Of a stretch of 60,000 nt of DNA, positions 1-60,000 are shown piece by piece. The notes below the pieces were generated by a model. That model made no database searches. It worked only from the letters and a program-made list of their open reading frames with translations, and was not told the DNA's origin. The translations under genes and the position numbers were made by a program. The stretch lies in the NCBI RefSeq assembly GCF_002571385.2, contig NW_019218016.1, positions 417,285 through 477,284 on the forward strand, in the 5' to 3' direction. The number at the start of each line of letters is the position of its first letter. Positions within the stretch are counted from its first letter, which is position 1. The DNA comes from Stylophora pistillata. Lineage: Eukaryota.

Positions 1-240
1 ACTGAGTGACTGACGGACTGACTGGCTGTATGACTGACGATTGCATAACTGTCCGACTCACCGACTGGCTGAGTGATAACTATTCAATTCAATGAATTAC
101 CCACTGACCAAATGCTGTCTGACTGAGTGACTGACGGACTGACTGGCTGTATGACTCACGATTGCATAACTGTCCGACTCACCGGCTGGCTGAATGATGG
201 CTGCACAATTGATTAAATTACTCACTGCCGACAACTGTTG
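1..240. repeat. Degenerate (ACTG)-rich tandem repeat with a higher-order unit of about 120 bp
   Basis: actgagtgactgacggactgactggctgtatgact occurs at 1 and again at about 122. Confidence 0.7.
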
Positions 241-524
241 CCTAACTGTATGAGAATATGACTGACCGGCTGCTTTGCATTTTTCGTTCGAACACAATAG
301 TTACCGTAACTTGTGGCATGTGAAGCTTTGTTATGATTTGTTTCATAACCTCAATAGGACACGGAGAACCGCCCATAATACCTAAATGTAAAAAATCCAA
401 GCTATAAAATCAAATACGGACAAAATAAAGTGCATAAGATTACAGATTAACGATTAAGACATGATGTACCAACGAGCGCTATTCCAACCGGGATGCCATC
501 CATGCGCGGGTAAATCTCTGAACA

Positions 525-571
525 ATTAACAATTATTCCACGAGCGCGTTGGAATAATTGTTTTATTTAAT

Positions 572-602
<31 letters not shown>

Positions 603-775
603 CTGACTTTATTCTGTTGGAAGAAACCGGATGTTACAATGTACGGATGTTAGATTATGGTATACAATGAATATATGAAGTTCATATATTTTATGGTATA
701 TTGGCTCATATACCATGATGGCTAAGCCAATAAAAAGTGTTGAATTGCATTATCCAATGATCCAGTTTTAAATAA
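525..775 (+). mobile_element. Dispersed non-autonomous repeat; second copy at about 17387-17681
   Basis: attaacaattattccacgagcgcg...gaattgcattatccaatgatccagttt is shared between the two sites. Confidence 0.7.
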
Positions 776-1229
776 TGCCTGTTATTGCACTTTTCAAATG
801 AACGTCAAACCAAAACCAAAGTAATTTGGTTGTACATGTATCAACTACGTTGATAATGTAAATTGGCCTCCTTTATCCAAAACCAATCGGTCTCCTTCAA
901 TTAAAACCAAAGTAATTACACTGGCCAATCAGAAGAAAGGAGAGTGCCTTAAAGAACCAGTTAGAACTCAAATAAGAAGAAAGAAAACTTCCCAAAGGGC
1001 GGGAAAACGCTGGCGACCGAGTTGCGATTCGTTTTAGTTTTGAATCTGATTGGTTGAAAAAGTGGCGCGAGTTTTCTGAACCAATCACACAACAAAATAA
1101 AGCAAAACCAAAGCAATCTTGGATTACGTTTTGATAAAATACCAAAGCGTAACTTTTGTCGTTGAATTCATAAATTACAAGCAGTCACGGTACAACAGCT
1201 TCTAATTACAAGTATCACCATTTCCTTAC

Positions 1230-4200
1230 CTGTGCGAAGACTGCTAACATCAAACTTTTCTAACGCGGGGTGATTCAAGACATCGATAAACATCGTAGGC
1301 GTACCGTAAAGAGAATTACACCTGTAAAAAAAATCCCAAGAAACCACATATTTTCGATACGTTTAACCCGAAGGCTACCGGTAAGCGGTTAAAACAGTAG
1401 ACTTCAGGTAGAGATGTTCGATCTTTGGCCAGGTCGTTGAGTTTTATTTTTCAACTCCACCCAGGGGTACTGATGGGTATCGGCGAACTGCGAGAGAAAC
1501 CTGATTGTTGGTAGAGCATAGAAGCACGTTAATATAAAAGTAGTGAACAAACTAGTTTCCCTTCCCCCCCCTTCCCCACCAAAAAAAAATAATCGGTTTC
1601 ACAAATCACTGCATGTAGTGATTCTGATACAGAACTTACTTTTCCTGTTGAATGGCTGTCAGAACGGCACCAGGGTTAAACCCTCGAGATGGATAAACTG
1701 CGGTGGTTCCGTAAGTAGCATTCATTAAACTGAAAATTAATGTTGGAAGAGTAATCTATGGTTGCATCGTTTTTGCTTCACCTTGTTGTGTGATTGGTCC
1801 AGAAACCTTGCGCCAATCTCAACCAATCACAGGCAAAAACTAAAACGAATCACGACTAGGTCACTCGCGTTTTTCCCCGCGATTTTTTTTGCTTCTTTTT
1901 ACTTCGAGTTCTCATTGGCTTATAAAGGTTTCTTTCCTCTCTTCCGATTGACGGCTGTGGTAACTTTGGTTTTGATTTTACAACAGTTATCCGAGAAGCG
2001 CTCTGCTTTGTACTGCGTTGATATTTCATTGTGACATTTTCTTGGAAATTTAAAAACGCCGAAGCAGTACACTTACCTTCCGAGCACCATCCCAAAGGAG
2101 TGGTACAGGGGAACTGGTATACATATTCTGGAGTACTAAAAAAAAGGCAAACTACAATTATATATACAATAAATACTTTGGTTTTCGAAACAATTCTAAT
2201 CTCTTGTAATACACTATCATGCAAAAAAACCGACATACCTGGTTCCCATAATCCAAAACATCTCCCACGTAATATGAATTGTTTAAAACGCCATGGTGAG
2301 ACAGTGTTACTCCTTTTGGGTTACCGGTTGTACCCTGTCAATTAACCAACAGACAAAGCATTGTCAAATAACAAGAATGAAAACAAATAGAATGAAAACA
2401 AATAGAAGGAAAACAAATAGAATGAAAACAAATAGAATGAAAACAAATAGAATGAAAACAAATAGATTGAAAACAAATAGAATGAAAACAAATAGAATGG
2501 AAACAAATAGAATGAAAACAGATAGAAGGAAAACAAATAGAATGAAAACAAATAGCATGAAAACAAATAGAATGAAAACAAATTAAAGTAAACCCCCCTC
2601 TCCTGCTTTTGCTTTCTTTGAGCAGAACTTACGTACTGAAGTAAACTGAATGTTGATAGGATCATCACATTGGAGTTCATTCTGTAAGTCAACCAATTTT
2701 CTTCTATCTTCTTCTCCTCCAGTCTCCATTAACTCTTGAAATGACATTGTACCTCTAGAATAACAGAACAGTCATGATAAAGTCGACAGACAGAAGTCTC
2801 TCCTTGCTTTGTTAAAAGAGAAGTACTGTGCACTAGAAACCAATGAAACCCATTGCGATGAAATCATGATACTGACCATGGTTACTGCTGGGTCACAAGA
2901 ATAAAAGAAATGATAATAATCAACTAAAGAAGCCACAGATTGTGAAACAAATTCTTCTCATCAGAACTTGACGAAATATATGGAGAAAAGTAGGGAGGAT
3001 ACGCATACAGTGTGTAAAGGGTTAGTACAAATTAAAGCATCATTCTGTTACCTGAAGGTTCGTTGATGGTCTTTACTAACCATCACGACTAGCTTAAGAT
3101 CAGGAAGTCTATAAAGGAAATCACAAATAACCTGACATTGCTATTAAAAAAGTTACTTGTTTTTAAACATAACCCATGGCTCACTAGGAAAATACCAAAT
3201 ATGTAATGAAGAAGTATTGATTCATTCTCTTAGGTACCCTTTCCAACATCATCAAGTACTCAACCAGGTAAGACAACAACTCATTGTTGTGCTGCTTTGT
3301 AAAGTCCACTACTGTTCTAATCTAAAATTATCATGATCGTAATAAATTCTAAATAAGTAACCGGAACGACACCATAATTATCATAATTATTACATATTAA
3401 ATGGATGAACTATTGACCTTTCATTGAAGAGATCGCCTGGACTTGACTGTGGCAATTCATGTACAATGCGTGTCAATATGTTGTAGTAGTCTTGAGTTTT
3501 AAATCTGTCAGCCATAATGATTGCTTTACAACCAACCTAAGAATTAGCAAATAATTACATTACAAAGATAGTTTATCATCTTGCAGTAAAAATAAATTGA
3601 GACTAATAATTATATATTAAAGAGCTATTTTCAAAATGTACCTTTTTCAAAGCATATTCAACTTCTGGAGCTTGATAAGCAGGGTTTATGTTCACCTACA
3701 AAACACAAACAAAAATTCAGTTGATAAATGTAAAAAAAAAATAATGGTTCCAAGACCTAGTTTGCTTCATTTTCAGCACTCATGTCATATATGGTAAGTT
3801 CCTTCTAATTATTCACACTTCTCTTTACCAACTGATGTTAAGATAAACATTCTGAATTAATGTATTTTTACAGCATAACCAAAGTAAAGCGTGCGCTCTG
3901 ATTGGTCAATTTAGTGTCTCCCATTTGCCCATGGGTGTACGCTGCTGATGTGAGCAAATGCTAAGACTATTTTTCTGTGCGTGCTTGTTTTTTCTGGTCA
4001 CTTAAGATTTGTTAAATAAAAGGGAACTCGTTAGCTACAATGTTTCAATGTTATGTTATAAAACAAATGGTTAACACCACAGTGCACACTATTGAGTTAT
4101 GGATGCACTTGGGAGGTTTGCTAAGCACTCAAGAAGCTAGAGTCGCTCTCGGCTATCGCCTTGCGCGACTCTTACCCTTCTTTTGTGCTTAGCAACCTCC

Positions 4201-7200
4201 CGCGTGCATCCATAACTCAATAGTGTACACTGTGGTGTTTACCATTTGTTAATTAATGTTGCATTTCTGGCAGTTAAAGTCTATCATCAATTTGACATTG
4301 ATAACACTTGCAAGCTGATATTAATCTGCCCTGTGTACCCAGGAACTTGTGAATTTTAATCCAAAACCAGCTGGTATTTCTTCACTCCTAATAACATGTA
4401 TTATTACAGTATTAGCCAGTATTAACCTCAGTGCACTTACCAATATTAATCCAGCCTTGGCTGTAGCAAACTGAGTGATGACCCATTCTCTCATGTTAGG
4501 GCCCCAAATCCCAACACGGTCACCTTTCTTACACCCTGTAGCAAGAAGTCCAACTGCAAGGCTATCTACCTGCATAAAAAAATTTAAAAACTAGTAGTGA
4601 ATACAAGAAAAGGGAACATACAATCACAAAGCTCATTAGAGCAAAAGTAAACTCAAACAAAACAAGTCACTCAAACAATGAAAGAAACTTTTTTTTTGTC
4701 TATTATCATTATTTGTTATTTAAGGAAATTTTAATAGCAAGCCTAGAGTTGACAAATTTGATCCAGTTTTTCTGGCTCTGGTCTATATAAATATATATAT
4801 ATATATTGTCCATGGCTACTGATGTTGATTTGTTGCATGCAAGTTCTTCAAACTGTTCCCTATACATTTCTTATCATACCTACAAGGAAAATTTGTCTAA
4901 CAATCAAGGGCTTTTTGAGTTTCCAATCAGTCATTTCCTTTAATTTCACATGACCTTAATTTTTGGTTTGGGGAGGTTTGTTGGGAGAACCTAGATGTTT
5001 GTTACTTTTCGAGACTGTTACGAAAAATTGTATCGTGTGACTAGCATGACCTTCTAGAATCTTCATGAGAGTTCATAGTTTGTTTATTTTAGTGTCCTTT
5101 GTAAGTTTTTTTAAGCAGTATATTTTGTAATCTTTCTATAATTAGACTATTTTAGAAAGTTCTAGAATTTTATTGTGTAGGTATATAGGTAGGCGAGTCC
5201 AAGCAAAGTTTTCAACTAGTTTTCACAAGCGAAGAGAGTTCGATGTTAGTTGTGTTTAGTCAAGTGTGATGGAAGCAGTGTTTATTGAAGTTGGTGGAGG
5301 CCATGTAAGTTTATCAAATTATGTGCTATTGTAGAGTTTTACTTTGTGGAAACTATGTTCATTTTTAGAATAAATCTTCTTGTTGCTGTTCTGACAACCC
5401 TGAGTTCAGTCTGGTCTGCAAGCTACCCATCCTCTAGAAGATTACCCACTTAACAGAAATTAAAGGGTTAACTCTAACCTCTCCTTGTAATTCAGCGAAT
5501 GTGGCCCTTTCATTGTCTTCACAGCAGACATAAGCTTCAAGATCTGGGAATTTCTTTACTGTCTTGTCTAGCCTTTGTCCAATTGTTTCACCAATGAAAC
5601 ATTTTTGAGATATTCCCTGACAATAACTAAACTGGAGCTTCTCATGGAAACTGCTTGAGATAAAGCAAAGTGACATCATTAAATTACTCAAAATCACTCC
5701 TATAGAGTGCTTACATTTACAAGACCAGTTACAAAGGATGGGCTGGTATGAGGAGAAGGGAGTGAATCCCTCCCCCCCTTATTTTAACTCTTGTTGGGAA
5801 ATTATGCCAGACAGGTTATGGCTCTTGCACCTTTATACCTTTACACCTTGATAAAAGAAACAAAACTTGTATACCCTTTTCAAAAATGGGGTGTATAACT
5901 GATTATGTCTCCACACCTTGACTCCAAGATCCCAGACAACTGGCATGGCCTGACTCTTGTGTCTGGGCTGACTGGATAAGCCTTATAATTAGCTAGCCAT
6001 ACTGGCTCAGTTCTTTGGTAGGTTCTGATTTTGCTTCTACCCTCCCTCACTCACCTCCTTCTTCTTCACTATGAGAATGTGTGGTGGTGATACTGTGCCA
6101 CAGGGAACCAAAGCTCATTGTGAGAGGATAATACAGAAAGCTTTGAATGGATGTTTAGGCTTTGCTCTGTAACTCTGTAAATAATAAGCAAATAAACTCT
6201 AACCTCCATATAGTTTTGTTTGTGTTACTTTTGTTCTTTAGCAGCGATTTCAGTCAATTTTGTTGAGTTTTAGCTGGGCTCTCATCCCACCACTGCCTGT
6301 ACTTAAGAGGAGGAAACATTCCTTCTTCACTGGGATGAAAGCTCAGCTAAAACTACCAGATGTGACCAGGCTCACAATTGTGCATGATATTGCAATATTT
6401 TTTGTTATAATTTTAGAATTACATCTTCAGAAACTATTTCCTATGATAACCAAATTAGCATACACACAGGATTTGCACCATAAATTTCCTTTCGCACCAT
6501 CACACCTAACTATTTCCTATGATAACCAAATTATCATACACACAGGATTTGCATCATAAATTTCCTTTAAAATGATCACACCTAACTTCCAAAATTTTAG
6601 TGAATTTCCTGCTATTGTTCAATTCCTTATAAAAGAAGTACAGTTAGTTAGTTTAACTCAGTAGTTCAGAGTGTCAAGACCAGCAGTTACAAGCTCAGAA
6701 CCTCTTGGTCACAGAAAAAGTAACTCCAGTACATGTAACCTCAAGTTAGTGACCTGTTTTACTGAGGATTTGGTATGTCACATTTGACCTATTATCGTAT
6801 GTCTTACAGTTTGAGTTCAAGAATAATATGGTTCATGTGTACTTATCTCAATCCAATTGTTTAGTCTTTGCTTGAATCCTTATATTAGTTGATTCATGTT
6901 CAAAATGTGTCAAGATTGCATTCAGCTTTCAGAACATTGCATTTATCTGTATACTTGACTTAAAGTTCATTGGTGAAATCAGATATTTCACTACAGTCTT
7001 CATTGTTTATTCCTGGATCAGTAATGACGGATGTTGTCCTGTCACTGAATGAGATTTTGCCAGTCTTCCTAGTTTTAAGTCGAAGGACAATATGAAATTG
7101 TGATTGAAATTAGTCTTATTTAATGTTATGTTGTTTTGCGCTATTGTTTTATCAGTATTGACTTGTTTTCAGTCATTTCATGTATAATTCTAAGAATAGC

Positions 7201-8311
7201 CCACCATTCAATAGCTCTATGTTTGGTTAAGAGAATTAAGTCTTTTAAGTGTCACACAATGATTACTGTTCTGTCATGCAATGCTTTGAAATTGTCTTGC
7301 TAGTGCCTTGCTATTGTATGACAATCGATTGCATTGTTTTATTTCATTATTTTAAACTATTGATTTGTTATTTGTCATTTATTATTTCTTTTAGCTTGCA
7401 ATCACCCTTTCTTTTTATCAGTATTATTTCTTTTGTACTTTCCTGTATAAATAAATTTTATTGTGGCTATAAGTCTGTCTCGTTGTTCAAATAACAACAT
7501 CAGAACCTGCCTCGGTCACACAGAGAACATAAATAACACAAGAAACACTACATGGAAATTAAAGTTCATTTGCTTTATTACTTACGGATTACTGGGTAGA
7601 GCCTAAACTCCCTTTCAACTAAAGCTTTGAAACAATATCCTCTCTCAAAGAGCTTGGGGTCCCTGTGGTGTCTACAGTGACCGACACTCACGCAAGTTAG
7701 AGTTCCTTTCTCACCTTAATAATAATAATAACAATCTTTTATTAGGAAACTCCATCACAATAGTGGTTTACATAGAGGTCCTAAATACTAGATGTGTATT
7801 ATATAAAAATACAATTAAAATATAGAAATTTAAGCTAAAATCGAAATATAAAAATGATTACAACATATACACCGCAAAATTTAATTTAGAAAATACTTAA
7901 TTATAAGAAGCAGAAAAAAGACACTTTTTGAAAATTGGCAAACTTACTGAGTTTCTTACAGTTCTCTCTAACTCATTAAAGTCTCTGAAACAGTGATACC
8001 GCGAACGATGTTTTCCCCAATTGTATTTGATTTTGGGGAGCTTTATAGTATGGTTATTGCGCCTATTGTAGGAGTGCATATCACTCTTTCTTACAATGTC
8101 CAAAGAATGATTAATTTCGCCATAAATACACTTGTATGCAAATATACATCGATGACATTTCCTACCTTGTGGATGAATAGCGAACCCTTCTGAAAAATTC
8201 GCATGATAGTGGCTTAGAGAATCTTTGCATCCATGGTAAATAAAATCGAAGATTACTGCATTTTGCTGCAGAGTTCAGTATTCGTGGCCTTCCTGTTGAG
8301 ATCGCCACCAT
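1230..8311 (-). CDS. ACSF2: Medium-chain acyl-CoA ligase ACSF2-like, mitochondrial; 5' part, gene continues off the left edge
   Basis: GT-AG exons at approx. 8166-8311, 5479-5650, 4441-4569, 3642-3695, 3418-3536, 3052-3108, 2637-2754, 2239-2334, 2077-2135, 1640-1729, 1230-1321. Translation gives [19 protein letters not shown], the AMP-binding signature IQFTS|[20 protein letters not shown] and [10 protein letters not shown]. Exon 1 is Arg/Ser-rich and acid-poor, like a presequence. Confidence 0.92.
2376..2583. repeat. 15-bp minisatellite (gaatgaaaacaaata), about 14 copies, inside an ACSF2 intron
   Basis: Directly visible; it is the source of the MKTNR and YLFSF repeat ORFs. Confidence 0.95.
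3875..4255 (+). mobile_element. Dispersed repeat with an internal palindrome; inverted copies at about 13475-13835 and 16725-17205
   Basis: ataaccaaagtaaag...attggtcaatt...caccacagtgcacactattgagttatggatgcac...gtgcatccataactcaatagtgtacactgtggtg is shared among three loci. Confidence 0.75.
5016..5455 (+). mobile_element. Possible solo LTR
   Basis: TGTTA...TAACA termini and an internal AATAAA; it interrupts another common repeat. The target-site duplication is imperfect (gagac/gaaat). Confidence 0.45.
7715..8160 (-). mobile_element. 5'-truncated CR1/L2-type LINE 3' end in ACSF2 intron 1
   Basis: ORF 7897-8103 (HSYNRR..IKLPK...WGKHRSRY...DFNEL) resembles a LINE ORF2 C-terminus; an AT-rich 3' UTR and a short-repeat tail follow. 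Confidence 0.7.
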
Positions 8312-8793
8312 TGTGAGAGAACGGAGAGGCAGAGAGGAAACTGGTAAGGAAAATTGAGAACGATTTCATATATAGGCAGGCATTGGAGTGCAAATCGATA
8401 TTAAAAGGAAGTGAATTCACTCAACCGCGCTTAATTGATGTATCAAATGCAAGTTAAGCTGATGTTGTGATAGTGTACTGGAATGAAGAGAGAAAAAAAA
8501 AAATTTTAAAAGATATGTTTGAGGAAAAAAAAAATAGGTGTCAAGGCACTCTTTTTGCCAACGAATTGCGTCATGACATGTGAAACCCCCTTTGGTTACA
8601 GTTTTGAAACTACGGTGTCGCCTTCAATACCTACGTATTGAAAATGAAAGTTTGTGAAGGGATAAGATGAAAAGTCCCATATTGTAAGAATAAATTAAAT
8701 TTAAAGCGGAAAAGCGGATATCTGCAACGCAAAGATACACATCTTTCTAGAATCGTTCAAAGACACCTCGCATTGTTTCCAAAAATTGGGAAA

Positions 8794-11700
8794 ATGGTCA
8801 TTAAAACATTTCTGTGTTGCTTCAGTATCTACGAAGGATCGTGGGTTTGCGGGTTATGCAGCTTGGTAAGGAAAGAATTACGTCTGTATCGCTTATTTCC
8901 GGGTGAGTGGATCGTCAACGATTTTGTAGTCCAAGATAAATGTACCGTTTATTTTCCTGCAGTTGATCGGGTCGGCGAGAGTTTATCTTGAGAAGTTCAA
9001 TTTGGAGTTTCGCCAGCGGATGACATCAGAAGCGAAAAGCCGTCTATCGATCAACTTTAAAAGTAAGTTCTTTGGGAGTGAAATGGGGTTTTCATTTTGC
9101 TCGTTGAATCGTTTTATATCGACATCGAAGTAAGAGTTTCATTACCCCCAGAGGGCGCTCAAACTTTTAGCGCTTTGAACTTGCTTTACGAGTAATGACA
9201 GTGTTCTAGTAAAAAGGAGTTTAAAATCTTCGCAATTTCCGCTCTTTGCTTTTTACTTCCTGTGCATCTTCGTCCGACAAGGCTGAACGAAACCGAAAGA
9301 ATCATGCACAAGTAAAAATAAAAACGGATCAACACAAATTTCCCTCAGAACAGAAATCTATGCTACAGCTAGGATGCGCAATATAATGTCATTTGTTGAT
9401 AATCGTTTTACATCAGCCGTTATGACTCAGCGCCTATTCTAATAATAGTACCGGCAATAACTGCGATGGCCATTTATTTGTTTCTCTGCTCGAGCGCCCA
9501 GAATAACCGAAAAATTTAATCAAAGGTGAAAAACTTCAAGTGTAAAACCACATAAACACGTAATATTTCTGTCGGAAACCTACTAAGACACCGATACAAA
9601 GTGAAATTCCAAAGTTTTGAAATTATACACTTTTTTTTAATTTTTACGCGAGAATTTATTTTTGGATTCATTACGCCGTCAGTGAAATGAACTGGAAAAT
9701 TCTTTGCGTTAGCTTTGAGAAGTTCTAGCTGTAGTTTTTAAATTTGTTCCTCCATAGCTCTCCAGTTCATAACAATACTTCAGTTGTCTGTGGCAGCGGT
9801 GTCTATTGTGGTGTCACTGTTGATGCTGTTTGGTCTACTTAAGGTTTGTTCTCTGATGAGTTTAAATTCTCCTTACTGACTGCCATACAATTCTTATAAT
9901 GTCAGTTTGAAGTATTTGGTATTGGATCCAGTACAAAATTCGACCTTTCGGAAAAGAGACGTCCGTGGCAAAATAATAATCAGTTGTTTAGGAAAGTTTA
10001 GGAAAGTCAAGTTGTCACACTGTTCCGTGTTCAGTAATAAATGAACTACGCAGCGTTATTCGGATAACAGAAGCTGTCCTTTTAGATTAGAGGCGGGATA
10101 TACCTGTCAGCTGAAGGGTGGGGTGGGGGGTTCTCATTTAGTAATACCCCTGAGGTTCTATCGTGAAAGACTGACGGAAAACCTGGAAACAAACCCCCGT
10201 ACATCCAAAATCTAAAGTTAAGGAAATGTCGATAGCTGTAATTGATTCAATTGGATTTTACGTTTCTTTCTTCAGCGTCTGAAGTGGCTGCTGTGTCCCT
10301 GGTTGGCGTGGGTCTTGATTGAGGAGCTTTGTTCCATCTGTGTGATCTTATTTTATGTGTTTTATGATGTCAAGGTAGGTGATAACGAGTCGTTGTTGTG
10401 GATTGTCGAGGTGAAGTGGTAGGGCAAAAATTATATTTCGACCCATCTACCTTGAGTTTAAATATCACGTAATGCAATGGCTACAATAAGTAGTTTAACG
10501 TTGGATGGGCATAACTTGAAGGTTTTCACACCGCGTAGGATAAACACGCATTTCTGGCTTTGTTACTTTCGTTTCCTTTGTCGGAGTTTGTCTCTATTAA
10601 CTCTGGTCTCGCGTACCTATCAGGCCTCGGCGTCCGTCATTATATATTTCCAAGCCCGATTTCTGCAAACTCTGAAAATCTGTAAAACAAATCTGACAGT
10701 ACTTTGATTGTTGTATTATTGCAGCTGAAATGTTCCGTCTACATATCGGAAACAATCACATTTGTCATCGCTGTAAGTAAAACAAAACTTTATTGCAATG
10801 CAAGATAGGGAATTGAGTTAAGCCCAGGCAGCTTTGGAAAACATCACTTTTTACAAGCAAACTGCTTAAACAAAATGTTGCACAATAACAACACTAATAA
10901 CAAACAGAGAAAGAGAGAAATATAACTTTTTTCTTTTAGCATTTTCCATAAACATTTCATGTCCCTTGCTCAATTGCGCCGTCAAGTTCTGTTAGAGGCT
11001 GGAAAGTCAGTTTCCTGATATACAAAGTTTACTCTTCAACCTTTCATAGAAGATTTAACGACTGAAGCACCCGTTAATGAAAAATCATTTCGTTCGCCTT
11101 CTTCCATTGACCAAATAATTGGAAACAGAACAGTACAAGCCCTTTAAGCAGATGAATCGACTCTAATTTTTTTCAGAAATAAGGATTTTACAACAAAGGA
11201 ACTTTGTTTCTTTCTAGATTTATTTCATGATGTGTGTTTTCTCCTACTTTAAATTTCTGAGACAACAAGACATCGTCACTGATGAGGTAGGATTGAAAAC
11301 CCCAATAAGACTTGAGATTCCATGGCAGATTAAAATGTAATTTCTCCATAAAATACCAAGACATTATTAGGCAAACTTTTGATGAGATCAGACAAACTCA
11401 TCAGCCAGCGTTATTTTGTTAAAATGCCTAATTCTCACGACTAATTTAGAAGAAAATGTATGGAAGCCAAAACGAGAATAAAACTGCAAATCAAATCACA
11501 AGAGTTTAACTGTCAAAGTTACAATTTATTGCAGTTTTTCAGGTTCTAGAAACGTAGCTAAGTAAATAATTTGTACCAAGGTATTCCACTGATTGACAAA
11601 AGATAAAATCAGGCCACTCCCTTCTTTGCAAAGTTTGCTATCTTATGACAGGTATTACCATAAGTGTTGTAGAGAAAGGAGAATAGATTAAAAAAACAGG

Positions 11701-11969
11701 GGAATGTTCCCCAACTTTAAGTAACGAAAAGAAAACCCAAATTTATAAAATTAAGCTAGAGAACTCTGCACAATAGGTGGAGAATTCTTGAATCTGCAAT
11801 CTCATACATCAAACTTCTCTTTTCTTTGCACACATCAATCTCTTGTATAAGCTTTACTCATTCATCAACTATGATATTTTGTGAAAATTTTCAGTACCGC
11901 ACAGCAGTCCAACTCAATTATGAGCCGAAAGTTGATGAAAATAGCCCTCTTCTCAACAGACCTATCTGA
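8794..11969 (+). CDS. LAPTM/DUF4728-like four-transmembrane protein of about 180 aa, probably endolysosomal
   Basis: Exons 8794-8865, 8963-9062, 9758-9843, 10276-10374, 10725-10772, 11218-11286, 11895-11969 splice in frame: MVIKTFLCCFSIYEGSWVCGLCSL...LMLFGLLKRLKWLLCPWLAW...YFMMCVFSYFKFL...DENSPLLNRPI*. Confidence 0.8.
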
Positions 11970-12722
11970 GGAGGACCATGGAACACCAAAAGTTCATATG
12001 GAAAACCAGGATCACTTCCATCAAATGTACAATTTGTTTACCTTGTCTGAATCAAGATAATTACACAAAATAAAATAAAATACAATTATAAAAAATGTTC
12101 ATATTCTCAGGGCTCAGAAATTTTATAACAACTGTTTAGTCTGAAGATAGGGAATGTCTTTTCTCAGTTTTATTTTTTTGCACCAAATTAACTTAAGGAG
12201 GATGACACAAATGAAGTTATGGCCATTATTGATATCCTCTATGTTTGTTAAGGCTTAGGTTGTTTTCTTTCAAAGCTTAAACAAACATAGTGGAAAAAGT
12301 AGTTACTGTAACAAATACTTACAAACAAATTAAAATCAGTTACTACACTCTATGAAAACCCCACATTATGTGCAAAAATGGGACTTGCATAGTACATTTT
12401 TCTATACAAAATGCTGATTTGAGGTTCGTAAAAAGCTTGGTATCATAATGTAATATCAGCAAAAAAAAGTACTTTTAAAGATTACTATTCAATAGAATTA
12501 GGTTGGTTACTTAACCTAATGAAATGCAATAATAGAAGAATCTTTCTATCTTATGAAAGAGTAAAACATCAAAAGTCAAATAAATTATCAGATTTGTTTT
12601 AAACTTGTCATCTATTGATACTAAAGTGAGTTAAATGAGTATACTGGTAACTGGTGTTTTTATCAAACATTGTTACAATTCAAATATTTTCTTGTTCAAA
12701 ATTTTTAAAATCAGTTTTAATC

Positions 12723-15700
12723 TTAGTTTTCCTTTGTCTTAGACTGTGATANACTTCACGTGCACCTCCGCCAATGTAATCTATTGCATAACTTGCACTT
12801 ATTGCAAAAAGATATACATCGGCGAAACAGGCAGAAGACTAGGTGACCGATTCCGAGAACACCTTCGAGACGTGGAAAGGAATGACAAGGACACATCGAA
12901 ACCAGTCGCTAGACATTTTAATTTACCTAATCATTCTAAGCAACATATGGCAATCTGCGGTCTTTCCTTGCACTTAGGTGGCACGGAAAGCCGTAAAAAT
13001 CTTGAACAAAAGCTCATCTTTCAAACCGGCAGTCTAAATCCCACAGGGATCAATGAACGCTTTTCATTCCACTAATTTATTCATGTTTTTCTCGTTGCCA
13101 TGCACCCACCAATAACGTAGCTCCATTTTCTGCCTTTAAAAGCACACACAACCCACAATTCCTCTATTCGCTCCGACGAAGGGCTAACGCTCGAAACGTC
13201 AGCTTTTGTAATCATTACGGTGGCCAATTTACCATTTCAACTTTGTTGATATATCCAAATTATTTCGTTACTCCCACCGACGCAGCCCCAAACAGTTTCT
13301 TTCGAAACTATCAGCCTTTATACAATAAGTATACCCTACTCCAATATGTCACTAGTTTATTAGTTTTTAACTATTATGTGTCACCCTCACTAAATAAAGA
13401 CATTACTTACTTACTTATTTTCAATGCAGATACTAAGAAACTGGATGAGAAAGACTATCAGCATGGATAAAGTACACCACAGCATACACTATTGAGTTAT
13501 GGATGCACATGGGAGGTTGCTAAGCATGAGAGATGTGTTTACTCTTACAAGAGTCACGTGAAGGGATAGCTGAGAGTGACTCTAGCTTCTTGAGTGCTTA
13601 GCAAACCACCCAAGTGCATTCATAACTCAATAGTGTATGCTGTGGCATTTACCATTTGTTTTATAACATAACATTGATACATTGTAGCAAGAGAGTTTTC
13701 TTTTATATGTGACCAGAAAAAACAAGTGTGCACAGAAAACTAGTCTTTGCATTTGCTTATGTCAGCAGCATACACCCATAGGCAAATGGTGGATGCTGAA
13801 TTGACCAATCAGCTTTACTTTGGTTATGTTATAACCATTTCCTAAGGTGTTGACAAGGAGAATTTTTTTAACAATCAAGAGCTGCTTTAGCTGGTGATCA
13901 TTTCCTCCATCCTTATAAATTACCTTCATTTTTGATTCAGGAGTTAAATTTGAGGCATGTTATTCTGAGGGGTGTTAGGGTAAATTTTTGTAATTAAAAA
14001 GAATACATAAACACCAAAACCCCTAAGCACTGCTTAGTGACATCTATTAGTGAAGTGTGAAAACATTCAGACATTCTGCCACTGAGCAAGACATTTCTTT
14101 TAACCATGAATTTGATGTTTTATTATATTAAGGCTTTAAAAGTGATTTTGCATTGTACTTTTCAGGCTTGAAATGTAGTTCTTAAATTCTATTGTTGTAT
14201 TTTTATTAGGCTCTTTGAATGTGATAATTTATGAAAATTCTTAAAGTAAGTGAATTCTTTAAGATACAGGGACCCTATGGAGACCAACCTTGGAGCTGAA
14301 TGGGCTACCCTATGTAAATAAAGTTTTACTTTACTTTATGTATCCTGCAACACCACATGAAAATGCTACACAATATCAACACAGTATCAACACAATATCA
14401 AGCAGAAAAATGATGAGAATTAAGAAAAAAAAAACAACTAGGAGATGATTATTTGACACAAAACCAAATTCTGAGAACTAAAACTACAATAAATTTTTAG
14501 TTAACAGTAAAGAGAACTACTATTGTAATCTTGGGAGTTACCAGTTAAAGCAAAGAAAATTTCTGTAGCTTTCTTAAACAAAAATAACGTGATTACCTTC
14601 AAAGAGGATTTCCTTGGAAAGGAAAAAACAGGAGATTGGTAACAAAATCATGGCAAGAGAAAACTTCAAAAGAGTTATTAAAACTGACTTTTCTCGAGGC
14701 CTGTCAGTAAAAAAATCAATCAATCAGTTGTTAAGTGAGCGAGTCATTTGATCAGTTGCTTAGTCAGTTGGTCAGTCTGTGTCAGACTACCAATCAAACA
14801 ATCTGTCACTCAAGTTTATCTTCCAGATTGGCACTCTTAATCCCAATGGCATGAAAGAACGCTTTTCATTCTACAAAATAATGTATTCTTTTTTTTCTCA
14901 TCACCATGTTCCCACCAATAGCCTAGCTCTACTTTCTGCATATGAACACACATACAACCCACAATTCCTCCATTTGCTCTGATGAAGGGCTAACGCTTGA
15001 AAGGACAGCCTTTAAACTCTTTATGGTGGCCAATTATCAACTGAGTTGATAAAACCCCAATTACCTTGTTAACTCTCTTTGATGCAGCACCATAGTCTCT
15101 TTGGAAACTTACTCCCTTTATTCATTCAGTACCTCAGTCTGCCAGTTTATATATGAGTCAGTCATAGAGTAAGTAAATCTAATTGTGAAAGTGTAGTGTG
15201 ATCGTCCAGGTGATCATAGTCCTGAGAAGGACTGTTGTCAGTGGTGGTGACTGACATTTTGCCAACCTGTGCGGAAGTCATCATCAGCACAGGTTGTCGA
15301 AACATCAGTCACCACCACTGACAACAGTCCATCTCAGGACTACACTCACCCGGACGATCACACTACACTTTCACATGTTACCCCCAGGTTCAAATCATTT
15401 ACTTAATATAATTGGTCAGTCAGCTACCTATGGTAAGCCACGATGCCACCAGAGCCTTGAGCTGATACACATGTTACCCCCAGGTTCAAATCATTTACTT
15501 AATATAATTGGTCAGTCAGCTACCTATGGTAAGCCACGATGCCACCAGAGCCGTGAGCTGATACAGTCAGGATAAATATTTGAAATACATGAATGCAAAG
15601 CTCTATCACTTTGACAATTACTAATATTACAAAACCATCAAACTTACCCTAAGGGCTGTCCTTGACCATCAGATGTATTCATTGTTCTTAATATTTTCGA

Positions 15701-15790
15701 TAAATATATGGCTAAGTAACTAGATGTGTACAAAAGTCACGAATTACTAAACTCTCTTATGAAAAACATTCACTGCTACCTGTCCGCCAT
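12723..15790 (-). CDS. VMA21: V-ATPase assembly factor VMA21; the second-TM exon is not located and is probably lost at the single-N join at 12752
   Basis: Exon 15780-15790 (ATG GCG GAC AG) plus exon 14597-14700 gives MADRPREKSVLITLLKFSLAMILLPISCFFLSKEILFEG, which resembles vertebrate VMA21 TLLFFTALMITVPIGLYFTTKSYIFEG. A candidate C-terminus SQSKTKEN* (KxKxx ER retrieval) lies at 12723-12749. Confidence 0.75.
12753..13320 (+). mobile_element. Penelope-like retroelement 3' fragment (GIY-YIG endonuclease plus pLTR)
   Basis: NVIYCITCTYCKKIYIGETGRRLGDRFREH...PVARHFN...GSLNPTGINERF is a GIY-YIG domain typical of Penelope elements. Confidence 0.9.
13170..13203 (+). ncRNA. Minimal hammerhead ribozyme motif of the Penelope element (CCGACGA core variant)
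   Basis: gct-CCGACGA-a-GGGC-taac-GCTC-GAAA-cGTC-agc gives stem I gcu/agc, stem II, GAAA and a GUC cleavage triplet. Confidence 0.7.
14812..15125 (+). mobile_element. Older Penelope 3' fragment with a degenerate hammerhead at 14976-15009
   Basis: KFIFQIGTLNPNGMKERFSF is homologous to 13010-13075; motif gctCTGATGAagggctaacgcttGAAAggacagc. Confidence 0.8.
15190..15400. mobile_element. Palindromic Penelope-related repeat with hammerhead-like cores; related copy at about 41375-41585
   Basis: Inverted arms aggactgttgtcagtggtggtgactga / tcagtcaccaccactgacaacagtcc. The copy near 41450 reads CTGATGA-taac...gttg-tGAAA. Confidence 0.6.
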
Positions 15791-15888
15791 CTTCTTTTTC
15801 AACTGATAAAAGGACGTGGAAGAGTGGGACTAGTCAGCCTCACTCTCTGGCGATCTCAGATGTATTGCGTCAGACGTCAGACAACAAC

Positions 15889-25054
<9,166 letters not shown>

Positions 25055-26264
25055 AGGAGACAAAGAGAGGGGAGACAAACCGGAACCGGAAATGAATTTG
25101 AATGGGTAGTCAGCAGGGAGAATTAAAGACCGGTACCTTGTTAAGATCTTCTTACCATTCCATTCTTTGGTCATGAATCAGTCGCTGTTCAAATGCGTAC
25201 AGAATAAGTTGTGCGCATACACCAAAAACGAGATTATCTTAGAATGTTTATGGAGAACACGTTAACTGAATGTTTGGGCAGAGCCTCGTGATGGTAGTTG
25301 TGGAATCAAAGGAAGACATGTGTAGACACTGTTCTGGTTAAGCCCTCTTTAAATGTAAATGTGCGTAAAGAAATACAACAGGGCCAGGATTGGACCGAAC
25401 TCGACGGGCGCCGAAAAAAACAGCAACTGTGCAATGAAAAACATCTTAGAACCGGATTGCTTCCGAGTGCATCCAAAATTTCAAATAATGGAGAATATAA
25501 AGAAAAAACTATTTAGTAAGTAGTTTCAGTCATCATTAGGTATAGTGAGTTCCATTGATCCACGTCCCTCTCTCTCCCCCTTCCCTCCCCTCCCCACCAA
25601 AAAAAGTCGTTGCCAATTGTCGTTGCCCTTGTAGGGGTTCCTTTTCAGGGTCATTTGAAGCTTTTTTCAATATTACATCCAACACTATTCCTGAGACCTA
25701 CTGAACTCATTTCAACTTTGCAAATACAAGGTAAATATAACCAGTGAAATATATTTGTGCTGGAAACATTCCAAACTGAGGACATAATCCGAATCCACGA
25801 TTAACCATCACATCAGTATCTTGTGTCTATTTATTTCTTATTAAATCATTTCTTGATACGATACATTCTTCTTCGCGTTCCTACTGTATGAAAAAAATCT
25901 TCTAAAATGAATTAACTCGTTATATTACTTTAAAAACTCAGAAACGGTGAAAGAAAACCAAGAATAAAGCCGAAGTAAAACTTAAGCCTCACAATACCAG
26001 TTGTTTTTAACCTGCGCCCGGGAAAATAATTGGTTTTGTAACCAACGCAAAGTGAATGACTTCAATTGCTTTAAGTGAACTGGAACATTTAATCCAAGAG
26101 TTTTTAAATAAAATCTGCAAGAAGACGTCCTAAATTTCGAGCATAATGAGCGTGTTTGACAAGCTATGCCTAGCGTTATAGAAGGATACCTCTTAAAATT
26201 GTCCTATAAAAGGAAATTCTCACACATAAAGCACGGCGACTCATTACATTAGCAAAATTCTTCA

Positions 26265-29200
26265 CTAAACAATTCCTTGTTCAAGCATGGATTGAGCGAC
26301 CTTAATGAAGCCGCCGATATTTGCTCCCTTTACGTAATCGATGTAGCTGCCATCTTTGGACGTGCCATACTGGACACAAGTGTTGTGTATACTTTCCATG
26401 ATGTCATGCAGGCGCTCGTCCACGCCTTCTCGTGTCCAGGCGCTGCGCAGACTGTTCTGAGACATCTCAAGCCCAGATACTGCCACGCCTCCAGCATTGG
26501 ATGCTTTACCTGGCCCGAAGAGGATTTTATTTCTGCGAAATTCGTCAATCGCTTCAGGATCGGATGGCATGTTAGCGCCTTCTGCAACAGCATAACAGCC
26601 ATTGTTGATCAGTATTTCCGCGTCTTCTTTGCTAATTTCGTTCTGGGTCGCACAAGGTAAAGCCACGTCGCACTTCACGAACCACGGTCGTTTTCCTTCG
26701 AAGAATTCGGCGTCAGGGTACTTTTCCACGTACTCGCTTATTCTGCCACGTTTGACATTTTTGAGCCATTTCACATATTCGATCTTCTCTTGGTTTAAAC
26801 CACTGTGGTCGTACACCGTGCCTTGTGAGTCGGACAAGGTAACCACCTTACCACCTAACTGCACCACTTTTTCTGACGCAAACTGCGCCACGTTGCCTGA
26901 TCCCGAAACCGTAACAATTTTTCCCCTAAAGGTCTCGCCCCGTGTGTTGAGCATCTCTGCGGTGAAGTATACAAGACCGTAGCCGGTAGCTTCAGGTCGG
27001 AGCAGACTTCCACCGAAGCTGAAAGACTTCCCCGTTAAAACCCCAGTGAACTCGTTACGTATTTTTTTGTACTGGCCAAACAGGTAACCGATTTCTCTTG
27101 CTCCCACGCCAATGTCCCCAGCTGGGACATCCGTATTCGGGCCGATGTGCCTCTGGAGCTCCGACATGAAAGACTGGCAGAAATTCATAACCTCGTTGTC
27201 GGTTTTACCCTTGGGATCAAAATCAGATCCCCCTTTTCCACCTCCCAGGGGTAACGTTGTAAGGCTATTCTTAAACACTTGCTCAAAGCCAAGAAACTTA
27301 AGAATTCCTAAGTTGACGCTGGGATGAAAGCGCAGGCCACCTTTGTAGGGGCCAATGGCTGAATTGAATTCTACACGAAAGCCCCTGTTGACGTGGACCT
27401 CTCCACAGTCATCTCTCCATGGGACCCTAAAGATAACGACCCTTTCTGGCTCCACAATGCGCTCTAATATGTTACTATCAAGATAAACAGGGTGTAGCTG
27501 AAGGTAGTCCCACAGAGAACCTATCACTTCATTTACAGCTTGATGAAATTCGTGCTCCCCGGGGTTTTTCTTGACGACATGGTTCATAAAATCATCAACA
27601 CCCTTGAACCTCATGTTTCCATCCTACAGACAGAAAAAGATATGATTTTGTTTTGACAAAAGACTTGGTTGCGGAAGACTAAACTATGCTAGGTATCAAA
27701 GTCCATAGCTGCAGACTTGGTTGCGGAAGACTAAATTATGCTAGGTATCAAAGTCTATAGCTCCAGGGATATCAAGACTATCGCACAGCACTGCAGAATT
27801 GCGTGAGTTAAAAGTGCTTCGAATTAGCTATCATGAAAATGTTTCATATCTACCGTTGTACAAGGGTTTCCGAGGTCTGCAGTAAATTGTCTGAAGGTTG
27901 AATGCAGGATGTCTCGATGAATTCTTGAAAAAACTCTTAAAACAAATATTCTCCTTATAGGATAAGACATTCAAAGCATTTTCTTGCAAGCCAAAGCGTA
28001 CTGTGGGAGTGATTATGAGTGACGTCATAAAATAGATATTCTTTAGCGCGCAACGACCGGAGCAGAAGAGGAGGTTGGTAATGATTGATTAAGATGCAAA
28101 AGTCTATCCAGTCAACTGTCTTGCTGACAGACACTCTCGCAAGTGGACAGCTCTGCTCACTTTTCAATCTCTCGCTTTCCCTCCTAGTCAAACTCTGTAT
28201 TTACAGATTCCCGTAGGTGGACACTCTCTCGTAGGTGGACGTGCACAAAAAGTGCAAATTGTTCGTCGGTCACGCAACCAAGACAGTCACGCAAACCTTG
28301 TAGGCACGCAGGGGCACAGCGCTGATAAATGGGATTAATGCTTATATCAAATAATAGCTATAAATCATTTCTCCTGTGATTGGTCATCCCAAAATAAGGC
28401 TCCTTCCTGGATCGGAATAGATTCACTTTCGTTTTTGCAGAGTTCGTACCAGGAAAAGGGATAAAAATTACTGTGTGCCTATCTGAAATAAAAATCAGTC
28501 ACTGTTTTGTCCACTTTTCGTCGTCCATAGTCTAATTTGAAGTACTCAGTTCGCTACTAATAGTATACGAGAATGGTTTTACATTTGTGTACGAACTCTC
28601 GGTTTTGGAGTCGTTTTTCCAGCTCGAAAATCACAGGATCCTTGGCTTTTTGTCACAAATATGTGATAGAATTTTCACTCGTCAAAACAAATCTGAAATC
28701 GATAGAACCCTCTCTAGCCCTCAGGACAATTCACCGCTGTGGGTATGTGCATACACAGAGCTGTTTTGGCCAACAGATGGCCTGAAATTAAACCTGTTCA
28801 TATTTTCAGTTGACTCCCTTTTCAAATCATCTATAAACTTTCACTTCCCTGGATTCGAATGAAACGTAATCCTGCTGCCGAGAAGGAAGACTCGAAGCAT
28901 TCAAAATAATTCAAATGTCACACGAAACTTCTCTAGCTCCGTGGACAGGAAATGTTTTGCTCTCAATTCGCGAACAGCAAGTGATCACAAGTTATTTTTC
29001 CTTGTCAATTGACTTGGAGAGGGATAAGAGAAAGCCAGCTGCATTAAAAGAAATTAATAAAGGCAAGGCACATCAACTGGAGCGTTCAAATCTCTCTGCT
29101 GATATGTTTGTTTTTCGGCCTTTTAATTATGGTTTCCTTTCAGGTTCACCTTAGGTTTCTCGTATTTTACGCCTGAACAATATCTCTTACGATTTCCTTG

Positions 29201-29840
29201 CACTTTGAAGCAAATTAAAACAAAGGAACCACTTATTTGCAGCTGCAAAAACGCTCTAGAATCATATTGCGAAAATCAATAGGTCAAGACCAGTCCAAAG
29301 CGGCTGTCAGTATGTTCAACATGAACTCGATTATCATTGTCTCATCTTTCGCATAAATTTTCACAAATAAATACGACGTTACAAAGTTTATGACCACAGA
29401 GGTTCGTCCAGACAAGCTAAGCGATGGCTTAATTTTTTGGGCTCCTACCTAGCGATGTCGACAGTTTTGCTGATTCCGAGCACATCGTTCTAAGAAGTCT
29501 GCAAAGCCGTTTGACTGGTTCCGAAACCTTTTACCAACACATTTGCGCTTTAGGACTTCGCATTCGTTCTCCTCCGTTTTGAAAACACAATCTCTCTTCT
29601 CTAGCTTAAAAAAATAGTGCCTCAATTTAAGTAGAAATATTCCGCTGAAGTTCATTTCGAGCTTCTCAAACAGCTTTCATGCGCGCAAACTACGACGTAA
29701 ACAGTACCCACCGACATCTCGCCATTTTCCATCATGGCCGTGCGATAAACTCCAGACGCACATCGAACAGCCACGCGCCCAAGCAGCAGAGATGAGCCTC
29801 TCTGGATACAAAATCGTCTAGCAACAGATCGAAGAAACAT
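26265..29840 (-). CDS. gdhA: NADP-specific glutamate dehydrogenase (bacterial GdhA type); single catalytic exon 26265-27623 plus an upstream presequence exon 29712-29840
   Basis: 449-aa ORF with GPYKGGLRFHPSV, GGGKGGSDFDPKG, VPAGDIGVG, RPEATGYG, GSGNVA and PCATQNE. An acceptor ctgtag lies 9 nt before the ORF ATG. The upstream exon MFLRSVARRFCIQRGSSLLLGRVAVRCAS...EMS|gtgggt joins in phase 0. The catalytic exon is near-certain; the exon 1 link is inferred. Confidence 0.9.
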
Positions 29841-30249
29841 GCCTGGAAGGCTTTGCTCCGTAAATGCTTTGTTACCGACACAGCTTTGGTTGTGCAGGAT
29901 ACTTCACTTCCCGGCTTACCCTTGACGTTTTATCGAATTCTGATAATTATGGGGGAGTGTTATGGGCGTGGGCTGGTACAAGAATATGATTGGCTAAACA
30001 AGAACTGTATGGGGTGCAGGTCTGCACGAATGATTACAAAACAAACACGGAACTGCAAACACTGGTAAATAACTAGGTTGAATAATGTCCAATACAAAAG
30101 GGCAGTCACTTTTCTGCCACGGTTAAATGGTACATTCAAAGGTAAGCAGAGACAGGAGGTAACATTGGATGGCAACAACACTGCTTTTTCTGACAAAATT
30201 AATATAGTGATATGGCTCATAATATTGAACCCAAATAAAAAACACTTAC

Positions 30250-32630
30250 ACTAGCAAATAAAGTGTTGTACTTGTTTTCAGTTAAAAAAGCATTAAACCA
30301 AGGCACCATATTTTTGGGGGACTTCAACACATTTTGTTCCTTCCCAAAAGCATATGACTAGTGGTTTTTGTTTGGACTGTATCATTAAAAAACTTTGCAA
30401 CAAACTATCATAAAACAACAAATCTTTGAAACATAGAATCCAGACTAAACTTCCCTTGCTAGAGATAGTTTTTAGTCAATTGGTGCACTTGAAATAACCA
30501 AAACTTCCTGAGTATAAAAATTAAAAACATATGACTTCTTTTATTGCACAATTTGGAAGATACAAGAAGTTCATTTTGCCTGAAATGAAAAGCACCTAAG
30601 CCAATTACTTAAATACTGACTCACCAATCATCAAGATTTAAAGATTTAAAAGGATTTAAGGCATTTACATAAAAAGTTTGAACATTACGGGATAACCAGT
30701 ACAGTACAGTATGCAACAGAAATTTACCAGCACAAGGCTCCATGCAAGGTTACACTTTGTCTTCCTGACAGGCAATTCAATATTACAGCTGTCATCAACA
30801 GCTGAAATGACACGATGTGTTAGAGAAAAAGCAAAAATAAAGCTATGAATGTTATGTAAAAGCTCAAAGTGACAGTAAACCATAAAAAAATTTCCCTGTT
30901 CAGGAAAGAACATCTGAAGCTTGTGAAGTTTGATCTCTTGATGTTATTCAATTCCAGTCCTGGTTCCATGTTACTTCCATTAAACTAGTAAAATTACATG
31001 TTATTACATGTAAATTAGCAACATATGTTTTGTTTCAAATCACCAGACTTAAACTGTATAAATATGCAATGAAAATGTAGAAACTCCTTTCTCATACTTC
31101 TGTCAAAGGCTAAAAACAGCATTTGATAAAATAAAAGAAAAAGAAAGCTGTGGCCCTCAGGATAATCAAAGGAATTGTGCAGGGTCTTTCTTATGAAACT
31201 GAACTTTAAAACCGTGCTTGACAAAGCTTCCCATCAAGTTTCATTGTCATTTTATCTTGTGTTAATAACCAGGACTAATCCTTCTGTGTTTCCCCTTCTT
31301 TATCGGACTTGTCATTTCGTCATCATCATCAGCTACGTCAGCATCACCTCCAGCACCTTCAATAAGACTATTAGCCATCATCTCTGGTATCCTGGCAAAA
31401 TCAGCTGGTGATCAAATAGAAGTACAATGTTGTTATCTAATGATTTGGTAATTTCATGGTTTATATTCTGAAGACCAACAGTAGCAGCAATACTCCCAAT
31501 AATAAAAAACTGGAGCAACAGTCGTAGCTATCACAGTGGCAGTGCCAAGAGTAGCAGAGTTCTCCCTCGTTTTAGGTATGACAGATAAAAGAAATTTTCA
31601 AACCCATAGAGCAATCTGTTTTCTTGTAAATTTTCAAGAATTACAAGCAATTTACCCCCTGAAAAGGAGAATACTCTACTAGTGATAGTACTAATGGTAA
31701 AATTCATTCAAGTAACATAAATTGTACCACATAGGAAGAATAGCTTATAAAAAAAAACAAAAATCAGATATTGGAAGCAAAACCGGTTTTATTTAACAAC
31801 ACTGTCACTTACATGCTACTGTTGTCACATACAGACTTCTTGCAAAGCGTCTGCCAAACTTGCTTTCTGTGGCTAAGCTACAAGAGAAAATAATAAGAAA
31901 CTGACTCAAGAAAGTTGTTTATACTTGTTCTCAATCAAAGGGCACTAATACCACTCATGGAGAGGGTTAGGTACAAGTTGTAAAATACTACCTACTGGAG
32001 GGAATTCACTTGATGTAACACCAAACTCTGCAAACTACTTCAGAAGGAAAACTAGAGGTCCTTGTGGGGAGAATTACTAATCAAATCATAGAAGTCAAAG
32101 AATTAATTCCTGTAGTGTGTGTAAAATTAAAAGGCTGATAGTTTCTAAAATTAAAAAGGCAGAGTGAAGGAATTGGCATGTTTTTAAAAAAGAACTGGGT
32201 ATGTACTCAATTGGTGGTTCCTCAACCAAAACAAATTACCACTGAAAATGGTCTTTGGTGAGAACTATTGTGGTTCCGATCCATTCAAAAGGTAACCTTT
32301 AGAGACAACAAGAATATCTTATTATTTACTTACCACTGACCAACCGTGGACGGTCTTCCTAACAATCCAATCTGAACGTTAAGCCCTGTTAAGGTGGAGA
32401 AATTAACGATCAAGGTAAATTTTCATACCGGGGTAACAGTAAAGGTTCCAAACATACACAGTATATATAAGTATACACGTGCTTATGTAACGTCGTACCT
32501 TCTTTACAGCCTCCTTGCTGAAGTCTTGAGGCATGGCGCTGCAGGAAGAAAGCTTTAGTAAAGAAGAACTGAGCTACAAACTCGCTGGCATAAACTTTCA
32601 CTTACCACTAGGCGTGCTGAAGAAGAAAGC
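30250..32630 (-). ncRNA. Spliced transcript divergent from RPS3, with a 5'TOP-like start and no convincing long ORF; 3' end uncertain
   Basis: Exon-like blocks with canonical splice sites at about 32606-32630 (ctttcttcttcag...|gtaagt), 32499-32538, 32334-32385, 31813-31877, and a terminal exon from about 31658. Only short ATG-initiated ORFs are present. Confidence 0.45.
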
Positions 32631-32747
32631 TTGGAAATCGAACGAATACACCGGCTCGTCAACATGGCGGAATCTATTTCTGCGCGTGCGTTGGCGACTC
32701 AAAGCTCTCAAGGGTACATGGGAACTTTCTTTTTCGCGGCAGTCATC

Positions 32748-35381
<2,634 letters not shown>

Positions 35382-36124
35382 AGTTACCAGGTACATGTAT
35401 GGTGTTTGCTATTGTTTTGTTAAATAAATATTGATGTTTCATTGTGATGCTCTATGTAGTGAATGGGACCAAAGCTAAATTAGTTTTTAAAATTGTGACA
35501 CAGTGGGCAGAAGTTGGGTTTTTTCCCCTTTCTTGGGAGATTTAAGCATGGCATTTTCTGGAGAAATGCACTCAAGGATATCTTCACCATCCTCAAAGAG
35601 AATGTTTGTTTCTGGGAATAGAGAACCTTACATCACTCCTTTTTGGGAAAGGGATAAAATGTCCTTTTGCTTGGACTATCAAGAAATAAACATGAACCTT
35701 ATGCCTTTTTTTTTTTTGTTACTTGTCTACTCTCAAGCTTTTAGCCCTGGAACCAACACTCAGTTATTATCGTTATTATTTTTCAGGTTTAAGAGCTTCA
35801 ACCAGCCATTTGCCATCTTGCTGTGTAAAAAATAATTCTAACTATCAAAAATAAACAATTAAGAAACAGGGCAAAAATGTTGTGGTTTATTCTGTTCTAA
35901 CAAAAGTTTTGACAATTTCAGCAGCAAGTGTTAATCTAAATATTCTACAATTTCATTCATAGATGTAATCAAACATCACCACAAAAAGTTTTTTTAAGAC
36001 TTTCTCTAACCTAGCAAGTGCACTGCTGAAAATCCTATCAAACAAATTAAGATAAAAGTCCCCCTGTGAAATAATTTCTTACAACATTCAATATTTACTG
36101 AGATAAGTTTTGAATTCTGTATTG

Positions 36125-36190
36125 CCAAGTGTCATCAAACATCTCTGAGGCTTTATCAACCTTTTACAGAGATGTTGTCATATACTTTGG
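36125..36190 (-). promoter_or_regulatory. Eukaryotic SECIS element, type II
   Basis: Minus strand reads ccaaagt-at-ATGAC-aacatctctg-t-AAA-aggtt-gataa-agcct-cagagatgtt-TGAT-gac-acttgg. This gives an AUGA/GA quartet, a perfect 10-bp helix II, apical AAA, a 5-bp ministem and a helix I. Confidence 0.92.
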
Positions 36191-36251
36191 TCAAAACGTT
36201 GTGGCCTTCAATAAAATATTTGGATCACTGAAACTTGGATCCAAAGGGAAA

Positions 36252-39200
36252 TTATCCTCATCCTCCCTGAAAAAGTGTAAGATATAGATGAGTGGAAGAA
36301 AAAAATATTGTCATTTGCACATATTTTAACATGAACTAATCCCTTGTTAAACTATTTGTGGGTATCAAGTTAGATTGCAGAACTTATAACCTTGAGTAAC
36401 TTTTCAAGATGTGCAATCTAGTACAACCCTACTCTAACAGATAATTTGACCTTTTTTTTTGTTCTTACCAAGCTCAGCTTTTGCAGCTTCCAAATACTAC
36501 CTGCTAAGTATAGTGACTAATACCTGAATAGCAAACTGTTGTTGGCTGCATTTTAAAGACATCGACCTTGAATACCTGATACATACCTTGTTTAGATCCA
36601 CACCAATGTCCCCAAATTTTGTAATCTTTCCACCAAATTTCTCTGATTTTCTTGCTCTCTTTAAGTAGAGACAAAAAATTAAGACCTGCAATGCTTATAC
36701 AACATGCAGATGTTAAAAAAAAAAGGTTAAACTTCTTCAGTCTGAACTCACCGACTCCCTCATTTCTCTGTCTTTTAAATCCTTTCTGTCAGCCTGGATC
36801 TGTATACAGGTAAAACATGAGCAAAGTTTTAAACACGTACCCTATGTGAAACCCCAGTTCTATGCTCAACGATAAGAGAAATTTCCTCCTCAATATAAAT
36901 AAGAACTTTTTCTACCTTTGCTTTGATTCTTGCTTTTTCCTGGTCCTCAAATTTTTTCTTTTCTAAAACTTTCCTTCTTTCCTCTTGTAATTGTCTCTCT
37001 CTCTCTCTCTCTCTGTAAGCTGCTTTTGTTGAATAAAAATAAATACCACAAGCTTTGAGGGTTGGCATAACATTTATGACTAAGAACAAAATAATATGGC
37101 TGCACTCAAACTGCAAAGCTACCTTCGCTACATGCATGCTCCTCTAGAAGCTTAGCTATGAAAGCCATGGCATTCAAAAACTATTTCCATGATCTCATCC
37201 AATGACAAAAATTTTATCATTAAATTGATGAAAATGTCAAGTAAAAGGGAAACTTGCTTCTTGTCTGACAGAACCATAGTGCAGGCCATTGAAATTAAAG
37301 AGTAGAATTTTGCTTTGTAGCCTGAGAATTCTGCAAAATCTGATCTCCAGCAAAGAACGCATTAATTTCTGTCAATTTGGTAACCATATACATCGAGCAT
37401 TGTTGAAAAAGAACACCGTACTGTAATACTCTGAAAAAGAGGTTCATAACTCACAGGTTCAGATTTAGAGGTTACTCCTGAACTGGATCTTGAAGGAATA
37501 GTGCTGAATGAGAAAAATTAAATTAAAACACAACCTGTACAGTTTGCGTGGAGGAAAGCTTACTAATGTTAAAACGAGGGGCTTGATAATTTTAAATGCT
37601 CAAAGAGAAGGGGTACAATCTTGTGACAGAAAATTCTAATTTAAATTATGGCTAGAGAGTAAGTGTTTGTATATGTAACAACAAACTAACACACAAAGAA
37701 GCTTACTGCAATTTCTTCATTAATATTTGTTTAACAAGTTGAATATCCTCGTCTGATGGAAGCACAACGTAGTCATCATCCTTAATACAAATTCAGACAG
37801 TTCTGGTTAGTAACAGAAGAATAAAGAACTTTATTTTGTATGGCACTCCACTTAGCTAAAAGCTACTTTACAGGAAGCCCACAAATAAACATATAAAATT
37901 GCAAAACAAAAGAAAGATAAAATTTAGCTAACACTCTAAAAATTTTGAAATCTTAAAATATCTGAAAAGTGAAAGTGAAAGTGAATGATTCGATACCTTA
38001 ATAGCAGCATATCTAAGTAATCTAATTATTTATGTATCAGTACATGTGTAATTTTAAAAAGCTACGTAACTGCAATAATAACAATTTCAAAATACTACAT
38101 AACGAATACTTCTTAAAACTTCCCTTGTGCCGGCTACGGTGCGAAAGGAATCTGGTAGCGCATTCCATGTCTTTGCAGCGAAGTACCATAAAGACCTAAG
38201 ACCATGCTTGGTACTTCTTACTTTGGGCAATGAGAGCATGTTTGTGTCCCTTAAGTTATATTTTGTGTCCTTTACTTTAAGTAGGTTTACAAAGGGGGTC
38301 AGTGCCTGCTCCTAGAGGCAACTGTTTATTGTGATTAACATGTCCTGGATACAAAATTTCAAATCCGAGCCTCAATTCAGTTTTTTGAAATTTGACTCTG
38401 TGATATTGAATAGGCCATTTTACAGTTGTGTACTTAGTTGCCAAGCCTTTGATTCAGAGTGAGGCTAAAGATGACCTTGTTGCGATAGAGACCTGTATCT
38501 AGTTAGCATGATAACAAAGTGATTTACATTTGAAAGGCAGCAAGGTTTGTATCATAACTAACAAGGTCATCTCTAGCCTCACTCCCAGTTCAAAGGCTTG
38601 GCAACCAAGCACACAACTGTAAAATGGACTATTACCATATAAACTACACAGTACCTCCTGCCATCCCCAACTGAAAAGAAACTCCTGAGCTTCTGATAGC
38701 TGCCAAACTTTTGAAGAAAATGATTTGTTTTGTTTTTTGACCTTTCGGTATTTTTCGTCGGTTGGAGATTTAACTATGTTACTGGGGTTGAAAAAAAAAA
38801 AGACACAATCAAAGATGCGAAGATAATCATGTAATATCATATCAGATGATCGGTAAAACTAAATAAATCAATTAGCAAATGAAAATAACACTCAAATCCT
38901 TGAAAAATAAAGTTACTTATGGCACAACCTCCCAATACGATCCAAACAGCCCCATTCCAGAGCACTTCTCCTTATTTTTTGCTTGCCTAATATAAAATTG
39001 AAAGCATCTACTCATAGCGTAGCTTTCCCCACCAGCTATCAAACAACCTGGTTGAAGACCAGCATCAAATCTAATACAGAAAAATCATTATAGCTTTACT
39101 TTGCGAGTGTTAATAGTGTTTCTATCGCTTGTCGTGCAGTTTCACGATCATGTTTCTTACAAAGCGACTCCAGTGATGATATCAAGGCTTGTTCTCTTTC

Positions 39201-39365
39201 TCCTTCTCCAAGCTTACTTCCGCCCTGTACAAGAATATTAGATTAGAACAGCATTCGACTGTGTTGATATCAAAGGTAAAACAGTTCAGACCAAATTTGT
39301 AACAAGCTTAAGACTAGCGTAACGAAATCAAATTCAAAACCAAAACGTACCGAGTTAGAAGCCAT
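36252..39365 (-). CDS. PUB-domain plus coiled-coil protein with C-terminal Gly-Gly-Sec-Gly (predicted selenoprotein)
   Basis: Exons 39351-39365, 39100-39224, 38655-38781, 37707-37780, 37455-37503, 36916-about 37020, 36752-36799, 36587-36658, 36252-36266. PUB signature: AIETLLTLANNIVKSPTDEKYRKVKKQNKSFSSKVWQLSEAQEFLFSWGWQE. Tail: IQADRK...FGGKITKFGDIGVDLNK|GGA GGA TGA GGA TAA. The linker junction between 37455 and about 37020 is not fully resolved. Confidence 0.85.
38409..38633. mobile_element. MITE with long TIRs in an intron of the PUB gene
   Basis: aataggccattttacagttgtgtacttagttgccaagcctttga ... tcaaaggcttggcaaccaagcacacaactgtaaaatggactatt. Confidence 0.85.
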
Positions 39366-39605
39366 GTTTACTTTACTTTCTGGTGAGTCAACCTTTGTCA
39401 AAACGTCCACTCAGCATTACATGATACTTATATTCGTTGGAGTAGAACCCGCTGACTAAAGCAGGCTCGTAGCCAGGGAAGTTTTTCTCGTGTGCGCTCT
39501 CGTGAGTAATAAGACTGTAACAGTTGTTAATTTATAAATAATGTTTCGCTCTTTTTCATTGATTTGAGGAGAATGTCACGTTGAAAGCTTGATATAGAAA
39601 CAGAA

Positions 39606-41234
39606 ATGGACAAAAGGCCATTATTTCTGGGAAGGGGCCGGGGACGTGGCCGTGGGAACGAACAAAACAGTACAAAGCCGACTGGACGAAATGTTAGTGC
39701 TCTTTCATCCTCTTCAAAATGGGGAAGTTCAAGAAGCGGAGTGGCCAAAAATACAGAATCTCCCAAAACTACTGAGGTATCCAGAGAAAGACAAGAAAAG
39801 GCGAATAAAATAAAGGAATCTGCGAAAAAATATTTGGAGAAATTGGACGACGAGTTTGAAGAGTCATCCGAAGATGAAGAAATCAACGACGGTGAAATAT
39901 TGAACAAAACACTCCAAGACTACAGGAATACTTCACAAGGTATGATAAATAATGAGAAAAATACTTAAAAACTACCCAGTTATGATAAAATTGAACTTTG
40001 TTGAGAAGGAAACTTTTTTTACAGCGCTGAAATTTTGTTCATAGTTAATTTAACTCTTCCCATCAATCCCCTACCCCTTTCCCCTCATCCCCTTTGTCCT
40101 CCTCGGCCTTTAGAAATTGCAATGGAAACAATGAAGGGATTGATTGTATGGGTTAGACTGGCTTGGTAAAGACAACCAATAGGCTTATTTTGGCTTATTG
40201 TGTCATCTTCCTCGTGGGCTAACTTCTACTGGCTCAGATGGCTCTGTGAATGGTATCAACAGGCTCATCATCGGATTCTATACGTACATACTTTATTCGT
40301 CCCAAATGGGCTTCTCAGAATAAAGAAATAATTAAAACCATTTACTAATAAATGGATGAGCTTATTAACTAGTATATAGATAGCATAATCAAATTATAGT
40401 CAATTAAATAGATAAATTGAATAACAAAAACAAAAGCAATTAAGTCTCTAAAAAGTGTGAGGTAAGGCTTCTCTTCAGGAAATGTTTGAAGTCCTTTAGT
40501 GTTGGTTTCAATTTAAGAGTAGGGTCTAATGAGTTCCAGAGTTTGACAGTCCTGAAGTAGAAAGTTCTTTGTCTTGTGGTGGTTTTAAACAAAGGAATAT
40601 TTAGCATCTTGGAGTTCCTTGTTTTACACTAAGTGATGGTAGCTTTTTCGATATATTTAGAAAATAGAGTCTGGTACACACCCAGCTGTCTTACAGGTAA
40701 CCACTTTAACTCTTTAAGGATGGAGGAAACGCAGTCATATTTCCTTGAATTGCTGATGATATAGGCTGCAAAATTCTGTACTGCTTGGATCCTACTCAGG
40801 TTGTGCTCTGAGGTGTTAATTGCTTCAAACATTACAATAATATAGCTTGCTGAAGACTAAGGCATTAATTATAGTAGCTAAGGCATTTGAGTCAAAGGCA
40901 TGTTTAACTTGATTCTGCTGGTTAACTTAGACATAAATGTTTTGCTTTGGTAAATGTGATCAATTGGCTCCAAAATTTGGTTAACTTTGTTTTTCTCAGG
41001 ATCTTTACAAACGCGTGATCTAAGACAGAATGTATCTTTGTAAAACAGATTCAAGTTTTCTTACTCTATTTGGGAGATCTGTTCTATCCCTTCTTAATAG
41101 TGAGTTTGCTGCATTTATCCCCTGTAGATAATGAGGCAGACTTGACCAAAACTGCTCAGTACTTGTTTGATTCCTGCAAACCTGGCTCAAGTGTGTGCTT
41201 GATCTGCATTGCTTCCATCAAACATGTTGATGCT
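39606..41234 (+). CDS. NFXL1: NF-X1-type zinc finger protein NFXL1, first two exons only
   Basis: Exon 39606-39939 (RG-rich, then acidic EESSEDEE) plus exon 41128-41234 (...GSSVCLICIASIKHVDA), which matches the start of the NFXL1 RING-like finger CLICIASVK. Confidence 0.75.
40285..40920 (-). mobile_element. Degenerate L2/CR1-type LINE 3' fragment
   Basis: NTSEHNLSRIQAVQNFAA.II...RKYD.VS.ILKELKWLPV and downstream TFYFRTVKLWNSL. Confidence 0.8.
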
Positions 41235-42359
41235 GTGAGTATTAAGTTTCACTATCTCCAGTGAATGTATTGCTACTAAATTTTGTTATTTTTCTCTTGA
41301 ACTCCCAAGGTGTGATTAGTAATCCTACCCTCTAACTTAAAAAAGATTTTCATCCAACTGATAGCGTAGTCGGATGATTTACCTAGGTGTGTGTATAGTC
41401 TGTTGTCCAGAGAAGTGACTGATGTTTCAACAACCTGAGTGGAACTTGACTCTGATGATAACTTATGCTCAGGTTGTGAAAACATCAGTTACCATTACCC
41501 ACAATGGTCCTTCTCAGAACTATACTCACCTGGACAATCAGACCACACTACATCACATGTTACCCCCAGGTTCAAACCATGTACTGTATTTCTATTTAAA
41601 TTAGAAAAAAGAGTAAGGTGTTATATCAACCGAATTTAACATCCTCTGCAGAGTTTAAAATAAACCCTCTCACTTTTAATATCTCATTAGCAATTCCCCT
41701 TACAGTCTGCTATACAATTCTTATGATGTAAGTTTGGAGAATTTTGTATTGGATCAACTAGTAATCTCTTAATTGACATTTATTTTATGCTGATCACATG
41801 ACTGCTTGATATCGTGAGGAGAAATTGTGTTGGTAATTCATGGGAGTTAAAGGGTTACATACTCCCTAAACAAATGATATTTTGTAAATGTAGAGGTTCT
41901 GAAATGCTATTTTGTGCATTATTTTGAAGGATATTCCTTAAAAAGTACATTTTGGAAAGTATGACTAGGTAGTTTCAAATTTTACCTTTTTTGAAAACAT
42001 ACATTACACCCTGACTCCATGCCACTCACCAGCTTCAATTTGCTATTTACAATCAACACACATTCCTTTTTGGCTCTGAAAATGAAATAGCTGTTTTTTC
42101 TTTTAGTCGGGCAGCCAGTACTTAATGAGAACCCTTCACCTACTGGCTATTAAGCCTGTCTGTTTTCATTAGTTGTGTGCAGGATAATGCATAAAAATGG
42201 CAAGGAGAAGTTATTTGTTGATCACTGCTTGGAAATGTCTGGTAAAGTAGTTGGTTATTGTAAGGTTCAGTGGCCATCATTAAATGTTCATCTTTTTGTC
42301 TGGTGATTTGACAGCCTTGTGAATTTCCCCTCTGTGTTCTCTGTACTTACCATAAATGC

Positions 42360-42606
42360 AGTTTCTGTAGCATGAAGTGATTAGGAGTATTTCTTCTCCC
42401 CCCCTGGATGAAATGCTAGTCCATCGCAGGGTTACCCCCCAACATTAAATTTGCCGGTATCCATTTGTACTCCTGGGTGAAGAGAGGCACTGTGAGAGTA
42501 AAGTGTCTTGCTCAAGAACACAACACAATGTCCCCAGCCAGGGCTTGAGCCCGGAGCACACAATCTGGAGTCAAGTGCATTAACCATGAGGCCACCATGC
42601 CTCCAC
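42360..42606 (-). mobile_element. SINE-like repeat; related to the + strand fragment at about 1380-1500
   Basis: The core gccggtatccatttgtactcctgggtgaagag is the reverse complement of ctccacccaggggtactgatgggtatcggc near 1455. Confidence 0.6.
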
Positions 42607-42968
42607 AAGCAGAGGGGGTGTCATAAAAAAAAAACCTCTTGGGTGTCATCAAAGAAAAATCTATTTTGGGCAGGAAGCCCTTGGGTGGTTATGCACTGTC
42701 AAATTCTGTCCAACTCATGCTTCAATTTTCTGGAATAGGGGCACACACTCTTAATCATGCATGGTGAAACAAACTGGTGATGATGCTCTCAAAAATAAAG
42801 ATAATTGACCTTTCAGGTGTTAAATGAAATTTGATTCTTCAGAAAAAGTTGTTTGATTTAATTGAGCAGTGAATTGTAAATCTTTTAGCTTGGGGTAGCT
42901 TGCTGAAAATTCTTTCACTTTTTTCGAAAAGCTGTCTTGAAGCTGGACAAAAGTGGTGTTTGAACAGA

Positions 42969-43545
42969 NNNNNNNNNNNNNNNNNNNNNNNNNNNNNNNN
43001 NNNNNNNNNNNNNNNNNNNNNNNNNNNNNNNNNNNNNNNNNNNNNNNNNNNNNNNNNNNNNNNNNNNNNNNNNNNNNNNNNNNNNNNNNNNNNNNNNNNN
43101 NNNNNNNNNNNNNNNNNNNNNNNNNNNNNNNNNNNNNNNNNNNNNNNNNNNNNNNNNNNNNNNNNNNNNNNNNNNNNNNNNNNNNNNNNNNNNNNNNNNN
43201 NNNNNNNNNNNNNNNNNNNNNNNNNNNNNNNNNNNNNNNNNNNNNNNNNNNNNNNNNNNNNNNNNNNNNNNNNNNNNNNNNNNNNNNNNNNNNNNNNNNN
43301 NNNNNNNNNNNNNNNNNNNNNNNNNNNNNNNNNNNNNNNNNNNNNNNNNNNNNNNNNNNNNNNNNNNNNNNNNNNNNNNNNNNNNNNNNNNNNNNNNNNN
43401 NNNNNNNNNNNNNNNNNNNNNNNNNNNNNNNNNNNNNNNNNNNNNNNNNNNNNNNNNNNNNNNNNNNNNNNNNNNNNNNNNNNNNNNNNNNNNNNNNNNN
43501 NNNNNNNNNNNNNNNNNNNNNNNNNNNNNNNNNNNNNNNNNNNNN
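42969..43545. other. Assembly gap (N run); other gaps at 46931-47109 and single Ns at 12752 and 16989
   Basis: Runs of n in the sequence. Confidence 1.
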
Positions 43546-43631
43546 GACGAAGGGCTAACGCTCGAAACGTCAGCTTTTGTAATCATTACGGTGGCCAATT
43601 TACCATTTCAACTTTGTTGATATATCCAAAA
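43546..43631 (+). mobile_element. Penelope pLTR/hammerhead fragment identical to about 13175-13259
   Basis: gacgaagggctaacgctcgaaacgtcagcttttgtaatcattacggtggccaatttaccatttcaactttgttgatatatccaaa. Confidence 0.85.
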
Positions 43632-44959
43632 AAGTAAAGATTGCCTTACTCAAAAAACGTGAATAATTTTATTTAAGTATCAACGTTATCACTAAGCTTT
43701 AAGCAGATAGTTAACAAATAAGTAATCCCATCAGCAGAGTCAGCCTGTTCTCCAGTATGTCTCAGTTCCAGGCATTTATCAGTTTACTACGCATGTACAA
43801 CTTGAAATGGATAATGCATTTGACAATGCGTATTCCTAGTAAAAAGCAGGGCAAAAAAACTCCTGGAAAATCTTATGTCACTAATTTTCTGCTGCTGAAA
43901 AGCCAAGTAGGGTATTATATAAATGTATTATGTCATTGTCACATAAAATTGTGATGACATCCTGTTTACATTTCCAAGCTAACTTATCTTCTCACTGGGA
44001 CTGGTGCAAGTAAAATTTTGTTCAGATTGATACAAAATTCCATAGGAAATCCTAAAATTAGTAGCCGCGTTCAACAAAGCTTCCTTCAACAAATTCTATC
44101 CATTGATCTTTTTTCACAAGTTTTGTCAAGTAAATCCCAGTGATTGTTACATGCTTTTGAAAACTAGGGAAAGTATCTGCATTGTTTGTGAACCGTCCTT
44201 GGTTATCTTTTTCTGCGAAAACTAACCTCAGTGTAAATCTTTGATGGTGAATTTTAGATGAGAGTATCATCGAGAATGTAACACTTCATAGTAACAAGAA
44301 ACTGAAATTTTATGTTGTCTTACGTGTTCAAGCTAACTTCCTTTCTCGCAAGAACTGGCACAATTGAAATTTTGTACAGATCGTCGCAAAATTAGCATTT
44401 TTCTCAATACAAGACAACTTCATCGTTTGTCAGAGCGTCGTAAATTATCTGACTATCCAGAAATTTACCTCGTTTTCTCATTTATCTATGCATTTTAGTC
44501 TATTTGGCATTTTTAGTCTGGAAGAAGTTGTTAATGTATCAAGATTCTCCCAAGAATTGGCGCTATTGAAATTCGTCCTAGATCGAAGAAAAATCTAGCA
44601 TTTTTTTAATTACAAAATGTCTTCATCGTTTGGTAAAGCATCCTTGAGCACGTCACTCTGCAAAAATAAAGCTCGTTTTCTAATTCCCCTAACACATATG
44701 CCCTTTAGTCTGTTTATTATTTTTTAGTCTTCAAGAAGTTATTAATGCATAGCTATTGAAAGACAGTCACAACCATTCATAAAATTCCGCGAAATTCGAA
44801 GTGAAGACCTGATTCCTTCATTCCTTCAACAAAGATGTTGGATACTTTCGATTCGTTACCTAAATAAACATTGCTGTGTCCCGGTGAAAATCATCTTCTC
44901 CTCGAGTAAAAAGGGCTAATTATTCTTGAATCAGTGTGATATACATACAGACTATAAAC

Positions 44960-46930
44960 TTATTTACTTGAAATTAAAGAAGTAAGATATATATTAAGAA
45001 CCAAAATGTTTCCTTTGGGAGCATCTTTTACATGAAATCTTCCTTTGCATTTGGGGCACTTTGCTCGCAGCAAATTTCCAGTAAAATCCTTGACCGGTGA
45101 ATCCTTCCGGCAACTGGGACACGTCACGGTGTTATCATCTCGCTGAAGACTCGGCAAAGTTTCCATTAGCCATTTGGCACGTTTGGACCCAAGTTCCTGG
45201 AAAGAGTTTTTTTCCTCTTTGTTTAGGTCGTCTACTTCCCAGTAAACATCAATAAATTTGAATCCAAGGACTTCTGCGTTCTGTACTTGGAAAAAGCCGT
45301 AGTCTCCCCAGTCGTGTCCCCAGGAATTCAGCAGTCGCAAATATTCGCTGTTGAAACTGGTTAGAACTACTGCATGGCCAAACCTTCTTGGGATATTTGG
45401 AAGACGGGCTGACATATCGATCTCTTTCTTTGTCAAAACACCTTTTCCATTAGTTTCGAAAAACTCTTTAAACTTTCCCCACTCATCGTGGGTAAGCTTA
45501 AATGTAGCAACAACTGGTCGGCTTGAAGCGACCGCTTCCATGGCACCGCAGAGGTCAACTTGCTTGTAACGTAAACGGTACTTTTTGCACATTGCCATTA
45601 ACACTTTGTTGATACTGGTCGCTTCTTTTCCAAACTCACCGATCATTTCATCTTTCAATTCTTTGAAAGTTGGAATACCGCCTTCGCGACCATGAATTCT
45701 GGTCATGGCCAAATGAAGCACTGTAGCAGATGCATGTGCATAGCAGGTGTGTCCTTCTTGCTTTTCTTGTGCTTCGTAGTCACTCACGGACTGGTTTATG
45801 TAGACATCGAGGTCGACGTCTGCAAGCAAATCAGATAACGCCTCTTGAGAACAGACGACTTCTCGAGCCAGCTGGCAAGCCTCTCGTAGATGGTCGGGAT
45901 GATTGACGTGCAGGAACAAGCATGTTTCGTTGTTCGTGGTCTCAATAGACCATTCGCGTTTGACAAACATGGAGCGTGGTATCGACTGCGTGGGCAATGT
46001 TGAGCTCAGTGAGAAAAGGAACTTAGCTGCCAGTTCCCAGTCATCTCTCTTCTCGCTGTACAATCGTCTAGGATCAATCCTTGTGGATGTAGTAACAAAG
46101 CAGCTCACCACGGTCACACCGGCGTTGTTTAATCTTCTGACGGCTCTCTCTATTCTTGTCCAATCATCCGCTTTTCCATCTGCAGGCTTCCCGTCTGACA
46201 AGACAAACAGCAGCTTTTTGTGACTTGAAAATTTAAACGCGTTTTTCTCAAAACATTCTGTCGCCCTGGTAATTGCTTCGTACATGGGCGTTCCACCGTA
46301 AATGTAGGGCTCGATGCTTCGTAATAATTCTTGGCTCCTTTCTTTAGAGAGTTCTTCTTCATCGATGTATCCATGTAAGATATCTGAAGCTTCTTTCACA
46401 TTGAATATGCGAGGTGTAAACTCTCTCTGTCTTACTCGGTTGGTTTCATCATTTTTTACTAACTCGGGCTCGGCTTTTCTTTGCACTTCTCTAACGTCTT
46501 CTTTCGTAGCCTGTCTGATGGATGACCCCGCTGATGAATAAATACTTTCGCTTGCTCTGTAACTTGTGTAAAGAGCAACAGGCATTGTCACCAACGCAAA
46601 TGGGCTGATCGCTCCAGCGCCAAATAACAGGACTCCTGGCAAGCCCCAGGCTGCGGGAGGGACTTTAGGAAAGTCTCTGCATTCTGGTGGGAGACACTCG
46701 TGAACGAACTTTTTAAGGAAATCCTTGTCAGATTTAGCTTTTTCTAGAAACAAGCGAGCCATGAAATGTGTCAATGCACTTTTGAGGACTTCCACACTTG
46801 CCCATTTGCGGATATTTTGTGCGCCGGCTGTCTCCAGTATTTGGAAAATCTCTTCTATCTGATCATTTGTGGCAGACTGAAGACCCGTCAAGATATCAAA
46901 TACTTCCCCACCAGCTTTAGCTCCAAAGGC
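44960..46930 (-). CDS. vWA + papain-like cysteine peptidase + Zn-ribbon protein, copy 1 (open frame; N-terminus falls in the gap)
   Basis: GGTP and FVLSDG (vWA/MIDAS); QEGHTCYAHA, GHAVVL and LLNSWG (Gln/Cys/His/Asn); CPSC...CPKC. No introns in the visible CDS. Confidence 0.85.
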   Translation of the reverse strand, partial: AFGAKAGGEVFDILTGLQSATNDQIEEIFQILETAGAQNIRKWASVEVLKSALTHFMARLFLEKAKSDKDFLKKFVHECLPPECRDFPKVPPAAWGLPGVLLFGAGAISPFALVTMPVALYTSYRASESIYSSAGSSIRQATKEDVREVQRKAEPELVKNDETNRVRQREFTPRIFNVKEASDILHGYIDEEELSKERSQELLRSIEPYIYGGTPMYEAITRATECFEKNAFKFSSHKKLLFVLSDGKPADGKADDWTRIERAVRRLNNAGVTVVSCFVTTSTRIDPRRLYSEKRDDWELAAKFLFSLSSTLPTQSIPRSMFVKREWSIETTNNETCLFLHVNHPDHLREACQLAREVVCSQEALSDLLADVDLDVYINQSVSDYEAQEKQEGHTCYAHASATVLHLAMTRIHGREGGIPTFKELKDEMIGEFGKEATSINKVLMAMCKKYRLRYKQVDLCGAMEAVASSRPVVATFKLTHDEWGKFKEFFETNGKGVLTKKEIDMSARLPNIPRRFGHAVVLTSFNSEYLRLLNSWGHDWGDYGFFQVQNAEVLGFKFIDVYWEVDDLNKEEKNSFQELGSKRAKWLMETLPSLQRDDNTVTCPSCRKDSPVKDFTGNLLRAKCPKCKGRFHVKDAPKGNILVLNIYLTSLISSK

Positions 46931-47419
46931 NNNNNNNNNNNNNNNNNNNNNNNNNNNNNNNNNNNNNNNNNNNNNNNNNNNNNNNNNNNNNNNNNNNNNN
47001 NNNNNNNNNNNNNNNNNNNNNNNNNNNNNNNNNNNNNNNNNNNNNNNNNNNNNNNNNNNNNNNNNNNNNNNNNNNNNNNNNNNNNNNNNNNNNNNNNNNN
47101 NNNNNNNNNGAAACTTAAAAAAAAAGGGCTCTGAGTTGTACTGAAAACAAAAAAAGTCAAGATATATAAAAAGAGAGTTTGTTTGGCTGCTTCTGCAGTA
47201 AAGAGTAGTAAAATTATTAACTTGTAATTTTTATTGCCAGACCGACTTGGATTCAGTTGTTTTTTAGTTGTAAAATGATTACTGTGCAATCTGGGTTCAC
47301 TATCGCAAGAGTTCAGACTGTTAAAATTTGACCGGCCAAAAACGGGTAGTGTCCGAGCAAAAGCATGTTTGACCGGACAACGTGACCGGCGACTGCCCGT
47401 TAGTTATTTGCAGCCTTGG

Positions 47420-48830
47420 GTTAGATTAGGGGCAGCCAGAGGCTGATGTGAACCTACCGATAAAAAATATTCAGTATCGGTTTCGTGCCATATTGCGGAT
47501 TTTAATCTTTAAACTTTATGTTCTGATGTGCGTCGAGGTTCGTTTTCAGTTGCTATGAAGAGAAACCCTCGTAAACAAGGACCATCGCCTTACAATGCTA
47601 ATAATAAGCGACGATAAGACGCTTTTGAAAACACTGGATTATGGCTCGTGTTGGCGAACAAAGCGTGGTTTGGATTGCAGCCTCAAAATTTGACAAACTT
47701 TGTATAAGGAAATTTGAAGACAGCCTGAGGGGAGCGACAGCGTTATTCCTTTTTGTTGGATAGCAACTGTCTATGTGGATCTCTTCGTGACTTTCGGAAG
47801 CTTTCGAGTAGTCTCGCCCAGTGAGACCGAGTACACCAAGATTTTCGACAGTTTTCTCTAATGACTTTTTCATTACTGTTCTTTTACAACGCGAGTTTTG
47901 ATTAGAATAATCGATACTGTTCCGTTACACACCACATTTGGAGTGAAGCAATTTCGAATTCAGTAAGAGCGTACCAATTTGAACTTCGGTTTCGCCTGAC
48001 TTTTGTTTGTTACAGCTCTGCTGAATACTCCATCGTGTTTAAATAAAGTGTTCAGTTCAGTTGAGTTCAGTTCGGAAATTAATAGTTAGGCTAGCATAGC
48101 ATTTTAGAGCTTACTTTAGAGTTCAAAGATCGTTTCAGTGACGAAAAGTGCAGAAGGAAAAACAAGATGGCTGCTGGAGACGAAGTTGAATGTGGCTCCG
48201 TGGCGAACTAGTCAGTCGGAATAAGAAACTTTTAAGCCCACCTCCTTTTAACTTGACTAGTCAGATGTACGTCAATCCGCATGCGTAGCCCCCTAAGAAG
48301 CATATTTTCTCAGACAGTCTTTAACGAAATGAATTTCTTTCCTGATTTTTACTCGAATGCAGTCAAAATCTCGTCAGATTGGAATAAGACGGGGAATATA
48401 AAATTTTTTAGGAACTCTTTGGGGGATTTAAACTCGTACTTGATACAAAAGTTGCCAAGAAACTAGCGTTCATAGACTGTTACATAACAACTAGACAAGT
48501 GGAGCGGTTGAAGATGAAACCCTTCGCACAAATTATTTTGTGTTTACTAAAGTTGATTGTTTTAGGAACGAAGTGGCCCGCGGGGCTTAAACGATGTGTG
48601 ATTCGCGTCGTCAGTATGAAAATTGGTATGGAAACTTTAATTCAGGCTTAATTTTAGAAACCTATCTTTACAGTCAATTAGATTTCTTTTAGTATAACCA
48701 GTTATTGAAGTTTAACAACGCTCAAAGAAAAACCAGACTAGTAACATTCATGCTCGAATAGTTGTGCTAGTGGCGCTTATGTTAATGGCTAATAACGTGA
48801 GCTAAGGTTCACCTCACCTTTGGATGTTTT
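47420..48830. repeat. Segmental duplication: the upstream region of copy 1 matches about 53850-55040; 49050-50440 also matches about 58850-59860
   Basis: Long shared blocks such as aaacactggattatggctcgtg, aggaactctttgggggatttaaactc and cccttt cggctgag...tctcgg.tagaacgcgaca. Confidence 0.85.
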
Positions 48831-51432
48831 TCACGAATAAAAAACCCAAGAAATAAGTCACGAATAAAAAACCCAGGACATAACGTTTTTGTTTTTTACG
48901 GTCAATAATATTCTTTGTATTACAACATACTTCATCCTTTTTCTAAATAAGCTGGTTCTTAGAATTTGTGAATGAAAAGGCTTTATCGCCTTTTCCGGGA
49001 ATGTCATAGGATTACAAATTTAGCGTTTTACTTGGAAAGCCTAATAAATTCTGGCTCACCGTCTTCTAATACTATATAGCAGAATTTGTGTCTGCTTAGT
49101 AAATGATTATAAGGGACAATAGATCAAAATGTTTCTCATTTTTAGGCCAATGGTATTCATTGTATAACAACCATAGTCTGCGTTGAATCGTGTGGATTTA
49201 TAGTAGACGTCATGCTGGTTTGTCCTTGTTTTCAATAAGCTGGATTCTTAGAATTTATTGTTTAAAATGCTCTTCGTTTGTTTGTTTGTTTTTCCAAATT
49301 AAACGTCTTTTCGAAGGTATAGCTGCTGTAGATTTTGAGGGGTCGTTGCTTTAAATGCATGTAGAGTTCTGGAGAAAAAATCCACTTATCGTTCGCTGAA
49401 GATCACTCCTCTGCGTTTCAAAGTGGAGGGTTTTCTCAGTTAAATGAGATAAAGGACGTCGGGTATCTTAGAAAGTGTAATTAATTGACAAGTCACTCCG
49501 TTCGCATAAATGAACTACTTGACCCAGATTACTTCTATCAGCTCTCTTCGAAAGACACCAATTTTAAGGATGTCGATTGAATCATTTTTACGTGGGATCG
49601 TGTTAAACCAAAGAGTAAAAGATTCAAATATCATTAAAGATCGTGATAGTACTCTATTGAATCATCATAATTTCCCGTCCTGCAGCCGTCACTATCACTT
49701 TCGAAATTCGATAGTGAAGTTCATTAGCCAAAAAATCCTCAGAATTTCTTGTTTGCTGGTTGTGCCTTTCCGACCGTTGAAGTTTTAACTGGCACAATTC
49801 CTTTTACCGTTAGTAAATGTACCTGACCATCATATGGTGATGATTTTCGATTCTGCAATTCACTTGGCTTGCGCTACGTAGAGTTGATGAACAACCTCTT
49901 CGTAGCTATGTTTTTACACCATTTTGATGTATACATGTATCCTATTAATCCATTCGAACAACATTTTATGATCCCTTTCGGCTGAGAGATCTGAGTTGCG
50001 CTGGTCGGTTAAAGATTTTTCGCTTTTAGGGCCTTCACTAGTCAGTAATATATTAATACGGAAGTGCACCAAAGCGTATTCGATTCCCCTGGTTCGCTGT
50101 ATCTCGGCTAGAACGCGACACAATATCTACAGAAAAACATAGCGGTTTTTAGTTTCAGGAAGTAAACTATTTGTTAGTGAAACAATTGAAACATACCTTG
50201 AAGTTCGTGTGGATCGCTACAGAGTCGTTAATTTCCAGCTGATGAAAACGAATAACGACTGCGTGGATGCGGCGTTAAAAGGCTGCAGGAGACAGAATAA
50301 GGACTCAAACTTTCTCTAGTAGAATTCTCCTCTTTCTTCTTGTAAGATAAACTTAGCTCTGCAAACGACTCAGTCTGATTAAGAAACTTAAGCCCAACAC
50401 CTTTAAATCTTGACCGCAATCGACTCGTCAGAAACTAGTCAACACTTATCAAGCGGAGTCCGCATGCGCAGGACAAGTAAACAAAAACATTCCTGCTCGA
50501 GTAGGCATTGTGCTACAATGGCGTTTATGAGCTAAGGTTCCCCTTTGGATAGTTTCATTATTTTTCTGTCCAAAAAAAAAAAAACCGAACAAATCAGTAA
50601 CTATGGTCACGAAAAACAAACGTGGACGTTTGAAAGGCAATTAGCCTTTTTTTCAATTAAACTTGTTAATCCGGTTTAGACTGACTTTCTTGGAATCCGA
50701 CTCTGTCACCTGCTTCCGTAGTTTCGCTGAAATCTGAAGTATTCAGTTTTAAGTAGCTTTAGTACACAAAACTAAACCGGCCTTGTTTCTAGAGTATACA
50801 AGAGCAGAAGTGTAGCCTATAGTTTTACCTAGAGCGTAGTTATATACTTTGTGTGATGAAAAAAGGGAACAACAACAAAAGGAAAGTTTTAAATGTATTT
50901 TTTGAATGGTGAATTTTCGAGAAGAGAATCATCGAGAAAACTGACTTCTGTCTTACGGATCCAAGTTATCTTCCTCTCTCGCAAGAACTGGTGCAATTAA
51001 AATTCGACCCGATCGTAACAAATTTTTTGCTGTTAATTACGAGATGTGCTAATTATTTGTTCGAGTGTCATTAAGTCTCTCACTCTCCAAAAATCAACCT
51101 CATTTACTTTTTATTTTATCTAGTATTCTTAGTCTCTGAGAAGTTTTTAAACAAATATTAAAAGAGAGTATACGTGTAATTAACTACTGCGAAATACGAA
51201 AGTCTTGGGCCCGATCCCTCGGGGGGTTCTCGAAATGTTGTGGTTCTACTTTTGTGATAAAACTAATGACATCTTTCTTCTAGGATGACACTTGTCGATA
51301 ATCTGAATTCTCAAATGATTTTGTTTCTTTGCCTTACAATCCATAATTCTGCCCTGGAGGAGATCGTCTACTCCTTGCTCAATGAGGGCTAAATATTCTT
51401 GACTTAGCGTGAAGTTCATGGTTAAAATGAAC

Positions 51433-53517
51433 TTAAATGCTTAAAGAAGTAAGGTATATATTGAGAGTCAAAATGTTCCCTTTGGGGGCATCTTTTAGGT
51501 CAAATTCTTCATCGCATCTAGGGCACTTTGCTCGCAGCAAATTTCCAGTAAAATCCTTGACCGGTGAATCCAGCCGGCATCTGGGACATGTCACGGAGTA
51601 ATCATCTCGCTGAAGACTTGGCAAAGTTTCCCTTAACCATGTGGCACGCTCGGATCCAAGTTTCTTGAAAGAGTTTTTTTCTCTTTCGTCCAGGTTGTCT
51701 ATTTCCCAGTAAACATCATAGAACTTAAATCCAAGGACCTCTGCGTTCTGCGCTTTGAAAAAGCCGTTGTCTGCCCAGTCGGGTCCCTTGGAGTCCAACA
51801 GTCGCAAATATTTGCAGTTGAAACTGGTTAAAACTACTGCATGGCCAAACCTTTTTGGGATATTTGGAGGACGGGCTGATATATCGATCTCTTTCTTCGT
51901 CAAAATACCGTTTCTGTTAGTTTGGAAGAACTCTTTAAACCTACCCCACTCATCCAAGGTAAGCTTAAATGTTGCAAGAACTGGTCGGCTTGAAGCGACT
52001 GCTTCCATGGCACCCCCGAGGTCAACTTCCTTGTAACGCAAACGGTACCTCTTGCACATTTCTTCCAGAACTGTTCCGATACTGGTCGCTTTTATTCCAA
52101 AACGGCTGATCATTTTAGTTTTCAAGTCGTCAAAAGTTGGAATACCACCTTCGCGACCATGAATTCTCGTCATGGCCAAATGAAGCACTGTAGCAGATGC
52201 ATGTGCATAGCAGGTCTGCCCTTCTTGCTTTTCTTGTGCTTCGTAGTCACTCACTGATTGGTTTATGTAGACATCGAGGTGGACGGTTGCAAGTAAATCG
52301 GATAAGGCTTCGTGAGAACTGACGACATCTCGAGCCAGGTCGCAAGCCTCTCGCAGGTGGTCGGGATGATTGACTTGCAAGAACAAACGTGTTTCATTGT
52401 TGGTAACCTCAATGGACCAGTCACGTTTAACAAACATGGTGCGTGGTATTGACTGCGTGGCCAATTTGGAGCTCAGTGAGAACATGAACTTTGCACATTC
52501 GTCCCATTTTTTTTTCTTTTCGCTGTACAGTTGTTTGGGTTCAATCTCTTGGGATGTAATGTAGCAGCCCACGATGGTCACACCTGCACCAGCCATTGTT
52601 GAGATGGCGGAGGGTATTCTGTCACTACTGACACTGTAGCCATCTGTGGGCTCTCCATCTGACAGGATGAACAACAGCTTTTTGTGTTCAGAATAGTCAG
52701 GAACATTATCCTTAAAGAGTTCCTTCGCCTCCCTAATTGCTTGATAGAAAGGTGTCCCACCGTAAATCAAGGGCTCTACGTTTTTCAATAATTCCTGACT
52801 CCTCTCCTTAGAGAGTTCTTCTTCTTTATCGATGTATCCATGTAATATATTGGAAGCTTCCTTCACTTTGAAAATGCGAGGTTTGCAATGGCTTTGTCTT
52901 GCTTTGTTAGTTTAATCATTTTTGATTAAAAAGGGTTCGGCCTTTTTTAGTACTTCCTTGATGTCTTCTTTTGTTGCTTCTCTAATGGTTGCCCCTACCG
53001 ATGCATAAACTGTTTCGCTTGCTGATAAGAGAGGGTTAACAGCCTGTCCAAATTGGCTGACCAACCCTGGTCCTTCGTGGAATTTGGTGAAGTCTTTGAA
53101 TTCTGGTGGTAGACACTCTTGGACAAATTTGTGAAGGAAATCCTTGTCAGATTCAGCCTTTTCTAGAAACAAGTGAGCCATGTAATGTATTAATGCACTT
53201 TTGACTACTTCTTTTCTTGCCCATTTGCGGATGTACCATGCGCCGGCTGTCTCGAGTATTTGGAAAATCTCTTCTATCTGATCATTTGTGGCAGACTGAA
53301 GACCCGTCAAGATATCAAATACTTCCCCACCAGCTTTAGCTCCAAAGGCTAAAGCAAATACATGGTTATCAGAGGGAACGTCGTGTTCGATCAGGTTGTC
53401 AACAACTTTAAATATCGAACGAGCCCATGGTCCTCCATCTTCATCGATACCGCTTCCCGCGCTATGATGCATGGAGTCGGAGACGTCAAGAAGGATTCCA
53501 ATCAGCGCCTTGGCCAT
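51433..53517 (-). pseudogene. vWA-peptidase copy 2 with one in-frame nonsense codon
   Basis: Starts ILLDVSDSM. TAA at 52912-52914 stands where copy 1 has GAA (KND*TNK vs KNDETNR), and both ORFs share a frame. The catalytic NSWG has changed to DSKG. Confidence 0.8.
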
Positions 53518-55454
53518 GCTCCCTCGATCTGCAATTATAAAAGTATGAATTTTATGCTGAAAGTTGAAAAGAGGGTGATAAATTAACTAAATTACCAATT
53601 GCCTTAATTTCTACACAAGTTTTTAACACTTTGTTACGACGTTTTAAGTCCTCAATATATACAAAATATATATAGATGAACACTTTTTATAGATACAGCT
53701 CACGCTGTTTCGGAACAAGTCTGATTCTTAGAATCCGTGTAGCGCTTAGGCATCCGTTTCCGCGAATATGACAATCTGTAATTAAGCCTATTCTTTTCGT
53801 CAGGTGTAGCAACCGAAACCTTTTGCCGAGTATTATATTTCAGTTTTGGCAAGCCAAATTTGGGAGATAAAAAATTTCATATCGGCTTTATGCTTTGTTG
53901 CGTATTATAATCTATTAAATTGTATGGTTCTGAAGTACTTCTAGGTTTGTTTTCAGTTGCTGTGAGGAGAAGCTCTCGTCAACAGAGACAATGCAAAGAT
54001 TAAGCGACGATAAGGCGCTTGTGAAAACACTGGATTATGGCTCGTGCTGGCGATCCAAGTGTTATTTGGATCGCAACCTCAAAATTTGACAAATTTTATA
54101 TATTTTTTCTGATGACCTTTTAATTAGTGATCTTTTACAACACTAGCTTTGCAAAGAATAATCGATACTGTTTCGTCGAATACCACATTTCGAGTAAAAC
54201 AATTTCGTGTTCAGTAACAACGAACCAATTTCGGTTTCACCTGGCTTTTGTTTTTTTGAAGTAGGAAATTAAGAGTTAGGCCAGCTTAACAATTTAAAGC
54301 TTACCTTAGAGTTTAAAGATCGTTTCAGTGAGGTAAAATGCGGATGAAAAAAGAAAGACTGCGTAGATTCGGTGTTGGGGGCTGCTGGAGACGAAGCTGA
54401 ATATGGCTCTGCGGCAAACTACTCAGTCGAAATAAGAAACTTATGAGCCCACCTCCTTTTAACTTGACGACAATCGACCTGTCAGATACAAGTCAATCCA
54501 CACGCGCTGGTCCCTTATAAGCATATTTTTTCGGACAGTCCTTAACTCTTTCGAAATGAATTTATTTTCTGATTTTTATTTGGATGCAGTCAAAATCTCG
54601 CCAGATTGAATTGAGACGGGGAATAAAAAATTTGTTAGGAACTCTTTGGGGGATTTAAACTCATACTTGATATAAAAGTTGCCAAGAAAATAGCGTTCAT
54701 AGACTGTTACATAACAAGAAGACGAGTGGAACGGTTGGAGATGAAGTCCTTCGCATAAATTATTTTGTGTTTACTAAAGTTCATTTTCTTGGAAAGAAGT
54801 GCCACCTGCGGGGCTTGAACGATGTGTGATTCGCGTCATCACTGTCAAAATTATTTTGCAAACTATATTTCAGGCTTTGTTTGAAAACCTAGCTCTACAG
54901 TCAGACTTCTAGTTATTGAAGGTTAACAAGCTCAAAGAAAAACCAGAGTAAAAACCTTCATGCTCGAGTAGGCGTTGTGCAAATGGCGCTTATGTTAATG
55001 GCTAGTAACGTCAGTTAAGGTTCACCTTTGGATATTTTCACCATTCTTCAATCAAAAACAAAACGAGACTATTCAGTGACTAGGGTCACGAATAACAAAA
55101 ACAGAAACGGTAACTTTTTCATTAAACTTTTTCGTTCTGTTTAGATGGATATTCTAGGAATCTGACTTTGCCACCTGCAGCTGGAATTTCGCGGAATTGT
55201 AACTAAGTTCTCCTTCCGCATGAACCGGTGCAATTAAAATTTCGCCGAGATTGTCGAAAAAAATTAGCAATTTGTTCATTACAAAGCCAAAATGAGGTGG
55301 TTCTGATGCTTCAACAAGAAACGAAAACCGGCCCTGGAATATGTTCTGGTATTATTTCGTCTGTTGTTACTCTCGTTTTCCTGATTGAGAAGATCATGTT
55401 TCAAACACGTCTGGTTAGAGCCCTTCTCTTTTATAATGATGCTTCAGCATAGAG

Positions 55455-55600
55455 TCTCTGTGGGTCAGCGGTAGAGCATCGGAGCGCGGAGTCTCAAGGT
55501 CTGAGGTTGGATTCCTCATAGGGACTCAGAATTTTTTTCTTTGTCCCACGCTCGTGATAAGCCTAAAAAAGCTTTTCTGCGCTTCATCTATGTTACCTAC
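55455..55600 (+). mobile_element. tRNA-derived SINE
   Basis: A-box-like tgggtcagcggtagagc and B-box-like ggttggattcc, followed by a non-tRNA body (gggactcagaattttttctttgtcccacgctcgtga). Confidence 0.75.
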
Positions 55601-56586
55601 AGCTATCTCCCTTTTGAGAGTGTTTCGTAATGTAATGGGGGAAGGCGCAGCCAGTTTGCTAGTACATTTTTTGTTTTATGAAGCTTTTGTCACCGTTGGC
55701 AAAACTAAATATCTCAGCTTAGGATTAGGATCAGTAGAGAATTTTATTGTCGCTGTTGTGTTAGGGGCTTGAACATGTCCTACTTCACTCATGGTAAAGA
55801 TAACAACGAAGAATCCTTGTACGATTTGTTTGCCGCGGCTAATCACAGTGGGGCAGTCAGCTTTGGTCACTACACCGCATTCGGTCGGCTGGCAGAGGCG
55901 GACCATCCTACACTCTTTTTGACCCTTTCGTAAGCTACAAGCAAATCAAATTCATCCATATTTTGTGTTGGCACCTACTTAAATACATGACGTAATATGT
56001 CTCTGGAATTTACAGAGAAGCCGCTGCTCAGGCTAAGCAGCTATTATATGAATGCTGAGAGCTGGGTAAGGTATTCTCTGGAATACACTCTTTCACTCTA
56101 ACTTAAAATTGTGACTACATCCTGTGGAAGATATTCAAGCGAACTTTTTTAGTGACTGAACTTGCGCAGTAGAATCTGGCCCACATTATAACGAAATAAG
56201 CATTGATGACGTACAGGAAGTTTCAATTAAACCTAAAAGGAACATTTACGCCTAAATATCAATAGCGATTTTTTTATGCTCCTTCACTTATGTTCTCAAG
56301 CTATTTTCTTCTGTGTAGTGCTCTACCCTTTTGTTTGTCTCTTGTTGGCTATTTATCGGTTCAAATCTTAAATTGTTTCTGAAATATATCAAAAAGTCCA
56401 ACTACAAGCGTACGTGATTATCCCATTCTATTAGCCTAAGCTCGATTTAAACCCTGAAAACAAATAGCACTTCTTAATCAACTAAGATTTCAAGGTCTTT
56501 TTCTTCTCTCGGAACCTATGTCTATGTTATCATGCTAAGTTTTTCTCCTCCATGGTAAAGGAAAGGTAAATGTCTCTTTCACAAAC

Positions 56587-58647
56587 TTATTTGCTTAAAG
56601 AGGTGAGATAAATATTGAGAGCCAAAATGTTCCCTCTGTTGGCATCTTTTGTAGAAAATAAAAGGCCACATTTGGGGCTTTTTGCACGTATCAAAGTTCC
56701 AGTGAATGCCTTGACTGGCGACTCCGTTTTACATCCTGGGCATTTGTAGGTAGCCTTTTGAAGACTCTGCAAGCGTTCCAATAAATCTCTGGCAACGGCG
56801 GATCCGTGGGTCTTGTAACGGGCTTTCTCACTTGGGGTCAAGTCGTCTTCTGTCCAGTACACATCAATGAATTCTAATCCAAGAAGGTCTGCGTTCTGCA
56901 CTCTAAAGAATCCTTTGTACGCCCATTTCGGTCCCCAGGAATTCAAAAGTCGCAGGGATTTGCTGTCGAAGCTGGTTAACACAACAGCATGGCCACTGGT
57001 TCTGGTGTTGGGAGCACGGGCTGTTATATCGGTGTCCTTCTTTGTCAAAATACGGTCTTCGTCGTCATCTTTTCTGAAGAACGTTTGAAATTTAACCCAC
57101 TCATCTTCTGTGAGTCGAAATCTTGCCACCACTGGTCGACTTGAAGTGATTGGTTTCATGGCACCTTTAAGGTCAACTTTCTTGCAATGCATACGGTACT
57201 TTGGACACATTTGACTCAGCACTTCCAAAGTGTTGGCACCATGACTTCCAAAGTGGCTGATAAATTCATCTCTCAATTTGTAGAAATCTGGATATCCGCC
57301 TTCGCGACCAAGAATGCGTTTCATGGACAGATGAAACACTGTAGCAGATGCATTCGCATAGCAAGTACCCCCAACTTACCCATCTTTTGCCTGATACCGG
57401 TCGAGCCCTTGATTTATGAGGACATCGAGATCGATGGTTGCAAGCAAGTCAGATAACGCATCTTGACAGCAAACCACATTTCGAGCCACCTCGCAAGCCT
57501 CTCGCAAGTGATCTGGATGATTGAGCTGCAGGAACAAACGTGTTTCGTTATTGGTGACCTCGATGGACCAACCACGTTTAACAAACATGGTGCGTGGTAT
57601 CAGCTGCGATTTCAGTGTTGTGCTAAGTGAGAAGAGGAATTTTGCACCCAGGTCCCATTCGTCCCGTCTCTCCTGGCTGTACAATCGTTTGGGCTCAATC
57701 GTCGTGGACTCAGTGACAAAGCAGCCCACCACGGTCACAGCTGCTTCTGTCAATCCTGAGACAGCTTCGTCTTTTTTCGCCGAGTCATTGATATCTCCGT
57801 CTCCGGGCTCTCCGTCTGACAGGACAAATAGCAGCTTTTCATGGCTTGAAAACGTACGGGTTCTCATAAGTTCTGTGGCCCTTTCAACTGATTCTTACAA
57901 AGGCGTTCCACCGTAAATGTAGGGCTCGACGCTCCGCAGTAATTCTCTACTCCTTTCCTTCGAGAGTTCTTCTTCATCGAAACAACCATGTAAAATATCT
58001 GAGGCTTCGTGAACACTGATAATGGAATCTTTGCCTACACTTTTCTTCATCAAATGTGGTGCAGCCTTGTCAATTACATCTTTGACCTCTTCAGTTGTAG
58101 CTCTTTTAAATGTCGTCACCGCTGAGGTAGCCACTGTTTCCATGAGACCTAGAAGTTGATTTTGCGGAAACCATTCGCGGCAAGCTGGTGGTAGACACTC
58201 TTCTACGAATTTACTTGCAAACGACTGGTCAGACTCACATTTTTTTAGTAACAAGCCAGCCGTGTAATCTGGTACTACATTTCTGACGACTTCCACGTCT
58301 GCCCATTTGCGGATGTTACGTGCACCGGCGTTCTCTAATATTTGGAAAATTTTGTTTAAGTGGCCGAGTGTGACAGGCTCGTCGTTTTGCTCAAAAGCTC
58401 GTTTATGAAGGTGAATACGTTGAAGGGTTCCCAGGATGTCGAATATTTTCTCACCCTCTTCGGCCCCGAAGCCAACGGCGAAAACGTGGTTGTCAGTGGC
58501 AACATCGTGTTTGATAAGGTTGTCAATAACTTCAAAGATCGAACGAGCCCACGGCTCTCCGTCTTCAGACTCTTCATCAATACCACTTCCAATGCTACGT
58601 TTCATGGATCCAGAGACATCAAGTAGGATTCCTGTCAATGACGGCAT
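56587..58647 (-). pseudogene. vWA-peptidase copy 3 (more divergent) with two in-frame nonsense codons
   Basis: Starts MPSLTGILLDVSGSM. TAA at 57895-57897 (GGTPL*, Tyr in paralogs) and at 57376-57378 (DG*VGGTCYANA, replacing the oxyanion Gln). The three ORF pieces are in one frame. Confidence 0.8.
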
Positions 58648-60000
58648 GTTTCCTTTGCCAGCAGTTACAATTATAAGAATGGGTTTTGACATACTAGTTT
58701 ACTTGAATACCAGTGACCTAAACCTCCATATTTATCACGTGACTATTGACCAACCTCGCAGAGGTTTAGCGTGAGATTGGTAGCTTAAGAATACTCAGAA
58801 ACGGACTTGGAATATTTTTATCCTTAGTTGTATCTATATAAGCGACTCAACGAATGCTGGTGTTCTCCCTCTGTCATATATTATGTATAAGGATCTGTGT
58901 CTGCTTAGTAATTGATTATAAAGGGCAACAGATAATATTTTCTTTTTGGTTTTTTTTTCATGTCAACAACATTCATTATACAGAAACCACAGTCTGTGCA
59001 GACATAGTTAGTAGAGGGGGGTGGTGCAGAACAATGCGGATGTAAAGAGGACTTACTTAGAATTTATGAATCGAAACGCTTAATCGCGTTATTCCGGGAA
59101 TGTCCTTGAAATGCAAATTGAACATCTTTCTTGGAAGGCCCCAGAAGGTGTATGTTACGAGTGGCCGCTACTTTAACTTCGGGTAGATAATATTCTGCAT
59201 ACCAGCCTTTCGTTCACTAAAAATTACTTCTCTGCTTGTGAAAGTGGATGACTCTCTCGGTTCAGATAATGGAGGTCGAATAGCTTAGAAAATGTAAGCA
59301 TTTGATATCATTTTCTGTGTCCACCGGAATTAATGTGTTAGCCCGAATTACTAGTATGAGAACTCTTCCAATGACGTTTTTACATCGTTTTGATGTATGC
59401 TGTATTAATTCGCTGCATAGAACTTCCTTTTCTTATCCCTTTCGGCTGAGAAATCTGTGTTGCGCTGTTTAAGAACCGCTCTTAAGACAAGAAGATGTAA
59501 GAAGTTAAAGATTCTTTCGCTTTTAGGTTCTACATTTGAATTTAACTTTTATCAGTACGGAAGTGTACCAAAGCGTATTCTATTTTCCCTAAGTTCTCTG
59601 TATCTCGGTTAGAACGCGACATGCAGTATCTAAAGGGAAGCAAGCGGTATTTTTTTTCCAATTAGGATATTAATAGTCGGTGTAACAGTCATAAACATAC
59701 CTATAAGTTCGTGGGAATCGTTACAGAATCGTTAATTTCCTGCCGGAGGGGCTGCTGGAGACGGAAGAAGCACTCGAACACTTACTCGAGATCTGCTCAA
59801 ACCAAACTTTGGTAACGCCAACTCCTTTTAACCTGAGCACAATGGGCCTGTCAGATACACGTTGACCAATCACCCGATTCGCCTTTAATCTACCGCATAT
59901 AAGCGAATCTAATTATACCAAATTACCGCATACATGCTGATAAAGTAGGACCTATTTACCTACCGAGATTAGATTACCGAGAACAAAACAAAGGCCAAAA

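Follow-up and report, generated by a model that had tools for sequence, protein, structure and literature searches.

We found that a gene of the coral Stylophora pistillata encodes a small soluble protein with a PUB domain, of the kind that docks on p97/VCP, and that its TGA "stop" codon, one residue from the end of the protein, is almost certainly read as selenocysteine (Sec). We put the probability that this is a selenoprotein gene of a PUB-Sec family at about 0.88. The family is conserved from algae to molluscs, yet every animal copy that we found in the databases is annotated as ending at that TGA. The gene lies in a window of 60,000 nucleotides (contig NW_019218016.1, positions 417,285 to 477,284 of the forward strand), the whole stretch of DNA that was analyzed, and all positions below are those of this window. 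The initial annotation, made from the sequence alone, had proposed a new soluble PUB-domain selenoprotein ending Gly-Gly-Sec-Gly with a canonical SECIS. Its observation was confirmed, as all of the sequence features are where it had placed them, whereas its interpretation was supported only in part, as described below.

The gene has nine exons on the minus strand and ends in a coding exon of only 15 nt, GGA GGA TGA GGA TAA, which follows an acceptor ...tttttcag; the preceding exon ends ...GAT CTA AAC AAG|gtatgt (Table 1). A different last exon, or a transcript ending before the SECIS, had been named in advance as grounds for rejecting the proposal. The last junction was examined in assembled polyA RNA contigs, and contigs from three RNA runs (X11, X14 and X1) join exon 8 to exon 9. 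In X14, a single 611-nt contig carries this joint and the two upstream of it at the same depth (134.4) and runs on through the 3'UTR to 35872, although in another run, X13, the contig retains the last intron. Six of the other seven junctions were also seen, so that seven of eight are supported by contigs from three studies plus X1. The e5/e6 junction was not read in the RNA runs because the repeat at 36983-37022 was masked, but it is supplied, in frame, by a transcript that is 96-100% identical to the window (L009). The first 111 nt of L009 do not match the window and put the upstream ORF out of frame; we take this as a chimeric or variant end and did not pursue it. A T10 loose end and an AATAAA place the poly(A) site downstream of the SECIS. 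The TGA begins 7 nt after the last exon junction, so by the usual rule it would not trigger nonsense-mediated decay.

Table 1. Features of the PUB-Sec gene in the 60,000-nt window.
Positions	Strand	Feature	Support
39351..39365	-	Exon 1, coding part (ATG at 39365; M-A-S-N-S)	Junction 39351/39224 in four runs; same N-terminus in the Pocillopora orthologue P0056
39100..39224	-	Exon 2, N-terminal helices of the PUB domain; minor out-of-frame alternative donor at 39161	Junctions 39100/38781 and 39161/38781
38655..38781	-	Exon 3, core of the PUB domain	Pfam PF09409; RNA junctions
37707..37780	-	Exon 4, end of the PUB domain	Junctions 38655/37780 and 37707/37503; aligns to orthologues
37455..37503	-	Exon 5, Ser-rich linker; in-frame alternative acceptor at 37491 in transcript L009	Junction 37707/37503; L009 mapping and sequence
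36916..37019	-	Exon 6, start of the long helix; acceptor from L009 (CCT|CTT); as assembled, 2 nt out of frame with exon 5	L009 junction and sequence; donor junction 36916/36799; translation of the open frame
36994..37013	-	(GA)10 microsatellite inside exon 6	(GA)6 in L009 keeps the frame
36752..36799	-	Exon 7, helix, conserved Q-I-x-A-D-R motif	RNA junctions; family alignment
36587..36658	-	Exon 8, conserved tail ...KFGGKITKFGDIGVDLNK	RNA junctions; family alignment
36252..36266	-	Exon 9, coding part: Gly-Gly-Sec-Gly-stop	Junction 36587/36266; same mini-exon in five animal orthologues
36258..36260	-	TGA read as selenocysteine	TGA, GGN and a stop (Arg-stop in the alga) in nine loci
36125..36189	-	Type II SECIS element	Rfam SECIS_1; fold; orthologous SECIS elements
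35865..36251	-	3'UTR; AATAAA at 35891-35886; poly(A) site near 35865	Contigs covering 35865/35872/35885-36268; T10 loose end at 35865

We next analyzed the SECIS. The element matches Rfam SECIS_1 over the full model at 32 bits, with an E of 3e-4 for 1 kb and of 0.02 for the whole window, in which it is the only SECIS hit. The score is 3 bits under Rfam's gathering score of 35. The element folds into AUGA, a perfect 10-bp helix, unpaired UAAA, a 5-bp ministem and UGAU, with an energy of -21.1 kcal/mol (z = -3.6), and the AUGA starts 76 nt after the TGA. The genome also has the means to decode Sec, since it contains two tRNA-Sec genes at 77.8 bits and, on another contig, a separate canonical SELENOS gene with its own TGA.

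To find relatives, exons were searched singly, and full-length analyses were done on orthologues, mainly the Pocillopora protein P0056, rather than on a joined model of the window gene. A Pfam search with exon 3 alone gave PUB (PF09409) at 52.2 bits (E 5.8e-14) against a cut-off of 34.3, and eight full-length family members scored 55-75 bits; exons 2, 4, 6 and 8 gave nothing meaningful. A phmmer search with exon 3 found proteins of about 200 residues that all end at a Gly run, and further searches added members. Orthologues in corals, Nematostella, two annelids, four molluscs and unicellular eukaryotes share the PUB domain, a long helix and a tail ...F-x-D-I-G-V-D-L-N-x-G-G (F-x-D-I-G-V-D-L-N-x-G-G-G in the family alignment). 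There was no vertebrate member among the hits obtained. The database proteins are named uncharacterized, PUB domain-containing, PNGase-like or UBXN6-like, and all stop at the Gly run, confirming the expectation that standard annotation truncates the protein at the TGA. A search with the C-terminal 60 residues alone found only family members plus two intron-read-through fragments and no link to another family, and a search of the ESM Atlas with the C-terminal part gave no usable hit.

We then asked whether the orthologues keep the TGA-GGN-stop ending and the SECIS, the absence of both having been set out beforehand as a result that would count against the proposal. The DNA after the annotated ends reads GGT GGA GGA TGA GGA TAA in Pocillopora, GGC GGT GGA TGA GGT TAG in Nematostella, GGA GGC TGA GGT TAA in Owenia, GGG GGA GGA TGA GGT TAA in Liolophura and GGT GGA TGA GGT TAG in Potamilus. 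Two protist metagenome contigs read ...TGA GGT TAA, and one MMETSP alga reads ...GGG TGA GGG CGG TAG. Thus, together with the window, nine loci read as DNA, from cnidarians, annelids, molluscs and protists, keep TGA, then GGN, then stop or, in the alga, Arg-stop. One fusion of thioredoxin and PUB ends ...GGA TGA TAA instead, with no Gly after the TGA. Five animal loci, including the window, carry a SECIS 46-100 nt downstream. The four orthologous elements, each the only SECIS hit in its locus, score 38.5 (above Rfam's cut-off), 23.9, 23.5 and 24.6 bits; their helix sequences differ but the pairing is kept, and 11 of 14 helix pairs show compensatory changes. Rfam found no SECIS in Owenia, in the two protist contigs or in the alga, but it also missed one for the canonical SELENOS of this genome, so this is weak evidence. 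A Cys aligned at the Sec position was also looked for, and none was seen among about 40 family members retrieved, all of which stop at the Gly run; as these searches were restricted in length and in number of hits, absence is not shown and the existence of Cys forms is left undecided.

With regard to architecture, an AlphaFold model shows PUB at residues 10-115 with pLDDT above 90, a helix at 132-180 and a disordered tail at 181-205. The maximum Kyte-Doolittle mean over 19 residues was 0.3-1.57 in 18 family members, and these have no transmembrane segment and no conserved Cys, supporting the claim that the protein is soluble. A profile search of the PDB matched only PUB domains and nothing for the helix or tail. 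The best matches were the solved PUB domains of NGLY1/PNGase and UBXN6/UBXD1, with E from 3e-15 to 4e-12, including 2HPL, the PNGase PUB domain bound to the p97 tail. PUB domains bind the C-terminal HbYX tail of p97 (PMC10641518). In searching for the coral p97, CDC48_N gave no hit at 1e-5, and a first CDC48 candidate turned out to be a different AAA protein ending ...GVHSI; p97 itself was found on another contig and ends ...DDDLYS. A complex prediction of PUB (residues 1-118 of P0056) with this coral p97 tail returned 0.20 against a mark of 0.34, with controls not run, and counts neither for nor against binding.

The claim of novelty needed narrowing. The initial annotation did not recognize the family among described animal selenoproteins and had allowed that a family already catalogued would overturn novelty alone. 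PMC7539508 (Jiang et al. 2020) lists "PUB: PUB domain-containing protein" among algal selenoprotein families, where it is rare, without calling it new. Its list of 19 families also reported in animals does not include PUB, and a 2012 survey of six invertebrates, Nematostella among them, does not list it either. We found no other paper on the family. The source of the algal entry was not found: the supplement and two other algal papers do not mention it. The MMETSP transcript found here has the same PUB, helix and ...DIGVDLNKGGG-TGA-GGG tail, and is very probably of the same family; the paper gives the name only, with no sequence, Sec position or source reference that we could read, and since our transcript was not compared with its sequences, membership in that algal family is not settled.

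Among known proteins, SELENOS (VIMP) is a p97/VCP adaptor with a long helix followed by a disordered tail ending Gly-Gly-Sec-Gly (PMC10641518), with the penultimate Sec in a tiny last coding exon and a SECIS in the 3'UTR. However, SELENOS is membrane-anchored and binds the p97 N-domain through a VIM, whereas a PUB domain binds the opposite, C-terminal end of p97. SELENOK has Sec near the C-terminus in a Gly-rich disordered tail with no conserved Cys partner, and human SELENOK ends GGUGR, as the algal member here ends GGGUGR, but SELENOK is a single-pass membrane protein with no PUB domain. Compared with NGLY1/PNGase and UBXN6/UBXD1, whose PUB domains explain the database names "PNGase" and "UBXN6-like", the present protein has no transglutaminase or PAW domains, no UBX and no VIM, and is only about 205 residues long with a family-specific helix and a Sec tail. 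Thioredoxin reductase also has a penultimate Sec followed by Gly on a flexible C-terminal arm, Gly-Cys-Sec-Gly. The present tail has no adjacent Cys and the protein has no flavoprotein domain; a redox partner, if there is one, must be supplied in trans or by the thioredoxin domain found together with PUB in two fusion proteins, P0083 and P0087. P0083 has a WCGPC site and the family tail.

Taken together, these data suggest that this is a genuine selenoprotein gene, the coral member of an old eukaryotic family. What the analysis itself established is the architecture of a protein of about 200 residues (an N-terminal PUB domain, a short disordered linker, one long helix and a conserved flexible tail ending Gly-Gly-Sec-Gly), a spliced, polyadenylated mRNA with a SECIS in its 3'UTR, conservation of the TGA-Gly-stop ending and of the SECIS across phyla, and tRNA-Sec in the genome. 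That the SECIS recruits the Sec-insertion machinery, so that the UGA is decoded as Sec, is inferred from established knowledge; there is no protein-level evidence of Sec, as selenium in the protein was not measured. That the PUB domain docks on the C-terminal Leu-Tyr-X tail of p97/VCP is inferred from the domain and seems more likely than not, and docking would hold the Sec tail at the D2 face of the ATPase, where threaded substrates emerge. It is speculative, and about an even chance, that the lone Sec, with no conserved Cys partner in the chain, works as a tethered redox nucleophile on p97 clients or partners, analogous to the Sec tails of SELENOS and SELENOK. The fusions of the same PUB-plus-tail module to a thioredoxin domain in protists point the same way. 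The p97 binding and the redox role of the tail proposed in the initial annotation stand as inferences only.

We considered whether the copy in this reference colony is a broken allele. The initial annotation had not noticed that, as assembled, the (GA)10 run is 20 nt long and puts exon 6 2 nt out of frame with exons 1-5; both candidate acceptors, 37022 and 37019, give the same shifted frame. If the run is real, the product would stop about 20 codons into exon 6, and this individual or haplotype would make no Sec protein from this copy, although the family is real. The gene is single-copy in the assembly, and the RNA contigs break at the repeat, as expected if its length varies among samples. 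However, L009 has (GA)6 in frame, the Pocillopora protein reads straight through this point, exons 6-9 are at high depth in four runs, and dinucleotide runs are a classic site of assembly error. Thus, we take the frameshift to be an assembly error or a microsatellite allele, not the normal state of the gene, and consider a broken copy unlikely. The idea that the TGA is an ordinary stop and the hairpin a chance look-alike has in its favor that all annotation pipelines stop there and that the window SECIS is under Rfam's cut-off. It is close to refuted, given the five animal SECIS elements at the same place with compensatory changes and the nine loci with the conserved ending, whose chance we estimate at roughly (1/16)x(3/64) per locus if the sequence were untranslated.

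It is also doubtful, though possible, that the PUB domain does not serve p97 but, as in HOIP/RNF31, binds PUB-interacting motifs of other proteins, so that the Sec tail would act in a pathway unrelated to p97 or ERAD. The profile does hit RNF31 PUB domains weakly (E about 0.2-0.3), the p97 complex prediction gave no answer, and no p97 interaction was assayed, but the matches to the p97-binding domains of NGLY1 and UBXN6 are better by far (RNF31, 0.24), the PUB signature residues N48, P53 and K57 (numbered as in P0056) are invariant or nearly so in the family, and the coral p97 keeps a Leu-Tyr-X end. A divergent SELENOS or SELENOK that lost its membrane anchor seems very improbable. The G-G-U-G end is the same, the coral SELENOS, which ends ...GGGGUG, has the same kind of mini terminal exon (...GGA GGA TGA GGT TAA), and both proteins have a long helix followed by a disordered tail. 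Nevertheless, eight family members gave no hit to Pfam Selenoprotein_S (PF06936) or SelK_SelG (PF10961) even at E up to 10, a transmembrane segment is lacking, and a canonical SELENOS exists separately. In addition, the two SECIS elements are unlike in sequence and in distance from the TGA (about 570 nt against 76 nt), and the D-I-G-V-D-L-N motif is absent from the SELENOS exons that we read.

The list of animal selenoprotein families has changed very little for more than a decade. Because every animal copy that we found is truncated at the TGA and misnamed in public databases, selenoproteome counts for corals, anemones, annelids and molluscs are probably one short, and the fusions with thioredoxin suggest a redox partner that can be tested. 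What the penultimate Sec of the ERAD proteins SELENOS and SELENOK actually does is still unsettled. It is about as likely as not that the PUB-Sec protein represents an undescribed and ancient animal selenoprotein family, present in Cnidaria, Annelida, Mollusca and unicellular eukaryotes, and a third, soluble, Sec-tailed p97 cofactor, docking at the D2 (exit) face of p97 rather than the N-domain. A lone selenocysteine would then sit where unfolded substrates emerge, which would strengthen the link between Sec tails and p97 and give a small, tractable soluble model, easier to study than the membrane-bound proteins, for what the Sec tails of SELENOS and SELENOK do.

The gene is spliced. To characterize it, we searched its exons one at a time, without joining them into one protein for any search or fold, and used orthologous proteins retrieved by database searches for all full-length work. 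The minus strand carries a nine-exon gene, whose coding exons are listed in the table together with the other features described here. The last coding exon is exactly GGA GGA TGA GGA TAA, preceded by ...tttttcag, and exon 8 ends ...GAT CTA AAC AAG|gtatgt, so that the two are joined in phase 0, as the initial annotation had stated. Exon 3 alone matched the Pfam PUB profile at 52.2 bits (cut-off 34.3, E 5.8e-14). Downstream of the TGA, a stretch matched Rfam SECIS_1 over the whole model at 32 bits, where the gathering score is 35, with an E-value of 3e-4 for 1 kb. In a scan of all 60 kb on both strands it was the only SECIS hit (E 0.02). It folds as AUGA, a perfect 10-bp helix, unpaired UAAA, a 5-bp ministem and UGAU, with an energy of -21.1 kcal/mol and a z of -3.6 against shuffles, which is a type II SECIS. 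Its AUGA begins 76 nt after the TGA.

Coordinates of the features (positions in the window unless another sequence is named)
Feature	Coordinates	Strand
Exon 1 (coding)	39365-39351	-
Exon 2 (coding)	39224-39100	-
Exon 3 (coding)	38781-38655	-
Exon 4 (coding)	37780-37707	-
Exon 5 (coding)	37503-37455	-
Exon 6 (coding)	37019-36916	-
Exon 7 (coding)	36799-36752	-
Exon 8 (coding)	36658-36587	-
Exon 9 (coding)	36266-36252	-
GT..AG joints seen in RNA contigs	39351/39224, 39100/38781, 38655/37780, 37707/37503, 36916/36799, 36752/36658, 36587/36266	-
Alternative donor inside exon 2 and its acceptor	39161 / 38781	-
In-frame alternative acceptor in exon 5	37491; transcript L009:430-480	-
Candidate acceptors of exon 6	37022 or 37019	-
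(GA)10 run in exon 6	37013-36994	-
Stretch masked in the contig mapping	36983-37022	
SECIS element	36189-36125	-
AATAAA	35891-35886	-
T10 loose end	35865	
Inverted-repeat element of intron 3	38320-38742	
Convergent transcript (3' part)	35784-35877	+
Divergent gene	~39607 onward	+
Palindromic hairpin	22299-22459	
Canonical SELENOS gene of this coral	assembly G000, contig C394:131563-139065 (L016-L018)	
Gene of the thioredoxin-PUB fusion P0083	L013:32-1066	
rRNA fragments, Nematostella scaffold DS469573	L002:1-1423	

We next asked whether this gene model is supported by transcripts. Logan contigs of three polyA RNA-seq runs, labelled coral metagenome and from three studies, plus run X1, were aligned to positions 35500-39700. 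They showed seven GT..AG joints, including the junction between exons 8 and 9, whose confirmation by RNA-seq the initial annotation had set as a check; this junction was seen in runs X11, X14 and X1. In X14, one 611-nt contig carries the last three joints at the same depth (134.4) and runs on to 35872, so that it includes both the TGA and the SECIS. A T10 loose end together with an AATAAA places the poly(A) site downstream of the SECIS. Minor forms were also seen. An alternative donor in exon 2 was used in three runs at a depth comparable to that of the main junction; by our reading of the sequence it shifts the frame and gives an early stop, so it is an unproductive isoform. A contig in run X13 retains the last intron. 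Intron 3 holds an inverted-repeat element whose RNA contig depth is in the thousands to tens of thousands, with many loose ends, and which looks like a high-copy transcribed repeat (MITE/SINE-like). Elsewhere in the window, a palindromic hairpin hits the plant MIR families MIR5512 and MIR7504 on both strands at 60-67 bits, below their cut-offs, and is probably a MITE-like inverted repeat rather than a microRNA.

The gene lies between two neighbors. A very highly expressed convergent plus-strand transcript ends with a poly(A) tail at 35877, and its 3' end overlaps that of the PUB-Sec gene by about 13 nt; by synteny with the annotated Pocillopora locus it is ribosomal protein S3. A divergent gene starts about 240 nt upstream of the PUB-Sec ATG and has a Gly/Arg-rich N-terminus. 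By synteny it is an NFX1-type zinc-finger gene in Pocillopora and Nematostella, so the head-to-head pair is conserved.

A defect in the assembled gene had been missed by the initial annotation. The junction between exons 5 and 6 was not reported by the contig mapping because the repeat there was masked. In the window the repeat is (GA)10, and with either candidate acceptor exon 6 is 2 nt out of frame with exon 5 and would stop after about 20 codons. We then compared a Logan mRNA contig, L009, which is 96-100% identical to the window exon by exon. It joins ...GAA CCT|CTT ACA and has (GA)6, which is in frame and reads on to ...AAC AAG GGA GGA TGA GGA TAA. L009 also uses the in-frame alternative acceptor 12 nt into exon 5, so that its product reads ...KKLQ-SSSGV instead of ...KKLH-TIPSR-SSSGV. 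The Pocillopora protein likewise reads straight through the repeat, and the gene is single-copy in the 398-Mb, 5513-contig assembly. The RNA contigs break at the repeat, suggesting that its length varies among colonies. We judge an assembly error or a microsatellite allele to be far more likely than a dead gene, although we had no means of testing this and the site needs resequencing.

We next examined the family to which the protein belongs. A phmmer search with exon 3 against 1.8 billion representatives gave 50 hits, of which the full-length ones are proteins of about 165-230 residues with PUB, a charged helix and a tail ...S-R-A-R-x-x-K-F-G-x-x-x-x-x-F-x-D-I-G-V-D-L-N-x-G-G-G. They all end at the Gly run. 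Two further searches added corals (Pocillopora, Acropora, Orbicella, Porites, Desmophyllum), Nematostella, Haliotis, and many metatranscriptome and MMETSP proteins. The abalone orthologues (P0075 and P0076, Haliotis) end ...KKFENKGGG and lack the D-I-G-V-D-L-N segment, suggesting a skipped or mis-called penultimate exon, or a lineage-specific shortening of the tail. A cluster look-up named Paralvinella and Owenia (annelids), and Potamilus, Liolophura and Patella (molluscs). All are called hypothetical, uncharacterized, PUB domain-containing, PNGase or UBXN6-like, and none is annotated with Sec. In an alignment of 15 sequences, the PUB signature and the tail were the conserved parts.

Then, we asked whether the codons that follow the annotated ends of these proteins are consistent with Sec, and fetched the DNA of each locus.

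Ends of the coding sequence in orthologous loci read as DNA
Locus	Organism or source	End of coding sequence
L001	Pocillopora verrucosa	ag/GGT GGA GGA TGA GGA TAA
L002	Nematostella	ag/GGC GGT GGA TGA GGT TAG
L003	Owenia	ag/GGA GGC TGA GGT TAA
L004	Liolophura	ag/GGG GGA GGA TGA GGT TAA
L005	Potamilus	ag/GGT GGA TGA GGT TAG
L006	protist, intron-less metagenome contig	...GGA TGA GGT TAA
L007	protist, intron-less metagenome contig	...AAA TGA GGT TAA
L011/L012	MMETSP alga	...GGG GGC GGG TGA GGG CGG TAG
L013	thioredoxin-PUB fusion	...GGT GGA TGA TAA

The mini terminal exon, the TGA, one Gly codon and a second stop are therefore kept from cnidarians to lophotrochozoans, and the TGA-Gly ending extends beyond animals; in the fusion L013 the TGA is followed directly by TAA. 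Rfam found a SECIS, as the only SECIS hit of each locus and 46-100 nt after the TGA, in Pocillopora (38.5 bits, above the cut-off), Nematostella (23.9), Liolophura (23.5) and Potamilus (24.6). Each folds as AUGA, helix, AA-containing loop, ministem and UGAU, with different helix sequences, and of the 14 predicted pairs, 11 keep pairing through double changes. Rfam found none in Owenia, the protist contigs or the alga, but it also found none for the genuine SELENOS of this genome, so that absence weighs little. The genome has two tRNA-Sec genes at 77.8 bits. At the Nematostella locus, fragments of 18S and 5.8S rRNA, with a run of N, lie about 1.6 kb or more upstream of the PUB-Sec gene, which is either an rDNA fragment or an assembly oddity. 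The selenoprotein reading was to be abandoned, by the terms laid down in the initial annotation, if orthologues lacked both the TGA-GGN-stop pattern and the SECIS. Taken together, these data show that orthologues have both. The observation made in the initial annotation is thus confirmed, and its interpretation is supported in part: the selenoprotein reading strongly so, whereas the function is plausible but inferred and the claim of novelty was too broad.

With regard to novelty, one paper, 'The algal selenoproteomes' (PMC7539508), lists 'PUB: PUB domain-containing protein' among 42 algal selenoprotein families, and places PUB among the least widely distributed and not among its three new families. 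The same paper lists 19 families also reported in animals, and PUB is not one of them. A 2012 survey of six invertebrates, including Nematostella, lists 21 families without it. The Nematostella SelS of that survey lies on scaffold_211 and is probably not this gene, which lies in a 997-kb scaffold, although this mapping is a guess. No other description was found in the literature searched, which omits most subscription papers, so that a prior description is not excluded. The claim is therefore better worded as unreported in animals and named only in an algal catalogue. We conclude that the family is catalogued by name in algae, whereas the animal members, the Sec position, the conserved tail and the p97 link appear undescribed and unannotated.

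We also considered whether the protein is a member of the SELENOS or SELENOK families. In outline it would work like SELENOS, as a p97 adaptor with a long helix and a G-G-U-G end, and the coral's own SELENOS, on contig C394, also has a mini last exon, which reads GT GCA GGA GGC GGA GGA TGA GGT TAA. However, the protein is not a SELENOS or SELENOK member, since there is no Pfam hit at E up to 10 and no membrane anchor; by profile it is a PUB-domain protein. The SECIS-like element of the coral SELENOS (AUGAC...AAA...UGAU) is unrelated in sequence and lies about 570 nt downstream, although we identified it by eye and Rfam did not confirm it.

Finally, we examined the architecture of the protein and its likely mechanism. 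An AlphaFold model of the Pocillopora orthologue gave a confident PUB domain (residues 10-115, pLDDT above 90), followed by a disordered linker, one long helix (132-180) and a disordered tail (181-205). No member has a hydrophobic stretch long enough for a membrane helix. No Cys is conserved, and two members have none at all. The family profile matched the solved PUB domains of NGLY1 (including 2HPL) and UBXN6 at E from 3e-15 to 4e-12, matched RNF31 only at about 0.2-0.3, and matched nothing else. PUB domains bind the last residues of p97 (Leu-Tyr-Gly, the HbYX motif) and place cofactors at the D2 face, and SELENOS/VIMP is a p97 adaptor through a VIM in a long helix (PMC10641518). The coral p97 gene is on contig C190 and ends ...DDGDDDLYS. 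A complex prediction of PUB with the p97 tail gave no answer, and we do not count it either way. The UGA begins 7 nt after the last exon junction, and by the usual rule the mRNA should escape nonsense-mediated decay when Sec insertion fails. What follows on function is inference. Proteins in which a thioredoxin domain is fused to PUB, P0083 and P0087 (Parachlorella kessleri), support a redox role by the fusion argument; P0083 has a WCGPC site and the same helix and ...DIGVDLNKKGG tail, and may point to the family's redox partner. Our reading of the domain evidence is therefore that the protein is a soluble p97 cofactor that holds a lone Sec on a flexible arm near the D2 exit.

Follow-up and report, generated by a model that had tools for sequence, protein, structure and literature searches.

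Tandem copies of a putative vWA-gated papain-like protease gene in the coral Stylophora pistillata

A 60,000-nucleotide stretch of Stylophora pistillata DNA (the window, by which we mean the whole stretch that was analyzed) carries three minus-strand copies of a gene family whose proteins join three parts: a vWA domain interrupted by a variable insert, a peptidase of papain-like (C1A) type and a zinc ribbon with four cysteines. What might a protein of this build do in a coral, and can any of the copies still do it? As judged from the sequences, the reading that we favor, with a probability of about 0.55, is that the gene encodes a cytosolic, vWA-gated papain-like cysteine protease that would act in innate immunity or biological conflict, and that the copies form a tandem array shaped by gene birth and death, in which no more than one gene is still alive.

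Three tandem copies and the state of each

The initial annotation had described three paralogs. Three copies are indeed present (Table 1), with nucleotide identities of 69–81% among them, and tblastn with five relatives detected none in the window beyond these three. However, copies 2 and 3 are broken by in-frame stop codons. The intactness of the array had been overstated: at most one of the three copies is intact, and copy 1 is the only one that can be. The ratio dN/dS among the three copies is 0.35–0.38 and exceeds 1 in no region of them.

Table 1. Positions of the array features in the window
Feature	Position	Strand	Basis and remarks
Copy 1, visible coding part (vWA C-terminal part with insert, papain-like peptidase, zinc ribbon)	44960..46930	-	656 codons, open frame; translation, Pfam, motifs
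Copy 1, C-terminal motif NILxLNIYLTSL	44975..45010	-	conserved; characteristic of animal-clade members
Copy 1, zinc ribbon CxxC-x17-CxxC	45047..45121	-	motif; Pfam zinc-ribbon matches weak, E 0.08 or worse
Copy 1, papain-like catalytic core	45239..45760	-	motif positions; codon coordinates computed from motifs
Copy 1, MIDAS Thr (GGTP, 46286–46297) and second Asp (LSDG, 46190–46201)	46190..46297	-	motif search
Copy 1, hydrophobic segment in the vWA insert	46559..46663	-	35 residues, uncharged, Gly/Ala-rich; candidate membrane hairpin
Assembly gap, 179 N	46931..47109	.	expected to contain the copy 1 start codon and MIDAS DxSxS; content inferred
Upstream block common to copies 1 and 2	47459..48830 (copy 1); 53866–55038 (copy 2)	-	self-BLAST, 75–79% identity; alignment
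Copy 2, probable pseudogene	51433..53517	-	translation and motifs
Copy 3, pseudogene	56587..58647	-	translation and motifs

The motifs follow one another in the order originally claimed (GGTP, LSDG, Q-x4-C, GHAVV, L[N/D]S, CxxC and NILxLNIYLTSL), except that the spacer between the CxxC pairs measures 17 residues, not about 16. In copy 1, C396, H519 and N535 stand in the C1A order with NSWG, and the His-to-Asn spacing of 16 equals that of papain in an HMM alignment; the codons of the core lie at 45758–45760 (Gln), 45743–45745 (Cys), 45374–45376 (His) and 45326–45328 (Asn). Copy 1 matched Pfam Peptidase_C1 with an E-value of 3.8e-5 (24.3 bits against a cut-off of 20.7) and Pfam VWA with one of 1.3e-4, just under the cut-off.

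Copy 2 has one in-frame TAA (52912–52914, codon 202), and its third catalytic position is an Asp, so that the NSWG motif ascribed to the array is intact in copy 1 but reads DSKG in copy 2. Copy 3 has in-frame TAA codons at 57895–57897 and 57376–57378, the second of which falls in the oxyanion-Gln column; its second CxxC reads SPKC (56668–56679), with loss of a zinc cysteine, and an in-frame ATG lies further upstream, at 58692. Hidden introns at the stops were rejected because the copies align codon for codon through them; sequencing error may be an alternative source.

The N-terminal position given for the MIDAS DxSxS is seen in copy 2 (DVSDS, 53473–53487) and copy 3 (DVSGS, 58606–58620), both of which have all five MIDAS residues. 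In copy 1, the Thr and second Asp are visible, but the DxSxS and the start codon fall in the assembly gap. Since the stretch matching the gap takes 168 nt in copy 2, and the two copies are identical over 95 nt from the gap edge, the DxSxS of copy 1 is probably present within the gap. In copy 2, the DxSxS is at residue 11 and the first vWA strand begins immediately, so that neither a signal peptide nor a propeptide would fit ahead of it; Pfam scans found no propeptide family either, in agreement with what had been proposed.

The absence of coding introns holds for the visible parts of the copies but is not unique within the window, which also contains an unbroken 452-codon NADP-glutamate dehydrogenase ORF (26265–27623). 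An Rfam scan of the window gave no match. The hydrophobic segment of copy 1 is missing from copies 2 and 3, the Kyte–Doolittle 19-mer maximum being 1.89 in copy 1 versus 1.3 in the others; of a non-redundant set of 115 family segments, 18 have a similar stretch at the same place of the insert.

A eukaryotic protein family with diversifying parts

Relatives of these proteins form 1,341 clusters at 50% identity, and the MIDAS, the Cys/His/Asn(Asp) residues and the zinc residues are kept in corals, other marine animals, one fish and filamentous ascomycetes. The ESM Atlas cluster with VWA and Peptidase_C1 has 322 members, of which the recorded ones are all eukaryotic and mostly Ascomycota. Among the 119 closest relatives, the Cys is kept in 118, the His in 119, an Asn or Asp in 118, all zinc cysteines in 119 and the MIDAS DxSxS in 117; 111 new, mostly ascomycete matches have the Cys in 108 cases, the His in 111 and the Asn in 109. 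The spacing of Gln and Cys is Q-x4-C in 116 of the 119 close relatives and papain-type Q-x5-C in 97 of the 111 mostly ascomycete matches, and the Asn is changed to Asp, as DSRG, in 76 of the close relatives.

Profile matches to known domains were partial. Pfam Peptidase_C1 was matched at an E-value of 0.01 or better by 37 of 68 members; the peptidase match is weak and confined to the His/Asn half, the Cys region being aligned to papain at an insignificant score. Profile matches to PDB vWA domains covered the C-terminal half of the vWA alone. In the alignment of 68 rows, DxSxS lies at residues 8–25 in 51 of the 57 members with the motif found. The vWA with its conserved extension ends about 35 residues ahead of the oxyanion Gln. 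No NCBIfam family covers the proteins. No match was found for copy 1 among phages or for the fungal-type protein P0245 among plasmids.

Conservation is lowest in the insert (19% identity versus 30–39%), and its unit is repeated two or three times in 13 of 488 proteins. Distances in the vWA half and the peptidase half correlate at 0.31, versus 0.97–0.98 for random column splits (7,021 pairs), and we conclude that the two halves recombine among close relatives; some of the mosaics may be chimeras that arose when short contigs were assembled. Most members stand alone, and fusions to immune domains are rare, with four clear cases and one weak among about 40 proteins: two Death domains in P0143 (E 8e-17) and WD40 in P0255 (25 proteins scanned), and GT4-conflict in P0443 and P0448, the latter also with TRADD-N (17 proteins scanned).

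P0448 is LOC107356762, whose module aligns with the window copies at 42–45% identity and with full-length homology (about 670–720 columns; tblastn E 1e-151 or better). Two Acropora loci are labeled 'vWA+SERAprotease+ZnR' in the source data to Figures 4 and 6 of Kaur et al. 2021 in eLife (PMC8195603), a label that, as far as these supplement rows go, denotes the same vWA, papain-like peptidase and zinc-ribbon module as in the window genes; the loci listed there carry GT4 and TRADD-N, whereas the window genes have neither. Neither section 13 of that paper nor the passages and supplement rows consulted mention the stand-alone family, its fungal branch or a bacterial vWA–TIR form, and the main text has no match for 'SERA' or 'ZnR'. 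A full-text literature search, the coverage of which lies largely outside subscription journals, returned no paper describing the family. The statement that the family is uncharacterized therefore stands for the literature searched, but the architecture was already in a supplement table.

The peptidase has the order and the motifs Q..C, HAV and NSWG.xWG..G[FY] in common with the papain family (MEROPS C1A: papain, cathepsins and Plasmodium SERA), a likeness at the level of sequence. It differs in lacking a signal peptide, a propeptide and the CGSC motif, in the coral Q-x4-C, one residue shorter than in papain, and in being fused to a vWA and a zinc ribbon. A signal peptide and an inhibitory propeptide are typical of eukaryotic C1A members.

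Bacterial relatives and a known conflict system

In five bacterial genomes, the same vWA subfamily, without the insert, is fused to a TIR domain in the slot of the peptidase; Rhodopirellula baltica (L005) and Bradyrhizobium forestalis (L006) have such proteins. This vWA–TIR form of the subfamily, which is new here, occurs at 5 of 11 GTDB loci, with the order TIR–vWA at one more, and an exact-pattern scan found true relatives in 7 of 185,579 prokaryote genomes. On a profile built from eukaryote-type members alone, the bacterial vWA domains scored 116–148 bits versus 16–17 bits for three generic vWA proteins (L009–L011, rejected as relatives) and at most 37 bits for any PDB vWA, and hhalign gave a probability of 99.7 (E 8e-27). 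All five vWA–TIR proteins have a Glu at the expected TIR catalytic position. Their neighbors include further TIR genes, Trypco1, trypsin–TIR and pYEATS. Compared with plasmids, they matched 37 records, none covering 80%, and the 25 listed match the TIR end. A three-domain gene in a Chlamydiae MAG (L001) was read as eukaryotic contamination because its 5.8-kb contig, at 31% GC, has just one ORF that reaches 120 aa. The TIR in place of the peptidase behind the same vWA hints at an old immune switch.

As outlined in parts of Kaur et al. 2020 (PMC7159879), MoxR–vWA ternary conflict systems (VMAP, iSTAND) have a vWA that is extended at its C-terminus by a conserved part, behind which interchangeable effectors, TIR and peptidases among them, are found. 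The present family resembles them in that a variable effector directly follows the vWA extension (a peptidase in eukaryotes, a TIR at the five bacterial loci) and in the Trypco1 and trypsin neighbors at the bacterial loci. Neither a MoxR ATPase nor a third component (VMAP or iSTAND) was found in the 35 of 119 bacterial-locus ORFs scanned or in the window frames scanned, and two supplementary files of Kaur et al. 2020 contain no match for vWA+TIR, TIR+vWA, papain or SERAprotease.

A proposed mechanism and its alternatives

We envisage a mechanism of four steps, given here from the most to the least secure. The peptidase would be active yet kept off at rest by the vWA part, which we suppose to hold it in check because a propeptide is absent. 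The MIDAS metal site would then be completed by an acidic residue from a protein that is foreign or has been exposed by damage, as happens with acidic ligand residues in integrin I-domains, with the variable insert setting specificity. Occupancy of the MIDAS might shift the last vWA helices or drive oligomerization and so switch on the domain behind, the protease in coral-type proteins and the TIR in bacteria. Finally, the protease could cut itself, a protein of an invader or an executioner of host cell death. Binding of a substrate or partner is the probable role of the zinc ribbon.

The idea of a cytosolic sensor-protease of immunity type had been put forward at the outset and draws independent support from the bacterial TIR swap, the fusions to Death, TRADD-N, GT4 and WD40 and the recombining halves. 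The conserved catalytic, zinc and MIDAS residues, the diversified insert, the dN/dS among the copies and the TerY match of the vWA also count in its favor. Against it speak the weak peptidase match, the coral Q-x4-C spacing, the papain Trp lost and the Asn turned to Asp in most close relatives, the rarity of immune-domain fusions and of prokaryote relatives, the lack of any region with dN/dS above 1, and an array in which two copies are broken and the 5′ end of the third falls in a gap. If it is true, a MIDAS domain would gate a papain-fold enzyme that has no propeptide, and coral immunity, where effectors are poorly known, would gain a candidate. More tentatively, and with the odds against it, one vWA subfamily may be a hitherto unrecognized immune module common to bacteria, fungi and animals, in which infection sensing by the MIDAS would fire a TIR in bacteria and, once a diversifying insert had been acquired, a papain-like protease in eukaryotes. 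Such a module would give reef animals and moulds a protease switch, independent of caspases, that acts in defense or cell death. Least supported of all, self-cleavage of copy-1-like members could release the insert's hydrophobic, Gly-rich hairpin and let it act on membranes. Gasdermins, TIR and cGAS-like enzymes are eukaryotic immune components traced to bacterial defense proteins, and the family bears the same signature. The small bacterial vWA–TIR form would offer a cheap route to what the vWA senses, with an answer transferable to the coral and fungal proteases.

We think it unlikely that these are regulatory proteases that sense metal or stress and have no part in immunity, their MIDAS reading Mg, Ca, Mn or a toxic metal and eliciting limited proteolysis, like the switch proposed for TerY-P. 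Strict conservation of the MIDAS would suit such a sensor, as would the closest defense-library match of the vWA, which is TerY (PADLOC, E 1e-6), although this is a weak match over the vWA C-terminal half, with E-values from 2e-8 to 9e-4 in the 3 of 4 eukaryote-type and the 6 of 8 bacterial proteins that show it. In passages of PMC11090510, TerY-P is hypothesized to be a metal-sensing switch and the TerY module also ends in a zinc ribbon, but TerY-P-like modules are described there as antiphage. Unlike the TerY-P triad, the family has no PP2C or adjacent kinase gene, and it has a large insert and a fused effector; no PP2C was found among the ORFs scanned at the bacterial loci (35 of 119) and in the window. 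Metal sensing leaves unexplained the variable, repeatable insert, the shuffled halves, the birth and death of genes and the associations with Death, TRADD-N, GT4 and TIR.

It is quite improbable, too, that the enzymes are isopeptidases acting on ubiquitin or on proteins like it, or proteases of quality control, with the MIDAS or the zinc ribbon binding a ubiquitin-like fold. The MIDAS of midasin binds such a fold, a cytosolic papain fold with a zinc ribbon is a common deubiquitinase layout, which the family would fit, and a Cys-His-Asp set is present in 85 of the 119 close relatives. However, the motifs are C1A-type (GHAV, NSWG), Pfam matches of the 68 members at an E-value of 0.01 include no USP, OTU, UCH, Josephin or MINDY, and the bacterial relatives pair the same vWA with a TIR.

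We give as little weight to a non-functional locus, in which all three copies would be dead or dying and the coral subfamily would be drifting toward a pseudo-enzyme or scaffold. The stops in two of the three copies, the lost zinc cysteine, the 5′ end of copy 1 inside a gap and the papain Trp, which most close relatives no longer have, are consistent with such decay. Against it stand the 656 open codons of copy 1 with QxxxxC, His and NSWG intact, the dN/dS of 0.35–0.38 and the retention of the Cys in 118 of the 119 relatives and of the His in all of them.

For the array, the retroposed origin once suggested gives way to duplication. Upstream of copies 1 and 2 lies about 1.2 kb of DNA common to both that includes a candidate 5′-UTR splice donor (near 48114 in copy 1 and near 54304 in copy 2), and copy 2 has a candidate splice acceptor at 53529–53530, both as judged from the splice consensus. 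The shared upstream DNA argues for whole-gene tandem duplication, not retrocopying, and we take the copies to be tandem duplicates. That they are transposon cargo or retrocopies is highly improbable: the coding part is a single exon and one relative (P0137, 3,511 aa) is fused to RNase H domains, but the copies have upstream DNA in common, 10 longer frames between and beside them gave no transposase or reverse-transcriptase Pfam match, and the architecture is kept across animals and fungi.

A horizontal origin had also been considered. The tree has outgroup rows that are 11–14% filled and five bacterial rows without the N-terminal block, and we claim no direction of transfer because its root is unreliable. 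Recent transfer into the coral is unsupported, since 20 rows, including all named animal sequences, form one clade; a horizontal deep origin may apply to the vWA module.

Domain layout and conserved residues

Copy 1 matched the Pfam models Peptidase_C1 (E 3.8e-5) and VWA (E 1.3e-4), and among 68 diverse members VWA was detected in 51 and Peptidase_C1 in 37 at E 0.01. Against PDB, the family profile matched vWA domains and papain-family enzymes, which makes the fold a predicted one. In this comparison the His-to-Asn spacing was the same as in papain, and the Cys region aligned with an insignificant score. The 119 close relatives have the catalytic Cys (118/119), the His and four zinc Cys (119/119 each) and DxSxS (117/119). 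Since 85 of them have Asp and 33 have Asn as the third catalytic residue, the DSKG of copy 2 is a family variant, not decay. Another 111 new, mostly fungal matches carry Cys (108), His (111) and Asn (109), with the papain Q-x5-C spacing in 97. Judged by sequence, the peptidase is C1A-like but without leader or propeptide, in agreement with the initial annotation, which saw neither a signal peptide nor a papain-type propeptide.

DxSxS and the MIDAS Thr lie a median of 247 residues apart (range 181–577; n = 373 of 488 proteins), compared with 106–112 in bacterial vWA-TIR proteins. Variability is highest in the intervening insert (19% identity versus 30–39%), whose 58-residue unit was detected in 442 of the 488 proteins, in two to three copies in 13. 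In 18 of 115 non-redundant segments, copy 1 included, the insert has a long hydrophobic stretch that lacks charged residues and is frequently rich in Gly; the segments come from 281 proteins (of 488) in which both anchors are present.

Relatives in animals, fungi and bacteria

With E up to 0.001, the profile search returned 1,341 clusters at 50% identity; limits of 1e-10 and 1e-30 left 885 and 303, respectively. The weaker matches may share one domain only. The nearest named relatives (2 of the 120 listed matches are named), from Pocillopora damicornis and Montipora capricornis, are 62–63% identical and point to a stony coral as the most probable host. Full-length named relatives come from Saccostrea, Owenia, Holothuria, Anneissia, Hydractinia, Dendronephthya, Acropora, Montipora and the fish Coilia. 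Many others are from filamentous ascomycetes, among them Aspergillus, Fusarium and Trichoderma. The distribution, which the initial annotation had asked to be determined, takes in marine animals and ascomycetes. In a 67-row vWA-core tree, made by quick search and unreliable at its root, one clade of 20 rows holds all named animal sequences and a separate clade holds 8 fungal rows (SH-aLRT 100 each). Eight proteins (P0228, P0229, P0230, P0231, P0233, P0244, P0251 and P0261) that cluster together in the tree all stop at profile position ~541–545, just before the catalytic His, either because gene prediction overlooked an intron that they share or because they form a truncated subfamily.

Some longer relatives, a minority of those scanned, are fused to other domains: among 25, two Death domains occur in P0143 and WD40 repeats in P0255; among 17, P0443 and P0448 have GT4-conflict, P0448 also having TRADD-N. 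A TIR match in P0485 was weak (E 0.007, below cut-off). The two halves have also been shuffled. Distances in the vWA and peptidase halves of the 119 close relatives are discordant (Spearman 0.31 versus 0.97–0.98 for five random splits), and P0075, whose first half is 89% identical to that of P0096, shares 92% identity with P0003 over the second. Assembly chimeras could add to the apparent shuffling, but 23 proteins have the same half combination.

Scanning GTDB with two exact patterns yielded 11 loci, seven of which contain the family's vWA subfamily. In five, from Lysobacterales and Holophagales MAGs, Pseudanabaena, Rhodopirellula and Bradyrhizobium, a TIR domain directly follows the conserved vWA extension, in the slot of the eukaryotic peptidase. 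The eukaryote-type profile gives bacterial vWA-TIR proteins 116–148 bits, whereas generic vWA reaches 16–17 and no PDB vWA domain exceeds 37. We regard these bacterial relatives as the main new evidence. Three of the 11 loci were discarded as generic vWA (16–17 bits). A seemingly bacterial, full three-domain gene (671–2902 of locus L001) was also set aside; it is the single ORF of a 5.8-kb, 31% GC contig from a Chlamydiae MAG and probably eukaryotic contamination.

Locus L007 encodes TIR-vWA and a stand-alone vWA adjoining trypsin-TIR and Trypco1; pYEATS lies near the vWA in L003, and extra TIR genes occur in L002 and L006. TIR-rich neighbourhoods (L002 7977–15807, L006 7590–10721, L007 5016–9925), containing extra TIR genes, a KGGVGR-type AAA ATPase, Trypco1 and trypsin-TIR, are candidates for an undescribed defence system. 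The domain scan covered 35 of 119 ORFs at the bacterial loci, and none of these 35 was MoxR or PP2C.

Proposed function and known systems

We favor, with a probability of roughly 0.55, a cytosolic, ligand-gated protease of defence, in line with the initial annotation, which held an immune role to be possible. What the sequences themselves show are the residues, the domain layout, the exchange of effectors, the fusions and the shuffled halves; the mechanism below is proposed. The vWA-gated peptidase would be autoinhibited at rest. In partial analogy to integrin I-domains, the MIDAS may capture a foreign or damage protein, and capture may be transmitted through the last vWA helices or by oligomerisation. 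The activated protease would then cleave an invader protein or a host executioner. That such an immune switch is common to bacteria, fungi and animals is a tentative idea. A metal or stress switch is an improbable alternative, and a ubiquitin-like isopeptidase somewhat more so.

Kaur et al. 2020 (PMC7159879) describe MoxR-system vWA proteins with swappable C-terminal effectors, and PMC11090510 describes TerY-P. In manner of working the family would likewise be a vWA-plus-effector conflict protein, but nothing in the ORFs scanned places it in either system; its vWA is weakly similar to TerY. In Kaur et al. 2021 (PMC8195603), such TRADD-N and GT4 proteins are argued to serve immunity in sessile marine animals. 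The family is not covered in the accessible portion of PMC12881547, and literature searches found no published description, its one previous record being a table label. This upholds the view that it is not a characterised animal family; it is real, widespread and functionally unstudied.

The Stylophora array and its surroundings

Positions of the array and neighbouring features
Feature	Position	Strand	Remarks
AMP-binding enzyme exon	4324-4590	minus	
GIY-YIG and ALKBH8_N-like frames	12743-13072, 23355-24074	+, minus	
ClpB-like AAA ATPase exon(s)	19512-20729	+	
NADP-specific glutamate dehydrogenase	26265-27623	minus	intronless, 452 codons, amid spliced genes; NCBIfam PRK09414, 747 bits (cut-off 536)
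Ribosomal protein S3 exon(s)	33259-34851	+	
PUB-domain protein exon	38502-38858	minus	
Second assembly gap	42969-43545		577 N; 1.4 kb past copy 1 3' end
Copy 1	46930 to 44960	minus	open frame, 656 codons; 5' end in assembly gap
Assembly gap	46931-47109		179 N; hides copy 1 start and DxSxS
Similar pair	49910-50239, 59376-59743		~70% identity; candidate splice donors near 50196 and 59700
Copy 2	51433-53517	minus	single in-frame TAA, codon 202
UCH fragment	55709-55930	+	between copies 2 and 3, opposite strand; Pfam UCH, USP His-box region, E 3e-6
Copy 3	56587-58647	minus	two in-frame TAA, one in oxyanion-Gln column; one zinc Cys gone

The three paralogs first annotated are present, on the minus strand, but copies 2 and 3 are broken by stops, copy 3 has lost a zinc ligand, and the DxSxS claimed for each is not visible in copy 1. 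Copies 1 and 2 are identical over 95 nt from the gap edge, which may be the cause of the gap; the equivalent stretch of copy 2 is 168 nt. The second gap is too small for a whole extra copy, provided that its stated length is correct. As dN/dS is 0.35–0.38 for every one of the three pairs, purifying selection has dominated the evolution of the copies, and the breaks are probably recent. The array is largely pseudogenised at this locus; that we are dealing with a dead locus or pseudo-enzyme is as unlikely as the isopeptidase.

About 1.2 kb of upstream DNA common to copies 1 and 2 (75–79% identity) points to tandem duplication, against the retroposed origin initially proposed. A candidate splice donor lies at the matching place upstream of both, and a candidate acceptor immediately before the copy 2 ATG. 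The copies arose by tandem duplication, from a gene that had a single coding exon and probably a 5′-UTR intron. Of the similar pair, the member between copies 1 and 2 is an orphaned duplicate of sequence that lies upstream of copy 3, and no coding match follows it.

Nearby genes, e.g. RPS3 and the ClpB-like ATPase, were seen as short exon-sized matches. The NADP-glutamate dehydrogenase gene (GC3 0.53 versus 0.44–0.45 in the array) is bacterial-type and possibly anciently acquired, and the UCH fragment is probably a remnant or isolated exon. That the family is transposon cargo is very improbable; the GIY-YIG and ALKBH8_N-like frames are probably retroelement remnants.
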